Positions 1 through 64,000 of a stretch of DNA of 64,000 nucleotides are shown here, one piece after another. Position 1 is the stretch's first letter. The number at the start of each line of letters is the position of its first letter. The notes beneath the pieces were generated by a model that was not told the DNA's origin, made no database searches, and was given only the letters and a program-made list of their open reading frames with translations. Position numbers and translations under genes: made by a program. This DNA comes from Patescibacteria group bacterium (GTDB taxonomy: Bacteria; Patescibacteriota; Patescibacteriia; JBAZBY01). Location: positions 827,740-891,739 of the forward strand of contig JBAZBY010000001.1 of assembly GCA_041671225.1 (NCBI GenBank). Reading direction: 5' to 3'.

Positions 1-458
1 TTGCGTTACTCGTTAATTCATTTCAGAATAATAATGACGACTCGCTGAATCTGAATATTACATCACCGGTTGAGGTCATTGCCGCTCAAACAAAGTTGCA
101 GCATGGGAGTCAAGAAGGGGATGAACAAGTCTACGCGCAGTATGTGGATCAGCTTGTGATCGGTCGCCTTGGTCTTGAACAACCAGGCAATGATGACGCT
201 GGGAATGTGCTTTACCGGCCTGAAGATCAAATTACCTTTACGCTCGTGACGCCCGATAGTATTACTGCCCCGTTCCGCGTGCATCATGAGATATATAATG
301 GAAACGAAGAAAGAATCTCCAAAAGTGAGCTTTTTGATATGAACCCCGGCGCAAATACTTCCTGCTGCATTCAAGCGCCTGATGATGCCGGTGAATATGC
401 CCTTCGTTTCTATATAGATGATGAACTTTTTGCAGCTCGCTACTTTGCGGTGAGGTAG
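1..458 (+). CDS. Hypothetical protein, C-terminal fragment; gene continues upstream of the window
   Basis: The frame of ORF 96..458 stays open back to nt 3 with no stop (ALLVNSFQNNNDDSLNLNITSPVEVIAAQTKLQHGSQ...). No recognisable domain. Confidence 0.4.
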   Translation, partial: ALLVNSFQNNNDDSLNLNITSPVEVIAAQTKLQHGSQEGDEQVYAQYVDQLVIGRLGLEQPGNDDAGNVLYRPEDQITFTLVTPDSITAPFRVHHEIYNGNEERISKSELFDMNPGANTSCCIQAPDDAGEYALRFYIDDELFAARYFAVR

Positions 459-459
459 C

Positions 460-759
460 ATGCCCGTTACGGAAAAAAGCGTCAGGGAGCGGTTAAGAAA
501 TATTCGCGATCCAGAAATCGGGCTTGATATTGTTACGCTTGGTCTTTTTTATGGCATGACTATTATGAAGACAAAAATAGTCATTCAGATGATGCTTACG
601 ACTCCAGGATGTCCGCTGACGGGCTATTTCACCCGAGAGATACAACGCGCGCTTCTGGTTGAGGAAGGTATTGATGATGTCGTTGTAGATTACATTCTGG
701 ATCCACCGTGGACGCCAGAAAGAATTGATAAAACAGCTCGGCTCATTGTTGGCATGTAA
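460..759 (+). CDS. DUF59/MIP18-family Fe-S cluster assembly protein (SufT-like)
   Basis: 99 aa. Motif IRDPEIGLDIVTLGL....TTPGCP is the hallmark of the DUF59 (MIP18/SufT/PaaD-like) family. Confidence 0.75.
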   Translation: MPVTEKSVRERLRNIRDPEIGLDIVTLGLFYGMTIMKTKIVIQMMLTTPGCPLTGYFTREIQRALLVEEGIDDVVVDYILDPPWTPERIDKTARLIVGM

Positions 760-760
760 T

Positions 761-2311
761 ATGGCACTCTCAGAATATAAACGATACCGACTCCTTGAAA
801 TGCTTCCCGGCATGATTGTTTGGAGCGTCTTTCTTGCTGCCGGCATGTTGATTTTTTTTCAACCGCTATGGGTTTTACTTTTTGTTATTGTCTACGATGT
901 TTTTTGGCTTGTACGCGCATTTTATATCGTGGTATTCGTGCTCATCGCGTTCTCACGATTTCGTAAAGCTGAACAAGTAGACTGGCGGGGAAAGCTTGCT
1001 GAAACACCAGCCATCGCCGCAAAGGTGCAAGCAACAAAACATCTCGTGGTTATCCCGACATATGAGGATCCTCTGGAACTCCTGCAGACAACCTTTCGGG
1101 CGTTAACAAAAGTTGACTACCCGATCAAAGGAAACATGGTCGTTGTGCTGGCGGGTGAAGAACGAGAAGGGGAAGCATTCACAAAAAAAGCAGAGGCACT
1201 CCAAAAGGAGTTTGACAGTTTGTTTTTGCATTTTCTTGTCACCGTGCATCCAAAGGATATTTCAGGTGAAATAGCCGGAAAGGGGTCTAATACGCACTGG
1301 GCAGGACGCAAGGCACAAGAATGGATAGATGTGCATGGATTTTCATACGACAATATTATCGTATCAAGCTTTGATTCTGATACTGTGACTCATCAGCAGT
1401 ATTTTTCTTATCTGACCTATATATACTGCACTATCGATAATCCTACGCGACGCAGCTACCAACCAATTCCATTATTCACGAATAATGTCTGGGATGCGCA
1501 TGCATTGATGCGCATTGTTTCAGCCGGAACCACATTTTGGCTTCTTGGTGAAACGCTGCGGCCAGAACGCATGCTGACGTTCTCGTCACACAGTATGAGT
1601 TTTCGCGCGCTTGTTGATGTGGGATTTTGGCAGAATGATATCGTCACAGAGGATTCGCGTATTGCCTTGCAGGGGATTATCCGTTATGACGGAGACTACG
1701 CTGTCACGCCACTCTATATTCCAATCACCATGGATGCCGTGCATGCGCAATCTTTTCTGCAATCTGCAAAGAATCAATACAAACAGATCCGACGTTGGGC
1801 ATATGGAGTTGAAAATTTTCCATTCATGGTGTGGCACTTTGTAGGCAATAAACGCATTTCCTTTGTCAAAAAATTTCGCTACGTGTTCAATTTATTGGAA
1901 GGTGTCGTTTCATGGGCAACCGCGCCTATTCTCATTCTTGCGCTTGGCCGTCTTCCATTTTTCTTTGCAACTGAAGCTGAAAAAGAAACCGCCATCTATC
2001 AAAACACTCCATTCATTCTCGGAGTACTTGTGAACGTTGCGCTTATTACACTTCTTGTAACAGCGGTGTTCAATATATTGTTGCTCCCACCACGACCAGA
2101 ATCACGCTCCTCTGCGCGTTATGGAATCATGATTCTCCAATGGCTCCTCTTTCCCATTAGCATCATTCTTTTTGGATCGATCCCCGCAATCGACGCACAA
2201 ACACGCCTTATGTTCGGCAAATACCTTGGATTCTTCCCAACACCAAAAATACGCCGACGTCTACCGAATGAGCCGGCTCCCGGTGAACCCGGCATTACCA
2301 TTCAGAAATGA
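761..2311 (+). CDS. Processive family-2 glycosyltransferase, membrane-embedded (cellulose/chitin-synthase-like)
   Basis: N-terminal and C-terminal TM helices. D-rich motifs (FDSDTV) and the Q(Q/R)xRW signature (QIRRWAYG) are typical of processive GT2 synthases. ATG at 761 lies in frame right after the stop of the upstream gene; the ORF-track start at 725 is probably an alternative-codon artefact. Confidence 0.65.
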   Translation: MALSEYKRYRLLEMLPGMIVWSVFLAAGMLIFFQPLWVLLFVIVYDVFWLVRAFYIVVFVLIAFSRFRKAEQVDWRGKLAETPAIAAKVQATKHLVVIPTYEDPLELLQTTFRALTKVDYPIKGNMVVVLAGEEREGEAFTKKAEALQKEFDSLFLHFLVTVHPKDISGEIAGKGSNTHWAGRKAQEWIDVHGFSYDNIIVSSFDSDTVTHQQYFSYLTYIYCTIDNPTRRSYQPIPLFTNNVWDAHALMRIVSAGTTFWLLGETLRPERMLTFSSHSMSFRALVDVGFWQNDIVTEDSRIALQGIIRYDGDYAVTPLYIPITMDAVHAQSFLQSAKNQYKQIRRWAYGVENFPFMVWHFVGNKRISFVKKFRYVFNLLEGVVSWATAPILILALGRLPFFFATEAEKETAIYQNTPFILGVLVNVALITLLVTAVFNILLLPPRPESRSSARYGIMILQWLLFPISIILFGSIPAIDAQTRLMFGKYLGFFPTPKIRRRLPNEPAPGEPGITIQK

Positions 2312-3196
2312 TGCGCCGTCTGTTTTTTGTTTTCCGGGCAGTTGCACTTCATCCAGTACCAATAGACCATCTCCTGTCTGAAGTGCGGGAAGATTCCCAA
2401 TGCGGATAGCAACTCCGACGTCATTCTTTTTTTCTGACTCTGCAATATGCGCCGTGATGATGCGTAACGGCTTGCCATTCCATTCAACAAATGTCCCGGG
2501 CCAACCAGTATAGGCACGGACCATACGCTCAAGAACCGAGGCTGGTTGCGTAAGGTCGAGCCTGCCATCCGCTTTTTGTAATGGCCGGGTTATTGATATG
2601 CCTTCAGCAGACTGCGGCACAGGCACCAAGGTGCCTTGTTGGTATTTCTTCAAAACATCAGGGAAACGCACTGCCGCCCGTTGAATGAGACGTTCGCGTA
2701 AAAGTGATTGTGTATCTTCAGGTGTTATGGCTACCTTTTCTTGGAGCAAAAGCGGGCCAGTATCCATTCCCTCATCAAGGAGCATATAAGAAATACCCGT
2801 CTCCTCGTCGCCATTCAACAAGGCCGCGGAGATAGGCGCCGCACCGCGATAGCGCGGGAGCAGGGAAGGATGAATATTCACCGTTCCCTTTGGCGGTAGT
2901 GCGAGGAGTGATCGTGGTATGAGGCTTCCATAGGCAAAAATCGCAAACATATCAGCATGAAAGGTTTTGAGTTGTTCTTCGATTGTATCGTCCCTAAGTG
3001 AAGAAGGCGTAAGCACGGGGATATTGTGTTTCTCGCCCCAAGACTGCAACGCAGAAGACACAACACGAAGACCGCGCCCTTTTGGTTTTGGCGGGCGCGT
3101 GACAATCGCCGCAACCTCGATTTCAGCCTCTTTGCGAAGACCCTCTGCAATAGGCAGTGCGTCGTCAGGCGTGGCAAAAAATATCAAACGGATCAT
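2261..3196 (-). CDS. fmt: Methionyl-tRNA formyltransferase
   Basis: IEVAAIVTRPPKPKGRG...VNIHPSLLPRYRGAAPI are the classic Fmt motifs. Lies downstream of def. Confidence 0.9.
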   Translation of the reverse strand: MIRLIFFATPDDALPIAEGLRKEAEIEVAAIVTRPPKPKGRGLRVVSSALQSWGEKHNIPVLTPSSLRDDTIEEQLKTFHADMFAIFAYGSLIPRSLLALPPKGTVNIHPSLLPRYRGAAPISAALLNGDEETGISYMLLDEGMDTGPLLLQEKVAITPEDTQSLLRERLIQRAAVRFPDVLKKYQQGTLVPVPQSAEGISITRPLQKADGRLDLTQPASVLERMVRAYTGWPGTFVEWNGKPLRIITAHIAESEKKNDVGVAIRIGNLPALQTGDGLLVLDEVQLPGKQKTDGASFLNGNAGFTGSRLIR

Positions 3197-3672
3197 TCCT
3201 TTGGAACCGTACCCGTAGTGATTTTTTTTGTACGATCCGCATACACGATACCGTTCAAATGATCGGTTTCATGTTGAAAGACCCTTGCAAGAAGGCCCTC
3301 AGCGTGCATACGCTGCGGATTGCCCATGCGGTCTACATATTCAACAGTTATGGTTTTATGCCGCTTCACAAGGCCAAAAACACCGCGAATGGAGAGACAT
3401 CCTTCCTCACTTTCCACTTTACGAAAGGATCTTTTGATGATCTTTGGATTACAAACAACAAGATCTCCATCCATATGCGACACAATTGCAAGCATGAGTG
3501 ATTCACCGATCTGTTGTGCAGCAAGACCAATGCCATCTTCTTTATGCATCGTTGCGATCATCACATCCATAAGTTGTTGCATGGATGGTGAGAGAATTTC
3601 CTCTTTTGAGAGCTTGCGGCCAGTTGTACGGAGAACGGTTTCACCAAGCTGCGTAATGCGTTTTGTCTTCAT
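3193..3672 (-). CDS. def: Peptide deformylase
   Basis: Motifs GLAAQQIG, EGCLS, HETDHLNG. Overlaps fmt by 4 nt. Confidence 0.9.
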   Translation of the reverse strand: MKTKRITQLGETVLRTTGRKLSKEEILSPSMQQLMDVMIATMHKEDGIGLAAQQIGESLMLAIVSHMDGDLVVCNPKIIKRSFRKVESEEGCLSIRGVFGLVKRHKTITVEYVDRMGNPQRMHAEGLLARVFQHETDHLNGIVYADRTKKITTGTVPKE

Positions 3673-3699
3673 TTTTGCAGTATACTCAAAATATGTTTT

Positions 3700-5352
3700 T
3701 CACTCAAGGTCAAGCGGGTCTACATCAATGGTCCATGTTGATGGGAGCAATGAACCAATACTACTCCCGAATCGCTGACCAGAAGGGGACTCCTTCAAAA
3801 GTACGGCGTATGGCAGTTTACCTCTAGCATGAAAAACAGGACTCAGTTCTGCGCCATCCGGAAGCTTATGTTTCAATGTTTCAAGCTGCGCAAGCGTTTC
3901 TGCGTTTTCTTCAGAAAAACGAAGCCGGGTTAGCGCTGCAAAAGGGGGATAGAAAAATTCATTTCTGTTTTTAAGCTCCTCTCGAAAAAAGTGTCCCCAA
4001 TTTTTTTCACGCAATGAAGAAAAAAGAGGATCGCTCGGCTCTCGCGTCTGTATAAAATACGTGCCATCCGCTGCAGTGCTGTTACGCAACCGGATAAGGC
4101 TCGCAAAGGCCTTTGTCCGCGCACGAAAGTAAGTGCGAAGTCGATCACGGTCCGCATCGATAGCCACAACCGTCTTCATGTAAAAATCATACGGCGCAAC
4201 ACTCCAGAAGCGCTCCGTTGCAAGAATAATATCAGCATGTTCAATCTGTGTGCGGTTTGGTAAAGCGCTATTTCCAGAAACCACGACAATGCGCTTTTCT
4301 GGAAACAACTCGCGAATCTCAAAGAGCAAAGTCTCGATGCCGCGGCTTTCCTCCTTCTCGCCATGTTCGATCTTGTTTAAGTATAAAAGTGCAGGAAAGA
4401 CATCAGGATCGCGCAGATGCTCGCGTAGCGGCGCGCTTAATAGCGTTTCATTCCCTTGATGCCGTTCAGTTCGAATATTCAGAATAGTCGGCGCTCTGTA
4501 TTGAGGGACCTTGCCAGCCCGTTCTTGCTTGAGTGTTTTTTCAGCAAGTGCGTGCCATGTTTCTGCGAGCGGCACTTGAGCGTAAGAAAGCAATGCCGAG
4601 CCACTTCTCATGGCAAGTTCATGCGCAAGCGTCCGAGAATCATAATAAGGCTGCTGGTCGTATTGCTTGTGTGCAGGATGTTCCGCGTCCTCTATAAGAA
4701 TCAGATCAAGACGGGGGAAAGGGGCAAAGAGTCCAAGTTTTGTTGTCAGCAGAACGGTATTTTTTTGAAAGCGCACAGCTTCGTAATTTTCCCGCCGCAC
4801 ATTGGCTGACTGACCATGCTCTATGATTGTCGGGTCAAATCCGGCCTTCGTCAGAAAAGCATAAAAACGCAATAATGCAGCATGTGTGGGAAAGATGCAA
4901 AGCGCCATGCCCCTTGCTGCTTGAATACGCTTTATGGCATCAGCGTCTTTTTCCGCATATGAGGCATAAAGAATAAGCGTATGCAGGGGCATCTTTTGTG
5001 TGCCGGGTTTGACATCATCTTCACGGGAAAATTCCTGCGGAGCGCGTATCGGAAAGAGTGGCAGCGTTGTTTTGAGAAGGGTGGTAATTGCGGCGCCATA
5101 ATAATTCCTTACAAATTGAAAAATCTTCTGTTGCAAGGGGGTCATCGCGCCACCAACTAATACTTTGTCGATTGATAATCTCGCCTCGGGAAGTTTTGCC
5201 GCGGTTTTCCAAACAATGCCGCGTACTTTTTTCTTTCGGAATGGAACAATGACCATATCACCAGACAGCACATTCATGCCTCTGGGAATATGATAATCAA
5301 ACCCCTCCTGACTTCGCGGCATGCGCAGTAAGGGAAGGACGCGCGCATCCAT
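3700..5352 (-). CDS. priA: Primosomal protein N' (replication restart helicase PriA), compact form
   Basis: N-terminal 3'-DNA-binding region (MVIVPFRKKKVRGIVW). DEAH-type helicase core (LILIEDAEHPAHKQ). Conserved priA-def-fmt gene order. Confidence 0.8.
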   Translation of the reverse strand: MDARVLPLLRMPRSQEGFDYHIPRGMNVLSGDMVIVPFRKKKVRGIVWKTAAKLPEARLSIDKVLVGGAMTPLQQKIFQFVRNYYGAAITTLLKTTLPLFPIRAPQEFSREDDVKPGTQKMPLHTLILYASYAEKDADAIKRIQAARGMALCIFPTHAALLRFYAFLTKAGFDPTIIEHGQSANVRRENYEAVRFQKNTVLLTTKLGLFAPFPRLDLILIEDAEHPAHKQYDQQPYYDSRTLAHELAMRSGSALLSYAQVPLAETWHALAEKTLKQERAGKVPQYRAPTILNIRTERHQGNETLLSAPLREHLRDPDVFPALLYLNKIEHGEKEESRGIETLLFEIRELFPEKRIVVVSGNSALPNRTQIEHADIILATERFWSVAPYDFYMKTVVAIDADRDRLRTYFRARTKAFASLIRLRNSTAADGTYFIQTREPSDPLFSSLREKNWGHFFREELKNRNEFFYPPFAALTRLRFSEENAETLAQLETLKHKLPDGAELSPVFHARGKLPYAVLLKESPSGQRFGSSIGSLLPSTWTIDVDPLDLE

Positions 5353-5355
5353 ACG

Positions 5356-6147
5356 CTATGCCGGGGTTATTTCTGACACAAGAAAACCAACACCTATCGG
5401 CGCTTCATATGAATGCACAGTCGCATGATAATTCATATGATCAAGCAATCCAAAAAGCATGAGAATCGAGTGAAAGCCGCATTCGTTTGCGTCCTGCGGA
5501 ATGGTTGGCGGCATTTCGAGTAGACTTCGACCGGCGTTATTCTTCAGTGCTTTAAGAACCGCAGCATCATATGGTTCCTGTTTCTCAGCAATCTCATAGG
5601 CTTTTCGTTTACCTCGGTTTGTCAGGTCAGCACTTGCAAGAACGGCAATGCGTGACGTGGATCCGTGAATTTCTTCGCGCAGTAGCTCACCAAAACGAAA
5701 ATGCGTTTCTGTGTCCAATGTGCTATCGCTGATAGGTATGATCTTTAGTTTAGGAAGATGATCTTCAAGAAAAAGAAGGGGCACAGTGCTGCCGTAATCA
5801 AGTTTATCATTATGTTGCAAAGCCGTAGGGATTTTATGCTCATCTGCGCGGCGCTGTATGCGATGCGCAAACGCGACATCTCCGGGAAAATGCACCTTGA
5901 GTGAAAAATCCCCGAATTGATCCATGCCTCCTTCAAAGGTCTGCGCAAGTACAACAGTGAACACGCCCGCTGTTGAGGCGACATGCGGCGTAAAGATGAT
6001 GAGTGTCTCTGGTTGCGCTGCATAAAGATGATGTGCAAACACCTCCATCTTGGCGCGAGTTTTTTTTACCGCATCAATGTATTCCGCCCCTATTGAAGGC
6101 AAGATAAGCGGCGTATGGGGGGTTATGCCTGCAAAAACAAGTGGCAT
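5356..6147 (-). CDS. LigB/DODA-superfamily protein (class III extradiol dioxygenase / MEMO1-like fold)
   Basis: 263 aa. N-terminal PLVFAGITPHTP resembles the His-containing N-terminal motif of the DODA/LigB family. Weak assignment. Confidence 0.45.
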   Translation of the reverse strand: MPLVFAGITPHTPLILPSIGAEYIDAVKKTRAKMEVFAHHLYAAQPETLIIFTPHVASTAGVFTVVLAQTFEGGMDQFGDFSLKVHFPGDVAFAHRIQRRADEHKIPTALQHNDKLDYGSTVPLLFLEDHLPKLKIIPISDSTLDTETHFRFGELLREEIHGSTSRIAVLASADLTNRGKRKAYEIAEKQEPYDAAVLKALKNNAGRSLLEMPPTIPQDANECGFHSILMLFGLLDHMNYHATVHSYEAPIGVGFLVSEITPA

Positions 6148-6155
6148 GGACTCTC

Positions 6156-7537
6156 CTAGTTACCACTGAAATCGATGGGCGCACCCTCTTTATGGGCGAA
6201 GAGTGCGTTATCCGTTGTATGAATGAGATTTTCCCAGCGCAGACCAAGTGTTTCAAACACAGAAGGGGAAGGAATACCGCGGCGCAGTCCATTGGAGATA
6301 TACCACACTCCATTCGCGTTTGGCGACGTCACAATTTCACCATCACGGAAGTGCACGGGTTCGCCTCGTGTGAATGCATCGATAACATCTTGTTCAACTT
6401 GATTCCAACGCTGCCCGCCAAATTGATTCTTTAAAATTTGCGGGGAATGGATAGCGTGTGCCACTCCATCTTGAACGTGATAAATAGCACCAGTCTGCCT
6501 GGACTGCATAAGCGTTCCACGCGGGTACACACTCTCAAGCGTGATCTTTGTACCATTTTTATATGCGTCAAGTTCTTCCCATGTTGCGCGCTGCAATTCC
6601 TCCGGGTTGAAACCAATATTGCGGAATACCTCGCCAGAAACAATGGCACGCTTGGTGTCATCAACGATCAAATAGACTCCATTGTTTGGCGCCTGCACCA
6701 GGCTGAAATTTGGGAACTTGATTGCTGAACCAAGATCATATTTCTGCAACTCATCTACTGGGACATCAACAACGCGGTTGATGCTGTAGTTAGAAAAGAA
6801 GGCAGACGCGGAGTGGAAAGGATGACGCATCCCATCCTTGATAAGCCAGATGCCGCCTTCACCGCGCGCACGAAGCAAGGCGCCATCAGGGAAGGTGATA
6901 GTGAACCAGCTGTTCCAGATACGCCAGAAGAGCTCATTGCCGTGGAGGTGGGGAGTATAGGTATAGAGCACGGCGGTTGCATTGTTCGCCGGCGTAACAG
7001 TAACACCGTCAACTTCTTTACTTACGCCAGGCTTCCAACCGCTGATGGTAAAACCGCCAGCTTCAAGCGGGTCAAGATACCGCGTGCGGATAGTCCTTGC
7101 CGCATTCCAAATTTGCGCATAGACCCCCGCGTATGCGGGATCACAAGGGCTTGAATCAGGACATCCATACCCCATTGCATAGTTTAAGGCCCGGACACTC
7201 GGCGACGAATCACTAATCAAGGATTGTTCCTTTTGCAGTGTTACCACAAAAAATTGTGGAGAAAGTCGCCATTCCTGCGCAACGGCATAAATAATCTCCG
7301 CAGCGGTCTTTTTACTACCATTAATGACCTGCGTGTAGGTATTTAATACTCCATTTTGAGAATCAAGAAACTGCTGAATACGCTTGATGCTCATGAGCTG
7401 AGTAGGGGAAAGATCCTGATCCTCAATAATGCGGTTTCTATTGAACCCCAAAGCTATACCCTGAAATGGGAATAACATAAGCAGGGTCGCAGTACATACC
7501 AGACCCATAGCGGTTCGTTTGAATCCTTTGTGAAGCA
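6156..7537 (-). CDS. Secreted protein with four ~50-aa internal repeats (possible cell-wall-binding repeats)
   Basis: Signal-peptide-like N-terminus (MGLVCTATLLMLFPFQGIALG). Four repeats of the pattern G-x-[IVW]-[YW]-[LHVI]-[IVH]-x-[DNQ]-G-x-[RA]-[HR]-x-I-x-S-x-x-[VI]-[FL]... in the C-terminal half. No catalytic motif recognised. Start chosen at internal Met 7537; the ORF track extends to 7559. Confidence 0.5.
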
Positions 7538-7612
7538 TTAGAATTATCTTAAGTTGCACACCATAGTATACCTGATTTTGTGCTATACTTCAAGGGTATG
7601 GGTCGCAAAGGA
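7538..7612. promoter_or_regulatory. Divergent promoter region between the secreted-protein gene (minus) and the GT26 gene (plus)
   Basis: Plus strand: extended -10 TGcTATACT at 7581-7589, about 24 nt before the ATG at 7613. Minus strand: TTGAAG-17nt-TATACT (plus coordinates about 7566-7600). Confidence 0.35.
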
Positions 7613-8362
7613 ATGAGCATAAATGGAGTATACATTGACGCGATAACGCGTCCTGATGTGCGCAATACACTGAGGGACTTCCTCCAGGGTACGCGTGCGC
7701 GTCATGTCGTAACAATTAACCCGGAATTTCTTGCCGCAGCAGCTGAGGATGATCAGTTCCGCGCGGATCTCAACAGCGCTGACCTCTCTCTTGCTGATGG
7801 TTTTGGTGTTGTTCTTGCAAGTTTTTTTCTAGGGAAGCGGCTTCCTGCTCGCACAACTGGTCATGATGTTATGCACATGCTTGCTGCACTTTCAGAAGAA
7901 CAAAACGCGAGTATTTTTCTCTATGGTGGATTTGGGAGCCGCGTACACCGCGCCGCTGCCGCGCTCAAAAAGGCATATCCAAAAATAACACTTGTGGGAG
8001 CTGATACGGAACATCGTTTTTGGGGATGGAAGCTACCCGAATGGGCAATACGTCATCGCATTCAACTGGCTGCGCCAGCGATTCTTATTGTGGGGCTTGG
8101 GGCAGGGAAGCAAGAACGTTGGATTCGTCGCAATCTTCCAGACCTGCCTTCGGTAAAAATTGCCGTTGGCGTTGGCGGGGTTTTTGATGTCTGGAGTGGA
8201 GCAGTAGCACGCGCACCACGTGCATTTCAGGTTTTGGGGCTCGAGTGGGCTTGGCGTGTTTTTAAGGAACCGCATCGTGTGCAGCGCATCATAACCGCAA
8301 CTTTACGCTTCCCACTCTCCGTGATACGATTACATTATCGAAAAACACCAGATTTCTTATGA
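7613..8362 (+). CDS. WecB/TagA/CpsF-family (GT26) glycosyltransferase
   Basis: Motifs TINPEF, ADGFGVV, LGAGKQERW, GVGGVFD, GLEWAWR are diagnostic of the WecG/TagA family. Start set at MSINGVYID (7613). Confidence 0.8.
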   Translation: MSINGVYIDAITRPDVRNTLRDFLQGTRARHVVTINPEFLAAAAEDDQFRADLNSADLSLADGFGVVLASFFLGKRLPARTTGHDVMHMLAALSEEQNASIFLYGGFGSRVHRAAAALKKAYPKITLVGADTEHRFWGWKLPEWAIRHRIQLAAPAILIVGLGAGKQERWIRRNLPDLPSVKIAVGVGGVFDVWSGAVARAPRAFQVLGLEWAWRVFKEPHRVQRIITATLRFPLSVIRLHYRKTPDFL

Positions 8363-8847
8363 AAGCTCTCATTATTACGCTCGTTGTTACGGTTGTCCTC
8401 ATCATGATTGGTGGGGCGGTGTATCTTCTGAGTGACGCATTGAATCCGGAGGAGCTTGCCATCAATACGACCATAATAGAAAACACAAATACCGCAGCAC
8501 CAGCAAACATCAATGCCGGTCCAGGCACAACTCCTACTACGTTGACTATGCCTGCGGACTACCCGGCAGATGTTTACCGCCCCTCATCAGTTGAAGTGCT
8601 GAGTGTCAATGTCGGCGCAGATTCTACGACCGTTGGTATGCTGGATATGCGCACTGGTAAAGTTGTTCTTGCAGAACTTCGCGCTGCTATGACGAGCAAT
8701 GCGTGGACTGAAGATTTTGCAGTGAGTGAGGATACCCGTACCTATACCGGAACCTGGACAAAGGGGGGGACGCGAATAACCTTCTTTATGCAGTTAGTGA
8801 ACGAGACGGATGACACGGCAAATACGTCCATTGAATTGACCTATTGA
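8359..8847 (+). CDS. Hypothetical membrane-anchored/secreted protein
   Basis: N-terminal TM or signal anchor (LIITLVVTVVLIMIGGAVYLL), then a T/N/A-rich linker. No recognised domain. Confidence 0.4.
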   Translation: MKALIITLVVTVVLIMIGGAVYLLSDALNPEELAINTTIIENTNTAAPANINAGPGTTPTTLTMPADYPADVYRPSSVEVLSVNVGADSTTVGMLDMRTGKVVLAELRAAMTSNAWTEDFAVSEDTRTYTGTWTKGGTRITFFMQLVNETDDTANTSIELTY

Positions 8848-9980
8848 TGTGGCGGGAAATTCAGGGCATTGCAATGCTCTCAGGCACCATCCTCGGTGTC
8901 GGCATTTTTAGTCTTCCATACCTCCTCCATGCCGTGGGGCTTATTCCTATGTTCGGCCTTTTTGCCGTGCTTGCAGGCCTTATTCTTTTTTTGCAACGCG
9001 CCGTAGGGCATATGGTAGCAAATACCGAAGGGACGCATCTCATTCCGGGATATATTGGCAAGTTTCTCGGTTCAGGTGGAAAGTTTCTTTCGTTCTTCAC
9101 GTCGCTCTTTGGACTTCTTTTTGCAATGGTCGCGTATCTGATCGTGGGCGGCGTGTTTCTTGCGGATCTTTTTCAAAACTCAATCGAGATTTCACCAATA
9201 TGGTGGGCCGGCGTCATGTTCATCCTTGGTGGGTATTTTATCCTTCGTGGAGCGCGCACTGTTGCGCGCGTCGAACTCCTCTTCCTTGGACTTTTTCTTA
9301 TCCTTTTTCTTTTACTCGGTGCATTCGGTTTCTCCGCATTTGACGCTTCGCGTTTGCCAGCGACATTCGTTGATAATCCCTTCCTTGCCTTTGGCGGAAT
9401 TTTATTTGCAATGTGGGGTATGGCGGTGATTCCTGAACTCAAGCGTATTCTGGGGTCTGATGAAAAGCGCATCAAACGTGTCATCACCATCAGTTTTTTG
9501 CTCACGCTTTTCATGAGCATTTCATTTATGGTGCTTATCGCCGGCATCACGGGAACAGAAACAACAGATGACTCGCTCACCGGCTTGCAGGGGATTCTCG
9601 ATTCTAAGGTCATCTCTCTCGTGTTCATCTTTGGTTTTATTGCCGTATTCACATCATATATGAGTCTTGGCGTGACCCTGCGCGATGCAATGCATTATGA
9701 TTTTCATATTCCATGGTCAGCAAGCTTCCTTATTGCTGCGGTGCTGCCTTTCTTCCTCTACTTCCTCGGTATTACGTCACTCATTGGGGTTATTTCACTT
9801 TCCGGAATCATCTTCTTGGCAGCAGAGGGTGTTCTCTTAAGTCTTACATTGATTCGTTATTATGGTGAGCACCGCGGGAGGTTCATGCACTTCCAGCAGT
9901 TCCTTTTGGTTGTCATCATGGTGGCATTATTGATAGGCGCTTCACTCGCATTACGAGATTATATGAGTATGGACGTATGA
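8844..9980 (+). CDS. Polytopic membrane transporter (amino-acid-permease-like)
   Basis: About 11 predicted TM helices. N-terminal GTILGVGIFSLPY resembles the G-x-G-I-L-x-LP motif of the aromatic/AAAP amino-acid permease families. Family assignment tentative. Confidence 0.45.
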   Translation: MMWREIQGIAMLSGTILGVGIFSLPYLLHAVGLIPMFGLFAVLAGLILFLQRAVGHMVANTEGTHLIPGYIGKFLGSGGKFLSFFTSLFGLLFAMVAYLIVGGVFLADLFQNSIEISPIWWAGVMFILGGYFILRGARTVARVELLFLGLFLILFLLLGAFGFSAFDASRLPATFVDNPFLAFGGILFAMWGMAVIPELKRILGSDEKRIKRVITISFLLTLFMSISFMVLIAGITGTETTDDSLTGLQGILDSKVISLVFIFGFIAVFTSYMSLGVTLRDAMHYDFHIPWSASFLIAAVLPFFLYFLGITSLIGVISLSGIIFLAAEGVLLSLTLIRYYGEHRGRFMHFQQFLLVVIMVALLIGASLALRDYMSMDV

Positions 9981-11431
9981 AGAAATATCGGGTGCGCTTT
10001 GCACCATCACCGACCGGAGAGCTGCATGTTGGGAGCGCGCGTACGGCCCTTTATGATTATCTTCTTGCAAAACAAAGTGGAGGCGCCTTTGTTCTGCGCA
10101 TAGAAGATACAGACCAGCAGCGGTTGGTTGAGGGCGCACAAGAACGTATTTTTGAATCACTGCATTGGCTTGATATTGATCCTGATGAAGGGCCAGAACA
10201 AGGCGGTCCTTATGCTCCCTATGTGCAATCAGAACGTAAAAAGCACTACCAACAGGCAGCACAGGAACTCATTAATAAAGGCGCCGCGTACAAGTGTTTT
10301 TGCACCACGGAGCATTTGGAGCAGTTGCGCGCGGAACAACAAAAAGCAAAACAACCGCCGCGTTATGACAAACACTGTCTCGCGCTTTCTCCGGATGAGG
10401 CTGCAAAAAAACAGAGGGCTGGCGAGTCGTTTGTTGTACGGCTCAACGTGCCAGAAGAGGGGAGTACCTCCTTTGTCGATAAAATCCGTGATGTCGTGGA
10501 ATTTCAAAACAAGGAAATTGATGATTCTATACTGCTGAAGTCTGACGGGTTCCCCACCTATCATCTCGCTGTTGTGGTTGACGACCATGCAATGGAAATC
10601 AATCTTGTTGTGCGTGGCGAAGAATGGATCCCCTCAACGCCAAAACATTTATTACTCTATAAAGCATTCGGCTGGAAGCCGCCAGAATACGCGCATGTGC
10701 CGCAGCTTCTTGCAAAGGATAGATCAAAACTTTCAAAGCGGCATGGCGCCGTTTCAGTGCAGGAGTTTCAAAGGCAGGGTATTCTTCCCGAGGCGCTCGT
10801 GAACTACATGGCATTTCTTGGTTGGAACCCAGGAGACGAACGAGAAATTTTTTCTCTGGAGGAACTCGTGAAGGAATTTTCACTCGATCGCGTCATGAAA
10901 GGTGGTGCGATTTTTGATGAAGAAAAACTGCATTGGATAAATGGACTCTACATACGCAAACTCTCCAGTGAAGAACTTGCAACGCTTGTTATGCCATACC
11001 TCACTGAAGTCTTTAAGGCAGGGGATATAGCACGGTGTGATATGCAGAAGGCGGTTATTGCCGTACAAGATAGACTTGAAAAGCTTTCTGACGCCCCACA
11101 GCTCATGGATTTCTTTTTTGTCGCGCCACGGGATATCCCGCAAGATCTCCTTATTCATAAGAAACTCGATAGCACACAAGCAGAAAGCGGTCTTCGCTTT
11201 GCGCACAAGACACTCGCAGGACAAACGAGCGTTACGAATGCGGCAGCGCTTAAAGAAATATTCATGGGCGCCATAGAGACAGCAGGGCTCACTGTTATGC
11301 AGGTACTTTGGCCGATGCGCGTTGCGCTCACGGGCAAAAAGGCTTCACCAGATGTTTTTGATGTTACAGCAGCGCTTGGCAAAGAAGAAAGTCTGGCGCG
11401 CATCACAAATGCGCTTGGGCTATTGCCTTAA
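9977..11431 (+). CDS. gltX: Glutamyl-tRNA synthetase
   Basis: RFAPSPTGELHVGSARTALYDY (HIGH region) and KLSKR (KMSKS) motifs. Confidence 0.95.
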   Translation: MKKYRVRFAPSPTGELHVGSARTALYDYLLAKQSGGAFVLRIEDTDQQRLVEGAQERIFESLHWLDIDPDEGPEQGGPYAPYVQSERKKHYQQAAQELINKGAAYKCFCTTEHLEQLRAEQQKAKQPPRYDKHCLALSPDEAAKKQRAGESFVVRLNVPEEGSTSFVDKIRDVVEFQNKEIDDSILLKSDGFPTYHLAVVVDDHAMEINLVVRGEEWIPSTPKHLLLYKAFGWKPPEYAHVPQLLAKDRSKLSKRHGAVSVQEFQRQGILPEALVNYMAFLGWNPGDEREIFSLEELVKEFSLDRVMKGGAIFDEEKLHWINGLYIRKLSSEELATLVMPYLTEVFKAGDIARCDMQKAVIAVQDRLEKLSDAPQLMDFFFVAPRDIPQDLLIHKKLDSTQAESGLRFAHKTLAGQTSVTNAAALKEIFMGAIETAGLTVMQVLWPMRVALTGKKASPDVFDVTAALGKEESLARITNALGLLP

Positions 11432-11483
11432 TGTCAAAAACATGGTATATTACGTGACTGCGTGATATACTCTATACACAGGC

Positions 11484-12788
11484 ATGAAACAAAAGCAGTA
11501 CAATCACATATTCAAACACCCCAGGGATTGGGCGCATCTCATGCTTTATGCTGGAGTTGTTTTTGCCGTGCTTGGCGGAATAACGCTTGGATCATTCACC
11601 AATGGAGCCGCAGAAGCGCAGTCAGTGGCAGAAGGCCTCCAAGAGCTCAATCGAGAACTTGCTGATAAACGAAGCGAAATTCAGAGTATTGAGGATCAGC
11701 AGAAGGTATACAAAAAAACCGTTGAGGCAAAGCAAAACGAACAGCGAACATTGAATAATGAAATCGAAATTCTTGAGAGTGAGATTGCTTCAACCGAACT
11801 TGAGACGCAGCGCACAAAGCTGGAAATTGATTCCCTGAAGCTGGAAATTGAGAAGACGCAGGAAGAAATCCGCGGCCTTGCAGATGAGATTCTCACGAAT
11901 AAGGAACAGCTTTCTGAATTTGTGCAGCTCGCATACCGCAACTCACAAAAAACATATCTTGAAATAGCATTGCTGAACGATTCCTTCTCTGAATTTGTCC
12001 GTCAGGCAAAATACACTGAGAGTATTGAGGGACAAATGAAAAAGAGCCTTGATCGCTATAAAACCCTCAAGGGTGAGCAAGAAGCAAAGCAAGCAAGTCT
12101 TGAGGCAGGGAAGCAGGATTTGGAAGCACAGCAAAAGGCCCTTGCTGCCCAGCAAATTGCGCTGGATGAACAGTCTCAATATAAAGAAGCATTACTTGAT
12201 GAATCTCTTGTAACCGAAGAGAAGTATCAGGAACTCCTTAATCAGCTGCAAACAGAGCAGAACCGTGTTAACTCAGAGATATTCACCATTGAGAACCGAG
12301 TTCGTCAGCGCCTTGAAGAAGAAGGCGGCGACCCGCTTGAATCACTCGGTGAGCCAATTTTTGCATGGCCGGTTATGGCACTGCGTGGCATTTCAGCATA
12401 TTTCCATGACCCAAGTTATCCGTATCGCAGTATTTTCGAACATCCAGCCATTGATATCCCAGCGCCGCATGGCACAGCACTCAAAGCCGCGGCAGACGGC
12501 GTTGTTGCTATTGCACGCAATCTTGATTGGAAATCCATCAACGGTGTGAAGGTTTCCGCATACAACTACGTTACTATTCTTCACGGGGATGGTTTTTCTA
12601 CGGTCTATGGTCATATGAGTCGTATTGATGTTGCAGAAGGACAATACGTCACGCAAGGGCAGGTCATTGGTACAATAGGTGGAACACCAGGCACCGCAGG
12701 GGCAGGCACGCTCACAACAGGACCACATCTTCACTTTGAAGTGCGCATCAATGGATTTCCTGATGATCCGTTGAAGTACTTGCCATAA
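11484..12788 (+). CDS. M23-family metallopeptidase with N-terminal coiled coil (EnvC-like murein hydrolase/activator)
   Basis: N-terminal TM helix, about 250 aa of heptad-rich coiled coil, C-terminal M23 domain (HGTALKAAADGVV...GTGPHLHFEVRING). Confidence 0.85.
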   Translation: MKQKQYNHIFKHPRDWAHLMLYAGVVFAVLGGITLGSFTNGAAEAQSVAEGLQELNRELADKRSEIQSIEDQQKVYKKTVEAKQNEQRTLNNEIEILESEIASTELETQRTKLEIDSLKLEIEKTQEEIRGLADEILTNKEQLSEFVQLAYRNSQKTYLEIALLNDSFSEFVRQAKYTESIEGQMKKSLDRYKTLKGEQEAKQASLEAGKQDLEAQQKALAAQQIALDEQSQYKEALLDESLVTEEKYQELLNQLQTEQNRVNSEIFTIENRVRQRLEEEGGDPLESLGEPIFAWPVMALRGISAYFHDPSYPYRSIFEHPAIDIPAPHGTALKAAADGVVAIARNLDWKSINGVKVSAYNYVTILHGDGFSTVYGHMSRIDVAEGQYVTQGQVIGTIGGTPGTAGAGTLTTGPHLHFEVRINGFPDDPLKYLP

Positions 12789-12793
12789 CTTGT

Positions 12794-12828
12794 CCGCCGA
12801 AGCTGTGAAGCGGCGGTGGAATATTTTG
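12794..12828 (+). terminator. Intrinsic terminator after the M23 peptidase gene
   Basis: CCGCCG-aagctgtgaag-CGGCGG hairpin followed by tggaaTATTTTG. Confidence 0.4.
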
Positions 12829-12842
12829 CGACACATAATTTC

Positions 12843-13098
12843 TTATCCCCCTGTGCGAGTAGGGGAGTTTTGACGATGATTGACAGGAAATATCATCTGC
12901 GTTTATATAGATGTGCCTGATGATGTTGGCCGTCAGGTGTCAGATGCGTGCCGCAACGGCAACAGCTGGCCCATAACGCCAACGCCAGGTCCCGGGACGG
13001 ATCGCAGTCTCCTAAGAGGAGTGTTCTACGGAAGCAGTAGAGATCGAAGCGTGAGGCTCACCGTCCCGGGCTCTACACTCCCTTACTAGAGGGGATAA
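12843..13098 (+). ncRNA. Candidate structured ncRNA of about 255 nt; family unresolved (RNase P RNA or SRP/other to be tested)
   Basis: No ORF. 5' UUAUCCCC (12843-50) pairs perfectly with 3' GGGGAUAA (13091-98). A nested second helix pairs UAGGGGAG with CUCCCUUA. Internal hairpins GAUGAU...AUCAUC and CUCCUaagAGGAG. A 10-bp long-range helix pairs GUCCCGGGACGG with CCGUCCCGGGCUC. An intrinsic terminator follows immediately. Confidence 0.4.
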
Positions 13099-13105
13099 AG
13101 AAAGA

Positions 13106-13130
13106 CCCGCATTCAGCGGGCTATTGTTTT
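13106..13130 (+). terminator. Intrinsic terminator immediately 3' of the candidate ncRNA
   Basis: CCCGC-auuca-GCGGG hairpin followed by CUAUUGUUUU. Confidence 0.5.
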
Positions 13131-13138
13131 GATATATA

Positions 13139-13242
13139 GGCGTCGCACAATATACCTTTAGCGACGCAAGGTTTCTGTATTATTTCAGAAAAGACCCTTT
13201 ATGCGTTTTATAGGTGCCGCCGTCTTTCGTCGCTAAAGGTAT
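13139..13242. repeat. Inverted repeat (14-15 bp arms, 61 bp spacer) plus a local 7-bp hairpin
   Basis: ATACCTTTAGCGACG (13152-13166) is the reverse complement of CGTCGCTAAAGGTAT (13228-13242). The first arm is also part of a local GCGTCGC...GCGACGC hairpin. A 12-mer GTCGCACAATAT occurs at 13142 and again at 13422, directly abutting the ridA -35 box. Confidence 0.4.
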
Positions 13243-13435
13243 GAAGATGGCAAGGTATAAGAAAAGATATCAGGAAAGCAAAGTCATTACAGCATCATAA
13301 GATTAAATTCTCGAGATAACCTATACCAAGTTACCCCCTCCTGCCGTATCTCAGGTATTGATACTTATCTTTTGATCCAAACTCTACCTCCCCTCTTCAA
13401 AGAAGACAAGCGAGTCTATGTGTCGCACAATATTA

Positions 13436-13464
13436 TTGACGAAAAGTAAAGAAACTCATAAAAT
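13436..13464 (+). promoter_or_regulatory. Sigma-70-type promoter for ridA
   Basis: TTGACG-17nt-TAAAAT. A strong SD (AAGGAGA at 13501-13507) sits 7 nt upstream of the ATG at 13515. Confidence 0.45.
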
Positions 13465-13514
13465 GCGCACGAGTCATCTCATTTTGTTGACCTTTTCGGC
13501 AAGGAGACAAGGCT

Positions 13515-13919
13515 ATGCCTAGGAAAGAGATCCCGCCGCAAGCAGCAAAGCTAAAGGTGGTGGGGCCGTACTCAACAGTCGTGAAGTTCGGGGATGAGTA
13601 CCAATTCTCCGGCATTCTTCCGGAGATCGACCCTCAGAACGGTCATCCGATGGCGTTGGACTTCGAGACGCAGGTTCGGCAGGTGCTCGAGAAAGCGCGC
13701 ACGATGCTCGAGATCTGCGGACTCACACCCAACGACCTCTGGAAGGTGGATATCCGCTACATCGGCGAGATGGAGGAGTTCGCCACGCTCAACGCACTCT
13801 ACCGGGAGTTTCTGGAGGGAGTTGAGATCGCGCCGGCGCGCGTGGCCCTTCCGAAGCGCTGGATTCTGTTCGACGCCAAGATCGAGATCTGGTTCACGGC
13901 CGTGAAACAGACCACCTGA
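13515..13919 (+). CDS. ridA: RidA/YjgF/TdcF-family reactive-enamine/imine deaminase
   Basis: 134 aa matching the Rid family over its full length (GPYSTVVKFGDEYQFSGILPEIDPQNG...PARVALPKRWILFDAKIEI). Noticeably higher GC and different codon preference than neighbouring genes. Confidence 0.85.
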   Translation: MPRKEIPPQAAKLKVVGPYSTVVKFGDEYQFSGILPEIDPQNGHPMALDFETQVRQVLEKARTMLEICGLTPNDLWKVDIRYIGEMEEFATLNALYREFLEGVEIAPARVALPKRWILFDAKIEIWFTAVKQTT

Positions 13920-13954
13920 TTCGGTGGTGCCGGCCTGATCTGGCAACGTTCGTA

Positions 13955-13994
13955 CACCCTCCCTGGTTCCTCGGGGAGGGTGCTTTATTTATAT
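13955..13994 (+). terminator. Strong intrinsic terminator after ridA (possibly bidirectional)
   Basis: CACCCUCCC-ugguuccuc-GGGGAGGGUG followed by CUUUAUUUAUAU. An A-rich tract on the other side could serve the convergent minus-strand operon. Confidence 0.6.
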
Positions 13995-13998
13995 ATGC

Positions 13999-14337
13999 CT
14001 ATACAAAAGGGTTTGGAATGAATGGAAACGTCAGCGAGACAAGGTAGAGAAAAATGAGAATGCCAACAACAAGTGACGCAGCAGATGGGCCATTGTCCGG
14101 CTGCATCACAGAATTGCCGCGCTTGAGATGTGAAAGACTTTTTGAGCCTAAACTTAAACTAAGAAGAAAAATGAACCCGAAAAAAACGAGCCCAAAAACA
14201 ATGAAAAGATAATCACCATGCTTTGCTTCTTCCAGGTAACCGGAAATGATGAGATAAAGCGAAAGAATGCTCGACCCAAGCCATGAAACAGTGGAAATAA
14301 TGCGAATATTTCGTACTGATGAGGAAGATGTAAGCAT
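13999..14337 (-). CDS. Small hypothetical membrane protein (2-3 TM)
   Basis: 112 aa, hydrophobic segments, no recognised motif. Starts 12 nt downstream of ftsQ. Confidence 0.4.
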   Translation of the reverse strand: MLTSSSSVRNIRIISTVSWLGSSILSLYLIISGYLEEAKHGDYLFIVFGLVFFGFIFLLSLSLGSKSLSHLKRGNSVMQPDNGPSAASLVVGILIFLYLVSLTFPFIPNPFV

Positions 14338-14348
14338 ATAGAGCGTAT

Positions 14349-15407
14349 TTACTGATAATATACTCTCTCTCCAAAACGAATATCGACGTACGTCAGGTTG
14401 CGGCCGGTAAAGAAGCCCTCATGCACAAGCCGCTCTAGCTTTGCGAGTTGTTGATCCAGATTCTGATTTGAAAAGCGTATTTGGAAACTTTCTGTCTGTG
14501 CATACACTGTGCGGGTATTACGCGCAAGCTCTTCTTCACTGCACTCTGGCTCAGGCGGCGTAATGTTGACGTTCACGCGTGCATTGGTATTCATATTCGT
14601 TTCCTTATCAGTTGTTTCTTCCTCATTTTCCACCGTGGCATCGGCAGTTACTGATTCAGCATCTTCTTCTGGCACTTCCTCAAGCAATATCGCACACGAA
14701 ACCTCAGGGATCTGATACGCAGACGCAGACAAACTAAGCTCAGTGAACTTCGCATCCGCAGTAAGCACGGTTTGTGGCGTTTCTTGAATGATCGCAACTT
14801 GCCCAATTTCCACCGGGAAATCGTTGAGGTCAATGATATTCGGCTTGCTTGCCAGCTCTGCAGGAGGGTTTGCTGTGTCAAAAATGAGTTCCTGCACAAT
14901 AACGCCTTCTGCGTCGAGCAGATATGTTGTACCCGCAGTTGTCCAAAGCAATTCCGGTTCACGCTCCACAATCGTCACAATAAGTTCATTGGGGAACTTC
15001 TTTTGCACCTGCACATCCTCAAGCGCAATGGTCTCCCCTACTCGGGCGAGTAATTCTTCCGCCAAATATTTTTTGTTCAGTGTGAGATATTTATCCCGCT
15101 TCAAAAACAACCATGTGCGGCTTGAGAGGATATCCTGCGCAGTGCCTTCAATGAATTCCGGGTTTGCGCGGTTAATCCCCTGCACCGTGAGTTCCAGCTG
15201 AAATGAACGGTCATACGAAAACAAATAAAAAAGCCCAAGCGCAATAACAAACATTCCTGCCCCAACAAACAAACGAGATGAGACAACGCGCTCCTCGCCA
15301 CTATGCTCACGGTGAAAATACGGGTTCTCTTCCGGAGCCGGGGTGGAGGTGAAGCGTCGCTGCGTGTGCACACGGCGCCGCGGTCTGCGGTTAAACGGCC
15401 ACGTCAT
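14349..15407 (-). CDS. ftsQ: Cell division protein FtsQ/DivIB (POTRA domain)
   Basis: Basic cytoplasmic N-terminus, single TM (LFVGAGMFVIALGLFYLF), POTRA-like region (LTLNKKYLAEELLARVGETIALEDVQVQKKFPNELIVTIVEREPELLW). Conserved ddl-ftsQ order. Confidence 0.65.
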   Translation of the reverse strand: MTWPFNRRPRRRVHTQRRFTSTPAPEENPYFHREHSGEERVVSSRLFVGAGMFVIALGLFYLFSYDRSFQLELTVQGINRANPEFIEGTAQDILSSRTWLFLKRDKYLTLNKKYLAEELLARVGETIALEDVQVQKKFPNELIVTIVEREPELLWTTAGTTYLLDAEGVIVQELIFDTANPPAELASKPNIIDLNDFPVEIGQVAIIQETPQTVLTADAKFTELSLSASAYQIPEVSCAILLEEVPEEDAESVTADATVENEEETTDKETNMNTNARVNVNITPPEPECSEEELARNTRTVYAQTESFQIRFSNQNLDQQLAKLERLVHEGFFTGRNLTYVDIRFGERVYYQ

Positions 15408-15409
15408 TA

Positions 15410-16522
15410 TTATGCTTTATGCCAGTCGGTCTTAGGATTATACAACGTATATTTGCGCTGGCGCATTTTTGCGTCTTCTTCCGCATAGCGAATCAGCTCA
15501 TCAAGCAGTTTTGCATAGGGCATGCCCGCATACGCGCAAAGCTTTGCGTACATACTGATACTCGTAAAGCCTGGCATGGTATTGAGCTCATTGATATACA
15601 CGCGCTGCTTCTGCACAAGAAAATCCACGCGTGCGAGTCCGCGGCATTCGGTGATGAGAAATGCCTCGCGGGCAAGTTCCTGAATCTGTTTTTTCAGCTT
15701 TGCGTTGAGTTTTGCCGGAATGATCTCTTGCGACGCACCATCAACATATTTTGCATCGTAATCATAAAACTCATTACTGGGGATGATCTCGCCCGGTGGC
15801 GTGACATAAGGATGCATATTCCCAAGCACAGCTACCTCGATCTCCCGCGCGTTTTCAACACCCTGCTCAATAATGATCTTGGTATCAAATTTAAACGCTT
15901 CCTTAATGGCAAGGGTAAGCTCTGTGCTGTTGTGCGCCTTGGTGATGCCGACGGACGAACCCATGGCTGCGGGCTTCACAAAAACCGGAAAGGCGAGATG
16001 TGTGCGGAGAAGACGCTCGCTTTGTGCGGCGTTCTTCTTCCAGTGATACTCACGCAGCACCATAAAGTCCACCACCGGAAATCCTGCTTCAAGAAAAATT
16101 TGCTTTTCAACAACTTTATCAATATTAATCGCTGAACCGAGAATCCCCGATCCCACAAACGGTATGCCAGAAAGCTCCATAAGTCCCTGGAGCGCGCCAT
16201 CTTCTCCCGTGGTGCCATGTACAACAGGAAACACAACATCAAGCAGCACCTTGCGTCGTGCTGGACCAATATATATCCCGTGAAAACCCGGGTCATGCGA
16301 GAAGTGAACGCGATCCGTGTGACGCAGCGTTGCTTTTTTCCCGGCAAAAAGTTCATCAGCGGTTTTTCCTGTGTACCAATCCCCTGCTTGTGTAATCACA
16401 ATGGGATGTACAATATACTTTTTCTGAGAAAGCCCGGTCAAAATACTCCGCCCGGAAACAAGCGAGACATGATGCTCACCTGAACGGCCACCGGCAATAA
16501 CGGCTACGCGTTTTTTCTTCAT
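15410..16522 (-). CDS. ddl: D-alanine--D-alanine ligase
   Basis: MKKKRVAVIAGGRSGEHHVSLVSG and ATP-grasp motifs. Confidence 0.95.
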   Translation of the reverse strand: MKKKRVAVIAGGRSGEHHVSLVSGRSILTGLSQKKYIVHPIVITQAGDWYTGKTADELFAGKKATLRHTDRVHFSHDPGFHGIYIGPARRKVLLDVVFPVVHGTTGEDGALQGLMELSGIPFVGSGILGSAINIDKVVEKQIFLEAGFPVVDFMVLREYHWKKNAAQSERLLRTHLAFPVFVKPAAMGSSVGITKAHNSTELTLAIKEAFKFDTKIIIEQGVENAREIEVAVLGNMHPYVTPPGEIIPSNEFYDYDAKYVDGASQEIIPAKLNAKLKKQIQELAREAFLITECRGLARVDFLVQKQRVYINELNTMPGFTSISMYAKLCAYAGMPYAKLLDELIRYAEEDAKMRQRKYTLYNPKTDWHKA

Positions 16523-17616
16523 ACGATAATGCGTGGAAGTGATTCGCGAATACGCGTTGTTATTTCATAATTGATGGTGCCAGCATGTTTTGCCATTTCC
16601 TCTACGCTCACTTCTTCTTTTCCCTGCTTCCCGATGAGAACAACCTCATCTCCCGTTTTTACTCCAGGGATATGGGAAACATCAATCATCGTAACATTCA
16701 TGCAAACGCGTCCGGCAACCTTAGCGCGCTTGCCGCGCACAAGCACCTCTGCAGTATTTGAGAGCGCGCGATCAAAACCATCACCATAACCTATAGGAAG
16801 AACCGCCACCTTTCCTTTCCTCTTCATGGCGTAGGTCCTTCCGTAACCAATAGTGGTACCCGCAGGAACTGCCTTGGTCTGCAGCACTCTCGCCTTCCAT
16901 TCTAGCACAGGTTTTAGAGCAAGTGCACTAGCTGCCTTTTTTGTGGATTCTGAAGGCCAAAGACCATAAAGTGCGATTCCTGGACGAATGGCTCCAAAAT
17001 GGGCCTTAGAATAGCGCAGAGAGGCAGCTGAACACGCGATATGGCTTATTTCTGGCCTTGGAAGCTCGGTAAGTGCTTTTTTAAATCTGTGGATTTGCGT
17101 TGTCGTAAAAGCGCTCTTTGAGCCCTCAGAATCAGCAAAGTGACTGAACACCCCCGCAAGCGCTATATCCTTATGCTGTTGCAAAAATCGAGCAACGAGC
17201 TTAAGGTCGCGCGGCAGGAACCCGGTGCGCGTTGTGCCTGTGTCCACCTTAACGTGTATGTGTGCATGCTGCGCGCGACGCAGTTGTGGCAATTGCGCTT
17301 CGGTATACACAGCGAGATCAATCTGTTTTGCGGCAAGGTCAGGTATATCCTCAAAGGCGAAGTTTGAAAGTAACAAAATGCGTTCTCGCGGATAGACGCG
17401 CCGTAAAAGCAGTGCTTCATCTGTTTCTGCAACAACAAAACCCCAGCGTCTCTTTTTTGGGAGAGCGCGCGCAACCTGCAATAAGCCATGGCCATACGCA
17501 TTGCTCTTGATCACTGGCATCAGCAATATGTTCTCTGAAACAGCAGAAAGCAACGCTTCATAGTTCGCCTTGAGCGCTGCGCGAGAAACCTCCACCCACG
17601 TCACGGCATTGCTCAT
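16519..17616 (-). CDS. alr: Alanine racemase
   Basis: PLP-lysine motif VIKSNAYGHG. Overlaps ddl by 4 nt. Confidence 0.9.
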   Translation of the reverse strand: MSNAVTWVEVSRAALKANYEALLSAVSENILLMPVIKSNAYGHGLLQVARALPKKRRWGFVVAETDEALLLRRVYPRERILLLSNFAFEDIPDLAAKQIDLAVYTEAQLPQLRRAQHAHIHVKVDTGTTRTGFLPRDLKLVARFLQQHKDIALAGVFSHFADSEGSKSAFTTTQIHRFKKALTELPRPEISHIACSAASLRYSKAHFGAIRPGIALYGLWPSESTKKAASALALKPVLEWKARVLQTKAVPAGTTIGYGRTYAMKRKGKVAVLPIGYGDGFDRALSNTAEVLVRGKRAKVAGRVCMNVTMIDVSHIPGVKTGDEVVLIGKQGKEEVSVEEMAKHAGTINYEITTRIRESLPRIIV

Positions 17617-18920
17617 GCGACCTTGGGTTTGATGATCTTCGCACCAACGAACTTCTGCAAAGCCTTTGGGATCTTCACCGAGCCGTCTTTCTGTTGGTGA
17701 TTCTCGAGCAAAGCAATCAACATGCGCGGGCTGGCGATGGCCGTGTTATTCAAGGTATGCGCAAAATGCTTTTTACCTTCTGCATCTTTATATGAAATAT
17801 TCATGCGTCGCGCCTGCCAATCCAAAAGCATGGAATTCGAATGCGTCTCACCATACCCTTTTCGTGATGGCATCCAAGTGTTGATGTCATACATGCGGTG
17901 TTTGCCTGCGCCCATGTCTTCGGTGCACACATTCACCACTTGGTATGGCAACTCCAGCTTTTTCAAAATGCTTTTTGCAACTTCGAGCAACAGCAAAAAT
18001 TGCTTTTCTGATTCCTCAATATTCGCTTCACAAATAACAACCTGCTCTACCTTCCAGAATTCATGCAGGCGATACAAACCTTTTGTGTCTTTGCCGTAGC
18101 TGCCTGCTTCAGAACGATAACATGGCGTCATGGCACCAACGCGAATCGGGAGGTCAGCTGCAGTGAGTTTTTTGTCGGCAAAGTATGCCAGCAATGCCGG
18201 CTCTGATGTGCCGCCGAGGAACATATCTTCCTTCTCTTTCTTGCCACCAAATGCAGCAGCATTAGCAACTTGATACGTTTCTTCGCGGCCAAAGGGGAAC
18301 TGCCCGCTCCCCTGCAAAGCGAATTCGCGCAAAATTGTTGGCGGAATAATAAAATCAAAACCATGCGCGCGGAGTTCTTCCACGCCCAGCATCATGAGCC
18401 CAAGATGCAAAAGCGCGCCTTCATTCTTCAAATAGTACCCACGAAATCCGGATGTCTTCACACCTTGCTCAATATCCACGATATCCAAACTCACGCCAAG
18501 TTCAATATGGTCTTTTGGCGTGAAGGAGAATGTTGTCGGCTTGCCAACCTCTTCAACGATTGCATTCATCTCGTCCCCCCTGCCCACGGGCGTGTCGTCC
18601 GCAGGAATTTGCGGAACCAGCAGCATGAGCGCGTGAAACTCCTCCTCAAGCTTCAAAAGTTCATCCTCGCCGCGACCTCCATGCTCCTTGAGATTCTGCA
18701 TTGCCTCAATGGCTTTCTTGCGTTTTGTTTCGTCCTTTTCACTACCGATCAGTTTGGATGCTTCGTTGCGCTTGCTACGATACTCCTCAACACTCTGAAT
18801 AAGCATCCTGCGCTGCTCATCAAGCTTCAGGAGTTTCTCAACATCAAGTTTAATCGCCTTCTTTTTGACGGCGTCGTTGACCTTCTCTTTGTTTTCTCGA
18901 ATAAAAGCTATATCCAACAT
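17613..18920 (-). CDS. serS: Seryl-tRNA synthetase
   Basis: N-terminal coiled-coil arm and class II core motifs. Confidence 0.95.
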   Translation of the reverse strand: MLDIAFIRENKEKVNDAVKKKAIKLDVEKLLKLDEQRRMLIQSVEEYRSKRNEASKLIGSEKDETKRKKAIEAMQNLKEHGGRGEDELLKLEEEFHALMLLVPQIPADDTPVGRGDEMNAIVEEVGKPTTFSFTPKDHIELGVSLDIVDIEQGVKTSGFRGYYLKNEGALLHLGLMMLGVEELRAHGFDFIIPPTILREFALQGSGQFPFGREETYQVANAAAFGGKKEKEDMFLGGTSEPALLAYFADKKLTAADLPIRVGAMTPCYRSEAGSYGKDTKGLYRLHEFWKVEQVVICEANIEESEKQFLLLLEVAKSILKKLELPYQVVNVCTEDMGAGKHRMYDINTWMPSRKGYGETHSNSMLLDWQARRMNISYKDAEGKKHFAHTLNNTAIASPRMLIALLENHQQKDGSVKIPKALQKFVGAKIIKPKVA

Positions 18921-18921
18921 A

Positions 18922-19473
18922 CTAAAGTCCTAATTCCTCATGAATACTTTGCATTGCTTGCAAGCAATTTCCAATATGCTCCTCAAGTGTCACACCCAAA
19001 AGCGCCGCGCCCTGCGCAATGTTCTCGCGATTGACGTTGCGCGAGAATCCAGGATCTTTGTACTTTTTTAACACGGATTCCGTCGTCACCTCTTCAAGTT
19101 TTTTGTTTGGGCGCACCAGAGCAACCGCAACAATAAGCCCCGTGATCGTATCCGTGGCATAACATGCCTTTTCCATCATTGTTTCGCGTACAAAGCCCGG
19201 ATCATCATCATGTGCAAGAATAGCGCGCACGATATTTTCTGGCACACCCTTTTGGCGCAAAATTGGTGCGCCGTCCTTGGGATGATGGTGTTGCTCACCA
19301 TTCAATTCATAATCAAAATCATGAAGGAGGCCGGTAACGCCCCACAACTCCTCATCCTCGCCAAACTTCCTTGCATAAGAGCGCATGCAAGCCTCTACGG
19401 CACGGCAATGGCTGCGAAGGTTTTTATTCTGCAGGTATTCATCCAAAATAGCTACTGCTTCATCCCGTGTCAT
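18922..19473 (-). CDS. HD-domain phosphohydrolase
   Basis: H..H....LLHD motif (RSHCRAVEAC...GLLHDFDYE). Confidence 0.7.
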   Translation of the reverse strand: MTRDEAVAILDEYLQNKNLRSHCRAVEACMRSYARKFGEDEELWGVTGLLHDFDYELNGEQHHHPKDGAPILRQKGVPENIVRAILAHDDDPGFVRETMMEKACYATDTITGLIVAVALVRPNKKLEEVTTESVLKKYKDPGFSRNVNRENIAQGAALLGVTLEEHIGNCLQAMQSIHEELGL

Positions 19474-20936
19474 GATTGTTCCGGTTTAAGTGTTGGGAAG
19501 AGAATAACTTCCTTAAGATTCTGCGTGTCAGCGAGCATCATCATGAATCGATCAACGCCAAGGCCGAATCCTGCAGTTGGCGGCATGCCTGTTTCGAGCG
19601 TCTGCACATAATCCAAATCCATTTCATGCGCCTCAGCATCTCCTTTTGCTTTTTGTGCAGCCTGGTCCGTAAAGCGCTGTTCCTGATCAATCGGGTCATT
19701 CAATTCCGAAAATGCCTTCACAAGTTCCATGCCGCCGGCAATGAGCTGAAAACTTTCCACAAGCATGGGGTCGTCTTCTCTTCGCTTTGCGAGTGGCAAA
19801 AGTTCAACCGGATGGTCGATGAGGAAGGTTGGTTCGATAAGATTTTTGCGAACGCGTTCCTTGTAGAGTTCATCTGCGATTTTGCCTACCCCTGCAGTGT
19901 CAGGTATATCCAATGTAAACTGTGCAATGATATCCTTTGCTTTTGCCGCGCGAATCTCCGCAAGCGTAACGCCCGCGTGCTCCTTCAGCAGTGAATCAAA
20001 TGTTTTGCGCTGGAATGGCTTTTTAAATGATATCTTCTGTTTTTGATACGTAAGCTCCAGTTTACCAAGAACATCCTTTACAAGCGTGGCAATAAAATCC
20101 TCGGTAAGATCCATCAGTTCCTCGTAGTTCGCATACGCCATGTAGAACTCAAGCATCGTGAACTCCGGCGAATGTGATTGGTCGATGCCCTCATTGCGAA
20201 ACGACTTGCCTATTTCATAGACGCGATCAAAACCACCGGCAATGAGCCGCTTTAAATAAAGTTCAGGCGCGATGCGAAGATAAAAATCCGTGTCGTGTGC
20301 GTTATGATGCGTCACGAACGGACGCGCAACCGCGCCGCCGGCTATACTCTGCAGTATCGGCGTTTCCACTTCAAGAAAATCATGGGCATCAAGAAATGTT
20401 CTGATGCTCGTAAGTAGCACTGCGCGTTTGCGAAAAATCTCCCGCACTTCAAGATTGGAAAGCAGGTCAAGATGGCGTTTGCGATAACGCACTTCAATAT
20501 CAGCAAGTCCGTGCCATTTCTCTGGCAGCGGTGCAAGTGCCTTTGCAAGGAATAAAAAGGATTTTGCCTCAAGTGTCTTCTCACCCTTCTTGGTGGTAAA
20601 CAGTGTACCGGTACAGGAAACAACATCACCAATATCTGCGCCATCTTGCCAAAGTGTATATGCTTCATCCCCAAGAGTATCTTTCTTCAAGTAGGCTTGA
20701 AAACTCCCTGAGCCATCCTCAAGCGTAATAAAAGAAGAGCCGCCATGCCCCCGAATGGCACGCACGCGCCCGGCAATGGTCAGTGCCTTTTTTCCCTTGA
20801 GCGCATCAAACTGTTCTACAGCTTCCGCGAGTGTTACATCCCGATGCCCACGTGATGGGTATGGATTCACGCCCTTGGAGCGGAGCACTTCAAGTTTATC
20901 CCTCCGAATCTGTTCCTGTTCAGAAAACTTCCGCAT
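19470..20936 (-). CDS. lysS: Lysyl-tRNA synthetase (class II)
   Basis: OB-fold anticodon-binding N-terminus and class II motifs (FRNEGID, GGMELV...GLGIDR). Confidence 0.95.
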   Translation of the reverse strand: MRKFSEQEQIRRDKLEVLRSKGVNPYPSRGHRDVTLAEAVEQFDALKGKKALTIAGRVRAIRGHGGSSFITLEDGSGSFQAYLKKDTLGDEAYTLWQDGADIGDVVSCTGTLFTTKKGEKTLEAKSFLFLAKALAPLPEKWHGLADIEVRYRKRHLDLLSNLEVREIFRKRAVLLTSIRTFLDAHDFLEVETPILQSIAGGAVARPFVTHHNAHDTDFYLRIAPELYLKRLIAGGFDRVYEIGKSFRNEGIDQSHSPEFTMLEFYMAYANYEELMDLTEDFIATLVKDVLGKLELTYQKQKISFKKPFQRKTFDSLLKEHAGVTLAEIRAAKAKDIIAQFTLDIPDTAGVGKIADELYKERVRKNLIEPTFLIDHPVELLPLAKRREDDPMLVESFQLIAGGMELVKAFSELNDPIDQEQRFTDQAAQKAKGDAEAHEMDLDYVQTLETGMPPTAGFGLGVDRFMMMLADTQNLKEVILFPTLKPEQS

Positions 20937-21017
20937 ACCTTATGAGTATAGCATTCCTTTTGCTTTACGAAAACGCCCGAGCGATGCCGGGTGTACCCTC
21001 AAAAGATCCCACCGCAA

Positions 21018-21485
21018 CTAGTGAATCTTCTTGATCTGGAAGCTTAGTTTGCCCTTTGGAACTTCAATTTCAATACTTTCGCCAACCTTCTTGCCGAGGA
21101 ATGCCTGACCAAGTGGCGACTCATTAGAAATAAAGCCTTCCGTCGGATCTGCTTCATTACTCCCAACAATAGAATAGGTATGTTGGAGACCGTCGCTCTC
21201 AACCTCAACTTTTGAACCGACTTGTATATGATCCTTCGTCGCTTCCTGATTTTCTATAAGCTCGGCATTTTTAACAATGACCTCAAGCTCCGCAATACGG
21301 CCTTCAGTAAATGACTGCTGCTCTTTTGCCTCAGCATACTCCGCATTCTCCGAAAGATCGCCAAGTTCTTTGGCATCCTGAATACGATCGGAAATTTCCT
21401 TCCGTTTCACTGTTTTGAGCTCAAGGAGTTCAGCACTGAGTTTCTCAAGGCCTTCCTTGGTGAGATATGTCTTTTTTTCTGCCAT
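21018..21485 (-). CDS. greA: Transcription elongation factor GreA
   Basis: Full-length match (LTKEGLEKLSAEL...DLSENAEY...). Confidence 0.95.
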   Translation of the reverse strand: MAEKKTYLTKEGLEKLSAELLELKTVKRKEISDRIQDAKELGDLSENAEYAEAKEQQSFTEGRIAELEVIVKNAELIENQEATKDHIQVGSKVEVESDGLQHTYSIVGSNEADPTEGFISNESPLGQAFLGKKVGESIEIEVPKGKLSFQIKKIH

Positions 21486-21563
21486 ACAATAGTATGCGGC
21501 CGAGTTACCCCTGAGGGTGGCTCGTTTAACCGTACAACCAATAATTTAGGCTTACGGTGAAGC

Positions 21564-21591
21564 ATCATACCTTATATGCAGAATCTGTCAA
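21564..21591 (-). promoter_or_regulatory. Promoter for greA
   Basis: Minus strand: TTGACA-16nt-TATGAT. A small CCCUGAGGG hairpin sits in the leader. Confidence 0.4.
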
Positions 21592-21612
21592 TATCCCCTT
21601 TTTTGGCGATAA

Positions 21613-23520
21613 TTAAAGCTCAAAATAACTCTCCAACATAGCGCGAACAACCGGCAAAGCAGTGCTGCTCCCCTCGCCTCCTGCTTCCACAATGACCGCA
21701 ATGGCCAGTTCTGGATTATCAAAAGGCGCATATGCCGTAAACCATGCATGAGTCTTTGTGCCGTCCCCAAATTGTGCCGTCCCTGTTTTTGCAGCCACCT
21801 CGATGGGGAGCGTATTCAGTGAACGGGCACTCCCTGCGGTAACCGTTTGACGCAATGCATCCTGCACAATGTCAATGGCACTGGCATCTTCAACCTGAAA
21901 ATTCAACACTGTTTCCTCTGGAAAAATTTCGATGCCGTCAGCATATTTTGTGTGCTCCACGATGTGTGGACGATACAATGTACCTCCATTTGCAATCGTT
22001 GCCATCATATTTGCCATCTGTAACGGCGTAACAAGAAGATCTCCCTGGCCAATTGAAAGGTTATAGGTGTCTCCGATGTACCAACGCTCTCCTTTTGTTT
22101 CTTCTTTCCACTCCTTGCTTGGAAGAAAACCATTTTGCTCACCGGGAAGATCAATTCCTAATACACTATTCAATCCGAATTTTTGAAGGTGGTCTGTAAT
22201 ACGCGCAACGCCAAGGCCAGTAAAGTCCTCATACCCGCCTCCGATGGTATAAAAAAACGTATTCACGGAATCTGCAATGGCATGGTACACATCAGTAACG
22301 CCATGCCCGCCTGCTCGCCAATCAGGAAAAAACCACTGCCCAATACGTAAGCCACCCGTACTTTCAACTGTCGTGCGTGACGTTATCACGCCCTCGGCAA
22401 GTGCCGCTGCAGCAATGGCCGGCTTGATAATGGAACCCGAGGGATACTCGCCCGAGACGGCACGATCAAAAAGTGGACGCTCTTCAGAAGTGAGGTATTC
22501 TTCACCCTGTTCTGTGGTAAGACCCTGAATAAACGCATTCGGATCAAAAGACGGCATACTCACGAGTGCGCGCACTTCACCATTACGTGGATCAATGGCA
22601 ACCACGGCACCGGCATGCACATTGGTGCGCTCAATAACGTCTTTGAGAGCGCTGTAGGCACGCTCCTGAAGTCCGGCATCAATAGTAAGATGCAGATCTG
22701 CTCCGGCAACAGGATCTTTGCGTGCGACGGTGCGTTTACGATTATTAAGAAAATCTCGCTCTATCTGCTGCTCGCCAGCGTCACCATGCAAGGGGCGCTC
22801 ATACACCGTCTCGAGTCCGCTTTTGCCAACAATGTCGATCTTGCCATATTCAGGGTACTGCTCCTCTTCCAGTTCTGAAATTTTTCCAACATACCCAAGA
22901 AGATGTGCAAAACTCTCACCCTTCAAATAATGACGCTCGGCAATGGATTGCACCACTGTACCACGAATACCGCTAAGTTTGATTTCTGCGGCTATTGCCT
23001 CGTCATACGTAAGACGCGCCTTCACTACCACCGGGACTGAACTGATCGATTCTGTATCGGCAAGTTCTGCATCTAATGCTTCTTTGTTTATTGCCAGGAT
23101 TTCTGCAAGTGAGGAGATGTCTTCATCTGTATATGAAAATTCAGCTGGAATAACATGTACTTCAAAATTTGGAACATTTTCAACAAGTGGCTCGCCATTT
23201 CTATCAAAAAAAAGTCCTCGTGTAGGCAGTATCCGCTCCAGCTTAATACGATTCTGCTCTGCTTCTTCACGATAAAATCCACCGCGCGCAATTTGAAGAT
23301 AAAAAAGTCTTCCAAAAAGAAGAAAGAAGCCAGCGCCAACAAGCAACACAACGAGTAAAAAAACAGAACGTGAAAAACGCGTTGAAAACGGAAAAGCCCC
23401 CGCATTCTCGTCTGCCAATGATTCAGAAATATCATGCGCGCGATGATCGCGTCGAATAGAGCGATCATGAATCTCGCCGCCTTCAAACTTCACGCTAAAT
23501 GGATCACCTCCCTGTACCAT
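21613..23520 (-). CDS. mrdA: Penicillin-binding protein 2 (peptidoglycan D,D-transpeptidase)
   Basis: SGSIIKP (SxxK), SVN and KTGTAQF motifs. Start placed at MVQGGDPF (23520), 16 nt downstream of the mreD stop; the ORF track extends to 23622. Confidence 0.85.
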   Translation of the reverse strand: MVQGGDPFSVKFEGGEIHDRSIRRDHRAHDISESLADENAGAFPFSTRFSRSVFLLVVLLVGAGFFLLFGRLFYLQIARGGFYREEAEQNRIKLERILPTRGLFFDRNGEPLVENVPNFEVHVIPAEFSYTDEDISSLAEILAINKEALDAELADTESISSVPVVVKARLTYDEAIAAEIKLSGIRGTVVQSIAERHYLKGESFAHLLGYVGKISELEEEQYPEYGKIDIVGKSGLETVYERPLHGDAGEQQIERDFLNNRKRTVARKDPVAGADLHLTIDAGLQERAYSALKDVIERTNVHAGAVVAIDPRNGEVRALVSMPSFDPNAFIQGLTTEQGEEYLTSEERPLFDRAVSGEYPSGSIIKPAIAAAALAEGVITSRTTVESTGGLRIGQWFFPDWRAGGHGVTDVYHAIADSVNTFFYTIGGGYEDFTGLGVARITDHLQKFGLNSVLGIDLPGEQNGFLPSKEWKEETKGERWYIGDTYNLSIGQGDLLVTPLQMANMMATIANGGTLYRPHIVEHTKYADGIEIFPEETVLNFQVEDASAIDIVQDALRQTVTAGSARSLNTLPIEVAAKTGTAQFGDGTKTHAWFTAYAPFDNPELAIAVIVEAGGEGSSTALPVVRAMLESYFEL

Positions 23521-24054
23521 GGTTTGGTGCCATAAAAAGTCGGGTGATGATTGGTTGGAGCACGACGCGCCAAAAAAGCAGAACAAGAAGATAAAGACCG
23601 AGCCCCACAAACATCCGCTCAATAAAAAGCACAGAAAGGTTACGCGTCATGCTTAAAACGTCACCCTCTCCGCCAAAAAAGAGAAGGACATGCATAAGCA
23701 ACCAGGCAAGAAAATCAGAGAGCAGGATGCCGCTCGCAATAGTAAGAACCGCAGAGAAACTTGTCTCCCGTGTGAAAACGGTACGAAAAAGAAAAAACAA
23801 TGCGATCACTGCTGCGGGATATGCAAGGAGAAAAGTTCCAAATGGAAAGGGAAGGTAGAGGTCCAAGCCAAGTCCAATCAGAGCAGCGCTAACAATGCCA
23901 AATCCGATGCCTTGGTTCACAAGTAAGACAAAGGTGAGCAATGATGATAGCGGCAAAAAAAGCCACAATCCACCTAATGCAGACTGCAGCGCAAAGAGAG
24001 CAAGTGCAACATACCATGCAAAAATCGCAGCAAAAACCAGAAGAACGTTCTTCA
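23504..24054 (-). CDS. mreD: Rod shape-determining protein MreD
   Basis: Small polytopic membrane protein directly after mreC. ATG at 24054 overlaps the mreC stop. Confidence 0.65.
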
Positions 24055-24855
24055 TAAGGTAATAACCGCGACGGTTATGAGCTCTTGCAACTCCCATGGT
24101 GGAGCAACCTGTGCCCTTTTAAAAAGCTCACTGCCTAGTTCTTCAACGCTCAGAACCTCACCAATCACGAGACCGGGGGGTATGGCCTCCTCAATGCCAG
24201 CCGTAAGCACCACTGTGCGCTCCCCTACCTCTGTGTCGCGCGGGATAAGCTCCATTGTCAGTGAAAGTCCCAATTGTCCGCTCACAATGCCTTGTGGTGC
24301 ACCATTACCGGCAAATGTCGCTGAAAGTTGCGTGTCATTATCAAAAAGAAGTTGAACACGAGCAGAATGTGAAAAAACCTCTCGCACAACACCAACGAGA
24401 AATCCTTCACGAAAAACAACCGCCTGTCCAATTGCAACACCATCAGCTTCGCCTTTGTCTAAAAGAAGGGATGATGCGTCTTGATAACTAAAAACATTTG
24501 TTGTTCTCGCGAGCAAGAACGGCAAGTCGCGTTCGGCAAGAAAATCTGCCGCTGGCGAAGCTGCCTGCAATTCTGTGAGCCGCGTGGTGAGTCTTGCATT
24601 ATCAATGATAAGATCCTCCACCTGGAGGCGGAGTTCCTTATTCTCTGCTGTAAGTGCTTCCACCGATTTTGCGTCTCCACTCCCTATCTGTTTCTGTCCA
24701 AGCCGAGAAAACGCGCCGGTTACGGGTTGTGTGACCCGTAGCAAAAGATCCTCGAAGGGTTTGAGCACGCCAACACCATGCAGTAAGACAAGAAGAAAAA
24801 CAACAATAAAGACCCAAAGGACGAGTTTTGTCTGTGGACGGTCAGCTTTTTTCAT
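24052..24855 (-). CDS. mreC: Rod shape-determining protein MreC
   Basis: N-terminal TM, coiled coil, beta-rich C-terminal domain. Follows mreB. Confidence 0.8.
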   Translation of the reverse strand: MKKADRPQTKLVLWVFIVVFLLVLLHGVGVLKPFEDLLLRVTQPVTGAFSRLGQKQIGSGDAKSVEALTAENKELRLQVEDLIIDNARLTTRLTELQAASPAADFLAERDLPFLLARTTNVFSYQDASSLLLDKGEADGVAIGQAVVFREGFLVGVVREVFSHSARVQLLFDNDTQLSATFAGNGAPQGIVSGQLGLSLTMELIPRDTEVGERTVVLTAGIEEAIPPGLVIGEVLSVEELGSELFKRAQVAPPWELQELITVAVITL

Positions 24856-24858
24856 GGA

Positions 24859-25914
24859 CTACGAAAGAAGTGATTCACTATCACTGGTCAGTACCAGCAC
24901 ATTGCGGAGCGAGTCCAACTCATCCAGAACAATTCCTGTACCGCGTACGACCGCTGTTAATGGATCGTCAACGACGTGTACAGGAATTTGTGTTGCCTCG
25001 TGAATAAGCGTATCAAGCCCACGGAGCAGCGCACCACCGCCAGAAAGCACAATGCCTCGTTCAAAAATATCTGCAACGAGTTCCGGGGGAGTATCCTCAA
25101 TGGTCGTTTTGACGTTTTCCACAATGGTCTTCAGTGAACGTGCGAATGACTCACGCACTTGCTCGCTGGTAATGAGAACCTCCTTTGGTAATCCGGTAAT
25201 GAGATCACGGCCTCGCATTTTTGTTTCACGCAATTCAACGCTTGGGTGGGCTGAGCCAATTTGAATCTTGATATCTTCCGCAGTGCGCTCACCAAGAAGA
25301 AGATTAAAATGATCACGCGCATACTGAATAATATTGTGATTCATCTCATCTCCTGCAGCGTGGAGTGTCCGCCATGCGACAATACCTCCAAGAGAGATAA
25401 CAGCAATATCTGTGGTGCCACCACCGATATCAATGAGCATATTGCCCGTTGCTTCTTGAATAGGAAGTCGCGCTCCAATTGCAGATGCCATTGGCTGTTC
25501 AATAAGATACACTTCTCGCGCGCCAGCATGAAGCGCCGCGTCTTCCACGGCCTTACGCTCCACTTCTGTGATACCGAGTGGGATACCAATCACAATACGC
25601 GGGCGCGGCATAAATGCCGCACTCTCGCGATGCACTTTGCTAATAAAATATTTAAGCATGCGCTCCGTTACCTCGAAATCAGAAATGACGCCATGAACAA
25701 GTGGCCGCGTTGCTGTGATATGCGCAGGAGTTTTCCCCACCATACGACGGGCGTCCTCCCCAACAGCAAGAATCTGGTCTGTACGGGTATTTACCGCAAC
25801 CACAGATGGTTCATTCATCACCACACCCTTGTCTTTCACATACACAAGCGTGTTCGCGGTGCCGAGATCCACCCCCATATCCCGGGAAAATTTTCCCAAT
25901 ATTCTATTGATCAT
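24859..25914 (-). CDS. mreB: Rod shape-determining protein MreB (copy 1, in the mreBCD-PBP2 operon)
   Basis: GVDLGTANTLVYVKDKGVVMNEPSVVAV and actin-fold motifs. Confidence 0.95.
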   Translation of the reverse strand: MINRILGKFSRDMGVDLGTANTLVYVKDKGVVMNEPSVVAVNTRTDQILAVGEDARRMVGKTPAHITATRPLVHGVISDFEVTERMLKYFISKVHRESAAFMPRPRIVIGIPLGITEVERKAVEDAALHAGAREVYLIEQPMASAIGARLPIQEATGNMLIDIGGGTTDIAVISLGGIVAWRTLHAAGDEMNHNIIQYARDHFNLLLGERTAEDIKIQIGSAHPSVELRETKMRGRDLITGLPKEVLITSEQVRESFARSLKTIVENVKTTIEDTPPELVADIFERGIVLSGGGALLRGLDTLIHEATQIPVHVVDDPLTAVVRGTGIVLDELDSLRNVLVLTSDSESLLS

Positions 25915-27635
25915 GACAGCTCAGAATAGTACGCTTTCAGTTCATTTGCAAGTCCTGTCTTCGTAAGCATCTTTTTCTCTCTTTCAGTGCGCAACTTCCA
26001 CTCAATCTTGCCTTTTGTCTTTTCAGAGATCACCAGGCGCACAGGAATACCGATTAAATCAGCATCATTAAACTTCTCTCCTGGTGAGGCTTTGCGATCA
26101 TCCAATAAGACCTCATATCCTTTTTTTGTAAGATCCTTTTCCAGCGCTTCCGCCTCCTTGCTCCCATCCTTTGTAAGATCAAGGATGTGGACATGAAATG
26201 GCGCGACTTGCTTTGGCCAGATGATGCCGTGCTCATCATGAAATTTCTCCACAAGCACGCCCATTGTTCGGGATGTTCCAATGCCATATGACGCCATATA
26301 GACGTGCTGCTGCCCGCCATGTGCATCGGTATACAGATACTTGAATGCTTTTGAAAACTTTGTTTCCAGTGGAAAAATATTTCCGACCTCAGATGTTTTA
26401 ATCATTCGATATGCTGCGCCTGTTTCCGGATTCTCATCGCCTTCCTTCGCAAGTTTAATATCATAGAATGTCTTGGGCTTTGGAATGTCTCTCCCCCAAT
26501 TCGCATTTATCGTATGATAATTCGTTCTATTTGCACCAACCTCAAAATTCACGCGGTGCTCAAGCGCATCATCCACGAACATACGCACGTTTTTCTTTAA
26601 ATCCAAAATACCAGCATACCCAACCGCAGCGCCAGTGACCTCCTCGACGATTTTTTCGTCTGCAAGAAACACTTTTGCAGTTCCTGCTGCTTTTGCAAGT
26701 TTAATCTCATTCATTTCGTAGTCACCGCGCACCGCTGCAACTATCGGCTCATGCTCTGCAGTGACATAAATAAGCGTCTTGGTTGTCTGCTCCGGCTTTA
26801 CCTTCAAAAAAGCAGCAAGTTCAGCTACGCCGATGATCCCCTCACCCTTCACGTCTTTTCGCGGTAAGAGTTCCTTCTCCTGAAAAATCTCCAAAGCTCG
26901 CGAAGGTGCAATTTCCTTGTTGTATGCCGCCTTTGTTTTTGTATCAACAAAGATCCAATCCTCACCGGTTTCGCATTCTGTTTGAAATTCGTGTGAAAAA
27001 TTTTCAGTAAAATCACCGCCAGAGGCCGCAACGTAGTGTGTTGCATCGCCAATACCAAGGCGATCAAAAATACGATGATACACCTCTTTTACACGTGCGT
27101 AGAATGCCAACATGTCCTTTTCATCTGTATGAAAGCTATACAAATCTTTCATGCGGAATTCGCGCGTGCGAAGCAAGCCGCTCTTTGGTCTCTCCTCATT
27201 GCGAAATTTTGTCTGAATCTGGTACACAGCGAATGGAAAATCTTTATGGCTCACCTTCACGTGTTTTGCGATCGGCGTGATGATATCTTCATGCGTTGGA
27301 TTCAGAATATATTCGGCATTATTACGTGCAGCAGAATACGTATTTGCCGGAACAACCTTAAGTAACACATCCACTGTCTCGAGTCGTTTACTTATTTCCC
27401 AATTTTCCAAGGGAGAGAGAGAGGGCATAAGGAGCTCTTGGCCAACCGTATCTACTTCATTGCGTATGATATTTTCAATCTTATTCAATACACGCCAACC
27501 CAATGGTAGGAAGGTATACACCCCGGCCATGGTCTTATGAATAAACCCCCCCTGCGTCAGGAAGCGCGCATTAACGCTTGCCTCGTTTGCAGGAGTGTTC
27601 TTTGACGTTTGACTAAAAAAAATGGATTGACGCAT
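25911..27635 (-). CDS. proS: Prolyl-tRNA synthetase
   Basis: Class II ProRS motifs and anticodon-binding domain. Confidence 0.9.
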   Translation of the reverse strand: MRQSIFFSQTSKNTPANEASVNARFLTQGGFIHKTMAGVYTFLPLGWRVLNKIENIIRNEVDTVGQELLMPSLSPLENWEISKRLETVDVLLKVVPANTYSAARNNAEYILNPTHEDIITPIAKHVKVSHKDFPFAVYQIQTKFRNEERPKSGLLRTREFRMKDLYSFHTDEKDMLAFYARVKEVYHRIFDRLGIGDATHYVAASGGDFTENFSHEFQTECETGEDWIFVDTKTKAAYNKEIAPSRALEIFQEKELLPRKDVKGEGIIGVAELAAFLKVKPEQTTKTLIYVTAEHEPIVAAVRGDYEMNEIKLAKAAGTAKVFLADEKIVEEVTGAAVGYAGILDLKKNVRMFVDDALEHRVNFEVGANRTNYHTINANWGRDIPKPKTFYDIKLAKEGDENPETGAAYRMIKTSEVGNIFPLETKFSKAFKYLYTDAHGGQQHVYMASYGIGTSRTMGVLVEKFHDEHGIIWPKQVAPFHVHILDLTKDGSKEAEALEKDLTKKGYEVLLDDRKASPGEKFNDADLIGIPVRLVISEKTKGKIEWKLRTEREKKMLTKTGLANELKAYYSELS

Positions 27636-28744
27636 TAGAAGATTCGACCAAAGAATGTTGCAATCGCTTCACCAATGCCAAAGCGCGAAAAATCACGAAC
27701 GGAGATGACAAGAATCAACAAGATCAGTGCATAGAAACCAACGCCATGGATCCATCCTTCTGCCTTCTGGCTAATGGCGCGACCGCGTATCTTTTCAAGA
27801 AACAAAAAGAATAAACGGCCTCCATCAAGTGCCGGGATAGGAAGAACATTAATGACGGCAAGGCTCAATGAAAGAATTGCCACGAACTGTAAGAGATACT
27901 GCGGTCCGAGCTCTGCGATCTGGCCGGTCATTGCCGCGATGCCAATCGGCCCAGCAACATCAGACGAAATGGTCTGACTCACAACAAGATCACGAACAAG
28001 ACGGCCAAATGAGACAAGAATCTGCCACGTGAAATCTGCTGTTGCAGCAACGCCTCGCCAAATAGCTTCAAAAAAAGGATATGAGACAAGCCCTGATTCC
28101 AACAAACCAATGCCAATCTGCGCCTGGCCATTGACCTCTGCGATGCTCGTTTGAATAGCGAATATTTCATTATCACGTTCAATACTGAGCGTTACTTCAT
28201 CCCCAATATGCGCCGCGGTATAGGCGCGAAGATCTGTGGCGCGAACAATCTCTACATCATCAATCATACGCAGTGTATCCCCTGCTTCAAGCGTCGTCTC
28301 TGCGGCTGGAGAATTCTCCTCAATATTCACTATCTGTACGCGCGCATCAGCAATACGTGCTGTCTCCGGCAAAGTATCATTGAGGACACTCGGCAATCCC
28401 GTCCAAAAACCAATCACCAATAATATCGCGGCGAGTACAAAATTAACACTGACACCAGCGGCAATAATAATGGCACGGCGCCCGATGCTCTTATGCACAA
28501 AACTATCTTCATCCTCTGCAGCGTCACCACCTTCACCTTTAAGGCGAACAAAACCGCCAAAAGGGATCCAATTAATCGTATAAACAGTCTCGCTGTTTTT
28601 TGGACGCCAACCCCAAATACGTGGAGGGAACCCAAAACCAAACTCCTCAGCGCGCACTCCTAAACGGCGCGCGGAAATGAAGTGTCCAAGTTCATGAAGA
28701 CAGACGATACCGGAAAGGATGAAAATAAAGAGAAGGACGCTCAT
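27635..28744 (-). CDS. rseP: Site-2 protease RseP (M50 zinc metalloprotease with PDZ)
   Basis: HELGHF zinc motif in the first TM, internal PDZ-like region, C-terminal LDGG motif. Confidence 0.9.
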   Translation of the reverse strand: MSVLLFIFILSGIVCLHELGHFISARRLGVRAEEFGFGFPPRIWGWRPKNSETVYTINWIPFGGFVRLKGEGGDAAEDEDSFVHKSIGRRAIIIAAGVSVNFVLAAILLVIGFWTGLPSVLNDTLPETARIADARVQIVNIEENSPAAETTLEAGDTLRMIDDVEIVRATDLRAYTAAHIGDEVTLSIERDNEIFAIQTSIAEVNGQAQIGIGLLESGLVSYPFFEAIWRGVAATADFTWQILVSFGRLVRDLVVSQTISSDVAGPIGIAAMTGQIAELGPQYLLQFVAILSLSLAVINVLPIPALDGGRLFFLFLEKIRGRAISQKAEGWIHGVGFYALILLILVISVRDFSRFGIGEAIATFFGRIF

Positions 28745-29280
28745 GTGATAGAAGTTATTTCTTTTTCCTTATCATCCGCCACTGTGGTGAATGCCTTTTG
28801 ATATTTTTGCACAAGCTCTTGCAGACTTTTTTCTCCGCGCTCCCGCACATCCTCTGAGGATTCATTCACTTTCAATTCCTTCAAAAAATCCTCCCGCAAA
28901 CTCTTCAGTGCGATTTTGGCATCCTCATGTTTTGCATGAACCACCTTCACAAACTCAAGACGTCGCTCTTCTGTAAGTGGCGGGATATTCACACGTACAA
29001 CGTCACCATCATTATTTGCAGGAAGTTGCAGGTCAGATTGCTGCACCGCAGCCTCAACTGCCTTCAGTTGGGTTTTATCCCATGGCTGTATGACAATCAT
29101 GCGAGGCTCAGGCGTGGTGATTGTTGCCATTTGTAACAATGGAGTTGGTGCGCCATAGTAGTCCACAAGTATACCCTCAACAAGTGAAGGATTTGCGCGT
29201 CCTGTGCGTATACTCGAGATACTCTCCTTGAGATGGACAAGCGTCTTTTCTGCCTTTTCTGTAAAAGTTTCGACGGTCAT
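28741..29280 (-). CDS. frr: Ribosome recycling factor
   Basis: Full-length Frr match (RTGRANPSLVEGILVDYYG...). Confidence 0.95.
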   Translation of the reverse strand: MTVETFTEKAEKTLVHLKESISSIRTGRANPSLVEGILVDYYGAPTPLLQMATITTPEPRMIVIQPWDKTQLKAVEAAVQQSDLQLPANNDGDVVRVNIPPLTEERRLEFVKVVHAKHEDAKIALKSLREDFLKELKVNESSEDVRERGEKSLQELVQKYQKAFTTVADDKEKEITSIT

Positions 29281-29281
29281 G

Positions 29282-30337
29282 TTATTTCTTTATTAATTGC
29301 GTACCAAAGAAAAGACTATTTGGATCTGATGGGTGTAGTCTGAATGAGGTGATCTCACGCGAGGTTGGTATGGAGCGCACTGCCCATTCTTCGCCACCAT
29401 CAAACGAGCGGTGAAGCGTTCTCCCTGCGACAAAATACATCGTAAGAGGATCCGATGGATGCAAGCCGATATGTTTGATAGCGACCGTTTTCGATTTAAC
29501 AAGTGTATTCTGTAATACCCAGGAATCACCGGAATCAATACTCTTCAATATGCCATATGATGTTGCAAGATAAAGAAGATCTGGTGCCGATTCCCGGAAA
29601 ACAAGGTCATATAATTTCACTCGGCCTTGCACAATTTCTTCCCAGTTCTCATTGAGGTCCGCAAAACGCTCGCCGCCATCGCGTGTTCGCAGAAGATGGT
29701 GATCGGTTGTCAGAAGGTAAAAAGTATCACTATTGGTGGGATGATAAAAAATCTTTGCAATACCACGACTGATCCACTGCTGCACATCCCATGTCCCGGC
29801 AAAATCACTGCTCACAAGTACACCGCCCGTGCTGGTGGTTGCAATCACACGACCTGGCGTCTGCGGGTCAAGCGCAAGGTCGGTAATTGATTGGTCGCTA
29901 CGTGTTTCAATATAGACCTCGCTCCAATTTTCTCCGGCATCCACGCTTTTCAAAATGCTGCGATTATTTGTCGCATAGAGTGTCGATGGAGTTACGCGAT
30001 CAATAATCAAGCGGCCATAAGAACCTCGGGCAAGACCGGTCTTTGTCCACTGTTTACCCCCATCCAACGTTTTATAAATGCCAGCACCAAGCGATGGTGC
30101 ATAGATTATGTCAGGATCGACGGGATGAAAAACAATATCAAAAATATTGGTAAAATTGAGCGTGACAACATCCTCGCCTTGCTGTGCAACAAAATTACGT
30201 TGCTTAAATGTTTCACCGCGATCTGTGCTTGCAAAGATGCCGCCATCTGGCGGCGTATCTGCAATAAAACCACATGCAGCACCGGTAAACAGCAATGCAG
30301 AAAAAAACGCAACGAGCAAAAGTGTCTTACGTCTCAT
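29282..30337 (-). CDS. BNR/Asp-box repeat beta-propeller lipoprotein
   Basis: Signal peptide with a Cys lipobox (LLFTGAAC). Seven S-x-D-x-G-x-x-W/F Asp-box repeats (STDRGETF, TLDGGKQW, SVDAGENW, TRDGGERF, SIDSGDSW, SFDGGEEW...). Confidence 0.65.
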   Translation of the reverse strand: MRRKTLLLVAFFSALLFTGAACGFIADTPPDGGIFASTDRGETFKQRNFVAQQGEDVVTLNFTNIFDIVFHPVDPDIIYAPSLGAGIYKTLDGGKQWTKTGLARGSYGRLIIDRVTPSTLYATNNRSILKSVDAGENWSEVYIETRSDQSITDLALDPQTPGRVIATTSTGGVLVSSDFAGTWDVQQWISRGIAKIFYHPTNSDTFYLLTTDHHLLRTRDGGERFADLNENWEEIVQGRVKLYDLVFRESAPDLLYLATSYGILKSIDSGDSWVLQNTLVKSKTVAIKHIGLHPSDPLTMYFVAGRTLHRSFDGGEEWAVRSIPTSREITSFRLHPSDPNSLFFGTQLIKK

Positions 30338-31344
30338 AGTGTTACGAGTAATTGCTCATACACGCCCTGGGGTGAAACGTTTGCCGCAAGCAGCTTTCGT
30401 GCATGACGAATAAATCGCGCAAGAATACCCATGCGCCGTAAACTTAAACGACGCGAAAGACTTATAAAAACCGTCCTCAGTGCAGTGGATCGAATCGCGC
30501 TCGCTCCAAAAAGATGACCAGTGAGTAAATCTGAAAGAAGGATCTCAAGAATATCAAGCTGCTGCCGCACAGCTTCTGCATCCTGCATACGACTACGCAT
30601 TTCACGGCTTGCAGTGCGCTGTTCTAATATAGCAATGGTTTCCTGCATATAAAGACTGTGCTGCTCGCGTAATTCTGATGACATGACAAATGCTGCGCCA
30701 AGACGCAAACGACCATGCGCGAGTTCAAGTGTTAAGCGATCCTCCTCATTTTCTGTGGTGATCTGCAGAATCTCAGCAAGTGTATCATCGGCAAGTCGCG
30801 GCATGCGCAATACTTGGCAACGGGAAAGAATCGTTTTAGGAAAAGCTGATTCCGACTCACCAAGCAATATAAGTACCGCCTTTCCCGGCGGCTCCTCCAA
30901 AAGTTTTAGTATGCTTGCCATGGCTTCATGTGTCAGCATTTCTGCATGCACAATCACGCCCACGCGTCTCGAACCAATGAATGGCTTTTCGTGCATCGTA
31001 TGTTGAAAACTTCTCGCTGCATCAATGCCAATATGTGCTGCACCATCTTCAGGACGTAAAAAAACAATATCGGGATGAAGGTTGCTCATCCAGTCACGCG
31101 CAAGGTCTATAGTAAAATAGTGTGACGCTCCACTTCCTCGTGGTTCAAGCTCAACAAGTGCATTAGCAAAACCTTCAGCAAGCGAGGCCTTGCCGATTCC
31201 GCGTCGCCCGATAAATGCATAAGCATGTGCCGCACTTTCCTGCTTTCGTTGTCGAAGCAAAAGCTGAGTTAGTGCAGGATACGCCTTTGAAAAATCAACA
31301 GTCACAAAACAATGATAAACTTTTGTTCCATAAAAATATACCAA
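30334..31344 (-). CDS. holB: DNA polymerase III delta' subunit
   Basis: AAA+ clamp-loader motifs (GRRGIGKASLAEGFANAL, LKLLEEPP, SRCQ). Confidence 0.75.
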   Translation of the reverse strand: MVYFYGTKVYHCFVTVDFSKAYPALTQLLLRQRKQESAAHAYAFIGRRGIGKASLAEGFANALVELEPRGSGASHYFTIDLARDWMSNLHPDIVFLRPEDGAAHIGIDAARSFQHTMHEKPFIGSRRVGVIVHAEMLTHEAMASILKLLEEPPGKAVLILLGESESAFPKTILSRCQVLRMPRLADDTLAEILQITTENEEDRLTLELAHGRLRLGAAFVMSSELREQHSLYMQETIAILEQRTASREMRSRMQDAEAVRQQLDILEILLSDLLTGHLFGASAIRSTALRTVFISLSRRLSLRRMGILARFIRHARKLLAANVSPQGVYEQLLVTL

Positions 31345-31363
31345 AAATCAGCGCTTTTTGCAA

Positions 31364-32479
31364 CTATTCTTGAAGGAGAACGTTTCGAGTTTTTAAAGCA
31401 GCACTTTTCCATGAAAAGCCCGCCAATTGTTTGTGTCCCTTCTCCCGCAGCGAGACATTCTGTGCGTCATTTGTTGCAAGCGCGTACAGGCCTGCGGCAA
31501 TATCTTGGACGTTTTTTGGATCTGCAGAAAGTGCTGCCTCACCGGCAATTTCTGGAAGTGAGCCGGCACGTGAGATCAAAACTGGCGTTCCCGCAGCAAA
31601 TGCCTCAAGAACCGGAAAACCGAAACCTTCATAATTCGATACAAATGCAAATCCTTTTGCCATGTGCATAAGCACACGCAGATAACCGGCATCAGTATAC
31701 CCGAGCCGGTGAACTGTGCCATGCAAGTTATTCTCGCGAATAATCTTTTCTACCACATCTGCACCAAAACCATCGCCGCCAGCAAGAACAAGATCAACAT
31801 CATGCACGCCTTGACGCTGCACCTCCGCAAAGGCGCGGACAAGATTTGGCACATTCTTTTTCTGCTCAATGCGCCCGATAAAAAGCAAAAATGGTTTATG
31901 GAGCCCGTATTTTTTCCTGACGAAAGATTTTTCTTCTTCTGTTGGTTTCTCAGAATACCGCTCAAGATGAAAACCATGGTGAATGACGACAAAACGCTTC
32001 ACATCGACAGAAAAATGATGCTGAATGCGTTGTAATGTGAAGTGGGAAGGAACAATGACTCTTTCTGCGGTTCGCAGGGCATGCCGCAATGCAAACGCAT
32101 GATAGCGGCGTTCCCATGTTGGGTACAGTTCCGGAAAATCTTCAAATCCAATATCATGAATTGTTGTTACTGAGCGTGTTGTCTGAATCAGAGGAAGTGC
32201 GTGCGCTGGCGCAAAAAAGACATCAGGCTTCTTTGTCAGCATCTCAACCGAAAGTCGCCCCTGATGCCAAAAACGCTTCAGCGGCCAATGAAGCTCCCGT
32301 GTGGTGAAGCCAGAACCGAGATCTTTGAGGTCATCACGAAGTGGATTCTCAATATAGAGAATATACTCTTCGCTTTGTCGGATCTCAGCAAGCGCATGCA
32401 ATAAATCAAAAGCATACCACTCAGTGCCCGTACGGTTTGCGGCGTTCGCCTGACTCGCATCAACCCCAACACGTATCAT
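31364..32479 (-). CDS. GT4-family glycosyltransferase
   Basis: E-x7-E region with GFPVLEAFAAGTPV. Start placed at MIRVGVDAS (32479), overlapping the stop of the upstream mreB paralog. Confidence 0.8.
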   Translation of the reverse strand: MIRVGVDASQANAANRTGTEWYAFDLLHALAEIRQSEEYILYIENPLRDDLKDLGSGFTTRELHWPLKRFWHQGRLSVEMLTKKPDVFFAPAHALPLIQTTRSVTTIHDIGFEDFPELYPTWERRYHAFALRHALRTAERVIVPSHFTLQRIQHHFSVDVKRFVVIHHGFHLERYSEKPTEEEKSFVRKKYGLHKPFLLFIGRIEQKKNVPNLVRAFAEVQRQGVHDVDLVLAGGDGFGADVVEKIIRENNLHGTVHRLGYTDAGYLRVLMHMAKGFAFVSNYEGFGFPVLEAFAAGTPVLISRAGSLPEIAGEAALSADPKNVQDIAAGLYALATNDAQNVSLREKGHKQLAGFSWKSAALKTRNVLLQE

Positions 32480-33486
32480 GAGGTTGCGAGAATGCTTCGT
32501 TTGTATGAGTCCAAATTCTCCAACGCAATACCCGTACCACGAACAACACACAAATGTGCATCTTCTGCAACATACGCCGGTACCCCTGTTGCCTGTGCAA
32601 GGAGCCGATCAATATTCCGTAGCAATGAAGACCCGCCAGAAAGCATCATGCCTTTGTCCATAACATCCGCAGAAAGTTCCGGGGGCGTGATTTGCAACAC
32701 AGATTTCACTGCCTGAATAATCCCAGAAAGCTCATCCTGCAACGCCTCGGTAATATCATCGCTTGTCACAACAGTTGTGCGCGGGAGCCCGGAAATCATG
32801 TCACGGCCACGAACCTCAGATGAAAGCTGCTCCTCCATGAGCATAGCAGAGCCAATATCAATTTTTATCTGCTCTGCGCTTCGCTCACCAATAGCTATAC
32901 CGTATTTTTTGCGAATAAATTCCTGAATTGCAGTATCAAACTTATTTCCCCCGATGCGAATAGAGGTATTCGCAACGATCCCTCCAAGAGAAATAACCGC
33001 AATTTCTGCAGTACCCCCACCAATGTCAACAATCATGTGCCCAGATGCCGACCCAATAGGAATATCCGCTCCAATCGCGGCAGCAATAGGCTCTTTAATG
33101 ATATACGCGGCTTTTGCGCCGGCGGCAATGGTTGCATCAATAACGGCGCGACGTTCTGTTGAGGTAATACCAGCCGGGACGGCGATCATCACTTCGGGAC
33201 GCATGAGGCGTATCGCACCAACGGCCTTATTGATAAAATACCGGATCATCGCTTCGGTGGATTTATAATCTGCAATCACACCATCCCTCAATGGTCGGGA
33301 TGCAACAATGGTATCTGGGGTGCGTCCGATCATCTCTTTTGCCTCATCGCCAACGGCAAGAATTTTTTTGTCGATTTTAGACATCGCAACAACAGAAGGC
33401 TCGTTGATCACGATCCCCTTACCTGGAAGATGCACCAGTGTGTAGGTTGTCCCCAGGTCTATACCAATGCGTTTGTTGAACATCAT
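32476..33486 (-). CDS. MreB/Mbl-like actin homologue (copy 2, embedded in the glycosyltransferase cluster)
   Basis: IGIDLGTTYTLVHLPGKGIVINEPSVVAM; full-length actin fold. Roughly 50-55% identical to copy 1 by eye. Confidence 0.9.
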   Translation of the reverse strand: MMFNKRIGIDLGTTYTLVHLPGKGIVINEPSVVAMSKIDKKILAVGDEAKEMIGRTPDTIVASRPLRDGVIADYKSTEAMIRYFINKAVGAIRLMRPEVMIAVPAGITSTERRAVIDATIAAGAKAAYIIKEPIAAAIGADIPIGSASGHMIVDIGGGTAEIAVISLGGIVANTSIRIGGNKFDTAIQEFIRKKYGIAIGERSAEQIKIDIGSAMLMEEQLSSEVRGRDMISGLPRTTVVTSDDITEALQDELSGIIQAVKSVLQITPPELSADVMDKGMMLSGGSSLLRNIDRLLAQATGVPAYVAEDAHLCVVRGTGIALENLDSYKRSILATS

Positions 33487-35441
33487 TACTGTGTACGGAA
33501 GAACTGATCTTCATCGAATGCGGTGGAAAAAGTAACAGTGTCATTTTCCTTGGATTCCACTGCATTGCTCGGCGTGGCGTGCGCAATGGTTTTACCAAGC
33601 TTTATGGTACTCGTCAAGGTGGTTCGTTCCAAACCAGCTTGTTTCTGAACAGTAAGCTCATAGCCATCTTTACGCATTCGCCTGACAAGCTCATCCGGCA
33701 ATGCATAACGCAGAGTGGTCGTAATGGACTCACCAGGCTCTATACTGACAAATCCTGAAAATACCGTATACCCATGCGCGGCTCCAGTAGTTGCTTCCGT
33801 GGGCTGACCGTTGTGCAACTTGTCATTTGTTGCAAAACCACTTGATTCTAGAAGCTCACTACCAAATGGAACATAGGTACGAACATACGTTCGATAGCGC
33901 GAAATCAGTGAGGTGAATTCGCCGGTATGATGATATGTCATCGACACCGTTGCCTCGCCCGAATCAAGATCAACGTTATGTACAATGTTACGCTCCATCA
34001 CACTATCGGTTTTAAGGCTGGCAAGATTTGCATCAACAATATGCAAATAATCATTCGCCGTTGCCCGGAGAGATCCATCCCACGTGCGATCATGAAGCAC
34101 CGCCTGCACTTTTGGATCCTTTACATACAACAAGATATGACGCTCCTCGATGTTCTTGATAAAAACGCTCCAAAGACCTGGCCACTCTGCTTGTGGAAGA
34201 TTCTCCAATTTTGTAACAAGCTCCTGCCCAAGACTGCCAATAATACCCTTTCGCTCATTCCCCACTTCTCCACGCGCCACAAATCCCTTATCCACCTGAA
34301 ATCGCAACTCTTCAAGCGCATTTTCCTCAGTGAACTCAACACCATCCACGGTAATTGGACCAGTAATACCAAGGAGGTCTTTGAGGAGTACTGGAGTGAT
34401 TGCAATAACGCCATCAATATCGGGGGCATTCAAATCCTCCTCAGCATAGAGCGCCAACGCATCCTGGGCAGTCGTTGGAAAATCCGGAGACCAGTTTACA
34501 TCGCGGAAAAACCACTTATCAGCCGCGAGATACGCCTGGAGTGGCTCTGGTGCCTCACGGGTCACGCGAGGTTGTGCCGCTTCATCTAGATTGTAAACAT
34601 TGTCAGTACTAAATTCATTAACCTGACCGCTTGCAATATCAAGAATGCCATAGGTACCAATGAATCCGCCGGTTGGGCGAAGCTCCTGATTGTTCTGTAA
34701 AAGGAAAAGGTATGTTATTCCATCTGGATACCCAACGATATGTGGAAGAATACGCGTGAACGGCAATGCATTGTCGATGACATCTTCAATAAGCGGAAAT
34801 TGTTCGGCCAACTCAGCTGAAATATCTGCCAAAGGCCCAATGAGCCCAGAATCTGGAATATCATTAAAGGCCTTTTGCGCAATACTAAGGTGGTATTCAG
34901 CAGTTGCAAGGCTTTCCTCTCCGGCATCTAATGCGCCCAAAATCTGACGCCGTTCTTCATTCGTCAGTGAATCTGGCGTCAACTCCGTATTCTCCGTCAG
35001 TGTTGTGAGCGCTGCATCTGCAATATTGAGAATCTCTCGTATTGCGATACCTGTCTCCTGTGCGAGAAGAAGAAGATTATCTGCCGCAGAAACCTGCGTT
35101 CCCAAAAAAGGAACGAAGGTGAATAATCGGAAGGGGCCCATATCGTCGTGAGCCTCCGTGAATAGCGCGACGGCAGCATCGGTAGAATCTTTTGCGGCAA
35201 CAAAATCAAAAGCCAATGCTTCAATTTGTGCATCTTTAAAATACCGCTCACCTTCTCGTGCGCGTTGCTCAATATTCTTGGCGCGCACATATCCAGCAAA
35301 GCCAAGCGCGCAAAGAAGGATAACTGCAGCTCCAATAACACCCAGCAATTGCCAGCGAATGCGTCGTTGCGTTTTCTTTTTACCTGGCTTCAAGAAGTCG
35401 ACGTGCTTGTTAGCACTTTTCTTTCGTATGCTCCCCCTCAT
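33486..35441 (-). CDS. DUF4012-family membrane-anchored protein
   Basis: N-terminal TM. ELRPTGGFIGTYG matches the DUF4012 signature. This family co-occurs with polysaccharide biosynthesis loci. Confidence 0.65.
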   Translation of the reverse strand: MRGSIRKKSANKHVDFLKPGKKKTQRRIRWQLLGVIGAAVILLCALGFAGYVRAKNIEQRAREGERYFKDAQIEALAFDFVAAKDSTDAAVALFTEAHDDMGPFRLFTFVPFLGTQVSAADNLLLLAQETGIAIREILNIADAALTTLTENTELTPDSLTNEERRQILGALDAGEESLATAEYHLSIAQKAFNDIPDSGLIGPLADISAELAEQFPLIEDVIDNALPFTRILPHIVGYPDGITYLFLLQNNQELRPTGGFIGTYGILDIASGQVNEFSTDNVYNLDEAAQPRVTREAPEPLQAYLAADKWFFRDVNWSPDFPTTAQDALALYAEEDLNAPDIDGVIAITPVLLKDLLGITGPITVDGVEFTEENALEELRFQVDKGFVARGEVGNERKGIIGSLGQELVTKLENLPQAEWPGLWSVFIKNIEERHILLYVKDPKVQAVLHDRTWDGSLRATANDYLHIVDANLASLKTDSVMERNIVHNVDLDSGEATVSMTYHHTGEFTSLISRYRTYVRTYVPFGSELLESSGFATNDKLHNGQPTEATTGAAHGYTVFSGFVSIEPGESITTTLRYALPDELVRRMRKDGYELTVQKQAGLERTTLTSTIKLGKTIAHATPSNAVESKENDTVTFSTAFDEDQFFRTQ

Positions 35442-36259
35442 GTTGCGTCCTGCGCTGCTTCTTTTTTTTTCCGCTGATCAAAATACTTCATGAAATATTT
35501 GATGCCACTCAAAATATGAATACGCGTCGCTTTGGAAAAAATACCAGAAAGTCCGGGAGATTCCGCCGAGAGTCGTTGATGATAATGCACCATCTTTGCA
35601 TCCGCAATGTAATGAACCTCCCACTGTTGCTCCCAAAATCTACGACACCAATCAACATCCTCAAAATAGAGAAAAAACCGTTCATCCATTAATCCCACCT
35701 GATCGATGGCGGATTTGCGAATCAGCATCGATGCGCCAAGTACCCAATCAACGGTTCTGTTATTATTGTGATCCCAATCAAGCATAAGATATTCCTGAAG
35801 TGAGTTACGTGCCCATGGCAATCGCCCAAGTGGTGTACGCCGATACACAGGAACCATTCGTGATGGGAATTTGTAACAAGAAAGCTGCGTTGTACCGTCT
35901 GGGTTCACAAGACGCGGAGCAACTAAGGCGGCCTTTGGATTTTCCTGCAAAAAGTTGTAGAGTTTTTCAACTGCGCCATCAAGTACAGCAATGTCAGGGT
36001 TCACGATCAGTATAAAATCACCCTGCGATTTTTTGATACCAGCATTGATGGCTTTTGCTAAACCCACATTACTCGGCGAGCTGATATATGTGACGTTAGG
36101 AAAATGCTCCGCGATCATGTCTTTGCTTCCATCACCTGAATTATTATCGATGACAATAATCTCATAAGAGAGCTTGATATGAACCAAATCAAAACCACGA
36201 ATACACTGCTTGAGCAATCCTGGCGTCCTATAGTTTACGATAATAACGGAAATATCCAC
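35438..36259 (-). CDS. GT2-family glycosyltransferase
   Basis: ISVIIVNYRT...VIDNNSGDGS; DxD region. Confidence 0.8.
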   Translation of the reverse strand: MDISVIIVNYRTPGLLKQCIRGFDLVHIKLSYEIIVIDNNSGDGSKDMIAEHFPNVTYISSPSNVGLAKAINAGIKKSQGDFILIVNPDIAVLDGAVEKLYNFLQENPKAALVAPRLVNPDGTTQLSCYKFPSRMVPVYRRTPLGRLPWARNSLQEYLMLDWDHNNNRTVDWVLGASMLIRKSAIDQVGLMDERFFLYFEDVDWCRRFWEQQWEVHYIADAKMVHYHQRLSAESPGLSGIFSKATRIHILSGIKYFMKYFDQRKKKEAAQDAT

Positions 36260-36262
36260 GTG

Positions 36263-37276
36263 TTATGAAAAGTAATGATTGAGAGAGGCGGGATCAACTT
36301 TTTGATGCCGCTGAATCATGCGGCGTTTCTGAAGATAACGCGGTAAAAGTCTTAAAAACCGGCTATACCCTGCAATGACCTTTGGCTCACGGAATAGACG
36401 GTATAGCATTTTTGCTGCTTCTCGTCCAATAATGCGCGGACTGTTCTTCCAAAAAGTTCGTGCATCGAGATTCTTTACCAGGACCGCCGGAGCATTTGCC
36501 GCTGCAAGTTTGCGAAGATACAGAGGCCGCCCGTGCCGAGCAGAAATACTTTCACGAAGTGATGTGCCACCTTTAACATTGCGATAGTGCCAGGCGAGTG
36601 CATCCGGAAAAAATACGGACTTCCAACCTGCGCGCTGCAATCGCCACGCAAGATCACTGTCATCGGCATACGCAAAGAAATCTTCATCAAAATACTCACG
36701 CCCGTGCTTCACGCTTTCCAATGCCTCGCGGCGATACAATGCACAGGCGCCGCTCGGTCCAAAAATATCCTGCAGGGAGTCATACTGACCTTCATCCTTT
36801 TCTCCCTCTCCGCGGTTTACAAAATTTCTTGCGAGAGTACCCCGAAGACCCGTGGTATCCAGTATATCAGAGCGAATTGGCTCTCTCAAGTCATCGCCAG
36901 ATTCCCAAGAAAAACGCAAAAGCTTCCCTTGCACGCTCCCGAGTTCAGGATTTTTTTCTAACATGGTAATCGCCTGCTCAAGAAAATTTGGCGATAAGAG
37001 CACATCCGGATTAAGCACAAGAATGTATGGTGTCTGCGCCAGTGCAATAGTAAAATTTTGTGCTCGTGAAAATCCAAGATTATTTGAAAGTCGCATTATT
37101 TTGAAATGTGGGTACTCCTCACTCAGGAGCGTAAGCGTTTCATCTCGTGAGGCATTATCAACGATCCGAATGGCGATGTCCTTCCGTGTCTGAATCTCCA
37201 GTGCTTTGATGCACGGCAAAATAAACACACCGCTATTCCATGTAACAATGCTAATTGTGACGCTCGGCGATGTCAT
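36263..37276 (-). CDS. GT2-family glycosyltransferase
   Basis: ISIVTWNSG...VDNASRDET; DxD region. Confidence 0.8.
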   Translation of the reverse strand: MTSPSVTISIVTWNSGVFILPCIKALEIQTRKDIAIRIVDNASRDETLTLLSEEYPHFKIMRLSNNLGFSRAQNFTIALAQTPYILVLNPDVLLSPNFLEQAITMLEKNPELGSVQGKLLRFSWESGDDLREPIRSDILDTTGLRGTLARNFVNRGEGEKDEGQYDSLQDIFGPSGACALYRREALESVKHGREYFDEDFFAYADDSDLAWRLQRAGWKSVFFPDALAWHYRNVKGGTSLRESISARHGRPLYLRKLAAANAPAVLVKNLDARTFWKNSPRIIGREAAKMLYRLFREPKVIAGYSRFLRLLPRYLQKRRMIQRHQKVDPASLNHYFS

Positions 37277-38831
37277 GGTGTTGTGTGATAAAAAGTGCGC
37301 CGGAAAATAGAATCAGGAGTGCGCCGATGCCGAGTGGATGGTTAAGATACGGTGTGGTGAAGTGCGTCACCGCAAGAAAAAGAATTCCTGCAAGTAGAGT
37401 TATTGTTTCGGCATTATGCTGCATTCGGAATGCACGCAGCGCTTCACGAAAACCCGCAACAAGAAAGAAAAGAAAGATACAAAGACCAACGATGCCCGTT
37501 TTGACCATAAGATCCAAATATGACCACTCAAAAAGATACACCTTGATGGTCTCTACTATTTCTGTACCAGGAACAGGCGCGAGAAAAGAAACCGTTGTCC
37601 CAAATCCCCAACCAAAAAATGGGCGCTCTTGAATGCGCTCCCAAATCGGTTCCAGAAGAGATAACCTCGTTGATGCAGCGAGTTCTTGCGTTGGCCGTAA
37701 AAGGCTCATAAACCGATCAACAAAAATTTGCCCAACATTTGGAAACAAAAATACCAATACAAGCACACCAACCAGCCCCGTTATGCCCACTGCGCTTGCA
37801 GCGCGTACCCGAGCACGGCCAGACAAAAGAAAAACTGCAAAAAGAATGGCAAGTGCTATTCCAAGCCAAAGACTACGGGAAAAGCTTACCGCCATTGTTA
37901 TGCCATAGAGTAACAAGAGTACAAGGAGGTAACGTTTTCCTTTTGCAAACATCTTTTCTTGTTGCGCAACACGAACAAAAAGCCAAAGAAAGGCGAGAAA
38001 CAAAAAAACATGGCTTGAAAGAAAAACCCGAAAAAATGCACTCCCTACAAAAGAAACTTCTGCATTACCCGTGTCTCTCAGCCAACGATAGACCGCCGTC
38101 ATGCCTCCTCCCTCATTTTCATCCAAATATATTTTATCGGCGCTGCGCGTCGTGGTCTGAGCAAGGATCCCCTCTTCATTCGTCTCTCCTCGCAATGCAA
38201 TACGCTGCTCTTCAGTAATGGAAGTTGCTGCGGTAAAATCTCCTGTATCAAAAAAAAGTGTAAAGCTAAGAGAGATGAAAATGGTGAGAATTGCAATCGC
38301 AGTGGTAGCGCCAAGAAGTACCGGGAAAAAATTTTTCCACCACACTCTATCAAAAAGGACAAGTGTTAATGGCAGGAGGGCAAGATAAAAAATATAACCA
38401 TTTGCATCAAAATATACCAACGATGATGGGTCGCGAAAATAACCATAGAGCGCACCTCCAATAAAAAGAAGTATAAGCAACAGCCACGGCATACCATAGG
38501 GAGTACTCTGAAGCACAAAAATCCTTTTTTCCCGTCGTGCATGAACAAACCATGTAAACATAACAATGACAAACAATGCAAGTCGAATACCAATGACTTC
38601 GTCGCCGACGGGCACACTAAAAAGTGCACCTTTATTGCCAATCACCAGTTCAAAAAAGAAAATCACGAGTGCCCAAGAATAGGAACGAAAAGCGAGGAAT
38701 GTAAACCCAACGAGAAAGACAACGACAAGAAAAACGTGAAGCATTGGATATGCGAATACAATGAAAGAAAGAAGCCAAAGCACAAGCGTGCCGGCGAATC
38801 CTCCAATGGCAAGATATTTACTTTGCAGCAT
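37251..38831 (-). CDS. O-antigen ligase/polymerase-like (Wzy_C) polytopic membrane protein
   Basis: At least 10 TM helices and a large periplasmic loop with the SFSRSLWLG motif typical of O-antigen ligase/polymerase domains. Start uncertain (38831 vs 38903). Confidence 0.55.
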   Translation of the reverse strand: MLQSKYLAIGGFAGTLVLWLLSFIVFAYPMLHVFLVVVFLVGFTFLAFRSYSWALVIFFFELVIGNKGALFSVPVGDEVIGIRLALFVIVMFTWFVHARREKRIFVLQSTPYGMPWLLLILLFIGGALYGYFRDPSSLVYFDANGYIFYLALLPLTLVLFDRVWWKNFFPVLLGATTAIAILTIFISLSFTLFFDTGDFTAATSITEEQRIALRGETNEEGILAQTTTRSADKIYLDENEGGGMTAVYRWLRDTGNAEVSFVGSAFFRVFLSSHVFLFLAFLWLFVRVAQQEKMFAKGKRYLLVLLLLYGITMAVSFSRSLWLGIALAILFAVFLLSGRARVRAASAVGITGLVGVLVLVFLFPNVGQIFVDRFMSLLRPTQELAASTRLSLLEPIWERIQERPFFGWGFGTTVSFLAPVPGTEIVETIKVYLFEWSYLDLMVKTGIVGLCIFLFFLVAGFREALRAFRMQHNAETITLLAGILFLAVTHFTTPYLNHPLGIGALLILFSGALFITQHHDIAERHN

Positions 38832-39714
38832 ATGTTGGGCGAACAAAACGCCTAAAAAGCTTCTGGGGAAGCAGCGTAACAAGGAGTGCAATACCTGTCC
38901 CAAGAATTGCAGACGGCAAAAGGAGAAGATGTGCTGGGCTGTGAAATTTCTTGAAGTATCGCAGCATTGAGGTTTGATAAAGCAAGTGCCGGCGGAGTGG
39001 CCATAGTTGAATAGTACTCAGTCCTCCAAGGTGCATAGCACAAAAATTTGGATTATACACAATGCGCAACTTTCGCTCGCTCGCTCGTTTACAAAAATCT
39101 ACTTCCTCAAACCACAAGAAATACGTTCGGTCAAAACCACCAAGCTGGTCATATATTTTTCTTCTGAAAGCAAAAAGGGCGCCTTCTACTTGTTCAACGT
39201 CAGCGGCATCATCATAGGAAAAATCAATTGCACGATACTTTTGCAGAGGCTCTGCATCAAAGAAAAACGTACTGAGTTTTGAAAGAATAATTGCCTGGTC
39301 GCTAAGGCCAGGAAAACGATGAACGGATCGCTGAATCGTGCCGTCTTCGTTAAGTACCTTACCGCCAAGTACGCCGATCGAACCATCCGCATCAAGTATC
39401 TCCGAAGCATGGCGCAGTGTGTCTTGATACACAACGACATCCGGATTAATGAGAATGATATTACGTCCTTTTGCACGTGCAACTCCTTGAGTAACCGCTG
39501 TTGCAAACCCAAGATTTTTTCTATTTAACACGTACATGCTATTGGGGAGGCTCGCAAGACTTGCTTGCGTCCCATCATGTGACGCATTATCAATAACAAT
39601 CACCTCAAACGAAATACCCTCTGACTTGGAAAGTGCATGCAAACAACGCTCAAGTGCGGTACGCACATTCCAGGAAACGACAATGGCAGATATATCTGGA
39701 TTTGTACCACTCAT
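38818..39714 (-). CDS. GT2-family glycosyltransferase
   Basis: ISAIVVSWNV...VIDNASHDGT. Confidence 0.8.
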   Translation of the reverse strand: MSGTNPDISAIVVSWNVRTALERCLHALSKSEGISFEVIVIDNASHDGTQASLASLPNSMYVLNRKNLGFATAVTQGVARAKGRNIILINPDVVVYQDTLRHASEILDADGSIGVLGGKVLNEDGTIQRSVHRFPGLSDQAIILSKLSTFFFDAEPLQKYRAIDFSYDDAADVEQVEGALFAFRRKIYDQLGGFDRTYFLWFEEVDFCKRASERKLRIVYNPNFCAMHLGGLSTIQLWPLRRHLLYQTSMLRYFKKFHSPAHLLLLPSAILGTGIALLVTLLPQKLFRRFVRPTYAAK

Positions 39715-39715
39715 A

Positions 39716-40435
39716 TCAAAGAGGCAAACGAAGATAAAGTTTGAAAAGAAAACGCTTGATCGCTGAGCTGCCTGGCAGTTGAAAGCGCTTTCGAAAATCC
39801 TCCTCTAGTATACCAGAGGTTGCAGCACTGATGGAGTGCTCGCGAATTGGAGTGGAATAAAGACTTCCCTTCACCCGAATCCCCTGCTTTCCAGCACGTG
39901 CAAGTCGCAACCAAATCTCCCAATCCTGAAACCTAGGTAGTGATTCATCAAAACCAGTAAAATCTCGTGCGCGGAGTAATGCCATCGTTGGTATGTAATT
40001 CTGGATCTCCAAAAGTCGAAGGGAAAAGCGGGGCACATGAAAAAATCGATCCCCAAAAATAAACGGGCCATATGCAAAACTCATGTATGGATGCATGTCC
40101 AATGCATTGCTGAGTCGCTCAAGAGTATCCGGTTCCAAGATGGTGTCGGCATCACAAAAAAACAGGTACCCATCATGTATGCCCGACGCGCCAACATTAC
40201 GCGCTATTGATGCGCCACGTGAATCCGCACTCTCTGGTTTTGGATTCCTGATGATCGTCAGAGGAAGGCGATCCTTCCATACTTCTACGAGAGCTACTGT
40301 TTTATCTGTCGAATAATCATCAACAAGAATAATACGCTCTGCTGTTCTCGTTTGCAGAGCAATACTTTTAAGGCAACCATCGATACTCTCGGCGGCATTC
40401 TTTGCCGGAATGATGAGTGTTATTCGTTCTCCCAT
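39716..40435 (-). CDS. GT2-family glycosyltransferase
   Basis: ITLIIPAKNAAESI...LVDDYSTDKT. Confidence 0.8.
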   Translation of the reverse strand: MGERITLIIPAKNAAESIDGCLKSIALQTRTAERIILVDDYSTDKTVALVEVWKDRLPLTIIRNPKPESADSRGASIARNVGASGIHDGYLFFCDADTILEPDTLERLSNALDMHPYMSFAYGPFIFGDRFFHVPRFSLRLLEIQNYIPTMALLRARDFTGFDESLPRFQDWEIWLRLARAGKQGIRVKGSLYSTPIREHSISAATSGILEEDFRKRFQLPGSSAIKRFLFKLYLRLPL

Positions 40436-41547
40436 AGCAACATAAGTTCACGAAATTGATGCCCCCATGTAAAATGAGGCACGACGCTATCACGCGCAGC
40501 ACGACGGAACTGCTCCCGCGGCTCATCTGTCTGCAGGAGTGCGCGCAACCGATCTGCAATGACTTCAACGTTCGTACCATCACCAACAAGATAGCCTGTT
40601 TTATTGTTGCGGACAATTTCTCGCACGCCGCCAAGTTCTGAGGCAATAACAGGGGTGCCGCATGCAAGCGCTTCCACATACACAATGCCAAAACTTTCTG
40701 TATCCGATTTCCCGATCATTCGTGTTGGCATCACAAAGCAATCCGCAGCGGAATACCAATGTCGCTTTTCAGCTACATCGGTCACGTTCCCCAAAAAGCG
40801 AACATGCTGGGCGACGCCCATCTGTTCCGCTAATTGTTCAAGATGCTGGTGTTCTGGACCTTCCCCAAGAAGTATCAGTTCTGCATTTGGAATGTCGCGA
40901 TGTACTGCAGCAAAAGCGCGAATGGTTGTGTCAAAACCTTTGCGAGGTATCAGTCGCCCAATGGAAAGCACAATATGTTTATTGAGCAAATCATTCTCCG
41001 TATAAAAGCGCTTTGGGCGCTCAGGATAATATTCCTCCGAATCAATACCCGGAGAAATGATGTGTATATGCTCGCGTTCAACTCCGGCGCGCTGCGCCGC
41101 TCCCGCAAGGAAGCTGCCATTTGCAATACAATATTCAGCGCGACGTAGGATCTTTTTACGCAGAAAAGACTTGAAGGGATATCTGCTCCACTGAAAAAAA
41201 TCAACCCCGTGCAAAAATGTCGACCAAGGAATATGCAACAGCATTGCAACCAAGGCAATGCCTGGTGCATAAGGAGCAAAATGCCCAAGAACGATATGTT
41301 CTACTCCTTCGTTACGAAGTATTTTTTTTAACTTCCAAACAAACGGTAACCATGCTGGAAACATCGGGCGAGCCGAAAAAAACGGAATCGTGTAAACCTG
41401 TACATTTTTTGGAAGTTGTCCGCTTGGTTTTTTTGGAGTAATAAGAACAAGCTCGCCCGGATACGCCTGCACGAACTTCTGAAGATACAATTCAATACCT
41501 CCAACTTGCGGAGGAAAAAAAGCCGTGATGAGCGCGATTTTTTTCAT
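40420..41547 (-). CDS. GT4-family glycosyltransferase
   Basis: MKKIALITAFFPPQVGGIE and a C-terminal GT4 nucleotide-sugar-binding region. ATG at 41547 overlaps the flippase stop (ATGA). Confidence 0.8.
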   Translation of the reverse strand: MKKIALITAFFPPQVGGIELYLQKFVQAYPGELVLITPKKPSGQLPKNVQVYTIPFFSARPMFPAWLPFVWKLKKILRNEGVEHIVLGHFAPYAPGIALVAMLLHIPWSTFLHGVDFFQWSRYPFKSFLRKKILRRAEYCIANGSFLAGAAQRAGVEREHIHIISPGIDSEEYYPERPKRFYTENDLLNKHIVLSIGRLIPRKGFDTTIRAFAAVHRDIPNAELILLGEGPEHQHLEQLAEQMGVAQHVRFLGNVTDVAEKRHWYSAADCFVMPTRMIGKSDTESFGIVYVEALACGTPVIASELGGVREIVRNNKTGYLVGDGTNVEVIADRLRALLQTDEPREQFRRAARDSVVPHFTWGHQFRELMLLWENE

Positions 41548-43013
41548 AAAGACTTCCGCATAAAAAGTCTTCGAAAAAGTGCAACAGACTCGCGTGCTTC
41601 CTGCCCACCAAACAACAACCACAGCATCGCATAACTCACGATGCCCACCAAAACAACAAATGGGAAGCTCAAAAATGACTTCACAAGAAGTATGATAAGC
41701 GCCATGCCTGCACCGGCGAATGCTGTGCGTAGAAAGCCAGAAAGCAGTCTCATGCGCTGCAAGGGCATAACCTTATGCGCTGAATAAGCATTGAGGAGAA
41801 ACAACGCTATAGCGGTTGCAAGCAGTGCAATGCTGGTGCCAATATGCTGATACAAAGGAACAAGAATGAGATTTAAAGTAACATTGATAACAACAATGAT
41901 GCCGAGATTGAATGTATTTCTTTTTTGTGCATTCGCCGCATTGAGGTATGAAGAAAAAATGACATTCACGAACATAAAGAACAATGCAAAAGCGATGATT
42001 TGCAGCGCAAAAATTGATTCATTGTACGCGTCAGAGAGTATGGGAATGATCCTATCCGCCAACACAACAATTCCAGCTGTAAGTGGAAATGCGATACTTG
42101 CGAGAAAGAACATGACGCGCGCAAAGAGACGCCGAAATTGTCCAGGATCAGAAACAAAAAATGTACTAAGGGCTGGGTAGACGCTGTTATTAAACGCAAT
42201 GGGAATGAACTGAATTGCAAGAAGTATTTTGTTTGCCGCGGAGTACCACCCGACATGCACATCGGTGGCAAAAAGAGAGAGAATCACGACATCAATAAAA
42301 GCATAAATACGCGTGAATATGCCGGCAATAAGAAACGGCCAGAGCAATTGAATGAGAAACGTGAGTGTCTTCGTTTGATGAGCAAGTGAAAAAGTAATTT
42401 TATGCTTTTTCCATAATGCGATAAGTGCATAAAGAAAATTTACTCCAGCACCAAACAATAATGAAAGAGCGGGTATGTAAACACTCTGCGTAATTTGCAT
42501 TGCAATAACACCAAAGGCAACAGCAAAAAATTGAAATAACGTGGAACCAATTGCTTCATGTTTCAAATTCTGAAAACCGCGAAACACTCCATAGAGTGAC
42601 AGTGTCAGTGATTCAAGGATCGTAATACCACCAGCAAAAAAAATGAGTTGACGCGTAAGTGCATTATAGTTACCTGAGAGTACGTAGACAAAAATGACCA
42701 GCGCAAGATAGGTAATGATTGAGAAAAAAATCTTTATCCAGAGAATATTCGAAAGTAATTCCTGTGCCCGTTCCTTTGCGCGGGATACCTCTCGAATAAG
42801 AATCGGTGAGAAACCAAGGTCAATAAAAATGCCAAACAACGTCGCCAGTGAGATTGCGGTCACGAGTTTCCCTGTATCCCCTGGTCCAAGTACGCGCGCG
42901 TAGTAAATAAAAAAACCAAAAGAGAGCGCCTTCTGTATGATAAAGGCTACCGTGAGATACCCCGTGTTCCTCGCGATCCGAACGCCCCCCTGGTCAGCCG
43001 CGTCGGTAGGCAT
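41544..43013 (-). CDS. Polysaccharide flippase (Wzx/MOP-superfamily)
   Basis: About 14 TM helices, 489 aa. Composition matches polysaccharide-biosynthesis PF01943-type proteins. Confidence 0.7.
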   Translation of the reverse strand: MPTDAADQGGVRIARNTGYLTVAFIIQKALSFGFFIYYARVLGPGDTGKLVTAISLATLFGIFIDLGFSPILIREVSRAKERAQELLSNILWIKIFFSIITYLALVIFVYVLSGNYNALTRQLIFFAGGITILESLTLSLYGVFRGFQNLKHEAIGSTLFQFFAVAFGVIAMQITQSVYIPALSLLFGAGVNFLYALIALWKKHKITFSLAHQTKTLTFLIQLLWPFLIAGIFTRIYAFIDVVILSLFATDVHVGWYSAANKILLAIQFIPIAFNNSVYPALSTFFVSDPGQFRRLFARVMFFLASIAFPLTAGIVVLADRIIPILSDAYNESIFALQIIAFALFFMFVNVIFSSYLNAANAQKRNTFNLGIIVVINVTLNLILVPLYQHIGTSIALLATAIALFLLNAYSAHKVMPLQRMRLLSGFLRTAFAGAGMALIILLVKSFLSFPFVVLVGIVSYAMLWLLFGGQEARESVALFRRLFMRKSL

Positions 43014-43016
43014 ACC

Positions 43017-43460
43017 CTAACGCTTCTGCCATTGTGGCGCGCGTCGCGCCCGCTTCAATCCGTATTTCTTCCGTTCCTTGACGCGTGCGTCTCGGGTAAG
43101 ATATCCGACTTTTTTGAGTGTCGGCCGCGCTTCTGGATCCACGCCAATAAGTGCGCGGGCAATGCCATGGCGAATGCACTCTGCCTGTCCCCTTACGCCA
43201 CCACCAACGACGCGGACGGTGATTTTCCCTTTTTTATGACCACCCATTGCTTCCAGTGATCCCAATACAATCTGCTGATATCGTTCAAATGGAAAATACT
43301 CCGCGAGCGGCTTGTTATTAACAATAATCTCCGCCGGCTCCTTTTCATAAATACGCACTCGAGCAACTGCCGACTTGCGGCGACCAACGGCATAAACATA
43401 CCCGCGGCGCGAACGCTTTGCTGGTGCAATGGATTCTTTGATTGATTTTGCAGCTGTCAT
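43017..43460 (-). CDS. rpsI: 30S ribosomal protein S9
   Basis: GRRKSAVARV...KKYGLKRARRAPQ..KR. Confidence 0.95.
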   Translation of the reverse strand: MTAAKSIKESIAPAKRSRRGYVYAVGRRKSAVARVRIYEKEPAEIIVNNKPLAEYFPFERYQQIVLGSLEAMGGHKKGKITVRVVGGGVRGQAECIRHGIARALIGVDPEARPTLKKVGYLTRDARVKERKKYGLKRARRAPQWQKR

Positions 43461-43825
43461 TATTTCACGATCAAATTCTTGATAAGTTCCGCCCGCAAAC
43501 GATTTACAGGAAGCATTTTACGAACAGCATCACGCAATACCCGTTCCGGATTCTTCGCCCATCGATCCTTTAACTGCGTCTTCTTAAGACCGCCAGGATA
43601 ACCAGAATAGCGTGTGTATATTTTCTGCTCCATTTTTTTCCCGGTGAACCGGATCTGATCAAGGTTCACTACCTCAACCTTCACGCGGGGGTTCGTATTC
43701 GGTGAAAAAGAAGTAAGATGTTTGCCACGCAGATGATGTGCAACCTCAGTTGCCACACGTCCAAAAGAACGTTTTGCTGCATCAATGGTGATAAGTTCTT
43801 GCTGTGCCATGTTATACAAATTCAA
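43460..43825 (-). CDS. rplM: 50S ribosomal protein L13
   Basis: Full-length L13 match. Confidence 0.95.
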   Translation of the reverse strand: MNLYNMAQQELITIDAAKRSFGRVATEVAHHLRGKHLTSFSPNTNPRVKVEVVNLDQIRFTGKKMEQKIYTRYSGYPGGLKKTQLKDRWAKNPERVLRDAVRKMLPVNRLRAELIKNLIVK

Positions 43826-44162
43826 GTTTTACCTGCCCCGCACCGTCGCCCTTGCGTGATGTCAATTTTGTCATGCGGGTATAGCCTCCCTTACGCTCTT
43901 TATACTGCGGTGAAAGTTTTTCAAGGAGTATATCAACTGGTTTTTTTGTCGGGAGAAAAGCGAGAAGCTGGCGTCGATTGTGAAGACTTGGATCACGGCC
44001 AATCGTAATCAGACGCTCTGTCTTGCTCCGCACCAGTTTTGCCTTTGCCGGTGTTGTCACAATAGATCCATGCACGATAAAAGATTGCACTAAATTCTTC
44101 AGCAAAGCCCTGCGAGGGCCTGATTTCCGAGAAAGGGCTTTCTTTGTGCTTCGGTGACGCAT
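43812..44162 (-). CDS. rplQ: 50S ribosomal protein L17
   Basis: MRHRSTKKALSRKSGPRRALLKNL. Confidence 0.95.
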   Translation of the reverse strand: MRHRSTKKALSRKSGPRRALLKNLVQSFIVHGSIVTTPAKAKLVRSKTERLITIGRDPSLHNRRQLLAFLPTKKPVDILLEKLSPQYKERKGGYTRMTKLTSRKGDGAGQVKLEFV

Positions 44163-44164
44163 TG

Positions 44165-44947
44165 TTAGGCTTTCTTTACTTCAGGGGCTTCGTCCGCAGC
44201 GATATCCGCAGAAACGTCAGAAGAAGCGGATTTTTTTTGTGTACTCTGCTTCTTTGGGCCTTTCTTCACAATCATGAAATGATCAACAAGCATACTCGAT
44301 GCCTCCTCCATTGCCTCTTTTGGTGAAAGAGAACCATCTGTGGTAACAGAAATGGTGAGACGATCAAAGTTTGTTATCTTGCCAACACGAACGTGCTCAA
44401 CGTCATAGTTAACGGTACGAATTGGTGTAAAAATTGAATCAATAGCAATGCGTCCGATCTCGTTTGATTCTTCATCATCCTCTTCGCGCGCCTCAACAGG
44501 AACATACCCGCGCCCCATACCAACCGTCACTTCCATAATGAATTCCTTTGCATCACTGGTCAGTGTCGCAATAGGCTGATCGGCATTCATAACCTCAACC
44601 TGCGAATTCTTCTCAAAATCCTTTGCTGTCACAATTTTTTTGCCCTTTGCTTTAAGCGTAAGGGTTGCACTATCCGTATCATTCAATTTGAGACGAACTG
44701 ACTTCAAGTTCAGAAGAATGTTGACCGCGTCTTCCTTCACGCCCTCTATGGCTGTGAATTCGTGATCAACACCTTCAATCTTCACTGAGGTGATTGCCGC
44801 ACCGGGCAATGAAGAAAGTAAAACGCGCCGAAGGGCATTGCCGATCGTAACCCCGTAACCAGGGTAGCATGGCTCGAGTACAAAAGTACCCTCGCTCTTG
44901 GTGCTCTTCTCTTCGATGAAATTTTGTGGGAGTGGGAATGAGTCCAT
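44165..44947 (-). CDS. rpoA: DNA-directed RNA polymerase alpha subunit, N-terminal domain only (no alpha-CTD)
   Basis: Alpha-NTD motifs (LEPCYPGYGVTIGNALRRVLLSSLPGAAI). The 260-aa protein ends in a K/S/A-rich tail and lacks the HhH alpha-CTD. Confidence 0.9.
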   Translation of the reverse strand: MDSFPLPQNFIEEKSTKSEGTFVLEPCYPGYGVTIGNALRRVLLSSLPGAAITSVKIEGVDHEFTAIEGVKEDAVNILLNLKSVRLKLNDTDSATLTLKAKGKKIVTAKDFEKNSQVEVMNADQPIATLTSDAKEFIMEVTVGMGRGYVPVEAREEDDEESNEIGRIAIDSIFTPIRTVNYDVEHVRVGKITNFDRLTISVTTDGSLSPKEAMEEASSMLVDHFMIVKKGPKKQSTQKKSASSDVSADIAADEAPEVKKA

Positions 44948-44967
44948 ATAACGTGACGTATTCTTGT

Positions 44968-45573
44968 TTAGCGGGAATAAAATTCCACAATCCGCTGCGC
45001 TTCGATCTCCCTAGGAAGATCGTCCTGCTGCGGAACCGCGGTGACCTCCGCGGTATAACCGTCTTTTAATTGAATCCAACTTGGCGTCTTTTGTTCTTCA
45101 AGTGCTTTTGCGCGATCGACAAATTCCGGGCGTTGCTGCACTTTTTCCTTAAGGGTAATGGTATCACCTGGCCGTAATGTGTATGAAGGGACATCAACCT
45201 TGCGGCCATTGACCTTCACTTGTCCATGATTGACCATCTGACGGGCATGTGCCCGTGTCTTTGCCCACCCGGCACGATACACGCCATTATCAAGACGTTG
45301 CTCAAGTAAACGCAAAAGATTTGTTCCTGTCTCACCTTCTTGAACAAGCGCCTTACCATAATAAGAACGGAACTGGCGCTCTAATATGCCATAGATATAA
45401 CGCGTCTTCTGCTTCTCGCGAAGTTGCATGCCATATTCAGACTGACGTCGTTGCCGCTTCTGACCATGCTGTCCAGGCGGATAGTTGCGTCGTGAAAATG
45501 CTTTATCATTGCCGAAGAGCGGTTCTCCGAACCGGCGGCTAATTTTTGTGCGTGGCCCTGTATATCGTCCCAT
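44968..45573 (-). CDS. rpsD: 30S ribosomal protein S4
   Basis: MGRYTGPRTKISRRFGEPL. Confidence 0.95.
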   Translation of the reverse strand: MGRYTGPRTKISRRFGEPLFGNDKAFSRRNYPPGQHGQKRQRRQSEYGMQLREKQKTRYIYGILERQFRSYYGKALVQEGETGTNLLRLLEQRLDNGVYRAGWAKTRAHARQMVNHGQVKVNGRKVDVPSYTLRPGDTITLKEKVQQRPEFVDRAKALEEQKTPSWIQLKDGYTAEVTAVPQQDDLPREIEAQRIVEFYSR

Positions 45574-45576
45574 AAG

Positions 45577-46086
45577 CTAAACGCGACGTACTTTCTTTGG
45601 ACGGGGCCCATTGTGTGGCATGGGCGTGATGTCCTTAATAAGATTAATCGTAACTCCGTTAACATGAAGCGCGCGTATCGCAGCTTCACGTCCAGAACCC
45701 ACTCCTTGTACAAAAACATCGACTTCCTTCAGTCCTGTATCAGCAAGCTTTTCCATAACGTCGCGAACAACAACACCAGCGGCATACGGAGTTGATTTTT
45801 TTGGACCCTTAAAGCCAACCTTGCCCGCAGAAGACCACGCAAGTACGTCACCATTCGGATCAGTAATGCTTACGATGGTATTATTATAGCTTGCAAGAAT
45901 ATGTGCATGTCCCAACGGAACCACGCGACGCTTCTTCTTGCCCTTCTTACTGCGGCGACGATCAGAACTTGCAACCTCTGCTGCCGACTTTGTCGTCGAA
46001 GCAGATCCGGCTTTACCGGGCTTCTGCTTCGTAACAGCTTCTGTTACTTCTGGCTTTGTTGCTTTTTCCTGTGCTTCTTCGGTCAT
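45577..46086 (-). CDS. rpsK: 30S ribosomal protein S11 with ~45-aa basic N-terminal extension
   Basis: S11 core GHAHILASYNNTIVSITDPNGDVLAWSSAG, preceded by a K/A/T-rich extension. Confidence 0.9.
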   Translation of the reverse strand: MTEEAQEKATKPEVTEAVTKQKPGKAGSASTTKSAAEVASSDRRRSKKGKKKRRVVPLGHAHILASYNNTIVSITDPNGDVLAWSSAGKVGFKGPKKSTPYAAGVVVRDVMEKLADTGLKEVDVFVQGVGSGREAAIRALHVNGVTINLIKDITPMPHNGPRPKKVRRV

Positions 46087-46089
46087 AGA

Positions 46090-46482
46090 TTATGTCTTCT
46101 CAGCAGCCTTACGTTTCCCAGATCCCATTGTGTGGCGAGTATTACCACGTACGGTGCGAGAGTTAGTGCGAGTACGCTGTCCATGCGAAGGAAGTCCCTT
46201 TGTGTGGCGCGTACCGCGATAGCTATTAATTTCCTTCAAACGTTTAATATTTGTCAGTACTTCACGCTTCAAATCACCTTCAACGCGAAAATTCTTTTCA
46301 ATATAGGTGCGGAGATCATTGACTTCTTTTTCAGAAAGATCTTTCGTCCTCGTGTCCGCATGAATCTTTGTTTCTGCGAGAACATGCTGCGCGCGAGTAA
46401 GACCAATACCAAAAATTGCTCGTAGTGCTGCCTCAATGCGCTTTTCTTGTGGGAGTGTTACTCCAGAAATACGAACTGCCAT
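46090..46482 (-). CDS. rpsM: 30S ribosomal protein S13
   Basis: MAVRISGVTLPQEKRIEAALRAIFGIG. Confidence 0.95.
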   Translation of the reverse strand: MAVRISGVTLPQEKRIEAALRAIFGIGLTRAQHVLAETKIHADTRTKDLSEKEVNDLRTYIEKNFRVEGDLKREVLTNIKRLKEINSYRGTRHTKGLPSHGQRTRTNSRTVRGNTRHTMGSGKRKAAEKT

Positions 46483-46485
46483 ATA

Positions 46486-46602
46486 TTAACCTTGGCGCTG
46501 CTTATGTTTTGGATTGGCCGGACAAATAACCCATACACGACCCTTCCGTCGTATAACCTTACAACTTTTGCAAATGGGTTTTGCGGATGCACGAACTTTC
46601 AT
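46486..46602 (-). CDS. rpmJ: 50S ribosomal protein L36
   Basis: Not in the ORF track because it is under 60 aa. Hand translation of the minus strand gives [38 protein letters not shown], a textbook L36 with the C-x2-C...C-x4-H zinc ribbon. Confidence 0.85.
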
Positions 46603-46607
46603 AGTGT

Positions 46608-46913
46608 TTATTGACGATACGTAATGCGGCCCTTCGTGAGGTCATAGGGTGAAAACTCCACGGTAACGCCATCCTCTGGAAGAATACGGATACGAAACAT
46701 ACGCATTTTTCCGGAAAGATGACACAAAACCTCATGACCATTTTCTAGCTCCACTTTGAACGTTGTGTTCGGCAGAAGCTCTTTTACGACCCCCTGCATT
46801 TCAATGAAACCCTTTTTATTGGTCCGAGGACCAGACGGCTCCGGGGCTGCCTTTGGTTCCTCGTTGTTTTGTTGCTGTTGATTATGTCGCTTGCGACGGT
46901 AAAATTGAGCCAT
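46608..46913 (-). CDS. infA: Translation initiation factor IF-1 with ~30-aa Q/K-rich N-terminal extension
   Basis: [35 protein letters not shown]...[12 protein letters not shown] matches IF-1. ATG at 46913 chosen; the track's TTG start at 46934 falls inside the upstream hairpin. Confidence 0.85.
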
Positions 46914-46950
46914 AAAAAACCGATGCGTTCTCAAGAACGTGTACGCATCG
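46914..46950 (-). terminator. Terminator-like hairpin plus U-tract abutting the infA start codon (alaS terminator and/or leader attenuator)
   Basis: Minus strand: CGAUGCGU-acacguucuugaga-ACGCAUCG GUUUUUU, followed directly by AUG. Confidence 0.45.
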
Positions 46951-47009
46951 CGTGCGATAAATAAAGCTGCTGCGTACCGATTCTAGACAAAGTCTTGAGG
47001 TGCCTGAGC

Positions 47010-47037
47010 AGTATACCAAAAGCCATTTCCCTGTCAA
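47010..47037 (-). promoter_or_regulatory. Strong sigma-70-type promoter heading infA-rpmJ-rpsM-rpsK-rpsD-rpoA-rplQ
   Basis: Minus strand: TTGACA-17nt-TATACT. The -35 box overlaps the alaS stop codon. Confidence 0.5.
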
Positions 47038-48911
47038 GTTGGCAAGTCCTCTGGAATGGCACTTTCGATCGTATCTTCTACAATCGCCTTAATTCTGCGA
47101 ATTCCTGCAGCATTTGACTTCTCTGAAAGCAAAACAAACTTTCCAATCTGCGCAGTATGTGCAACATGCGGACCACCACAGAGCTCCTTCGAAAAATCCC
47201 CAATTGAATACACGCTTGAGGTTTCTCCATACTTCTCTCGAAAGAAGGAAAGTGCCCCTGATGCAAGAGCCTTTTCTGTCTCTAGTGTTTCCTTTTGGAC
47301 CTCAAGATCTTCCTGTATCTTCTCATTAACAAGGGATTCAACTTGCTGGCGTTCCTCATCAGTTAATTTCTTTGGATGTGTAAAATCAAAGCGTAAGCGT
47401 TCCGGTGTGATGTCTGAACCACTTTGGCGCACATGATCACCAAGTATGGCGCGCAACGCCTGGTGCAAAAGATGCGTTGCGGTATGCTGCCGCGTAATGC
47501 GCCACACATCTTCTTTTGACCGGTCATCTAGGCTAAAGCCTCCATGAAGACCATGCCCACCAAATTTTTTCTCTTGACCTTTTTTTGAAATCTCTTTGTG
47601 CTCATCAACAAGCTTCTGCACGGCAGACATATCAAAGATATAGCCCTTGCGCGTCAATCGCTCTAGCGAAAAACCATATGTCGTATAAAGTTGAAAAACT
47701 TTTTCTGGCGTTAGCTTGCGTGGCGCCGGCTCATGATGACCTTCTATTGCAGCGGGCACGCCTTCTGCGGAATCCAATTTCCTAAGTAGCTTCTCAATAT
47801 CAGTATTCAAAATTTTTGTATAGGCTGCCAGCTCTTGTTTTGCGCGCTCAAAAACATTCCGTTGCGTATTTTTTAGGTGTGGGTAAACCTCACTGTATGT
47901 TGCAAAAACTTCACGAAAAAGTGCGGGGATCGTTTGCGTAGCATTATCGCACTGATCCAAAGCGCGACGATAAATGCGACGTAAGATATACCCCTGATCC
48001 TTGTTGGAAAAATCCACTCCATCGGCAAGAAGAAAAACCGTTCCACGCATATGATCCATGATAATCCGTTCGGATGTTTCCTTCTCTGCATGGGAAAGTC
48101 CTTCGAATGTCTCATGCTTATGAATGGCACCATGCAATGTGTGATAAAGGTCAGTCTCATAGACTGAATTTTTTCCCTGCATTACCATGACCAAGCGCTC
48201 CAACCCCATGCCGGTATCGATATTCTTTGTCTTCATCTCTGTGAATACGCCTTTTGTGTCCTGTTCATATTCAGTAAAGACCAAATTCCATAATTCAAGA
48301 AAACGACCGGTATCACTATTTGGCCCATCATCCTTCTTCTCATCAACAACTCTACCAGTGAGATCATAATGGAGCTCGCTCGATGGCCCGCATGGGCCAG
48401 AATCTCCGGTGGGGCCCCACCAATTCTCAGCGCGTCCAAAGGCAAGAATGCGCTTCTTTGGGAGATGCTTCAGCCAGGCTTTTTCGGCGACTTCATCGCG
48501 TGGGGCATTTGCATCACCTTCAAAAATCGTCGCCCAAAATCTCTCCTTTGGTAATTTCATGATTTTTGTCATGAACTCCCACGCAAAATCGATCGCCTCT
48601 TCCTTGAAGTAATCATTCACGGAAAAATTTCCAAGCATTTCAAAGAATGTCAGGTGGCTTTCATCTCCGACGGAATCAAGATCGGCGGTACGGAAGCAGC
48701 GCTGTACGCTTGTTAATGCTTTACTTCCAAAATCCTTCTCTGCATCTTTGATGCCAAGAAAATATGACTTAAACTGCTGCATACCCGCCGAAGTCAACAA
48801 AACGCTCGGGTCATCATGTGCCGGCACAAGGGATGAAGACGGCACGCGTCTGTGCTTCTTTTCTTCAAAATAAGTGAGGAATGCCTCGCGAATCTCGGTT
48901 GCTTTCTTCAT
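47034..48911 (-). CDS. alaS: Alanyl-tRNA synthetase, compact form (catalytic + editing domains; no C-Ala domain)
   Basis: N-terminal AlaRS motifs (FLTYFEEKKHRRVPSSSLVP, DPSVLLTSAGM). Editing-domain HTATHLLHQAL and CGGPHV motifs. 625 aa. Confidence 0.9.
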   Translation of the reverse strand: MKKATEIREAFLTYFEEKKHRRVPSSSLVPAHDDPSVLLTSAGMQQFKSYFLGIKDAEKDFGSKALTSVQRCFRTADLDSVGDESHLTFFEMLGNFSVNDYFKEEAIDFAWEFMTKIMKLPKERFWATIFEGDANAPRDEVAEKAWLKHLPKKRILAFGRAENWWGPTGDSGPCGPSSELHYDLTGRVVDEKKDDGPNSDTGRFLELWNLVFTEYEQDTKGVFTEMKTKNIDTGMGLERLVMVMQGKNSVYETDLYHTLHGAIHKHETFEGLSHAEKETSERIIMDHMRGTVFLLADGVDFSNKDQGYILRRIYRRALDQCDNATQTIPALFREVFATYSEVYPHLKNTQRNVFERAKQELAAYTKILNTDIEKLLRKLDSAEGVPAAIEGHHEPAPRKLTPEKVFQLYTTYGFSLERLTRKGYIFDMSAVQKLVDEHKEISKKGQEKKFGGHGLHGGFSLDDRSKEDVWRITRQHTATHLLHQALRAILGDHVRQSGSDITPERLRFDFTHPKKLTDEERQQVESLVNEKIQEDLEVQKETLETEKALASGALSFFREKYGETSSVYSIGDFSKELCGGPHVAHTAQIGKFVLLSEKSNAAGIRRIKAIVEDTIESAIPEDLPT

Positions 48912-49981
48912 TGTATTGTCATTATACCACTTCCAATCAGTTCTGTGCCATCATAAAGCGCGAGAAATTGTCCTGGAGTCGCAGCGCGCTGCGGATGCAA
49001 AAACTGTACGCGTACATCACCTGCCGCCATGTGCTGCACGGTGCACGGCACAAGTTCTTGTCGGTACCGTAAACGCGCATGCAGTGCCACGCCATCTTTT
49101 GGCACAGGGCCAATCCAGTGCATTGCTTCCGCATGTACTTCCTTTGTGAAGAGTTCTGGAGCATGTGGACCTTCTGCGACTGTGACAGTATTTGCGTTGA
49201 CATCTGTTTTTACGACGTACTGCGGTACTCCGTTATGTGCTATCCCCAGGCCAGCCCGCTGACCAATGGTATAAAAATGTGCGCCGTCATGCATGCCAAG
49301 TTTTTCACCTTTTGTAGAAAGAACAACGCCCTGCTTTTTTGCAAGACGAGATTCTAAAAATTCCTTCAGCGGCACTTCCCCCACAAAACAAATACCTTGG
49401 CTATCTGGCCGATCTGCGCTGGGCAAACCGCGTTCTTTGGCAAAAATGCGCACCTCATCCTTTGTCATATCCGCAAGTGGAAACTCCACAAAAGGCAACA
49501 CCGCAGCGGAAACTTGGCTCAAGAAATACGTCTGATCTTTTATTGTGTCATGAGGGATATATAATGCGCTTCGATCTTTTGCATGAACCACGCGTGCATA
49601 ATGTCCTGTAGCCACGGCATCCGCACCAAAGCTCCGTGCACGCTCAACAAACGCATCAAACTTTACGATGCGGTTGCACATAATATCAGGATTCGGAGTA
49701 CGGCCAGCAGCGTATTCATCGAAGAAATATCTCATGACGCCCTCCGCATACTCTTTCTCAAAATTCCATGTAAGCAATGGGATGCCAAGATGAGCAGCTA
49801 CTCTTAAAGCTGCCCGACGATCTTCACGCCATGGACACACCCCCTGAAAACTTTCAGTCCAATTCTTCATAAAAACGCCGATCACGTCATGACCAGCATC
49901 AACAAGACGCGTCGCAGCAACTGCGGAGTCAACGCCCCCTGAAATACCAACAATAATTCGACGATGTTTTCCCATAGTCAA
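48908..49981 (-). CDS. mnmA: tRNA-specific 2-thiouridylase
   Basis: PP-loop (IVGISGGVDSAVAA) and catalytic Cys motifs. Confidence 0.9.
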   Translation of the reverse strand: MTMGKHRRIIVGISGGVDSAVAATRLVDAGHDVIGVFMKNWTESFQGVCPWREDRRAALRVAAHLGIPLLTWNFEKEYAEGVMRYFFDEYAAGRTPNPDIMCNRIVKFDAFVERARSFGADAVATGHYARVVHAKDRSALYIPHDTIKDQTYFLSQVSAAVLPFVEFPLADMTKDEVRIFAKERGLPSADRPDSQGICFVGEVPLKEFLESRLAKKQGVVLSTKGEKLGMHDGAHFYTIGQRAGLGIAHNGVPQYVVKTDVNANTVTVAEGPHAPELFTKEVHAEAMHWIGPVPKDGVALHARLRYRQELVPCTVQHMAAGDVRVQFLHPQRAATPGQFLALYDGTELIGSGIMTIQ

Positions 49982-50092
49982 GCACGAGTGTACGAAGTAT
50001 GGAGCAGCGCGTCAACAGATACTCCCCCAACCCCGCAAAAATGAAGCATACCCCGCCAAAAAGCCACAGCGACTGCTGCGCGGTCAACGCTT

Positions 50093-51880
50093 CTAAAGAT
50101 GCGCAACCTCACCCGGATGCAGCATGTGCTCGGCCGGAGGGTGTTGCCTTGTATGATTCTTATTGCGTCGTGAGCGATTATTCCGATCCTCATTACGGCC
50201 ATCGCTTTGTTGGCGAATATTCTGCTGCTGTGGACGCTCTTGTGATTGCCGACCCTGTTGTTCATGCCCACGCTGCTGCGACGCTTGTTGATTTGGCTCT
50301 CGCCTCTTTTGGTCATGCCGCGGCGGCCTATTGCTGCCCTTGAATGAAACCGTGTGGGAACCCAGTGCATCCGCGAGACTCACTGCCGGACCAGTATCCA
50401 CCACTACGGGTTGCTCCTCATGCGCTCTCTGTGTGAAGTCCGGTTGTTCACGCTTCTCTTCTCTTTTTGGGCGGTCATTATGATTTGATCTGCTCGCGTT
50501 GCTTGACCAAGGGGTACGTTGCTGCTCACGGGGCCGCTCAGTACTGCGGTCACCGCCAGCAGTGACACCTTGTTCTTTCATCATCTCCTGCAATCCTGAC
50601 CAACGTATGATTTTATCTTCAACAACACTGCGTGGTTGTCCATAGCGTTCTCGAGAGACCTTAATCACCTTATCTGCATGTCCGGACTTGTTGTGCAGTG
50701 GTGGCAAGGTTAACGCAGAAAAAGGAGAAGATGAAACTCCATCGATCATCAACTTCAGATAAACATTATATTTGGTAAGGTTCACAAGATCATCTTCTGT
50801 AAACGTTGGAGTGAATTCCTTCACAAGTTCCTCGGCATCGTTCGCTCCAACACGAAACACCACCATAGAACCAACGTTACCGAATACTGCCGCTGAAACT
50901 GTTTCATCCAGCTGTTCAATATACTGATGCGCAATGATAAGATTCAAACGATACTTACGTGCTTCTGAGAGAATCGCAGCAAAGCTTTCTGTGGCAAAGT
51001 TCTGAAATTCATCAACATAAAGATAAAAATCTTTTCGCTCCTCTTCAGGAGTATCAATTCGACTCATGGCAGCGAGCTGCAATTTTGTGATAAGCATCGC
51101 ACCAAGCAATGATGAGTTATCCTCGCCAACACGCCCCTTTGAAAGGTTAATGAGAATGATCTTTCTATTGTCCATCGCCTCGCGTAAGTCAATAGAGCTC
51201 TTTGATTGCCCAACAATATTCCTAATAATTGCGGAGGAAAGAAATTGACCAACCTTATTCTGAATTGGGGAGATTGCTTCTGTTCGAAATTTATCTGAGT
51301 ATGCGGCATATTCATCCACCCAGAAAGACCTCACAATAGGATCGGAAATATGGGAGACAATTTTCTCGCGATACTTCTTGTCTACAAGCAAGCGAGTCAC
51401 ACCAAGAAGCGTGGAACCGGGATTTTCCAAGAGTGCAAGAATCGTATTGCGCAAAACATATTCGAGTCGTGGTCCCCAGGAGTCCACCCATATTTTCTTG
51501 AAGACGCCGATGAGTCCTGAAGCAATAAGATATCGATGTGTTTCATCAACTGCTTCAAGTACGTTAAACGCAAACGGATAATCAATATCTGCAGGGTTAA
51601 AGTAGACAACATCATTAATGCGATTTTGGGGAATGTAATTCAGTAAACGCTCAACAGTATCACCATGAGGATCAACAATAGCAATCCCTTCACCATTATG
51701 AATATCCTGCACCATCATATTCTCCAGCACAGTGGACTTACCCATACCCGTCTTCCCGATAAGGTACATATGACGGCGACGGTCATCACGTTTAATACCG
51801 AACAACCTCCACATATTGCGGAAGTTTGTTCGTCCAAAAGTGACGATAGAATCCTGTGCTGGTTCAAAATCTACTGCCAT
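50093..51880 (-). CDS. HerA/FtsK-superfamily P-loop ATPase (DUF87-like) with ~180-aa disordered Q/R/E-rich C-terminal tail
   Basis: Walker A (RRRHMYLIGKTGMGKST), then IAIVDPHGD as in HerA/DUF87. Walker B (FYLYVDEFQNF). ARKYRLNLIIAHQYIEQL resembles the R-K-x-G...ATQ motif of VirB4/TraG/HerA ATPases. No TM segments. Start at MAVDFEP (51880). Confidence 0.65.
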   Translation of the reverse strand: MAVDFEPAQDSIVTFGRTNFRNMWRLFGIKRDDRRRHMYLIGKTGMGKSTVLENMMVQDIHNGEGIAIVDPHGDTVERLLNYIPQNRINDVVYFNPADIDYPFAFNVLEAVDETHRYLIASGLIGVFKKIWVDSWGPRLEYVLRNTILALLENPGSTLLGVTRLLVDKKYREKIVSHISDPIVRSFWVDEYAAYSDKFRTEAISPIQNKVGQFLSSAIIRNIVGQSKSSIDLREAMDNRKIILINLSKGRVGEDNSSLLGAMLITKLQLAAMSRIDTPEEERKDFYLYVDEFQNFATESFAAILSEARKYRLNLIIAHQYIEQLDETVSAAVFGNVGSMVVFRVGANDAEELVKEFTPTFTEDDLVNLTKYNVYLKLMIDGVSSSPFSALTLPPLHNKSGHADKVIKVSRERYGQPRSVVEDKIIRWSGLQEMMKEQGVTAGGDRSTERPREQQRTPWSSNASRSNHNDRPKREEKREQPDFTQRAHEEQPVVVDTGPAVSLADALGSHTVSFKGSNRPPRHDQKRREPNQQASQQRGHEQQGRQSQERPQQQNIRQQSDGRNEDRNNRSRRNKNHTRQHPPAEHMLHPGEVAHL

Positions 51881-51881
51881 G

Positions 51882-53321
51882 TTATGCGATAGGGAGATTA
51901 TCTGGCGGTGCCGCCGATGTATCTTCTGAAGGAACGCTGTGCTCACTCGCGGCTGCCGCTCGTTCTTCAAGGGTTGCTGGAAGTACCGTACCTTCAAACT
52001 GCTCTTCTTCTGTTAGATCTTCTTCAACCGTTGGAAGTGAAACAGGCGGCTCTGATTTCTTTGCATCTGTCTTCTTCACGAGAGGCGCCTTCACGGTCAT
52101 TACTGGGAAATGAAATATACTTGCAAGCTCTTCTGTATTCAGCACAAAAGGATATGGACCTACATCCATATCACGATCACGATATGCACTGATGAGTTTA
52201 TTCTTCTTCACTGTTTTGCGCGCATCGGCGCGCCAATATTTCGCCGATGTCTTGGTCTTCTTATCAGTTTTAAAACCGTTGGACTCTAATGTATTGTACT
52301 GCAGCATGCCCCCAATAACGGTAGCAGGACGGTCATCTTGAAAAACCTTTTTTTTGGCAGCATACACAAGACGGATCTTTGTCTCATATGCATACTTGGA
52401 AAGCTTAATGCCAATCTGCTCAACGATACGCCGCTCATGCGGCGGAAGGTGTTGCATGAGGGATTCAGGTCCGCTATCTTTGCTTGAACTTGAATCCTGA
52501 TCAGGCGGAATAATGGATGCAATAAGCGTCTGCCATGTTCCAGAGGCTATATCCTGCCCGGCAGTCAGAATACCTCCACCACCGCTACTACTCTTTGCAC
52601 CGATGAGCTTCTTGATGGCGCGAAGGCCATTTTCGCGCCATGTTTCATCTTCTGGCGGACGGATGACAAACTGAAGCCAAAACTGCTCTCCCCGGCGAAG
52701 ACGAGAAAGAATTTCAAGCAATGAAGCGAGTGGATCTAAAAATGTCTGTGTCAATGTGTGTTCAAAGACAGGGTACGTCACAATAGGAAAGTACTCTTTG
52801 TTATCCAATTTTAATTCTGTTCCCCAGATATCCCATTCACGATCCGGAAAACGACGAGGGATATCATCAACATAATCCTCTACTTCGGTGATCTCCGCAT
52901 TCGGGTACTGCGCGTAAAAAACTGCCTCAACCATATCACGGAACTTACTCGGAACTCGAACAATGAACTGCACATAGCCGCCAAGACTCACTATCTCAAA
53001 TGAAAGCGGCTGCTGTGTGTATCCCTTCCACCAGCGATCAATAAGATCGCCATTCTTCTTGATGGTGGCGAGATGGTTAAAAATATGCTCCACGGCCTTG
53101 GGTGTCTGTTCATTATCCTTTGGAATATCAATGGCAAGGAGAACCCACTTAATGCTCTGTCGATATGTTTCCTGGCGGTTACGAACAAAAATCACAGCAG
53201 CGCCAACGGCAGCAAGAACGACAAAAAACGCCCAGCCTCCACGCGCAATGAGGAGCCAAGTGATCGAAAAGGGATTGAAGTCCCCTGTATTTAGAAATGT
53301 TGAGAGACCCCCGGTTTCCAT
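51882..53321 (-). CDS. Single-pass membrane protein of unknown function (partner of the HerA-like ATPase)
   Basis: N-terminal TM (WAFFVVLAAVGAAVIFV). About 430-aa soluble part with S/G-rich and K-rich low-complexity linkers and an acidic C-terminal tail. No recognised domain. One nucleotide separates it from the ATPase gene. Confidence 0.45.
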   Translation of the reverse strand: METGGLSTFLNTGDFNPFSITWLLIARGGWAFFVVLAAVGAAVIFVRNRQETYRQSIKWVLLAIDIPKDNEQTPKAVEHIFNHLATIKKNGDLIDRWWKGYTQQPLSFEIVSLGGYVQFIVRVPSKFRDMVEAVFYAQYPNAEITEVEDYVDDIPRRFPDREWDIWGTELKLDNKEYFPIVTYPVFEHTLTQTFLDPLASLLEILSRLRRGEQFWLQFVIRPPEDETWRENGLRAIKKLIGAKSSSGGGGILTAGQDIASGTWQTLIASIIPPDQDSSSSKDSGPESLMQHLPPHERRIVEQIGIKLSKYAYETKIRLVYAAKKKVFQDDRPATVIGGMLQYNTLESNGFKTDKKTKTSAKYWRADARKTVKKNKLISAYRDRDMDVGPYPFVLNTEELASIFHFPVMTVKAPLVKKTDAKKSEPPVSLPTVEEDLTEEEQFEGTVLPATLEERAAAASEHSVPSEDTSAAPPDNLPIA

Positions 53322-53329
53322 GAGGATAT

Positions 53330-54460
53330 TTATGTTGGTGTTTCGTTTTGACTAACGGCAACAATATAGGTGCCATTAGCAGTTTTTTCAAAATGCTTTT
53401 TATTGGTCAACGCAAGATGTACGGTATTTTTTTTCACCATCCGTTGCTCCATGACCTTTTTAACGATTTCATCACGCGTGAGGCCCTCATCAGTCTCACG
53501 CAAAATCTCCTTAATAACATCAAGCACAACGCCTGGCTTGTAGCCCCACTCCTTAAGCCCATAAATACCACGACCGACCAAAACATAGCGGTCGTTAAGA
53601 ATGAGTTCATTATGCACTGTTGGTGGGTATGCCTTACGCTTATCAAACTGCGCCTCATTAATGCGACGCGTGATATCTGTAAAGTGCAACGGCTCGCCGT
53701 GCTTCTTTAAAATGAGGAAGATTTTATCGTTCATGCGACGTGGTTTTACAGATCCCCACTCCGCAAGTCCATACTCATTAAACGGATTACTTGCAACCTT
53801 TTTGCTCAATACCAAATAACTCCGAACAACTTCTGGGGCAAGACGATCACGATGCTCTTGATGAAATGGCCTCTCAGTAAAACTTTTATGAATAACATCA
53901 AATTCTTTTGGTGCGCCGTGCTCTTGAATGGTTTTATAAATCTCATCCATTACTTGATGCACAAAATCCAAAGAAATATCGGAAAGCTTCCAAGAACGAC
54001 GGAGTACCTCAGATTCTGGAACAGCATGAAATTGATCCTTCAAGAGTTCACCCATGAAGAAACGAATAACATTACGCTGCGCTGCATTTTCACCAAGGTA
54101 TGCCAAAAGTGAATCATGCATATGATCCTCTTCCATAATGCCCCCATGCTCTGCAAGGAGGCCTGTGAGCGTCTTTTCAATAGGACGGGCGTGCGTATCA
54201 AACTCACTTGACTCGCGCATCTTCGCGATGGCCGCATTCTCGATCTGGCGAATGCGTTCTCGCGTAACATCATACGAGGTGCCAATTTCCTCTAGTGTTT
54301 CCTTTTTTCCACCCTGAAGACCATAACGCCGTGCAAGGACATCTTCTTCTTTTTTACCAAGTACCTTAAGCAAAAGCTGCAAGGATTCCTGCGGATTAAA
54401 CTGCTCCAGCTTACTGGTTTGGCTCCGATCAAGGATGCGATCAAGGATTGAATCTTCCAT
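53330..54460 (-). CDS. Sigma-70 region-4 HTH protein fused to tandem HARE-HTH-like winged-helix repeats (putative transcription factor)
   Basis: Residues about 35-85 (LARRYGLQGGKKETLEEIGTSYDVTRERIRQIENAAIAKMR) are a textbook sigma-70 region 4.2; no region 2 is present. The C-terminal ~290 aa has at least three repeats ending in the HARE-HTH signature (FNEYGLAEWGS; YVLVGRGIYGLKEWGY; a third, degenerate copy). Confidence 0.6.
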   Translation of the reverse strand: MEDSILDRILDRSQTSKLEQFNPQESLQLLLKVLGKKEEDVLARRYGLQGGKKETLEEIGTSYDVTRERIRQIENAAIAKMRESSEFDTHARPIEKTLTGLLAEHGGIMEEDHMHDSLLAYLGENAAQRNVIRFFMGELLKDQFHAVPESEVLRRSWKLSDISLDFVHQVMDEIYKTIQEHGAPKEFDVIHKSFTERPFHQEHRDRLAPEVVRSYLVLSKKVASNPFNEYGLAEWGSVKPRRMNDKIFLILKKHGEPLHFTDITRRINEAQFDKRKAYPPTVHNELILNDRYVLVGRGIYGLKEWGYKPGVVLDVIKEILRETDEGLTRDEIVKKVMEQRMVKKNTVHLALTNKKHFEKTANGTYIVAVSQNETPT

Positions 54461-54503
54461 ATAATCTTATAATAGGCTTCGATTAGCCCCTGCTAACATA
54501 TTG

Positions 54504-54532
54504 AATATAACATAAGTAAAAAAATCTGTCAA
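54504..54532 (-). promoter_or_regulatory. Sigma-70-type promoter for the three-gene operon (53330-54460, 51882-53321, 50093-51880)
   Basis: Minus strand: TTGACA-17nt-TATATT within the 170-nt AT-rich gap after secF. A second weaker TTGACT box lies upstream. Confidence 0.5.
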
Positions 54533-54631
54533 CCCTGTGATACCATTTATATTAAAATCAGTCAAGTTCCTTCGAAAAAACTAAAAAAATTGCCCAGTAA
54601 ACCGAGCCTACTACACTACTTTAGTTTCTCC

Positions 54632-55528
54632 TTATGCTGTCCCTTTTCTACGCGCCCAAATTACAAGTAACGGCCCCGCAATGTAAATAGATGAATATGT
54701 ACCAACGGCAATACCAATACCTAAAACGAGAACAAAATATCGAATACTTTCCCCCCCAAAAAGAAACAACGCACCCAAAACAAGTAAGGCTGTTAGTGAA
54801 GTATTGATGGATCGGATAAGTGTTTCATTTAATGAAATATTCATAACTGAAGAGAATGTTTCATTTCCATACTTTCGAAGATTTTCACGAACACGATCAT
54901 AAACAACAATAGTGTCATGCACTGAAAATCCTAAGATTGTCAAAAGTGCAGTGATAAATAATGTATCCGCCTCTAACCCTATATATGCACCGAGTACCGC
55001 ATACAATCCAAGTGGTATGAGAATATCATGTATAAGCGCGATAATCGCACCAACACCATAAAACCACGCAGGTACCGGTCCAGCAGATACTTTTCGAAAT
55101 GCCCACGTTATATAAAGGATAATACCCGTAAGCACTGCACCAATTGCAATGAGAGCTTTTTTCTGCAATTCACCTCCAATTGTTGATCCAATCGAAGAAA
55201 AACTTTTTTCATCAATTTGACCATATGATTCGCGTAGTGATTCAATCAGTATTTCCTTTTCATTATTTGAGAGTGATGTCAACCGAATGAAAACATCATT
55301 ATCACCAGAAGGTTGCACGCGTACCTCAGTAATATCTTGCGCTATAATTACCTGTTCAAGAATTCCCACATCAGGTCGCTCATCTAAAAAACGTATGTGT
55401 AATAGACTTCCCCCCGTAAAATCAATACCCGGGGTAATGCCCCAAATGATCAATGCGAGGATTGCGAGAAGTACAAGGCTCGCTGAGAATCCAAGAGTAA
55501 ATTTTTGCCAACGAATAAAATCAATCAT
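54632..55528 (-). CDS. secF: Protein translocase subunit SecF
   Basis: GIDFTGGSLL and SecF TM topology. Confidence 0.9.
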   Translation of the reverse strand: MIDFIRWQKFTLGFSASLVLLAILALIIWGITPGIDFTGGSLLHIRFLDERPDVGILEQVIIAQDITEVRVQPSGDNDVFIRLTSLSNNEKEILIESLRESYGQIDEKSFSSIGSTIGGELQKKALIAIGAVLTGIILYITWAFRKVSAGPVPAWFYGVGAIIALIHDILIPLGLYAVLGAYIGLEADTLFITALLTILGFSVHDTIVVYDRVRENLRKYGNETFSSVMNISLNETLIRSINTSLTALLVLGALFLFGGESIRYFVLVLGIGIAVGTYSSIYIAGPLLVIWARRKGTA

Positions 55529-57195
55529 TGTGTTTTCTCTGTATCTTTAACTCCAAGTAACCAGCGCGCGGCTCGCGAATCACTGGTTAAAACAAAACGC
55601 ATAAAGGTTCTCGTGACCGTAATTGCTGAAAACATACTCACAAAAATACCGATGGAAAGCGTTATCGCAAATCCCTTAATGAGTGATGTACCAAACCAAA
55701 TAAGTATCAGTGTCGTGATCAGACTAGAAATATTTGAATCACGGATGGATGTCCACGCGCGACGAAAGCCCTCTTCAATGGCAAAGGACACCTCCTGCCC
55801 GCCACGAAGTTCTTCTTTGAGTCGTTCAAAAATAAGAATATTCGCATCAACCGCAATACCAATGGAAAAAATAAAACCAGCAACCCCAGCAAGTGTGAGA
55901 GTTACTGAAAAAAGCTTAAAAATTGCAAATGTTACGAGGGTATAAATAGTAAGTGCAAAAACAGAAAGGAGGCCAGGCAAACGGTAAAAAAGGATCATAA
56001 AAATAATAACCGCAAGGAGCCCAATCACCCCAGCGATAATGCTTTTTTGGACACTTTCCGTCCCTAAACTCGCACCAACATTCTGTTGCGTAATGAGTGA
56101 AACGGGCACTGGCAACGCACCAGCATTTAATCGTTGCGCAAGGTCTTTTGCTTCCTGAAGCGTAAATGTTCCCGTAATGGTCGCGACACCATCCGGAATG
56201 ACCGCTTGCACAACCGGAGTGCTAATGGGAGCATCATCAAGAAAAATACCCACAGGTTGGTTAAGATTACGCTCAGTAATCTCCCCAAAAAGAACCTTGC
56301 CTTCATCATTGAATGTCAACTGAACGGCTGGAGCGCCTGTTTGTTGATCAAAAATAACATCTGCCCGCTGGAGCTGCTTGCCAGAAAGCGCTGTGCGCAC
56401 AAAATTGCTTTGAGTATTCTCAACTTCCTGTGTCGCGACGCGCTTAATGATATGAAAACCGAATTGTGTTTCAACGAGTTCAGGGAATACCCCGCCGTCT
56501 GACAACTTATCAAATAAAACATCATCAAACTCGGTGACAAAAGATCCGCGCGGGGCAAAGCCCAGATCCCCGCCTGCGTTTGTGCCATCTGGCAGCTGAT
56601 TCCCTGGATCATCGGTAAACTCATTCGCAAGCGCAGAAAAATCCTCCCCTGCTACTGCTCGATCAAGCACGCTACGTGCCTCTGCGCGGATTGCATCGCT
56701 ATCTACCGCCGCTCCGTCTGTGGGCTGGGTTGAAAAAAGAATATGTTGTCCTTGAACCTCTTCATGTGTTCCAGCTTCTTCACTGAGCTGCAACTCGCGA
56801 AAATCAAGCGTTGGCGTCTCACCGATCAATGCAATAGCCTCAGAAATATCTGTGATACCCGCAAGGTCAGCAATCACGCGATAGTCATCACCCACGACCT
56901 GTGTTTGCACAATAGGCTCAGCAACTCCAAGACTATTCACGCGACGCTCAATAACATCTCGCACGCCTTCAAGGGCATTCGTATGTTCATCGGATGGAAT
57001 ATCCTGCATGTTTGCTGAATAGACAAGATGCGTTCCGCCTTGCAAATCTAAGCCAAGGCGCAGCGGCACCTTGAAGGACCAGTTACCAATGCGAACCTCA
57101 TTGCGCCGGGGATCCGCTATAAAGCCGGAAACCACCGCCAGCACGAGAATGCCGATAATAAGGAGAAATACCCGTTTACGGTTTTGCATAAACAT
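55525..57195 (-). CDS. secD: Protein translocase subunit SecD
   Basis: GLDLQGGTHLVY and the SecD periplasmic and TM regions. Confidence 0.9.
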   Translation of the reverse strand: MFMQNRKRVFLLIIGILVLAVVSGFIADPRRNEVRIGNWSFKVPLRLGLDLQGGTHLVYSANMQDIPSDEHTNALEGVRDVIERRVNSLGVAEPIVQTQVVGDDYRVIADLAGITDISEAIALIGETPTLDFRELQLSEEAGTHEEVQGQHILFSTQPTDGAAVDSDAIRAEARSVLDRAVAGEDFSALANEFTDDPGNQLPDGTNAGGDLGFAPRGSFVTEFDDVLFDKLSDGGVFPELVETQFGFHIIKRVATQEVENTQSNFVRTALSGKQLQRADVIFDQQTGAPAVQLTFNDEGKVLFGEITERNLNQPVGIFLDDAPISTPVVQAVIPDGVATITGTFTLQEAKDLAQRLNAGALPVPVSLITQQNVGASLGTESVQKSIIAGVIGLLAVIIFMILFYRLPGLLSVFALTIYTLVTFAIFKLFSVTLTLAGVAGFIFSIGIAVDANILIFERLKEELRGGQEVSFAIEEGFRRAWTSIRDSNISSLITTLILIWFGTSLIKGFAITLSIGIFVSMFSAITVTRTFMRFVLTSDSRAARWLLGVKDTEKTQ

Positions 57196-57240
57196 CAGTA
57201 TACCAAAACAGGAGGATTATGCGAGAGCGGGCTTTGAGTA

Positions 57241-58668
57241 TTAATCCTGCACCCTTACTGGAGTGCCAATCTCTGCCCAGTTATAGATCCACTCGGCATT
57301 ATCATAATGGATGTTGATACATCCATGCGACATTTTATGGCCAAAATTGTTGTGCCAATATGCGCCATGCAAAAGCCGCGGCCCATCAAAACGAAGATTC
57401 CACTTTGTTCCTGGGAGGTCAAAGTTGCTGGGATTACCTGGACCAAAATATCCAAAGTAATGCTTCACTGGAATTTTTTGTGAAATTGCAAAATCTCCTC
57501 GTGGCGTTTCAGAGGCGCCGGGCAACCCCGAGGAAATAAGAAACGTATTTACTTGCTGACCATTTTCATACGCATAGAGGCGCTGCTCACTAATGTCAAC
57601 AACTATACGCTGACCCTGCTCACCAAATGTTGCGCGTGTTGCGGGACCTGTAATAATATGCGGGCTTTCTTTGTCCACTGAAGCGGCAACATAGATGCCG
57701 CCACGAAAATCGAGTTCATAGGCAAAAGTCCATGCCGGCTTTGGTGTGCCATCTGCGGTGAAGGTACGAACCTGAGGGCCGCCACCCGCACCTGCACCAG
57801 TGATGATCTCTGCTTTCCCATCAGTATTGATGTCTACAGCCGCAAGACTTGCGCCACCTTTAAATGAAGATGGATAGGCATAAAATTCAGAATAAATAGG
57901 TCGATCAACATGATAACCATACACTTTTACAATGGCGGGACCGCCACTCAGAATTGTTGTGATCACTTCTGATTTTCCGTCATTATTTGTGTCAGCTGCC
58001 GCAACAGCAACTCCGCCGCGATCCCATGATGCATATGGAAAGTAATCAAGCCCCAGCCATGTCCCATCCCCATCAAAGACACGAACATGCGGCGAGCCGC
58101 CAGGACCAGAGCCGGTAACAATCTCATCACGATGATCTCCGTCAACGTCCCCAGCGGCAACTAATACATCACCAGTAAAAACACCGTCATAGGGATAAAA
58201 ATTTTCAAGTAGTACGCCGTGCATCGTAAATACTTTCACCTCTGAACCATCAGCGGATGCGGCGCCAGTAATAATTTCATCTTTTCCATCACCATTGATA
58301 TCCCCTGTGGCAATATAAAGACCTTTGCGAAAACTTTCATCATAAACAAAGAAGGAGCTCAAACGCTCCCCATCCTGTGCAAGTATCCGCACATGTGGCC
58401 CACCGCCTGGGCCGGCTGCAACAACAAGTTCATCAACGCCATCACCATTCACGTCACCCAATGCCGTGCGCACGCCCCCGGCAAAACCATCATCAAATAC
58501 GGAAAATGTTTTCGGCTTCTCAAGGCGTGAAATAATTTTTGCAGTATAAAGGTGCGCCTCGGGCGCGCGCGTGTCCGCTGCGTAAACGGCATTGGCAGAC
58601 AAAAACAACCCAATAAGAATTGAGATGGGCAGTGCAAAGCCAAGATACCGGAGCACTATCTGTGCCAT
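57241..58668 (-). CDS. FG-GAP/VCBS-repeat beta-propeller fused to a C-terminal L,D-transpeptidase (YkuD) domain, secreted
   Basis: Signal peptide (MAQIVLRYLGFALPISILIGLFLSANAVYA). Five or six FG-GAP repeats (GDVNGDGVDELVVAAGPGGGPHVRI, etc.). C-terminal YkuD catalytic motif (HGAYWHNNFGHKMSHGCINI). Start placed at Met 58668; the ORF-track start at 58875 would overlap secA and looks non-coding. Confidence 0.75.
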   Translation of the reverse strand: MAQIVLRYLGFALPISILIGLFLSANAVYAADTRAPEAHLYTAKIISRLEKPKTFSVFDDGFAGGVRTALGDVNGDGVDELVVAAGPGGGPHVRILAQDGERLSSFFVYDESFRKGLYIATGDINGDGKDEIITGAASADGSEVKVFTMHGVLLENFYPYDGVFTGDVLVAAGDVDGDHRDEIVTGSGPGGSPHVRVFDGDGTWLGLDYFPYASWDRGGVAVAAADTNNDGKSEVITTILSGGPAIVKVYGYHVDRPIYSEFYAYPSSFKGGASLAAVDINTDGKAEIITGAGAGGGPQVRTFTADGTPKPAWTFAYELDFRGGIYVAASVDKESPHIITGPATRATFGEQGQRIVVDISEQRLYAYENGQQVNTFLISSGLPGASETPRGDFAISQKIPVKHYFGYFGPGNPSNFDLPGTKWNLRFDGPRLLHGAYWHNNFGHKMSHGCINIHYDNAEWIYNWAEIGTPVRVQD

Positions 58669-58693
58669 GTATTTTTCTTTTTGTATGAAAACG

Positions 58694-58783
58694 CCCGGTT
58701 GTCCGGGGATAGAGAGGTGAGGGTTGGAAATCAGTATCGCTGCCCGTTGTAGTGTCAGGAAGCCATATTGATTCCCAACCCTC
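58694..58783 (-). promoter_or_regulatory. Structured leader/terminator region between secA and the L,D-transpeptidase gene
   Basis: Imperfect 15-bp inverted repeat (58719-58733 and 58769-58783, one mismatch) around a 35-nt loop. Adjacent CCCCGGacaaCCGGG hairpin plus a short U-run just upstream of the start codon. Confidence 0.35.
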
Positions 58784-58858
58784 GAAAGACTCTTTTGCTT
58801 TTTATTTTTGTTTGAAAAGAGCTTACAGCAGTAAGGATAGCAGAAAAATAGCCTCTTG

Positions 58859-61585
58859 TCAACGTTTTGCTGCACTCAGCTGCTGATGTTCCTCGCTATT
58901 GATCAACCCGCACTTTTTGTACTTCTTGCCCGACCCGCATGGACACAAATCATTACGCCCGATTTTTTCTGCCGTTACAGACTGAGCTGCTTGCGGTGCA
59001 GATGTTGAAACAGTGCTTGCACTGCCCATGATCTGCTGTGGCGATGTCAAATCCGATGATGACTTTGCTGCACCAAGTTCTATGGTCTGACGACCCGCAA
59101 GTGGTGAATGTTCAACGTGTTGTGCAATCACTACTTTGTAAACAGATGTCGCTGTTTGTGATTGGAAGCTATTCAAGAATTGTGTGTAGAGCGTATGCGC
59201 TTCACGTTTATACTCTATAAGCGGATCCTTCTGACCATAACCCCGCAATCCAATCCCCTGCCGAAGATAATCCATCTGTTCCAGATGTTCGATCCACAGT
59301 GTATCCAACGTGCGAAGCAAAACGCCGCGAAGAATTTGTTCGAGCCGCTCTGGATTTTCAAAACTCGCAGTGAGCTCGGCATAACGGTCTTCAGCAAGCT
59401 TGATAAGATACTCAGTAAGCTTTGTGCGGCGTTCAACAAGGCTCGCCTTCTTCCTTTCTTCACCAAGAACATCATCCATCATTAACCGCTCCTGCAACGA
59501 AACGGGAAAGATCGTATCAACAACTTCATACACCTCTTCTATATTCCACTCTTGAGGATTCTCACTGCTCGTGTGAAAAGAAATGACTGACTCAATTTCT
59601 TGTTCAAGAATCGCTTGTATGCGGTCATGAAGTGCCTCACCTTTTTGCTCGAGCAATTCGCGACGTAAACGATAAATGGCCTCCCGATGCTTGTTCATCA
59701 CGTCGTCATACTCAACAAGGTGTTTGCGAATATCAAAGTTGTTTCCTTCTACTTTCTTCTGCGCCTGTTCTATTGAACGGGTGATGAAGCGATTCTCTAT
59801 TGGCATATCTTCTGGCATACCAAGGCGATTCATCATGCTCTTCATGCGCTCGTTCGCAAAGATGCGCATAAGATCATCTTCAAGAGAAAGATAAAATTGT
59901 GAAGATCCGGGATCACCCTGACGTCCGGCGCGGCCGCGCAGCTGATTATCTATACGACGGCTTTCATGGCGTTCAGTACCAATCACATGCAAACCACCCA
60001 ATTCCACTACTTCTTTCTGCGCCTCTTTGTTCAATGGAACACCTCCAAGAATAATGTCCACGCCGCGACCAGCCATATTGGTTGCAACGGTTACGCCACC
60101 CTTTTTTCCTGCCTGCTCAATAATGTGCGCTTCACGCTCATGATTCTTTGCATTGAGCACTTCATGAGGAATCCCCTCCTCGGTGAGTAGCTGACTCAGT
60201 ACTTCATTCTTTTTGATTGAAACCGTACCAACAAGAACTGGCTGTCCTAATTCATGTCGCTTGCGAATTTCCTTTGCAACAGCAATATACTTGCCGCGCT
60301 CTGATTTATAGATTCGATCAGTTCTATCATCACGCTGCAGCGGCTTATTTGATGGAATAATAGAAACGTCAAGTCCATAAATCTTAAAGAACTCCTCAGC
60401 CTCCGTTGCTGCGGTACCCGTCATTCCAGCAAGTTTTGGATACATCCGGAACAAATTCTGGATACTAATGGTCGCGAGTGTCTGGGATTCCTGCTTAATA
60501 TCAAGCTGCTCCTTTGCCTCAATTGCCTGATGAAGCCCTTCAGAAAACCGACGGCCTTCCATCATGCGACCGGTGAATTCATCCACAATAATCACTTCCC
60601 CATTTTTGACGACGTATTCGCGATCTTTCTTGTAGAGAACTTCTGCGCGCAAAGCCTGCTCAAGGTGATGCACCATCTCAATGCCACCAGCAACATAAAT
60701 ATTCTCAACCCCAAGCGCCTTCTCCATTTTTGCAATACCTTGCTCGGTGAGCGATGCAGCGCGCATTTTTTCGTCAATATTGAAATCCGGCCCTTCCTCA
60801 AGCCGCGTGACAAGCTGCGCATATTTACGGTAAAGGTCCGTTGCCTGCTGCGCTGGCGCAGAAATAATAAGTGGCGTGCGAGCCTCATCAATAAGAATAC
60901 TGTCTACTTCATCGATAATGGCAAAGTTAAGGTCCTGCTGAACGCGGAGTGCCATCTCTGGCGCCATATTGTCGCGAAGATAATCAAAACCAAATTCTGA
61001 ATTCGTGCCATACACAATATCTGCTTGATATGCCGCTTGTCGCGTTACAGGCTTCAAGTGCTGCATTGGACCCTCTTCACTCACCCCCGCATCAAACTGA
61101 TACGCCTGCTCGTGTTGCAAACATGAAACGGTCAGGCCAAGCGCGTCATATACCTGCCCCATCCATTGCACATCGCGTTTTGCAAGGTAATCATTGACCG
61201 TCACAAGGTGCACTCCTTTTTTAGAAAGCGCATTTAATGCCAATGCCAATGTTGCGACAAGTGTTTTTCCTTCACCTGTCTTCATTTCAGCAATCTTACC
61301 CTGATGAAGAACAACGCCACCCATCAGCTGCACATCAAAGTGCCGCATGTTCAGTACGCGCCTTGCTGTTTCGCGCACCATGGCAAAAACTTCCACAAGG
61401 TGGTCATCAAGCGTTGCCTCCTCCTTCTGTATCGCAACGCGCATTTCAGCAATGCGTTTCTTGATTTCCTCTTCTGAGCGCTTTGCTATTTCTTTTTCGC
61501 GTGCGTTGATCTGCTCAACGTATGGCTCCAACTTCTGGACAGCCCGTTCATTCGGGTCCCCAAAAAGCGAACTGAAAATACTCAT
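58859..61585 (-). CDS. secA: Preprotein translocase ATPase SecA
   Basis: DEAD motor motifs and C-terminal zinc finger CPCGSGKKYKKC. Confidence 0.95.
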   Translation of the reverse strand: MSIFSSLFGDPNERAVQKLEPYVEQINAREKEIAKRSEEEIKKRIAEMRVAIQKEEATLDDHLVEVFAMVRETARRVLNMRHFDVQLMGGVVLHQGKIAEMKTGEGKTLVATLALALNALSKKGVHLVTVNDYLAKRDVQWMGQVYDALGLTVSCLQHEQAYQFDAGVSEEGPMQHLKPVTRQAAYQADIVYGTNSEFGFDYLRDNMAPEMALRVQQDLNFAIIDEVDSILIDEARTPLIISAPAQQATDLYRKYAQLVTRLEEGPDFNIDEKMRAASLTEQGIAKMEKALGVENIYVAGGIEMVHHLEQALRAEVLYKKDREYVVKNGEVIIVDEFTGRMMEGRRFSEGLHQAIEAKEQLDIKQESQTLATISIQNLFRMYPKLAGMTGTAATEAEEFFKIYGLDVSIIPSNKPLQRDDRTDRIYKSERGKYIAVAKEIRKRHELGQPVLVGTVSIKKNEVLSQLLTEEGIPHEVLNAKNHEREAHIIEQAGKKGGVTVATNMAGRGVDIILGGVPLNKEAQKEVVELGGLHVIGTERHESRRIDNQLRGRAGRQGDPGSSQFYLSLEDDLMRIFANERMKSMMNRLGMPEDMPIENRFITRSIEQAQKKVEGNNFDIRKHLVEYDDVMNKHREAIYRLRRELLEQKGEALHDRIQAILEQEIESVISFHTSSENPQEWNIEEVYEVVDTIFPVSLQERLMMDDVLGEERKKASLVERRTKLTEYLIKLAEDRYAELTASFENPERLEQILRGVLLRTLDTLWIEHLEQMDYLRQGIGLRGYGQKDPLIEYKREAHTLYTQFLNSFQSQTATSVYKVVIAQHVEHSPLAGRQTIELGAAKSSSDLTSPQQIMGSASTVSTSAPQAAQSVTAEKIGRNDLCPCGSGKKYKKCGLINSEEHQQLSAAKR

Positions 61586-62028
61586 GTGTTCTGTTCTTCG
61601 TCCTCTCTCCCCCTCCTACGAAACACTCTTCCAAATATTCGGCGTGAACCGCCCCCAAAGCGCGTAAGACCCCGTCTGCTTGTTGCATACATATTCCGCG
61701 GGGAAAGTATGCGTTTAAAGCGTCGGCGCACAGAACGCCGCTTACCCTGCTCATGTTCAAGCTGATTCTCAAGCTTGCTCATAAGCATATCAACGCCCGT
61801 ATAAGGATCCTCAGCAATGACATGAGCATTCAGATGTTCACGCGATCCGCGAGAAAGCGCATTCACGCTGAAAACCTCACCTTTTGTGTGATGCTGGTCG
61901 CGGGTAATATTGAGCCGGACATCCTGCAAATCAGGCACGAGCTTTTCAAGCACGCTAAGCTTTTGCTCGGCATATGCCTTCAACTGATCAGGAATATCGT
62001 ACTTTTTTCCGTAGAAAGAAAGATGCAT
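61582..62028 (-). CDS. hpf: Ribosome hibernation-promoting factor (RaiA/HPF family) with basic C-terminal tail
   Basis: N-terminal RaiA fold sequence (MHLSFYGKKYDIPDQLKAYAEQKL). R/G-rich C-terminal tail. Confidence 0.8.
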   Translation of the reverse strand: MHLSFYGKKYDIPDQLKAYAEQKLSVLEKLVPDLQDVRLNITRDQHHTKGEVFSVNALSRGSREHLNAHVIAEDPYTGVDMLMSKLENQLEHEQGKRRSVRRRFKRILSPRNMYATSRRGLTRFGGGSRRIFGRVFRRRGREDEEQNT

Positions 62029-62071
62029 ACTTCGCTCTATGGTATATCACGCAGACTCCTTGCTGTCGAGG

Positions 62072-62965
62072 TCAAAAACCGAGGTATTGAACCTCCTCCT
62101 GCAACTGCACGCCGTAGGCGTCTCTAATCTGCTGTTTTATGTAGCTAACGAGCTGCAAAACATGATCTGCCGTTGCATCTCCGGTATTGATGATAAAATT
62201 TGCATGCAAAGGAGAAACTTCTGCACCTCCAATACGCTTCCCCTTCAGGCCGGCTGCATCAATAAGCCGAGCAGCATAATCACCCGTTGGATTCTTAAAC
62301 ATACACCCAGAACAAGCCGCCCCTATCGGCTGCACGCCTCGCTTATATGTAGCAATAAGTCGACGGATTTCTGCGGCAATAACCTTTGTATCTTTTGGAT
62401 AGAGTAGAAATGATGCCTCAATGATTACTTCTTTTGTTCGTTTGAAGCGACTTGTACGATAGCCTAGTGCACAATCCTGCTTCGAAAATTCTTGTTCCTC
62501 TCCCGCCTCATTGACGATACGCACATGAGAAAGTACCGGCTCAATGCCTGAGGGGAACATGCCGCCATTTCCATACACCGTGCCCCCGATCGTCCCCGGA
62601 ACGCCGGCGATGTTCTCAAGCCCGGCGAGACCTTCTGTGGTTGCAAAACCAAGCAGTTGACCATTGGTTGTTCCTGCGCCAGCGGTAATGACGTTTTCTG
62701 CGCGCGTATACTGACGATTTTCTGGATGAATAACCAGCCCACGAATTCCCTTATCAGCAATAAGAACATTCCCTCCCCCTCCAAGAATCGTTATAGGAAT
62801 CTGCATTTCTTGTGCAAGCCTTACCACTGTAATAAACTCCTCGTTTGTTTTTGGTTGAGAAAGAAAATCAGCAGGACCGCCAATTTTAAAATAGGTAAAA
62901 GGAGCGAGCACTGCCTGTTCTCGAATAATGAGACCTTTTTCATGTGCACGCACAATGAAATTCAT
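62072..62965 (-). CDS. murB: UDP-N-acetylenolpyruvoylglucosamine reductase
   Basis: FAD-binding motifs (FKIGGPADF, GGGGNVL). Confidence 0.9.
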   Translation of the reverse strand: MNFIVRAHEKGLIIREQAVLAPFTYFKIGGPADFLSQPKTNEEFITVVRLAQEMQIPITILGGGGNVLIADKGIRGLVIHPENRQYTRAENVITAGAGTTNGQLLGFATTEGLAGLENIAGVPGTIGGTVYGNGGMFPSGIEPVLSHVRIVNEAGEEQEFSKQDCALGYRTSRFKRTKEVIIEASFLLYPKDTKVIAAEIRRLIATYKRGVQPIGAACSGCMFKNPTGDYAARLIDAAGLKGKRIGGAEVSPLHANFIINTGDATADHVLQLVSYIKQQIRDAYGVQLQEEVQYLGF

Positions 62966-64000
62966 GACGGTATATGAATAAATTTACGTGCAAAGGCATC
63001 AATATCACCCGCACCCAGAAAAAAAACGACCGTGCTTCGATCAATGGCCTTGGTCAAGAATGGCGCAAGTTCTTCAAGTGAAACATCCGCCTGAACATTT
63101 CCACCAATAGAACGCACGGTGTCTGCCAATGTGTGAATGTCAATGTCAATAGCATCCTGCTCACGCCCGGCAACGTGATAAATATCCGTGAGATACAGTT
63201 CATCAGCAACTTTTAGTTCTCGCGCAAAATCATTCAAAAAGTGTTTTGTGCGCAATGCGTGATGTGGTTGAAAAACCACCACCAACTTCTTTTTTGGGAA
63301 TACTTCACGAGCTGTTTGAAGTACTGCGTGCACCTCGTGTGGATGATGTGCATAGTCAGAAAAAATACGCGCGTCCTTAAATGCGCCTATCTCCTCAAAG
63401 CGGCGCCAAAGACCCGGAAAGGTACGCAATACCTTACGTGCAGCATCCATGTCATGTCCCAGCGCGGCAAGCGCGGCAAGCGCGGCCAAACCATTCCGTT
63501 GGTTATGTGCGCCTGGAATTTTAAGTTTTATTTCAGTATTCAGCAGATTTAAATCTCCCTGCGTGTCGCCAAAAGTAATCACCGTTCGGGATCCAGCGGC
63601 AGCCTTCAATGCATCCGTATAATGCTCTCCTTCTGGAAGTACCACAAAACCATCTTCATGCACCTGCCCAATGAATTGAATAAACGCTGCAAGCACATCC
63701 TCAAGGCCGCTATAGGTATCAACATGATCATAATCAACATTGGTAATAACCGCGCCAAACGGCCTGTACGCCAAAAAACTGCGATTATACTCATCCGCTT
63801 CAACAAGTGCGAGATTTGATGCACCAATACGGATATTCCCATCCCATGCTCGAACCTGCGAACCAATAAGAATCGTTGGATCGGCATGGAGCTTTTCCAA
63901 GCCCCAACCAATGAGTCCCGTGGTCGTTGACTTACCATGAGTGCCGCTCACGGCAATCAGCTGCTTCTCATCCATAAAAGCAGCGAGGGCCTCGGCGTAC
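62962..64000 (-). CDS. murC: UDP-N-acetylmuramate--L-alanine ligase, 5'-partial (N-terminus beyond window edge)
   Basis: IAVSGTHGKSTTTGLI P-loop and Mur ligase central/C-terminal domains. The reading frame stays open beyond nt 64000 (...YAEALAAFMDEKQL). Confidence 0.85.
   Translation of the reverse strand, partial: YAEALAAFMDEKQLIAVSGTHGKSTTTGLIGWGLEKLHADPTILIGSQVRAWDGNIRIGASNLALVEADEYNRSFLAYRPFGAVITNVDYDHVDTYSGLEDVLAAFIQFIGQVHEDGFVVLPEGEHYTDALKAAAGSRTVITFGDTQGDLNLLNTEIKLKIPGAHNQRNGLAALAALAALGHDMDAARKVLRTFPGLWRRFEEIGAFKDARIFSDYAHHPHEVHAVLQTAREVFPKKKLVVVFQPHHALRTKHFLNDFARELKVADELYLTDIYHVAGREQDAIDIDIHTLADTVRSIGGNVQADVSLEELAPFLTKAIDRSTVVFFLGAGDIDAFARKFIHIPS

Follow-up and report, generated by a model that had tools for sequence, protein, structure and literature searches.

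In the window, by which we mean the whole 64,000-nucleotide stretch of DNA that was analysed, the gene ridA is the last plus-strand gene at a convergent junction between ftsQ on one side and M23-gltX on the other. It is preceded by a repeat-bearing non-coding tract of 726 bp, as a first-pass annotation of the same DNA had described. That annotation had also taken ridA to be the sole plus-strand gene in a minus-strand array of about 60 kb, which proved incorrect, as the genes at 460–2311 and 7580–12788 (WecG, a permease, GltX and M23) lie on the plus strand as well. The features of the junction are as follows.

12820–12837, minus strand: half-site a, TATGTGTCGCAAAATATT, the 18-nt inverted-repeat partner of half-site e
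12880–13130, plus strand: candidate small-RNA module, made up of TTGACA-18-TATATA (12880–12909), a structured part of some 200 nt and, at 13106–13120, a terminator
13140–13167: 28-bp site of 11-6-11 layout, a probable dif (Xer) site, GCGTCGCACAA-TATACC-TTTAGCGACGC
13224–13242, plus strand: half-site d, an inverted copy of the dif-like right half, forming a 19-nt inverted repeat with 13152–13170
13417–13434, plus strand: half-site e, TATGTGTCGCACAATATT, a dif-like left arm with a partial central region (TAT), abutting the ridA −35 hexamer
13436–13464, plus strand: sigma-70-type promoter-like site TTGACG-17-TAAAAT, matching at 10 of 12 positions
13501–13506, plus strand: Shine-Dalgarno (SD) sequence AAGGAG, 8 nt upstream of the ridA ATG
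13515–13919, plus strand: ridA coding sequence, 134 aa, a Rid/YjgF protein matching PF01042
13955–13992, plus strand: intrinsic terminator, with a hairpin at 13955–13982 (12 bp, 8 of them G-C, 4-nt loop) followed by the T-rich tail CTTTATTTAT
13999–14337, minus strand: predicted membrane ORF of 112 aa, 11 nt downstream of ftsQ and converging on ridA

The 112-aa ORF has a host-like composition (GC3 0.39) and is lineage-specific, with no family match and no homologue in the loci of relatives. Within 10 kb of ridA there are no phage genes, and no recombinase or integrase domain was found in the 64-kb window. Two further ORFs inside ridA, one antisense (124 aa) and one in an alternative frame (103 aa), gave no Pfam match and were taken as by-products of high GC, while a pair of short direct repeats flanking the cassette (13497–13512 and 14029–14044, 13 of 16 positions matching) was judged to have arisen by chance.

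The RidA protein and its subfamily

The ridA product scores 60.8 bits against Pfam PF01042 (gathering cutoff 27.3; E 1.6e-16; residues 12–130 covered), which places it in the Rid (YjgF/YER057c/UK114) family. Its AF2 model (mean pLDDT 94.1, pTM 0.87) has the predicted chorismate-mutase-like alpha/beta fold of the YjgF monomer, and a Foldseek search with this model returned 2dyy, 1x25, 2uyj and 1qu9 at the top, with a probability of 1.00 and TM scores of 0.76–0.86. The best match in the PDB is PH0854 (2dyy, E 5e-16), whose 'PARVA' aligns with the 'PARVA' of RidA, indicating that the active-site arginine equivalent to E. coli R105 is present. In addition, R109 and E124 are invariant across a 12-sequence alignment of the subfamily to which the protein belongs. 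RidA, which keeps the catalytic arginine and glutamate, would most likely form a trimer and work as an enamine/imine (2-aminoacrylate) deaminase protecting PLP enzymes.

When set beside known members of the family (E. coli and Salmonella RidA, TdcF and Pyrococcus PH0854), the window RidA shares the PF01042 domain, a modelled fold with a TM score of about 0.8 to the four structures named above, and R109 (in the PAR motif) and E124, which align with the RidA active site. It differs in reaching only about half of the TIGR00004 cutoff (54.6 bits against 106.25) and in sharing no more than 37% identity with any solved structure. The protein thus scores below the curated NCBIfam cutoff for the archetypal RidA subfamily (TIGR00004/PRK11401), and its score against NF008490 is likewise below the cutoff (39.7 against 222). 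It belongs to a small and rare Rid subfamily with N- and C-terminal signatures of its own ('MPKK...AVKQD'), within which it is the most divergent member.

An exhaustive search that covered about 15e9 proteins through 1.84e9 representatives gave a best non-self homologue 45% identical to RidA, and a word-indexed protein search with RidA alone reached 33–34% at best; in plasmid and phage collections identity did not exceed 35%, and these matches identified no vector. The subfamily, mostly Patescibacterial, comprises about 15 clusters, with named members from Patescibacteria, Falkowbacteria and Edwardsbacteria. The genes of the subfamily lie in unrelated neighbourhoods, and their distribution is sparse and non-syntenic. 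The first-pass annotation had proposed looking at the nearest neighbours of RidA as a check on foreign origin: the best homologue is only 45% identical, host taxonomy is available for a minority of the homologues, and no donor was found. As the nearest homologues, where named, are from Patescibacteria, ridA is probably 'foreign' in the sense of coming from outside this lineage, not from outside the phylum.

Composition and expression signals of ridA

The GC content of ridA is 0.588, compared with 0.470 for the window, and its GC3 is 0.793, compared with 0.433 ± 0.043 (maximum 0.546) in the 52 other window ORFs (z = +8.3), a background that comes from 64 kb of a 1.03-Mb genome. The log-likelihood fit of ridA to window codon usage is also an outlier against these 52 ORFs (z = −5.8), and its codons mostly end in C or G (GAG 13 versus GAA 0, ATC 8 versus ATT 2, TTC 6 versus TTT 1). 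Against the 64-kb background, ridA thus stands out in composition and codon usage in the manner of a horizontally acquired gene. The GC-rich tract, at about 13510–13985, consists of the ORF and the terminator, and the promoter part is AT-rich. Counting against horizontal acquisition, GC1 (0.60) and GC2 (0.37) are not elevated.

The −35 hexamer of the promoter-like site directly follows half-site e. Since the region holds no excess of promoter-like matches (2 found, with 3.4 expected from shuffles), only the position of TTGACG-17-TAAAAT counts as evidence. The ridA leader, about 45 nt when counted from the predicted −10 box, carries AAGGAG, the longest SD-like match among the 53 ORF starts; even a 5-mer is present at only 2 of the 52 others. 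Host genes in the window are mostly SD-less, many having a TATACT box just 5' of the start codon. These data bear out the first-pass description of a gene of roughly 57–60% GC, richer than its neighbours and with C/G-ending codons, preceded by TTGACG-17-TAAAAT and by a strong SD almost unique in the window, and followed by a GC hairpin terminator. The GC and codon statistics that it had suggested as a check, run here within the 64-kb window, single out ridA.

The same signals might be read differently, with ridA not recently foreign and maybe long resident, the Rid subfamily keeping its GC3 and SD through gene-specific selection or biased gene conversion. GC3 exceeds that of the neighbours in six of seven subfamily genomes (window +0.36, L090 +0.46, L243 +0.49, L241 +0.24, L086 +0.17, L085 +0.13), a strong SD stands ahead of the gene in all seven among mostly SD-less neighbours, the seven copies are mutually just 34–58% identical, and no GC-rich donor of ridA is known. 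The GC3-rich, SD-led state of the subfamily could therefore stem from something particular to the gene, with no need for seven recent transfers. However, the remaining member (L088) shows no GC enrichment, and the gene context is different in every genome. Highly expressed window genes show no rise in GC3 (ribosomal-protein genes have an ordinary 0.43–0.47), and the codon choice of ridA (GAG 13:0 over GAA, with CCG, GCG and ACG favoured) looks less like translational optimisation than like a general mutational bias towards GC. Moreover, ridA is missing from the slot in all relatives, and nothing more than 45% identical was found in a collection that holds the relatives' assemblies. We consider this reading unlikely.

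Less credible still is an artefact in which a chimeric join put about 500 bp of a GC-rich organism into the contig. Short discordant inserts can occur in metagenome assemblies, but the identical protein and neighbourhood are found on Logan, JGI, NCBI and ENA contigs, including ones of 88 kb and 1.03 Mb, host sequence lies on both sides of the insert, and promoter, SD and terminator fit the ridA ORF precisely.

A 28-bp dif-like site and a structured RNA-like module upstream of ridA

The 28-bp site is kept in 8 syntenic relatives and in 150 further metagenome or viral loci, with conservation ending sharply at 28 bp. It is present once per locus, is intergenic in 24 of 29 loci, has genes converging on it in 19 of the 29 and is crossed by a drop in GC skew in 20. 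In the window the cumulative G−C maximum falls at 14343 (13278 with the cassette masked), 0.1–1.2 kb from the site. The site thus combines the hallmarks of a chromosomal dif (28 bp in an 11-6-11 layout, single copy, intergenic position, GC-skew switch and convergent replichores), and on the strength of its sequence and setting it is probably the chromosomal dif that marks the replication terminus, where Xer would presumably bind. Its recurrent neighbours are M23, MurG, GltX, FtsW and an uncharacterised 336-aa protein, and across loci no recombinase gene was found beside it. The searchable literature yielded no description of a CPR dif site.

A comparison with the chromosomal dif of E. coli (GGTGCGCATAATGTATATTATGTTAAAT) and that of B. 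subtilis serves as a lead: these likewise have 28 bp in an 11-6-11 layout with an A/T-rich central hexamer and the inner arm CGCA(C/T)AA, and are likewise single-copy and placed at the skew switch between convergent genes. The 28-bp site differs from them in that a single arm type, in near-palindromic copies, supplies both arms, pointing to one recombinase only, in having extra half-sites 60–600 bp away, and in an orientation that varies among relatives. Exact 9-mers of the arms are confined to 12.8–13.45 kb, with no site to the right of ridA. Half-sites a and e are 94% complementary and 579 nt apart, and half-site d is also found in L083 and 8 other loci. The half-site that abuts the ridA promoter is an ancestral feature of the clade and predates the ridA insertion. 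No conserved small ORF was found between half-site and full site in relatives.

Elsewhere, inovirus-like prophages are bordered by the 28-bp site and by a hybrid site, in which the left arm and central region are conserved and the right arm is degenerate. On CPR-type contigs, Rep-G2P and Zot modules of 5–6 kb lie between the hybrid site and the full site, which form a direct repeat, and this bracketing in direct orientation was found for the inovirus-like modules of L236, L228, L233, L237 and L239. By analogy with filamentous phages at dif, Xer-type site-specific recombination at the abutting half-site may have captured the ridA cassette as a minimal cargo like that of IMEX (integrative mobile elements exploiting Xer), a proposal that rivals only the mechanism of insertion and is compatible with a horizontal origin of ridA. 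It is encouraged by the bracketed modules and by the position of half-site e, whose end is 1 nt away from the −35 hexamer, the empty site of one relative (L083) putting the junction within the following ATT; in addition, each of four related lineages has a different atypical small gene no more than a few hundred nt from the sites. It is nevertheless doubtful: a second site right of ridA is absent, the order of full site and half-site e is reversed relative to the prophages, the half-site was there before ridA rather than being made by its insertion, and the window has no recombinase gene.

The candidate small-RNA module is 94.5% identical over 343 nt to that of L082, whose flanking genes are about 70% identical at the nucleotide level, and has a minimum free energy of −84 kcal/mol (z = −2.6). 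Rfam gave chance-level matches only, both for the whole window at gathering thresholds and for 12700–14100 at E ≤ 10, ARAGORN detected no tRNA or tmRNA in the 64 kb, nhmmer did not find the module in the 150 dif-like loci, and its core had no match in viral contigs. A 69-aa ORF inside it, also without a Pfam match, was treated as a by-product of high GC. The first-pass annotation had placed the insertion beside a non-coding RNA locus, as at an integration hotspot; the repeats that it saw there turn out to be the 28-bp dif-like site and its half-sites. An integrase-mediated genomic island next to a structured RNA gene (tRNA, tmRNA or other ncRNA) would find its RNA in the promoter- and terminator-bounded, roughly 200 nt that lie 300 nt upstream of ridA and are near-identical in one relative. 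This is very improbable, however, given that the module matches no tRNA, tmRNA or Rfam family, that the window contains no integrase, that the dif-like site and two half-sites stand between the module and ridA, and that the module is absent from the other loci with the 28-bp site. Nor is the cassette flanked by a direct repeat of the RNA 3' end, so that the combination typical of tRNA/tmRNA-associated islands (3'-end insertion, integrase and flanking direct repeat) is lacking.

The slot in relatives and the origin of ridA

In two relatives, L083 and L084 (FtsQ 51% and 49% identical), the slot retains its two flanks and contains no RidA. A third, L082 (FtsQ 61%), which is the closest of all, keeps the ftsQ side up to a contig end 17 nt past the dif-like site, again with no RidA seen. 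More distant CPR loci have the order GreA-AspS-SerS-Ddl...M23-GltX (L005, L032, L045, L054 and L074) or the same up to M23 (L016). In all of these the slot content is different from that of the window, and RidA occurs in none, although it should be said that the relatives in which the orthologous locus lacks ridA are distant (49–76% amino-acid identity in flanking genes, and 61–76% for the nearest). The slot genes of relatives are also compositionally odd or SD-led. In L083 the half-site lies 1 nt from the ftsQ stop codon, compared with 913 nt in the window, where the gap contains ridA and the 112-aa ORF; at the level of sequence, L083 shows the empty-site configuration for the ridA cassette. 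Comparing the same locus in relatives, as had been suggested at the outset, thus favours insertion, with the cassette absent from every syntenic slot found. A RidA homologue was found in none of 150 other loci with the 28-bp site, a Ddl scan of the genome collection returned only relatives at most 50% identical, none of them a true sister genome, and a metagenome scan with FtsQ returned nothing.

Taken together, composition, foreign-style translation signals, absence from syntenic slots and sparse, non-syntenic homologues support horizontal acquisition, and we put at roughly three in four the probability that ridA is an accessory gene, monocistronic and acquired horizontally, in a variable slot beside the probable dif of a Patescibacteria (CPR) chromosome. 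The incoming unit would have comprised the ORF with an SD and an intrinsic terminator of its own, and would have landed in the hypervariable slot at the convergent ftsQ/M23-gltX junction, where the promoter-like site at the insertion junction would drive it. This slot would adjoin the conserved 28-bp Xer-type site, the probable replication terminus. Of the self-contained foreign cassette at an RNA hotspot that had first been envisaged, the horizontal cassette is supported, and the RNA as the reason for a hotspot is not. As no donor or close homologue was found in the databases searched, we infer transfer, along with its direction and timing, from composition and distribution only; the donor was possibly a GC-richer organism, maybe another CPR lineage.

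A broader and much more tentative proposal, which we think has a modest chance at best, is that the ftsQ/M23 junction is a multi-site Xer region at the terminus that captures promoter-to-terminator cassettes, ridA being part of a 'travelling' Rid subfamily. Such a region, in this CPR clade, would unite a previously undescribed, phylum-wide 28-bp dif, conserved half-sites and an orientation-variable segment with a lineage-specific small RNA. The subfamily would move among CPR genomes so often, or be so constrained, that its GC-rich codons and SD are kept in AT-rich, largely SD-less hosts.

As a case of horizontal acquisition, ridA would be an ordinary, clean example of a recent accessory-gene gain in a streamlined Patescibacteria genome, unsurprising in kind, and would mark gene flow into a lineage thought to be metabolically inflexible. 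The probable CPR dif would in turn mark the replication terminus in fragmentary MAGs, and it appears to be used by inovirus-like prophages. What a simple single-transfer story does not explain is the GC richness and the SD that members of one rare Rid subfamily show time and again in CPR hosts unrelated to one another.

Among known mobile units, IMEX include CTXphi and VGJphi of Vibrio and the gonococcal genetic island. The locus resembles them in that the 28-bp site has the 11-6-11 dif architecture and elsewhere flanks Rep/Zot inovirus-like modules with a hybrid site, an arrangement that is the signature of IMEX, and in that the ridA cassette begins at the edge of a dif-like half-site. It differs in that the cassette carries no replication or morphogenesis genes, that its half-site is older, and that, in place of the full dif and hybrid dif-like site that bracket an IMEX in direct orientation, it has only half-site e on its left. 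Phage morons, known from lambdoid phages, are independent promoter-gene-terminator units of atypical composition that sit between other genes. Although ridA lies outside a prophage, its slot being chromosomal and next to a dif-like site, it is likewise a single gene between a sigma-70-type promoter-like site and an intrinsic terminator, with a composition unlike that of its neighbours.

Composition and expression signals of ridA

The ridA open reading frame (ORF; 13515-13919, plus strand) encodes a 134-aa protein that matches Pfam PF01042 (E = 1.6e-16), and the identical protein, recorded as ‘MAG: RidA family protein [Patescibacteria group bacterium]’, is found on contigs as long as 1,028,488 bp. 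The first-pass annotation had described the gene as GC-rich, with codons ending in G or C, and this was borne out: its GC content is 0.588 and its third-position GC (GC3) 0.793, in a window with an overall GC of 0.470. The 52 other long ORFs of the window have a GC3 of 0.433 ± 0.043 (maximum 0.546), against which ridA has a z-score of +8.3 in GC3 and of -5.8 in the fit of its synonymous codon usage to that of the window. Since GC3 is ordinary (0.43-0.47) in the window's ribosomal-protein, RpoA and IF-1 genes, high expression does not account for the anomaly of ridA in this host. The GC-rich tract is made up of the ORF and its terminator (~13510-13985), and the promoter segment is AT-rich. Elsewhere in the window, the SecF gene (54632-55528, minus strand) is a low-GC outlier (GC 0.388, GC3 0.264, z = -3.9) adjoining an ordinary SecD-PPIase fusion, and the interval with the second-highest GC (0.552, 50001-50500) coincides with the 3' part of a gene for a 634-aa protein with TrwB/VirD4-type coupling-protein and HerA-like domains (50093-51997, minus strand).

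The signals accompanying the ORF are as follows:

13436-13464, plus strand: promoter-like site TTGACG-17-TAAAAT
13501-13506, plus strand: Shine-Dalgarno sequence (SD) AAGGAG, 8 nt from the ATG
13955-13982, plus strand: hairpin terminator, 12 bp

The terminator that had been ascribed to the gene is therefore present. So is the proposed promoter-like site, but such matches in this region are no more frequent than in shuffled sequences, so that the site is meaningful by its position alone. No SD-like match in the window is longer than AAGGAG, and of the 52 other starts only 2 have so much as a 5-mer. Most window genes lack an SD, and many host genes have in its place a TATACT-type box (TATACT/TATACC) 5-12 nt before the start codon, for example 5' of 11484, 3672(-), 7559(-), 20936(-), 57195(-) and 62028(-), some of them reading TGCGTGATATAC. 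This suggests that leaderless or very short-leader mRNAs may be the norm in this organism. The description of ridA as alone on the plus strand within a minus-strand array of 60 kb proved incorrect: WecG, a 162-aa ORF, a permease, GltX and an M23 peptidase (7580-12788) are also encoded on the plus strand, of which ridA is the final gene, and the minus-strand run begins at 13999.

The Rid subfamily and its recurrent composition

The closest solved structure is Pyrococcus PH0854 (2dyy; E = 5e-16), with the ‘PARVA’ arginine motif aligned, and an AlphaFold model generated from 12 subfamily sequences (pLDDT 94.1) superposes with RidA/YjgF structures at a TM-score of ~0.8. As the window protein reaches only half of the NCBIfam TIGR00004 cutoff, we assign it to the Rid family, as a member that has the catalytic arginine, and not to the archetypal RidA proteins. 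By analogy with its family, the protein is most likely a trimeric enamine/imine deaminase that would quench 2-aminoacrylate. Many of the better RidA matches (e.g. P0012, P0017 and P0018 in the homologue list) are ~380-460 aa long and contain three Rid domains in tandem, which makes them single-chain ‘trimers’; one such protein is annotated from Planctomycetota.

Among 1.84e9 representatives, an exhaustive HMMER search returned no non-self protein above 45% identity to the window RidA, and the plasmid and phage collections held no related gene above 35%. A profile search delimited a small Rid subfamily of ~15 clusters sharing the pattern MPKK...GPYS..IGNHFHFSG...CGLT...P.R.A..V..LP....IEI.F.AVKQD. 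Named members come from ‘Patescibacteria group’, Falkowbacteria and Edwardsbacteria; a Woesebacteria protein is more remote. Leaving aside the window protein, which forms the long branch (34-45%), members share 50-58% identity. The gene neighbourhood is different in each genome with readable DNA. Such a patchy, non-syntenic distribution is what one would expect if an accessory gene were mobile, and it suggests that exchange may have taken place largely within the Patescibacteria (CPR).

A clear SD precedes all seven subfamily genes for which DNA was read, their neighbours being mostly without one, and GC3 exceeds that of the neighbours in six of the seven.

GC3 of Rid subfamily genes and their neighbours (coordinates mark further GC3-rich, SD-led members in AT-rich hosts)
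Locus; subfamily gene; neighbours
Window; 0.79; 0.43
L090 (7454-9078); 0.84; 0.38
L243 (926-1312); 0.71; 0.22
L241 (48-443); 0.48; 0.23
L086; 0.54; 0.36
L085; 0.585; 0.45
L088; 0.41; 0.49

At L090, a 171-aa ORF upstream of the Rid gene shares the anomaly (GC3 0.62, SD GAGGAGG). Either there have been frequent transfers from unsampled GC-rich sources, or some factor keeps the Rid gene GC-rich. The latter, in our view the minority explanation, would fit the deep divergence of the subfamily copies and the failure to find a GC-rich donor in the databases searched; it sits poorly with the absence of ridA from relatives and with its codon pattern (GAG over GAA by 13 to 0, with CCG, GCG and ACG favoured), which looks mutational rather than translational.

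The ftsQ-M23 slot in relatives

ridA occupies an interval, here called the slot, at the convergent ftsQ / M23-gltX junction. A scan with the protein of the adjacent ddl gene recovered distant relatives alone (<=50% identity). Several of these loci, CPR and Buchananbacteria among them, keep the order GreA-AspS-HD-SerS-Alr-Ddl-FtsQ / M23-GltX-permease-WecG, and a RidA homologue is absent from all that do. The window Ddl is 47-50% identical alike to Ignavibacteriota, Bacteroidota, Chlorobi and other CPR proteins (loci L002-L081), which hints that ddl may have an old inter-phylum history. A search with FtsQ yielded three closer relatives, whose flanking genes share 61-76% protein identity with those of the window.

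Slot contents in the three closer relatives
Locus; FtsQ identity; slot
L082; 61%; P-loop kinase gene (contig stops 17 nt beyond the dif-like site, M23 side unseen)
L083; 51%; two ORFs without assignment between ftsQ and M23, 124 aa and 162 aa
L084; 49%; 57-aa DUF2188 gene between ftsQ and M23

Because these contents differ, the slot is variable. Its occupants in relatives are also odd in composition or SD-led: the 124-aa ORF of L083 has a GC3 of 0.71, against ~0.54 for its host, and the SD GAGGAGG. In L083, the half-site CATGTGTCGTACAATATT, a partial copy of a 28-bp dif-like site, is followed by one A and then by the ftsQ stop codon. In the window, ~913 nt containing the ridA cassette and a 112-aa ORF separate half-site 13417-13434 from the ftsQ stop codon (14349-14351), and the -35 hexamer of ridA starts 1 nt past that half-site. 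L083 thus provides an empty-site picture of the ridA slot. The 112-aa ORF is probably a separate, older addition, given its host-like composition and its position 11 nt downstream of ftsQ. Except in its strand context, the first-pass observation is real. Taken together, composition, absence from relatives and homologue distribution uphold the original claim: horizontal acquisition is the best explanation for ridA, with a probability of roughly three in four.

A dif-like site and the nature of the hotspot

The following elements lie in the 726-bp tract that separates M23 from ridA, and arm-like half-sites within the window are confined to that tract:

13140-13167: 28-bp element GCGTCGCACAA-TATACC-TTTAGCGACGC, 11-6-11, near-palindromic
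12820-12837, minus strand: arm-like half-site
13224-13242, plus strand: arm-like half-site, inverted copy of the right half
13417-13434, plus strand: arm-like half-site

Eight syntenic relatives have the 28-bp element in the same slot, and an exact-pattern scan found it in at least 120 metagenome stretches and 30 ‘viral’ contigs, as a single copy in each (loci with the site: window, L010, L032, L045, L074, L082-L084, L091-L240). The consensus of 145 copies is ATGTCGCACAA TATATC TTTTACGACAT (in full ATGTCGCACAATATATCTTTTACGACAT), and conservation ends sharply at the 28-bp edges. In 29 loci the flanking sequence reaches 2.5 kb or more on both sides: genes converge on the site in 19 of these, 24 have it in an intergenic position, and 20 show a fall in GC skew across it. 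M23, GltX, MurG and FtsW recur as neighbours. The cumulative G-C maximum of the window is at 14343, or at 13278 with the cassette masked, both less than ~1.2 kb from the site. The element is most likely a dif at the replication terminus, to which we infer Xer binding. It is common among CPR-type contigs and is probably the dif site of the CPR. The window contains no recombinase gene, and no description of a CPR site of this kind was found in the searchable literature. In distant relatives, an ORF-free spacer of ~270-350 nt lies between a conserved half-site and the full site (L032 12913-13185, L045 12053-12399, L010 2228-2562) and opens with the purine-rich motif GGGG..AAGAGGAG.

The same tract holds an RNA-like module: 12824-13165 is 94.5% identical to the end of L082 (5641-5980), and ~98-99% in its core, with flanking genes at ~70% at the nucleotide level. 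Its features are TTGACA-18-TATATA, a stretch of ~200 nt with moderately good folding (z = -2.6) and a terminator. It matches no Rfam family, and neither L083 and L084 nor 150 other loci with the 28-bp site have it. Its orientation with respect to ftsQ is opposite in the window and L082 genomes, and 18-nt inverted half-sites (12820-12837 / 13417-13434) mark its bounds in the window. The stretch may represent a small RNA specific to the lineage, or belong to a module that was recently exchanged or can invert.

Since the dif-like site and half-sites cluster in this tract, the integration hotspot proposed by the first-pass annotation is real but of dif/terminus rather than ncRNA type, and the ncRNA rationale should give way to a dif/terminus plasticity slot. 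Insertion of ridA by Xer chemistry would be favoured by the start of the cassette at the edge of a half-site; against it, a partner site is missing on the right of the cassette, and the half-site beside it is ancestral.

One family of low-GC contigs carries a 5-6 kb module that encodes a filamentous-phage Rep (PF23343) and Zot (PF05707) and lies between a full site and a hybrid site (left arm and centre conserved, right arm degenerate), the two in direct orientation. The inovirus-like module of L236 (2619-8514; Rep G2P, Zot) has similar counterparts in L228, L233, L237 and L239, all in low-GC hosts (~31%). Such bracketing is a signature of Xer-exploiting elements, seen in these modules and not in ridA, and from their sequences they look like IMEX-type prophages of low-GC hosts. 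The ridA cassette, by comparison, is best read as a moron-like acquired cassette of a known class, lying beside a dif-like site and belonging to a Rid subfamily that is recurrently GC-rich and SD-led.

Follow-up and report, generated by a model that had tools for sequence, protein, structure and literature searches.

A conserved DUF4012-MreB2-GT4 gene unit in Patescibacteria: a candidate envelope glycopolymer module with its own MreB paralogue

Introduction

The LytR-Cps2A-Psr (LCP) transferases move a glycopolymer from undecaprenyl-pyrophosphate onto either peptidoglycan or a protein of the cell surface. In Bacillus subtilis, LCP enzymes were discovered in a search for interaction partners of MreB (review PMC7831098), and the coordination of non-peptidoglycan wall polymers by MreB has so far been known only from scattered Bacillus protein-interaction data. 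The wall teichoic acid system of that bacterium combines an MreB-family filament, cytoplasmic glycosyltransferases for the glycopolymer and bitopic LCP-fold proteins (TagT, TagU and TagV), which are linked at the protein level only, with scattered genes and general MreB paralogues. Firmicutes have several MreB isoforms (MreB, Mbl and MreBH) per monoderm-type cell, only one of which is in the mreBCD operon, and we know of none that is fixed beside a GT4 or LCP-like gene.

A second point of comparison is DUF4012 (PF13196), a family noted as enriched in the candidate phyla radiation (CPR) and in Gram-positive bacteria. Bifidobacterium longum has a DUF4012 gene in its conserved eps1 operon, flanked by the genes for the priming transferase and Wzz, and the gene table of that cluster lists no LCP (PMC5412050). 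In strain 105-A the family is found in a Wzx/Wzy-type polysaccharide cluster, beside core assembly genes; that locus has no MreB, and "auxiliary envelope protein" is the only annotation of its DUF4012 protein. To our knowledge bifidobacteria lack MreB, and if so DUF4012 needs no MreB in general.

The Patescibacteria locus described here resembles both systems. As judged from its genes and a structural model, it has counterparts of the three Bacillus components, and as in Firmicutes one MreB paralogue lies in an mreBCD-type set and another outside it. It differs from Bacillus in that a separate MreB clade is encoded beside a GT4 and an LCP-like protein, the latter belonging to DUF4012 rather than to the Bacillus LCP family PF03816, with no HMM connecting the two. 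Like the bifidobacterial locus, it places DUF4012 among Wzx/Wzy-pathway genes.

Results

Gene content of the cluster

The window, which is the whole 64,000-nucleotide stretch of DNA that was analysed, contains ten tightly packed minus-strand genes at 31364-43013. They continue without a break from rplM-rpsI, 3 nt upstream, into holB, 19 nt downstream. Their families were assigned with Pfam as follows.

41544-43013, minus: Wzx-type flippase (Polysacc_synt, PF01943, 9.2e-36; weaker MurJ/MatE matches), starting 3 nt past rpsI
40420-41547, minus: GT4 glycosyltransferase, GT4b (PF00534, 8.3e-43, and PF13439)
39716-40435, minus: GT2 glycosyltransferase (PF00535, 6.6e-21)
38818-39714, minus: GT2 glycosyltransferase (PF00535, 3.6e-19)
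37251-38831, minus: polytopic membrane protein with a Wzy_C domain, O-antigen ligase/polymerase family (PF04932, 9.7e-12)
36263-37276, minus: GT2 glycosyltransferase (PF00535, 5.1e-22)
35438-36259, minus: GT2 glycosyltransferase (PF00535, 1e-24; 300-376 bits in related loci)
33486-35441, minus: DUF4012 protein, 651 aa, bitopic membrane protein (PF13196, 5.6e-34)
32476-33486, minus: MreB2, 336 aa, full-length MreB/Mbl actin homologue (PF06723, 1.1e-131)
31364-32479, minus: GT4 glycosyltransferase, GT4a, 371 aa (PF00534, 3.4e-29, and PF13439)

Every member of the preliminary description's inventory (two GT4s, four GT2s, an O-antigen-ligase-like protein, Wzx, DUF4012 and a full-length MreB) was therefore recovered, including a Wzx/Wzy-pathway flippase and a Wzy-family membrane protein (PF01943 and PF04932). 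The GT2 at 35438-36259 is the best conserved of the four and in relatives is often found just upstream of DUF4012.

The ten genes had been described as having 1-16 nt overlaps; the junctions in fact range between -16 and +3 nt, and the Wzy/GT2 junction is ambiguous (-26 or +22). Both overlaps of mreB2 are real in the sequence and are not annotation artefacts: its stop overlaps the GT4a start as ATGA, with the GT4a ATG at 32479, and its own ATG shares 1 nt with the TAA of DUF4012 (TAATGATG), where an ATG lying 3 nt further on could equally be the start. The longest GT4a ORF, from a GTG at 32551, was rejected as an over-call. GT4b probably starts at ATG 41547 with an ATGA overlap of the Wzx stop, and the Wzy_C gene has an alternative TTG start at 38903. 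No internal terminator or promoter signals above chance were found in the cluster. Gaps of 5 nt or less occur at eight of the nine cluster junctions versus 24/35 other same-strand junctions in the window, among them proS/mreB1, frr/rseP and serS/alr. Since unrelated genes overlap just as often in this genome, the overlaps have no evidential weight here, and the translational coupling that had been put forward as evidence was set aside.

The canonical mreB-mreC-mreD-PBP2 set that had been placed about 7 kb away was found to begin 6.6 kb from MreB2, although the ORF in the MreD position has no Pfam match.

24859-25914, minus: MreB1, 351 aa, head of the mreB-mreC-(mreD)-PBP2 set (PF06723, 3.3e-141)
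24052-24855, minus: MreC (Pfam MreC, 6.8e-30)
23504-24055, minus: ORF in the MreD position, 197 aa (assigned by position)
21613-23622, minus: PBP2-type transpeptidase (Pfam PBP_dimer and Transpeptidase)

MreB1 was followed by MreC in every related locus in which MreB1 was seen, whereas MreB2 never had MreC directly after it in the loci examined and so lacks the arrangement of an mreBCD-type elongasome.

MreB2 belongs to a distinct and highly constrained clade

MreB2 matches PF06723 over residues 5-329 of 336 (439 bits, cut-off 27), and scores above cut-off for the NCBIfam models NF010539 (456 bits, cut-off 293) and TIGR00904 (437 bits, cut-off 366). Its nearest solved structure is that of a Geobacillus MreB (56% identity), and the nucleotide-binding motifs of the actin fold (GIDLGT in the phosphate-1 loop, VDIGGGTAE in the phosphate-2 loop, and KEPIAAAIGA) are kept in register with the solved MreBs 7zpt, 1jce and 4cze. 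Clade-specific substitutions are few (T110, A127, I129, K131, I142 and G179). A hydrophobic Leu-Met pair aligns with the membrane-insertion loop position of Thermotoga MreB, which we take to be L93/F94; this is an indirect sign only, and membrane-bound antiparallel double filaments of MreB2 are putative.

MreB1 and MreB2 are 47% identical, a distance comparable to that of each from the MreBs of other phyla (49-56%). Neighbor-joining trees were built with the Geobacillus and Thermotoga MreBs and with Caulobacter MreB as the root; in these, the MreB1 and MreB2 clades were each monophyletic in 100/100 bootstraps, and the two were jointly monophyletic in just 26/100. This identity and the two separate clades indicate that MreB2 is not a recent tandem duplicate of MreB1, as had been considered, but an old paralogue. 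It is also the more conserved of the two: in the same 49 genomes mean identity was 79% for MreB2 versus 67% for MreB1, MreB2 was more conserved in 99.7% of genome pairs, and near-invariant columns numbered 138 versus 66. MreB2 therefore represents an ancient MreB clade of Patescibacteria that stands apart from MreB1 and is under unusually strong constraint. That CPR MreBs fall into two clades, with some genomes having both, and that these may differ in role, was reported by Takahashi et al. 2020 (bioRxiv 10.1101/2020.05.13.095042), whose text addresses no gene context (the terms "operon", "glycosyl" and "gene cluster" are absent). What is new beyond that study is the gene context, with MreC/PBP2 as partners of one clade and GT4/DUF4012 as those of the other, and the finding that the second clade is the more conserved.

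The conserved unit is smaller than the cluster

Gene neighbourhoods were surveyed in 80 species-representative Patescibacteria loci, with adjacency counted only where a locus had room. GT4a lay directly downstream of MreB2 in 57 of the 74 loci with room, and for 37 of these the spacing fell between -4 and +9 nt. DUF4012 lay directly upstream in 38/75 and was the commonest upstream neighbour of MreB2; otherwise it was usually a few genes away, including a few genes downstream in an architecture with GreA. The remainder of the cluster was far more variable: GT4a was present in 61 of the 80 loci, compared with 24 for Wzy and 15 for Wzx. Exceptions to the pairing include a few lineages in which GT4a is lost or has moved (e.g., L022, L053 and L058) and three loci (L010, L019 and L028) in which another GT4 gene directly follows MreB2, with GT4a coming next in L010 and L028.

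The MreB2-GT4a pair was kept behind four differing upstream neighbours (DUF4012, GreA, GT2 and other), in a neighbourhood running from MacB/FtsX to an S8 peptidase, and with or without Wzx/Wzy genes. The genes after GT4a vary among relatives (holB/BNR, GT4s or an S8 peptidase), and in rearranged loci glycan genes follow the pair (GT4s, a Bac_transf priming enzyme, an epimerase and GT2), as in the L003 architecture, where one or more Bac_transf genes follow an MreB2-GT4 pair. A reciprocal check gave the same picture, as all four CPR homologues of GT4a examined, which are only 33-38% identical to it, directly follow an MreB2-type gene, which shares 70-77% identity with MreB2 as against 45-47% with MreB1, and three of the four have DUF4012 upstream of that gene.

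MreB2 has thus stayed linked to glycan genes in dozens of species despite several rearrangements, and the MreB2-GT4a pair itself persists in at least four rearranged neighbourhoods. Because the Wzx/Wzy/GT2 remainder comes and goes, the conserved unit is the DUF4012-MreB2-GT4 triad, within which the MreB2-GT4 pair is kept most strictly; the original proposal that MreB2 is wired into a 12-kb glycan cluster holds for the triad but not for the cluster as a whole.

The DUF4012 core is predicted to have an LCP fold

DUF4012 had been described as having no known function, a statement that can now be sharpened by the predicted fold of its conserved core. The protein matches PF13196 over residues 243-380 (118 bits, cut-off 28), as do 64/64 aligned homologues, and its AlphaFold model is of high quality (pLDDT 88.6, pTM 0.84). 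Two of its regions are listed here.

35286-35354, minus: predicted transmembrane helix, residues ~30-52, WQLLGVIGAAVILLCALGFAGYV, within the long helix 25-76 of the model
34062-34736, minus: conserved core, residues 236-460, predicted LCP fold, with LLQNNxELRPTGGFIG, the motif best conserved in DUF4012

The model places a basic cytoplasmic tail before the single transmembrane helix; outside the membrane follow a helical bundle, the LCP-like alpha/beta core and, at the C-terminus, a beta-sandwich. This predicted bitopic topology is that of LCP proteins, which likewise have a short tail on the cytoplasmic side, one helix and their catalytic domain beyond the membrane. Across homologues the tail has 11-83 residues, with a mean of 10.8 K+R versus 1.3 D+E; its sequence is not conserved and therefore contains no obvious MreB-binding motif. 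Structural matches to the model core were to LCP proteins only (Cps2A, LcpA, TagT, TagU, MsrR and BrpA), and the core has their alpha-beta-alpha arrangement. In the model, the part of DUF4012 that is conserved outside the membrane thus adopts the LCP transferase fold.

At the sequence level the two families are far apart. DUF4012 is 8-15% identical to LCP transferases such as Cps2A, LcpA and TagT, PF03816 was found in 0/64 homologues at E values up to 10, an HMMER search with the DUF4012 profile found no LCP chains in the PDB, and hhalign against a four-sequence LCP profile gave E values of 0.21 and 0.11 (probability <1%). The helical bundle and beta-sandwich are additions relative to LCP transferases. 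Ten residues are invariant in DUF4012 (N250, N251, E253, R255, D286, R313, D314, D320, R397 and K398), but the classical Asp/Arg catalytic set of LCP enzymes, which in Cps2A is D234 and D246 for Mg2+ and R267, R362 and R374 for pyrophosphate, could not be mapped, and the strand-1 position appears to be Asn-Asn rather than Asp. Resemblances seen by eye (LLQNNxELR/LLMGSDxR, IDGVIAVTP..LTGPITV/VDYFISINM..AVGGITV and ERKEIIG/RQREVIQG) are without statistical support.

Discussion

From gene order and predicted fold, we consider it on balance probable that the locus is a conserved Patescibacteria (CPR) envelope glycopolymer module in which MreB2 guides the assembly and attachment of a wall glycopolymer. 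The core of the module would be the bitopic DUF4012 protein, the dedicated MreB paralogue MreB2 and the cytoplasmic GT4. On the cytoplasmic side of the membrane, MreB2 filaments would recruit or position GT4a, which would act on a lipid-linked intermediate, and would position the DUF4012 protein via its short basic tail or membrane helix. The neighbouring GT2 and GT4 enzymes may build the polymer itself, Wzx may flip it and the Wzy_C protein may handle it; with GT4a and DUF4012 positioned by MreB2, attachment of the polymer to the wall would then take place at particular sites. Such a module would run beside the MreB1-MreC-PBP2 peptidoglycan machine and would in effect be the MreB/teichoic-acid enzyme/LCP association of B. 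subtilis written as an operon. We infer the spatial organisation of glycan synthesis, which the MreB-LCP link in B. subtilis (PMC7831098) makes more plausible. The place of DUF4012 in the bifidobacterial eps1 operon also favours the proposal, as does a gene for a TagA/WecG-type linkage-unit enzyme elsewhere in the window, 24 kb away. Counting against it are the wide conservation of gene order in these genomes, the unconserved DUF4012 tail, the distance of DUF4012 from LCP at the sequence level, the lack of a priming transferase and a chain-length regulator among the cluster genes, the lineages with a hairpin before GT4a or with GT4a lost or moved, and the presence of DUF4012 in bifidobacteria if these do lack MreB.

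A bolder form of this proposal can be advanced tentatively. Patescibacteria may have two parallel actin-guided wall machines, MreB1-MreC-PBP2 for peptidoglycan and a hitherto unrecognised MreB2-GT4-DUF4012 machine that makes a secondary wall glycopolymer and attaches it covalently, and DUF4012 may be a new branch of the LCP superfamily, unrecognisable by sequence, that Actinobacteria, Firmicutes, Chloroflexi and Cyanobacteria also use without MreB. If so, the very strong conservation of MreB2 would imply that, of the two cytoskeletal systems of these epibiotic cells, the one serving the glycopolymer is under tighter constraint than the one serving peptidoglycan.

Somewhat more doubtful is the possibility that DUF4012 shares the LCP fold only and is no transferase, serving instead as a non-catalytic scaffold or as a chain-length or export co-factor that, like a polysaccharide co-polymerase, binds the lipid-linked glycan. 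The absence of sequence-level similarity to LCP, the catalytic Asp/Arg pattern that cannot be aligned and the long helical bundle ahead of the core all favour it. So does the lack of a Wzz-type chain-length regulator, which, like a priming phosphoglycosyl transferase, was not found among the ten cluster genes with Pfam.

We think it unlikely that MreB2 and GT4a cooperate away from the Wzx/Wzy glycan, with GT4a making a membrane glycolipid or modifying peptidoglycan or a lipid-linked precursor, MreB2 being the main organiser of wall growth, and the glycan cluster and DUF4012 being loose passengers. The MreB2-GT4a pairing is indeed stricter than the link to GT2, Wzx or Wzy, the constraint on MreB2 exceeds that on MreB1, and below threshold GT4a matches NCBIfam glycolipid synthases (MGlcDAG synthase, GlcNAc-PG synthase and LTA-anchor enzymes) as well as polysaccharide GT4s. 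However, GT4a reached the cut-off of no NCBIfam family, glycolipid families included, other glycan genes follow the pair in rearranged loci, and DUF4012, which elsewhere is found in polysaccharide loci (PMC5412050), is the commonest upstream neighbour of MreB2 and recurs downstream in the GreA architecture.

Least probable is synteny without shared function, in which MreB2 would simply be another cytoskeletal protein of general use (in shape, division or pili), with a position inherited in small, dense, slowly rearranging genomes: these streamlined genomes do conserve ~20 kb of gene order spanning plainly unrelated genes (holB, frr, rseP and proS), the whole block rpsI...holB-BNR-frr-rseP-proS-mreB1 accompanies the cluster in many of them, stop/start overlaps are equally frequent between unrelated genes and a terminator-like hairpin parts mreB2 from GT4a in some lineages, but the pair stays intact amid changed surroundings in which the rest of the block does not travel with it, GT4a homologues of low identity still directly follow MreB2, and MreB1 has an equally strict but different partner in MreC.

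The proposed glycopolymer module would mean that an MreB-glycan association is fixed in the genomes of a very large, mostly uncultured radiation, with an MreB clade dedicated to it. The recurrence of the unit across ultra-small Patescibacteria suggests a cytoskeleton dedicated to building a sugar coat, and its three adjacent genes offer a clean genetic handle on how an actin homologue may organise glycopolymer synthesis and attachment. The predicted LCP fold of the DUF4012 core offers a concrete, testable hypothesis on the biochemistry of many polysaccharide loci, bifidobacterial ones among them, and suggests wall-anchored glycopolymers on CPR envelopes, which would be relevant to host attachment.

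Gene content and junctions of the cluster

Pfam searches of the ten consecutive minus-strand genes returned exactly the domain list drawn up in the preliminary description. The features needed here are as follows.

Principal features of the cluster and of the second mreB set
31364-43013, minus strand: cluster encoding a Polysacc_synt/Wzx flippase, two GT4, four GT2, a Wzy_C membrane protein, a DUF4012 protein and a full-length MreB
31364-32479, minus strand: GT4a, downstream of MreB2
32476-33486, minus strand: MreB2, 336 aa, the MreB of the cluster
33486-35441, minus strand: DUF4012 protein, 651 aa
40420-41547, minus strand: GT4b
24859-25914, minus strand: MreB1, 6.6 kb from MreB2 and heading the set mreB-mreC-(unassigned ORF)-PBP2

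The same description had proposed translational coupling within the cluster, which stands as a fact of sequence. The DUF4012 stop overlaps the mreB2 start by one base (TAATGATG in minus-strand reading) and one ATGA serves as the stop of mreB2 and the start of GT4a, so that the overlaps at the DUF4012/MreB2/GT4a junctions are present in the sequence itself and are not annotation artefacts. The alternative GT4a start of the longest ORF, GTG at 32551, was rejected as an over-call. As a pointer to function, however, the coupling is uninformative in this genome because tight junctions are not specific to the cluster: gaps of ≤5 nt occur at 8 of 9 cluster junctions versus 24 of the 35 other same-strand junctions in the window. 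The cluster is separated by 3 nt from rplM-rpsI upstream and by 19 nt from holB downstream, with no break, and belongs to a run of 45 consecutive co-directional genes (14349-63975, minus strand) in which 32 of 44 junctions overlap or have a gap of ≤5 nt. Many of these are ATGA, even for unrelated pairs such as mnmA/alaS-like and the tight non-cluster junctions proS/mreB1, frr/rseP and serS/alr. Overlap as a sign of functional coupling was therefore rejected on the grounds of its genome-wide occurrence. Internal promoter and terminator signals of the cluster were at chance level, and a search of the window for RNA genes returned no Rfam family and no tRNA.

Two old MreB paralogues

MreB1 and MreB2 are 47% identical. 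We placed the sequences of 49 MreB1 and 83 MreB2 proteins of related genomes in one tree with the Geobacillus, Thermotoga and Caulobacter MreBs from PDB alignments; MreB1 and MreB2 were each monophyletic in 100 of 100 bootstrap replicates and grouped together in 26 of 100. They are about as distant from one another as either is from MreBs of other phyla (49-56%), and this deep mutual distance and the separate clades indicate that the duplication, or acquisition, is old. A recent tandem duplication, which the preliminary description had considered, is ruled out by the 47% identity and by the two separate, fully supported clades. The cluster copy is also the more constrained: across the same 49 genomes mean pairwise identity is 0.79 for MreB2 versus 0.67 for MreB1, MreB2 is the better conserved of the two in 99.7% of genome pairs, and near-invariant columns number 138 versus 66. 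MreB2 retains its nucleotide-binding motifs and passes curated MreB cut-offs. A 2020 preprint described two clades of MreBs in the Patescibacteria radiation (CPR), with presumably different roles; gene context is absent from that work (bioRxiv 10.1101/2020.05.13.095042).

Predicted fold of the DUF4012 protein

The searchable literature mentions DUF4012 three times, noting its enrichment in CPR and in Gram-positive bacteria and its presence in the EPS locus of Bifidobacterium longum, and assigns it no function. A confident AlphaFold model of the DUF4012 protein built on 64 homologues (pLDDT 88.6, pTM 0.84) runs from a disordered basic tail through a long helix with a membrane segment to an extracytoplasmic helical bundle, after which come an alpha/beta domain and a beta-sandwich. 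The alpha/beta domain coincides both with the Pfam region and with the most conserved block (LLQNNxELRPTGGFIG). As independent support, Foldseek placed structures of the LytR-Cps2A-Psr (LCP, PF03816) transferase family in the top 12 positions with probabilities of 0.92-1.00, and the core is thus predicted to have an LCP fold. A link at the level of sequence was sought and rejected: a permissive Pfam scan of the 64 homologues gave no PF03816 match at E up to 10, HMMER with a DUF4012 profile against the PDB found no LCP chains, and hhalign, full-length and domain-only, was negative (E 0.1-0.2) against a thin LCP profile of four sequences from plasmid pNZ4000 and PDB alignments. By eye, collinear motifs of DUF4012 and LCPs may resemble one another. 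Run against the window and ~1.6 Mb of related loci, an HMM of the same four sequences found no canonical LCP gene, a weak negative given how thin that model is.

DUF4012 has its own set of invariant charged residues. In B. longum, a DUF4012 gene lies in the conserved eps1 operon with a priming enzyme and Wzz, and the gene table of the EPS cluster lists no LCP (PMC5412050). That context is consistent with an LCP-like role. It is somewhat unlikely that DUF4012 kept the LCP fold but lost catalysis and serves as a scaffold or chain-length factor; the negative sequence tests for LCP would allow this, whereas the invariant polar residues and the coexistence with Wzz in B. longum argue against it. 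Bifidobacteria are not known to have MreB, which would mean that DUF4012 is not MreB-dependent in general.

The 'LCP family protein' of the lactococcal plasmid pNZ4000 (L093:13400-14302) can be aligned to solved LCPs. It may be catalytically altered, because it reads TGKNNSK...AYAT...FPVFA where those LCPs have the conserved motifs GxD...RAD...PRD.

Conservation of MreB2, GT4a and DUF4012 in related genomes

A species-level scan (one genome per species) yielded 566 relatives, of which the best 80 (74-82% identical) were analysed; their names include Kerfeld-, Komeili-, Falkow-, Kuenen- and Buchananbacteria and Parcubacteria, and their loci were annotated using the window's own proteins. Among these best 80 of 566, GT4a lies directly downstream of MreB2 in 57 of the 74 loci that extend far enough, 37 of these having a spacing of -4 to +9 nt, and the gene directly upstream of MreB2, scored in 75 loci, is DUF4012 in 38, GreA in 15 and GT2 in five. 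MreB1 has MreC next downstream at every locus where it was seen. The linkage of MreB2 to the cluster was therefore borne out for GT4a and DUF4012, but the Wzx/Wzy/GT2 genes were found in part of the loci only. Their patchiness, set beside the persistent adjacency, identifies the conserved unit as the DUF4012-MreB2-GT4a triad, with the MreB2-GT4a pair its strictest part.

Architectures of the MreB2 loci
Window type: …GT2-DUF4012-MreB2-GT4a-holB…
Komeilibacteria type: …MreB1-MreC-PBP2-GreA-MreB2-GT4a-GT4-GT4-GT4-DUF4012
Third type: MreB2-GT4a downstream of MreB1-MreC, plus a convergent GT4
Free-standing type: DUF4012-MreB2-GT4a, with MacB/FtsX genes on one side and an S8 peptidase on the other

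A reciprocal comparison covered the neighbourhoods of six GT4a homologues of only 33-39% identity. All four CPR homologues with intact context have an MreB2-type gene directly upstream (70-77% identical to MreB2, 45-47% to MreB1), preceded by DUF4012 in three. The sole non-CPR case of the six, an Anaerolineae relative (38% identity), has no MreB nearby, which rules out an extension of the link to it. A metagenome scan with GT4a as single-protein query returned three weak loci only (27-29% identity).

Several loci depart from direct adjacency. In an Uhrbacteria locus from the reciprocal comparison (L091:240-5771, GCA_016206165.1), MreB2 and GT4a are ~6 kb apart because of inserted DNA, the only instance seen of mobile-looking DNA dividing the pair; the insert encodes, among others, a NUDIX protein, a periplasmic binding protein and a toxin-antitoxin pair of HepT/MNT type. 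An extra GT4 (PF00534/PF13439) directly follows MreB2 in three loci (L010:10810-11907, L019:11020-12117, L028:10000-11103) and lies ~1.5 kb downstream of it in a fourth (L020:12579-13844); it stands between MreB2 and GT4a in L010, L020 and L028, GT4a being the next gene in L010 and L028, and in L019 the contig ends before any GT4a. In one architecture (L061:11009-11052, L063, L066, L084), a spacer of 35-46 nt between MreB2 and GT4a has a GC-rich hairpin with a T-run after it and resembles an intrinsic terminator or attenuator; if it acts as one, MreB2 expression could far exceed that of GT4a. Many species-representative metagenome-assembled genomes titled 'uncultured Gammaproteobacteria bacterium' (L007, L010, L014, L015, L017 and others) unmistakably have the Patescibacteria gene order and an MreB2 of 75-82% identity, and their label looks wrong.

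That MreB2 and GT4a act together outside the Wzx/Wzy glycan, for instance on a glycolipid or in modifying a precursor, is unlikely, although it would be allowed by the pair being kept more strictly than its Wzx/Wzy link and by sub-threshold matches of GT4a to glycolipid synthases; no NCBIfam model above its cut-off names the GT4a family. Gene order inherited with no shared function, as a large conserved block and genome-wide overlaps might suggest, is quite improbable, since the MreB2-GT4a pair outlives several rearrangements that disperse other genes.

A proposed role in glycopolymer attachment

The substrates of LCP enzymes are glycopolymers, among them wall teichoic acids and capsules, which are moved from undecaprenyl-pyrophosphate onto peptidoglycan or surface proteins; the enzymes came to light when partners of MreB were sought in Bacillus subtilis (reviewed in PMC7831098). 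The simplest reading of the triad would be that Patescibacteria have a separate MreB paralogue committed to glycopolymer attachment. Filaments of MreB2 would position GT4a, in the cytoplasm, and the DUF4012 protein, which is bitopic and LCP-like; polymer synthesis and export would fall to the GT2/GT4, Wzx and Wzy_C proteins encoded nearby, and peptidoglycan to MreB1-MreC-PBP2. Our results comprise gene content, conserved linkage, paralogue history and a predicted fold, from which each physical interaction, the enzymatic activity and the nature of the polymer are inferred. Already known are the two CPR MreB clades, the association of MreB, LCP and teichoic acid in Bacillus, and the fact that some polysaccharide loci contain DUF4012. 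In the searchable literature we found no description of the MreB-GT4-DUF4012 linkage as a fixed genomic triad, of the clean partner split between the MreB paralogues, of the stronger constraint on the glycan-linked copy, or of an LCP fold in DUF4012. These features are of solid interest for bacterial cell-envelope biology.

Other wall-related genes and additional observations

The window also encodes the peptidoglycan enzymes murB, a Mur ligase, ddl, alr and an L,D-transpeptidase, and one further gene of relevance to wall polymers.

7580-8362, plus strand: WecG/TagA/CpsF-family GT26 (PF03808, 2.9e-45)

In wall teichoic acids the ManNAc-GlcNAc linkage unit is the product of this type of enzyme, and the gene hints that the organism may build wall-linked polymers on a teichoic-acid-type linker. 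Its flanking ORFs (6156-7559, minus strand; 8359-8847, plus strand) have no Pfam match.

The counterparts of GT4b and its adjacent GT2 are fused into a 602-aa protein in a Kerfeldbacteria locus (L001:2068-3876), and this fusion indicates that the two probably act in succession. In the free-standing architecture an S8 subtilase with FG-GAP repeats comes right after the triad (L092:7312-9537, L094:7312-9549, L070:8818-11085), and in the window an L,D-transpeptidase (YkuD) is fused to FG-GAP repeats (57241-58875), making FG-GAP modules a recurring part of wall-active enzymes in these genomes. A secreted BNR/sortilin-Vps10-type beta-propeller (29282-30337, minus strand) is conserved across loci, its gene sitting between holB and frr in most of them. 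Finally, the region 50093-53321 (minus strand) contains two large ORFs, one of 634 aa with the P-loop motif GKTGMGKST and a long tail that is basic and rich in Q and R, the other of 479 aa with N-terminal membrane segments; a 376-aa ORF is their neighbour.

Follow-up and report, generated by a model that had tools for sequence, protein, structure and literature searches.

A split, membrane-anchored ATPase of Patescibacteria with a coupling-protein-type motor and a predicted VirB4-type N-terminal domain

The Patescibacteria form a vast group of host-dependent bacteria, few of them cultured, in which the machines of the cell envelope provide the chief clues to lifestyle. Published surveys have found about two VirD4-like genes per genome, hardly ever beside T4SS genes, and left their role open. 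In one of these surveys, homologues of coupling proteins (T4CPs) were identified in 2,918 of 3,035 Patescibacteria genomes (96%) and VirB4 in 80%, with only 148 of 5,713 T4CP homologues located near virB4, and its authors raised the possibility that these proteins have been exapted (PMC12102498).

The closest described systems are the VirD4/TrwB-type T4CPs (R388 TrwB, PDB 1e9r; DotL, 6sz9), which have a P-loop domain with a helical insert, and VirB4 (R388 TrwK, PDB 7o42/8rtb; VirB4-CTD of T. pseudethanolicus, 4ag5), in which an N-terminal domain is followed by a P-loop C-terminal domain. A precedent for a VirB4-NTD-like protein that is encoded apart from its ATPase is found in TrsD and TrsE(VirB4) of the pGO1-type MPF-FATA; TrsD, for which a remote homology to the N-terminus of VirB4 has been described, is common throughout the Patescibacteria. 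More distant are the HerA defence ATPases (PADLOC mad8/HerA; DndH/DptH; Nezha HerA-Sir2). Southlakia epibionticum is the one genetically tractable member of the Patescibacteria (the relevant genes being SEML1_0293, SEML1_0142 and SEML1_0294). Here, we compare these systems with a three-gene locus contained in a 64-kb window, by which we mean the whole stretch of patescibacterial DNA that was analysed.

Layout and boundaries of the locus

The locus consists of three genes, g1, g2 and g3, all on the minus strand (Table 1), a strand left unnamed in the original prediction. The genes are separated by spacers of 8 nt (atatcctc) and 1 nt, so that the gene coordinates bear out the three-gene operon put forward in the original prediction. 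The 1-nt spacer gives good support to the idea that g2 and g3 are coupled in translation. A longer open reading frame with a TTG start (51997..50093), which overlaps g2, also appears in the ORF listing. Since M1 is nearly invariant across 51 aligned homologues, we place the start of g3 at the ATG at 51880 and not at the TTG at 51997.

Upstream, 171 nt lie between the stop of secF (54632) and the ATG of g1, and downstream 111 nt lie between g3 and the TTG start of mnmA (49981), or 117 nt with the ATG at 49975 as its start; the gaps had been given as 170 and 111 nt. The consensus-like promoter proposed for the operon proved to be the top-scoring site within a 5-kb region (49800..54800). Promoter-like sites are present in this region at the number expected by chance (8 observed versus 8.0±3.1 in shuffles), and it is therefore the quality and position of the site, not the site count, that argue for the promoter. 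The separate mnmA promoter that had been predicted in the downstream gap corresponds to a weaker promoter-like site. In addition, terminator-like hairpins followed by T-runs are predicted after secF and after g3, where the hairpin begins 12 nt past the stop codon, and these would mark the upstream and downstream boundaries of the operon, respectively. The neighbouring genes are secA, an L,D-transpeptidase gene, secDF, mnmA and alaS.

Table 1 Features of the g1-g2-g3 locus, with positions in the window and, for proteins, residue numbers.
Feature	Position	Strand	Residues	Details
g1	54460..53330	(-)		376 aa
g2	53321..51882	(-)		479 aa
g3	51880..50093	(-)		595 aa
Sigma-70-type promoter	54532..54504	(-)		TTGACA-17-TATATT, TG extension; 11/12 consensus positions
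Predicted terminator-like hairpin and T-run after secF stop	54607..54592	(-)		6-bp stem, 4 G-C pairs, tail AATTTTTTTA
Predicted terminator-like hairpin and T-run after g3	50080..50065	(-)		6-bp stem, 4 G-C pairs, tail GCTTTTTGGC
mnmA promoter-like site	50015..49987			weaker
g1 sigma-70 region-4 helix-turn-helix			30-83	Sigma70_r4 E 3.6e-13
g1 HARE-HTH winged helices			245 onward	HARE-HTH E 2.1e-10
g2 hydrophobic segment	53270..53175	(-)	about 18-49	sole Kyte-Doolittle windows of at least 1.6
g2 C-terminal tail	52070..51885	(-)	418-479	disordered, acidic, net charge -12
g3 RRRH			34-37
g3 Walker A	51757..51731	(-)	42-50	GKTGMGKST
g3 DPHG			70-73
g3 Walker B and following motif	51025..50924	(-)	D290/E291; 308-319	LYVDEFQ; RKYRLNLIIAHQ

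A coupling-protein-type motor and its separately encoded N-terminal half

Several lines of evidence provide good support for g3 being a catalytically intact motor with the VirB4-CTD/TrwB (VirD4) fold and the sequence signature of a T4CP. The RRRH, P-loop, DPHG and R-K-Y-R...AHQ-type motifs that had been noted were all read in the protein, and most of their residues are invariant in the 51 homologues, including G42, G45, G47 and K48 of Walker A, together with D290, E291, R308, K309, Y310 and Q319. Like the T4CPs, g3 thus has a TrwB-homologous P-loop domain, whose Walker A and B motifs are intact. It exceeds the Pfam cut-offs of TrwB_AAD_bind (48 bits; cut-off 20.5), DUF87, T4SS-DNA_transf and TraG-D_C, and its only sequence relatives in the PDB are TrwB and DotL, with which it has the P-loop domain and helical insert in common. 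It falls outside the VirB4 ATPase families AAA_10 (12.4 bits; cut-off 27.5), CagE_TrbE_VirB and TIGR00929 (12.8; cut-off 643). NCBIfam also gave weak matches to CedD and CedB, two ATPases of archaeal DNA import. The description of g3 as a HerA/FtsK-like ATPase therefore stands at the level of the HerA/FtsK/VirB4/VirD4 super-group, but by sequence the protein is specifically T4CP-like. ATPases of this type have already been annotated as T4CP-like and counted as Patescibacteria ‘orphan T4CP homologues’ (PMC12102498).

The core of g3 (residues about 10-437) is 57-80% identical among the closest 120 homologues, with all catalytic residues invariant. Behind it lies a disordered tail (residues 438-595) that is basic and rich in R/Q; many T4CPs likewise have a disordered C-terminal tail. 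Unlike canonical T4CPs, g3 has no TM anchor in its own chain: Walker A starts as early as residue 42 and, in line with the original reading, no hydrophobic window was found in the protein, so that no TM segment is predicted. The missing anchor is provided in trans by g2.

For g2, the single membrane segment that had been predicted was confirmed, but the statement that the protein has no detectable domain was not. The precomputed annotation of an identical protein (P0001) and of most homologues assigns g2 to Pfam DUF8128 (PF26449); a local scan with a Pfam copy that does not hold the DUF8128 model returned 0 families. Structural modelling furthermore provides good support for a VirB4 N-terminal-domain fold in the cytoplasmic domain. 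When the g2 model (pLDDT 79.8; mostly >85 at residues 21-240 and 291-400) was used in a Foldseek search, the best 14 matches were all to TrwK (E 3e-5 to 1e-2). At the level of sequence, no link to the VirB4 N-terminal domain was found in an hhalign comparison with one Firmicutes VirB4 (probability 0.2). A predicted fold can in this way be assigned to a Pfam DUF.

The flank on the N-terminal side of the g2 hydrophobic segment contains 0 K/R residues and the sequence behind the helix, VRNRQETYRQSIK, is basic; by the positive-inside rule the N-terminus would lie outside and the C-terminus inside. The C-terminal tail (pLDDT <50 at residues 418-448 and 461-472) keeps two motifs, EPPxxLP and a terminal PxNLP, in which P425, P426, L429 and P430 are invariant or almost so and P473 and P477 are at least 90% conserved.

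Because g2 combines DUF8128 with a VirB4-NTD fold, we interpret it as the absent N-terminal half of the ATPase and not as the separate accessory partner of the original prediction. That g2 and g3 represent two halves of one machine, made up of a TM segment, a VirB4-type N-terminal domain and a P-loop ATPase, is well supported. Both halves occur in one chain in 119 of the 167 proteins retrieved, many of which have an N-terminal hydrophobic helix and a g3-like part with 40-61% identity. In one such protein (P0389), residues 16-434 of g2 align up to position 438 and the g3 part begins at position 442; the one-chain forms have no tail of the g2 type. DUF8128 and TrwB_AAD_bind are also found within a single gene in the precomputed Pfam annotation.

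Similar fused DUF8128-DUF87 proteins (DUF8128 being assigned by precomputed Pfam annotation) are present in Firmicutes, on a Shouchella clausii plasmid (WP_248290882.1), in ~18.8-kb elements of the B. cereus group (WP_199668522.1) and in phrog_5156. These have the same modules in the same order as g2 and g3 (29% identity in the g2-like part and 28-29% in the g3-like part). In the phrog_5156 profile, positions 75-360 correspond to g2 and positions 407-807 to g3, and the 883-aa Shouchella protein matches both g2 (E 7e-11) and g3 (E 8e-44). Unlike g2, these single polypeptides have no N-terminal hydrophobic helix, and their genes are mobile rather than core, lying next to a Replic_Relax gene in transfer modules of the Tcp/ICEBs1 type. 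In the Bacillus-type elements the order is [DUF8128-ATPase]-[Replic_Relax]-TcpC-TcpE-VirB4-…-hydrolase, with the fused gene at the T4CP position.

The orphan ATPases of Patescibacteria are thus always accompanied by a VirB4-type N-terminal module, in some lineages on the same chain and here on a separate one, and this gives an architecture to a family that the surveys had left without a role. The combination suggests that VirB4 and the coupling proteins are connected in evolution. Together g2 and g3 rebuild the layout of VirB4, but in two chains, with scores below the VirB4 profile cut-offs, with a TM helix of g2’s own in place of a VirB3 partner, and away from VirB3-, VirB6- and VirB8-type genes. 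Canonical T4CPs, for their part, lack a domain with the VirB4-NTD fold. While most Patescibacteria TrsD homologues are found near virB4, g2 instead accompanies a T4CP-like ATPase far from it.

Conservation of the locus and the upstream gene

Across related genomes, g3 adjoins g2 on its downstream side in 59 of 74 testable loci (median gap 6 nt), and g1 directly precedes g2 in 42 of 76. The order secD-secF-g1-g2-g3…mnmA-alaS recurs among Patescibacteria loci, housekeeping synteny is kept in all 80 loci examined, in agreement with the housekeeping context originally noted, and g2 was identified in >580 species-level genomes. This is a core housekeeping locus, neither a defence island nor a mobile element. 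It is also well supported that g2/g3 represents a near-universal Patescibacteria gene in split form and that the window holds paralogue ‘A’ of two ancient paralogues. In contrast to canonical T4CPs, g3 is chromosomal, kept across the whole phylum, and has no relaxase or T4SS neighbourhood: a Pfam scan of the ten largest among the window's remaining ORFs identified no T4SS or relaxase genes, and tblastn searches of low sensitivity found no VirB4 in the window or in the 80 related loci. Neither of the two outcomes named beforehand as refuting the original prediction, a canonical VirB4/VirD4 ATPase with the remaining T4SS genes close by or a lack of co-conservation of the three genes, was observed.

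In Southlakia, SEML1_0294 and SEML1_0293 have the same order and strand as g1 and the ATPase pair, and both belong to core, Patescibacteria-enriched families. Unlike the split g2/g3, SEML1_0293 is a single 921-aa chain with its ATPase domain from about residue 400, and by synteny it appears to be the fused g2-g3 form. Tn-seq found SEML1_0294 to be essential and SEML1_0293 to be non-essential, with mutants slowly depleted (Wang et al. 2023, PMC10633639).

The sigma-region-4 and HARE-HTH domains that had been proposed for g1 were both recovered. Its sequence relatives in the PDB are region 4 of RpoD/SigA. Of regions 2 and 4 of the sigma-70 family, g1 has only region 4, and the protein falls far below every cut-off of the NCBIfam sigma models; it is probably an RNA-polymerase-associated factor. 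The gene also precedes the fused g2-g3 form, both in another locus (L087) and in Southlakia. Given that the Southlakia orthologue of g1 is essential and the ATPase downstream of it dispensable, g1, first described as a regulator, is probably not one dedicated to the pair. It would be co-transcribed with g2 and g3 here, yet have an essential role of its own that goes beyond that of an operon switch.

Proposed role and alternative readings

The most likely role of the pair would be that of a membrane-anchored, T4CP-like substrate motor. By analogy with its structural relatives TrwB, VirB4 and HerA, g3 may assemble into a ring, which g2 would hold on the cytoplasmic side of the membrane; the PxNLP end of the acidic g2 tail could tether g3, replacing the covalent link of the fused forms. 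ATP hydrolysis would then serve to recruit and push a substrate, either DNA or protein, which would probably be delivered to the T4SS that the phylum encodes elsewhere on the chromosome and that has no relaxase; the VirB4-like domain of g2 would dock at the place where VirB4 docks. In this scheme g2/g3 would carry out T4CP-type substrate recruitment to the T4SS channel. We hold this reading as a whole, a split VirB4-NTD/T4CP-type motor that probably hands its substrate to the phylum’s T4SS, with middling confidence. It counts against the T4SS link that SEML1_0293 is non-essential and the Southlakia T4SS essential, and that T4CP homologues are rarely found near virB4, with no T4SS genes found at this locus.

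That T4CP-like genes are present in more genomes than VirB4 makes a T4SS-independent role possible. The pair might be a stand-alone, T4SS-free membrane translocase that, for instance, takes up or exports DNA or anchors nucleic acid at the membrane; it would have been exapted in the patescibacterial ancestor to serve a housekeeping-like function, possibly linked to g1 or the neighbouring Sec genes. This is the strongest of the alternatives, if still rather unlikely. It accords with the exaptation raised by the survey authors, the near-absence of virB4 beside these genes, the dispensability of the Southlakia orthologue alongside an essential T4SS, the basic R/Q-rich tail of g3 and its CedD/CedB matches. 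The gene order from secD to alaS, and the linkage to an RNA-polymerase-type DNA-binding protein even in fused lineages, fit as well, but gene order alone is weak functional evidence. Moreover, the informative homologues from outside the phylum all occupy the T4CP position of a conjugation module, neither ComEC nor another channel partner is linked to g2/g3, and in the solved structure of the R388 machine (entries 7o42, 8rtb) the VirB4-type N-terminal domain serves for docking to the T4SS. A replacement for FtsK is unlikely, since Southlakia has a canonical and essential FtsK.

A bolder version, which we think improbable, would make the near-universal orphan T4CPs a distinct, ancient class of T4SS-independent membrane translocases (TM, VirB4-type N-terminal domain and T4CP-type motor) that bridges VirB4 and VirD4 in evolution and works in a process tied to the essential, phylum-specific and RNA-polymerase-associated σ-region-4/HARE-HTH protein. 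Such a process could be, for example, the handling of DNA at the membrane as it is taken up from the host cell or passed to it.

The original prediction had also considered a defence-type system. In a HerA-centred anti-phage system, the ATPase and a membrane effector would sense and abort infection. The ATPase matches PADLOC mad8 (E 4e-16) and several HerA models, and the sigma-region-4 domain of g1 matches MzaA, a defence-associated sigma factor; these matches reflect a common P-loop fold and a common sigma region-4 domain, and of the HerA-system components only the ATPase is matched, with no PADLOC match to g2. The best profiles of g3 are those of T4CPs, and its partner has a VirB4-NTD fold, unlike the nucleases, Sir2 proteins and other effectors that accompany HerA defence ATPases. 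In place of the patchy, island-like spread of defence systems, the locus is single-copy and syntenic between secDF and mnmA-alaS in hundreds of species, its families count as ‘core’ in Southlakia, and g2 is essentially absent from viral contigs, all of which leaves a role in defence very improbable.

Finally, although fused homologues in Bacillus/Shouchella conjugative elements and a PHROG family could point to a decayed coupling protein left without host function by an integrated conjugative element or prophage, integrase, relaxase and repeats are absent nearby, the composition is native (GC 0.45-0.47 over the locus; window range 0.41-0.50), and this scarcely credible reading is effectively refuted by a chromosomal position that is equal in many lineages and by signs of purifying selection, with the g3 core closely conserved and its catalytic residues intact.

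The operon and its setting

The three genes encode a sigma-r4/HARE-HTH protein (g1), a single-pass membrane protein (g2) and a soluble P-loop ATPase (g3), and lie within a housekeeping gene order, murC-murB-hpf-secA-L,D-transpeptidase-secD-secF-g1-g2-g3-mnmA-alaS, where their GC content is ordinary relative to the window. Spacers of 8 nt (g1/g2) and 1 nt (g2/g3) separate the genes, with gaps of 171 nt upstream to the secF stop and 111 nt downstream to the mnmA TTG; together with the promoter, these coordinates bear out the compact, promoter-led operon described in the original prediction. An ORF lister also offered a 634-aa version of g3 with a TTG start overlapping g2; the near-invariance of M1 across 51 homologues instead puts the start at the ATG at position 51880. 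As shuffled sequences contain just as many promoter-like sites as the region itself (8.0±3.1 versus 8), only the quality and position of the TTGACA-17-TATATT site count.

Genes and signals of the operon (window coordinates)
Feature	Position	Strand	Remarks
g1	54460..53330	(-)	376 aa
g2	53321..51882	(-)	479 aa
g3	51880..50093	(-)	595 aa
Promoter TTGACA-17-TATATT	54532..54504	(-)	11/12 positions match; TG extension; top site of the region
Terminator-like hairpin + T-run	54607..54592	(-)	3' of secF
Terminator-like hairpin + T-run	50080..50065	(-)	3' of g3

No gene for VirB4 or another part of a type IV secretion system (T4SS) is present among the ten largest further ORFs of the 64-kb window, and a VirB4 tblastn search of low sensitivity found no match in the window or in 80 related loci. 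An Rfam search of window positions 47-58 kb likewise gave no match. Two neighbouring genes have features of their own. In the SecD gene (55525..57195, minus strand), precomputed Pfam domains (SecD_1st, Rotamase_3/Rotamase, SecDF_P1_head) indicate a parvulin-type PPIase insert; this insert or the N-terminal part seems lineage-specific, since tblastn matches in many related loci begin only at query residue ~135-185. The alaS ORF (47034..48911, minus strand), which overlaps mnmA by 4 nt, encodes only 625 aa; as bacterial AlaRS is typically much longer, the enzyme may be C-terminally reduced.

A coupling protein-like ATPase and its membrane partner

The motifs RRRH, GKTGMGKST, DPHG and RKYRLNLIIAHQ are all found in g3 and are mostly invariant among its homologues; all but the second had been quoted in the original prediction, which was also right that the ATPase lacks transmembrane segments, as g3 shows no hydrophobic segment. 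Its scores for TrwB_AAD_bind (48 bits), DUF87, T4SS-DNA_transf and TraG-D_C all exceed the curated Pfam thresholds, and its best NCBIfam models are of TraD/VirD4 type, with VirB4 models reaching just 12-20 bits. In both single-sequence and 51-sequence-profile searches, its only sequence relatives in the PDB were the type IV coupling proteins (T4CPs) TrwB and DotL. Residues 10-437 are modelled with confidence by AlphaFold and residues 438-595 come out disordered, and comparison values were 24.5 for the VirB4 C-terminal domain (4ag5), 24.3 for the DndH C-domain, 23.1 for TrwB and 22.7 for HerA. These matches, the model and the comparison values place g3 among the motors of the VirB4/VirD4/HerA clade; its sequence signature is that of a T4CP, its catalytic motifs are intact, and its ATPase family is already known and annotated.

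The membrane partner had been thought to have no detectable domain. A local Pfam scan of g2 also returned no family, a false result because the copy scanned lacked PF26449 (DUF8128), the family assigned to g2 by the database's precomputed annotation. More than 2,200 g2 homologues were found, and all those with an organism name are labelled Patescibacteria-type. Exact matches to both g2 and g3 come from a 1.03-Mb contig entered as 'Patescibacteria group bacterium'. A single hydrophobic segment (residues ~18-49) is followed by a domain that a 42-sequence alignment shows to be conserved over residues ~57-417, with the signature motifs YAQYPxAE and EELAxxxHFP, and by an acidic, variable tail in which a terminal PxNLP is conserved. 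The AlphaFold model of g2 is good (pLDDT 79.8, pTM 0.73), and in an independent Foldseek search TrwK (the VirB4 of R388) chains occupy ranks 1-14, at E values of 3e-5 to 1e-2. The relationship to VirB4 is one of structure only, since no similarity was found at the sequence level: the PDB yielded no match to either phmmer or a profile search, and hhalign against one Firmicutes VirB4 gave a probability of 0.2. As modelled, g2 is thus a membrane helix followed by a predicted cytoplasmic domain with the fold of the VirB4 N-terminal domain (NTD), and the positive-inside rule suggests an N-out/C-in topology. Full-text searches found no paper on PF26449 or DUF8128.

The DUF8128 protein and the ATPase occur in split and fused forms

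When one genome per species was scanned, relatives of g2 proved to be encoded at 580 or more loci, of which the best 80 were analysed. The gene pair is co-conserved in these related genomes, where g3 lies directly downstream of g2 in 59 of the 74 loci with enough downstream sequence (median gap 6 nt). The link between g1 and g2 is looser, since g1 was found upstream in 42/76 testable loci, at a median gap of ~104 nt. The housekeeping surroundings also recur: mnmA/alaS reappear downstream, and 44/76 testable loci have secF no more than 2.5 kb upstream of g2. The syntenic secDF-g1-g2-g3-mnmA-alaS locus, of Patescibacteria type, is also present in many MAG records (L011, L012, L014, L017, L029, L033, L034, L040, L045, L052 and others) entered as 'uncultured Gammaproteobacteria bacterium', a label that looks wrong for them.

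In six loci g3 is replaced downstream of g2, and a shorter g1 lies upstream. In one of them (L032) the three genes at this position specify a GT4 glycosyltransferase and proteins with DUF4012 (~850 aa) and DUF11 (~660 aa); the other five (L049, L065, L069, L076 and L079) have downstream ORFs whose sizes match this set. The window has a DUF4012 gene too (33486..35441), inside a polysaccharide-type cluster (Wzy_C, Polysacc_synt).

The two halves of the pair can also form one protein. The first half of the phrog_5156 profile (824 positions) matches g2 and the second half g3, and an 883-aa Shouchella clausii plasmid protein aligns first with g2 (E 7e-11) and then with g3 (E 8e-44). A sensitive search seeded by a fused relative gave 1,317 clusters at E ≤ 0.001, and of the 167 sequences retrieved 119 (~750-1,130 aa) combine a g2-like N-terminal and a g3-like C-terminal half in one chain. 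Many of these one-chain relatives have an N-terminal hydrophobic helix and a g3-like part 40-61% identical to g3, and by sequence look like a Patescibacteria-type fused form. Precomputed Pfam annotation likewise finds DUF8128 and TrwB_AAD_bind together within one gene, on contigs whose housekeeping context is CPR-like. Among the 80 split-type loci there was no genuine natural fusion, the sole candidate (in L029) being an artefact of masked N bases.

In the fused forms the halves abut directly and the g2-type tail is missing, from which we infer that the conserved end of this tail tethers g2 to g3 in the split form. The two proteins would bind each other, with g3 forming a membrane-tethered ring, and the pair would both receive and drive substrates in the manner of a T4CP. 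The two tails are oppositely charged: g2 residues 418-479 (window 52070..51885) have a net charge of -12 and short conserved motifs (EPPxxLP and the terminal PxNLP), and g3 residues 438-595 (window 50569..50096) are R/Q-rich, with a net charge of +7, an ISLxEAL helix at ~502-507 and a C-terminal LxPGQV.

The first gene adjoins fused forms as well, as in L087 (8-nt gap) and in Southlakia epibionticum, whose ATPase is probably of the fused kind. The Southlakia orthologue of g1, SEML1_0294, is essential by Tn-seq even though the ATPase encoded after it is not. It combines a sigma region-4 helix-turn-helix with HARE-HTH domains resembling the δ subunit, and belongs to a core, Patescibacteria-enriched family consisting only of sigma-70 region 4 and HARE-HTH winged helices. 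A region-4 domain could in principle bind the perfect TTGACA -35 box of the operon promoter. A general role in association with RNA polymerase is more likely for g1 than one restricted to regulating this operon, and its family may represent an uncharacterised factor of this kind in the phylum. No paper was found on HARE-HTH combined with sigma region 4.

Relatives beyond the phylum, paralogues and function

The fused gene stands first in the order [DUF8128-ATPase]-[Replic_Relax]-TcpC-TcpE-VirB4(AAA_10)-…-cell-wall hydrolase, which is found in Bacillus cereus-group elements of ~18.8 kb, in the Shouchella plasmid and on a related metagenomic contig. This head position beside the relaxase is presumably the coupling protein slot (ConQ/TcpA), as in the order of ICEBs1 and pCW3. 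One Bacillus element also has a separate FtsK_SpoIIIE gene, so the assignment of the fused gene as a coupling protein is positional only. Since these relatives hold the T4CP position and the docking domain is of VirB4 type, g2-g3 most likely serves a distal chromosomal T4SS.

A serious rival is that g2-g3 is a translocase independent of any T4SS. In favour of this, T4CP homologues are more prevalent than VirB4 in Patescibacteria: VirB4 is present in 2,417/3,035 genomes, and the 5,713 VirD4-type homologues are spread across 2,918, with just 148 near virB4; the authors cannot exclude exaptation (Quiñonero-Coronel et al. 2025, PMC12102498). The same study found TrsD, which is VirB4-NTD-like, to be widespread beside virB4. 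The Southlakia orthologue SEML1_0293 (921 aa, ATPase domain ~402-719) is, moreover, dispensable: Tn-seq and annotation tables list it as non-essential, with normalised reads falling from 5,817 to 2,940 to 1,372 while its neighbours stay flat, directly downstream of the essential SEML1_0294 (Sigma70_r4 + HARE-HTH, 349 aa) (Wang et al. 2023, PMC10633639).

Other readings fare worse. The defence-type system envisaged in the original prediction is rejected, as PADLOC mad8 and HerA matches are fold-level only and housekeeping synteny across the phylum contradicts an island. A phage origin is likewise rejected: tblastn with g2 found no match among 50,697 phage records, IMG/VR yielded only one edge fragment, and phrog_5156 probably derives from conjugative elements. 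A substitute for FtsK does not fit with Southlakia, which retains a canonical, essential FtsK (SEML1_0096; PMC10633639), nor a decayed ICE with a conserved position and invariant catalytic residues.

The suggestion of an undescribed translocation system stands in part. The ATPase family is known; what appears undescribed is its obligatory VirB4-type N-terminal module, its existence in split and fused forms and its conserved association with an essential σ-r4/HARE-HTH protein, and neither PMC12102498 nor PMC10633639 mentions a DUF8128 or VirB4-NTD module of this kind.

The DUF8128 and T4CP-like unit exists as two ancient paralogues, A and B, and the window carries type A. Copies of the older type B, 43-44% identical in the g3-like part and 25-29% in the g2-like part, form a tandem with type A or lie no more than 10 kb away (L086 5581..10985; L015 153..2582; L018 1863..4076), in keeping with the published figure of ~2 T4CP homologues in each genome. 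A second T4CP-like protein of Southlakia, the essential SEML1_0142 (1,019 aa; PMC10633639), may be type B. Two paralogues, the other of them essential in Southlakia, are compatible with substrate-specific coupling proteins acting on one channel.
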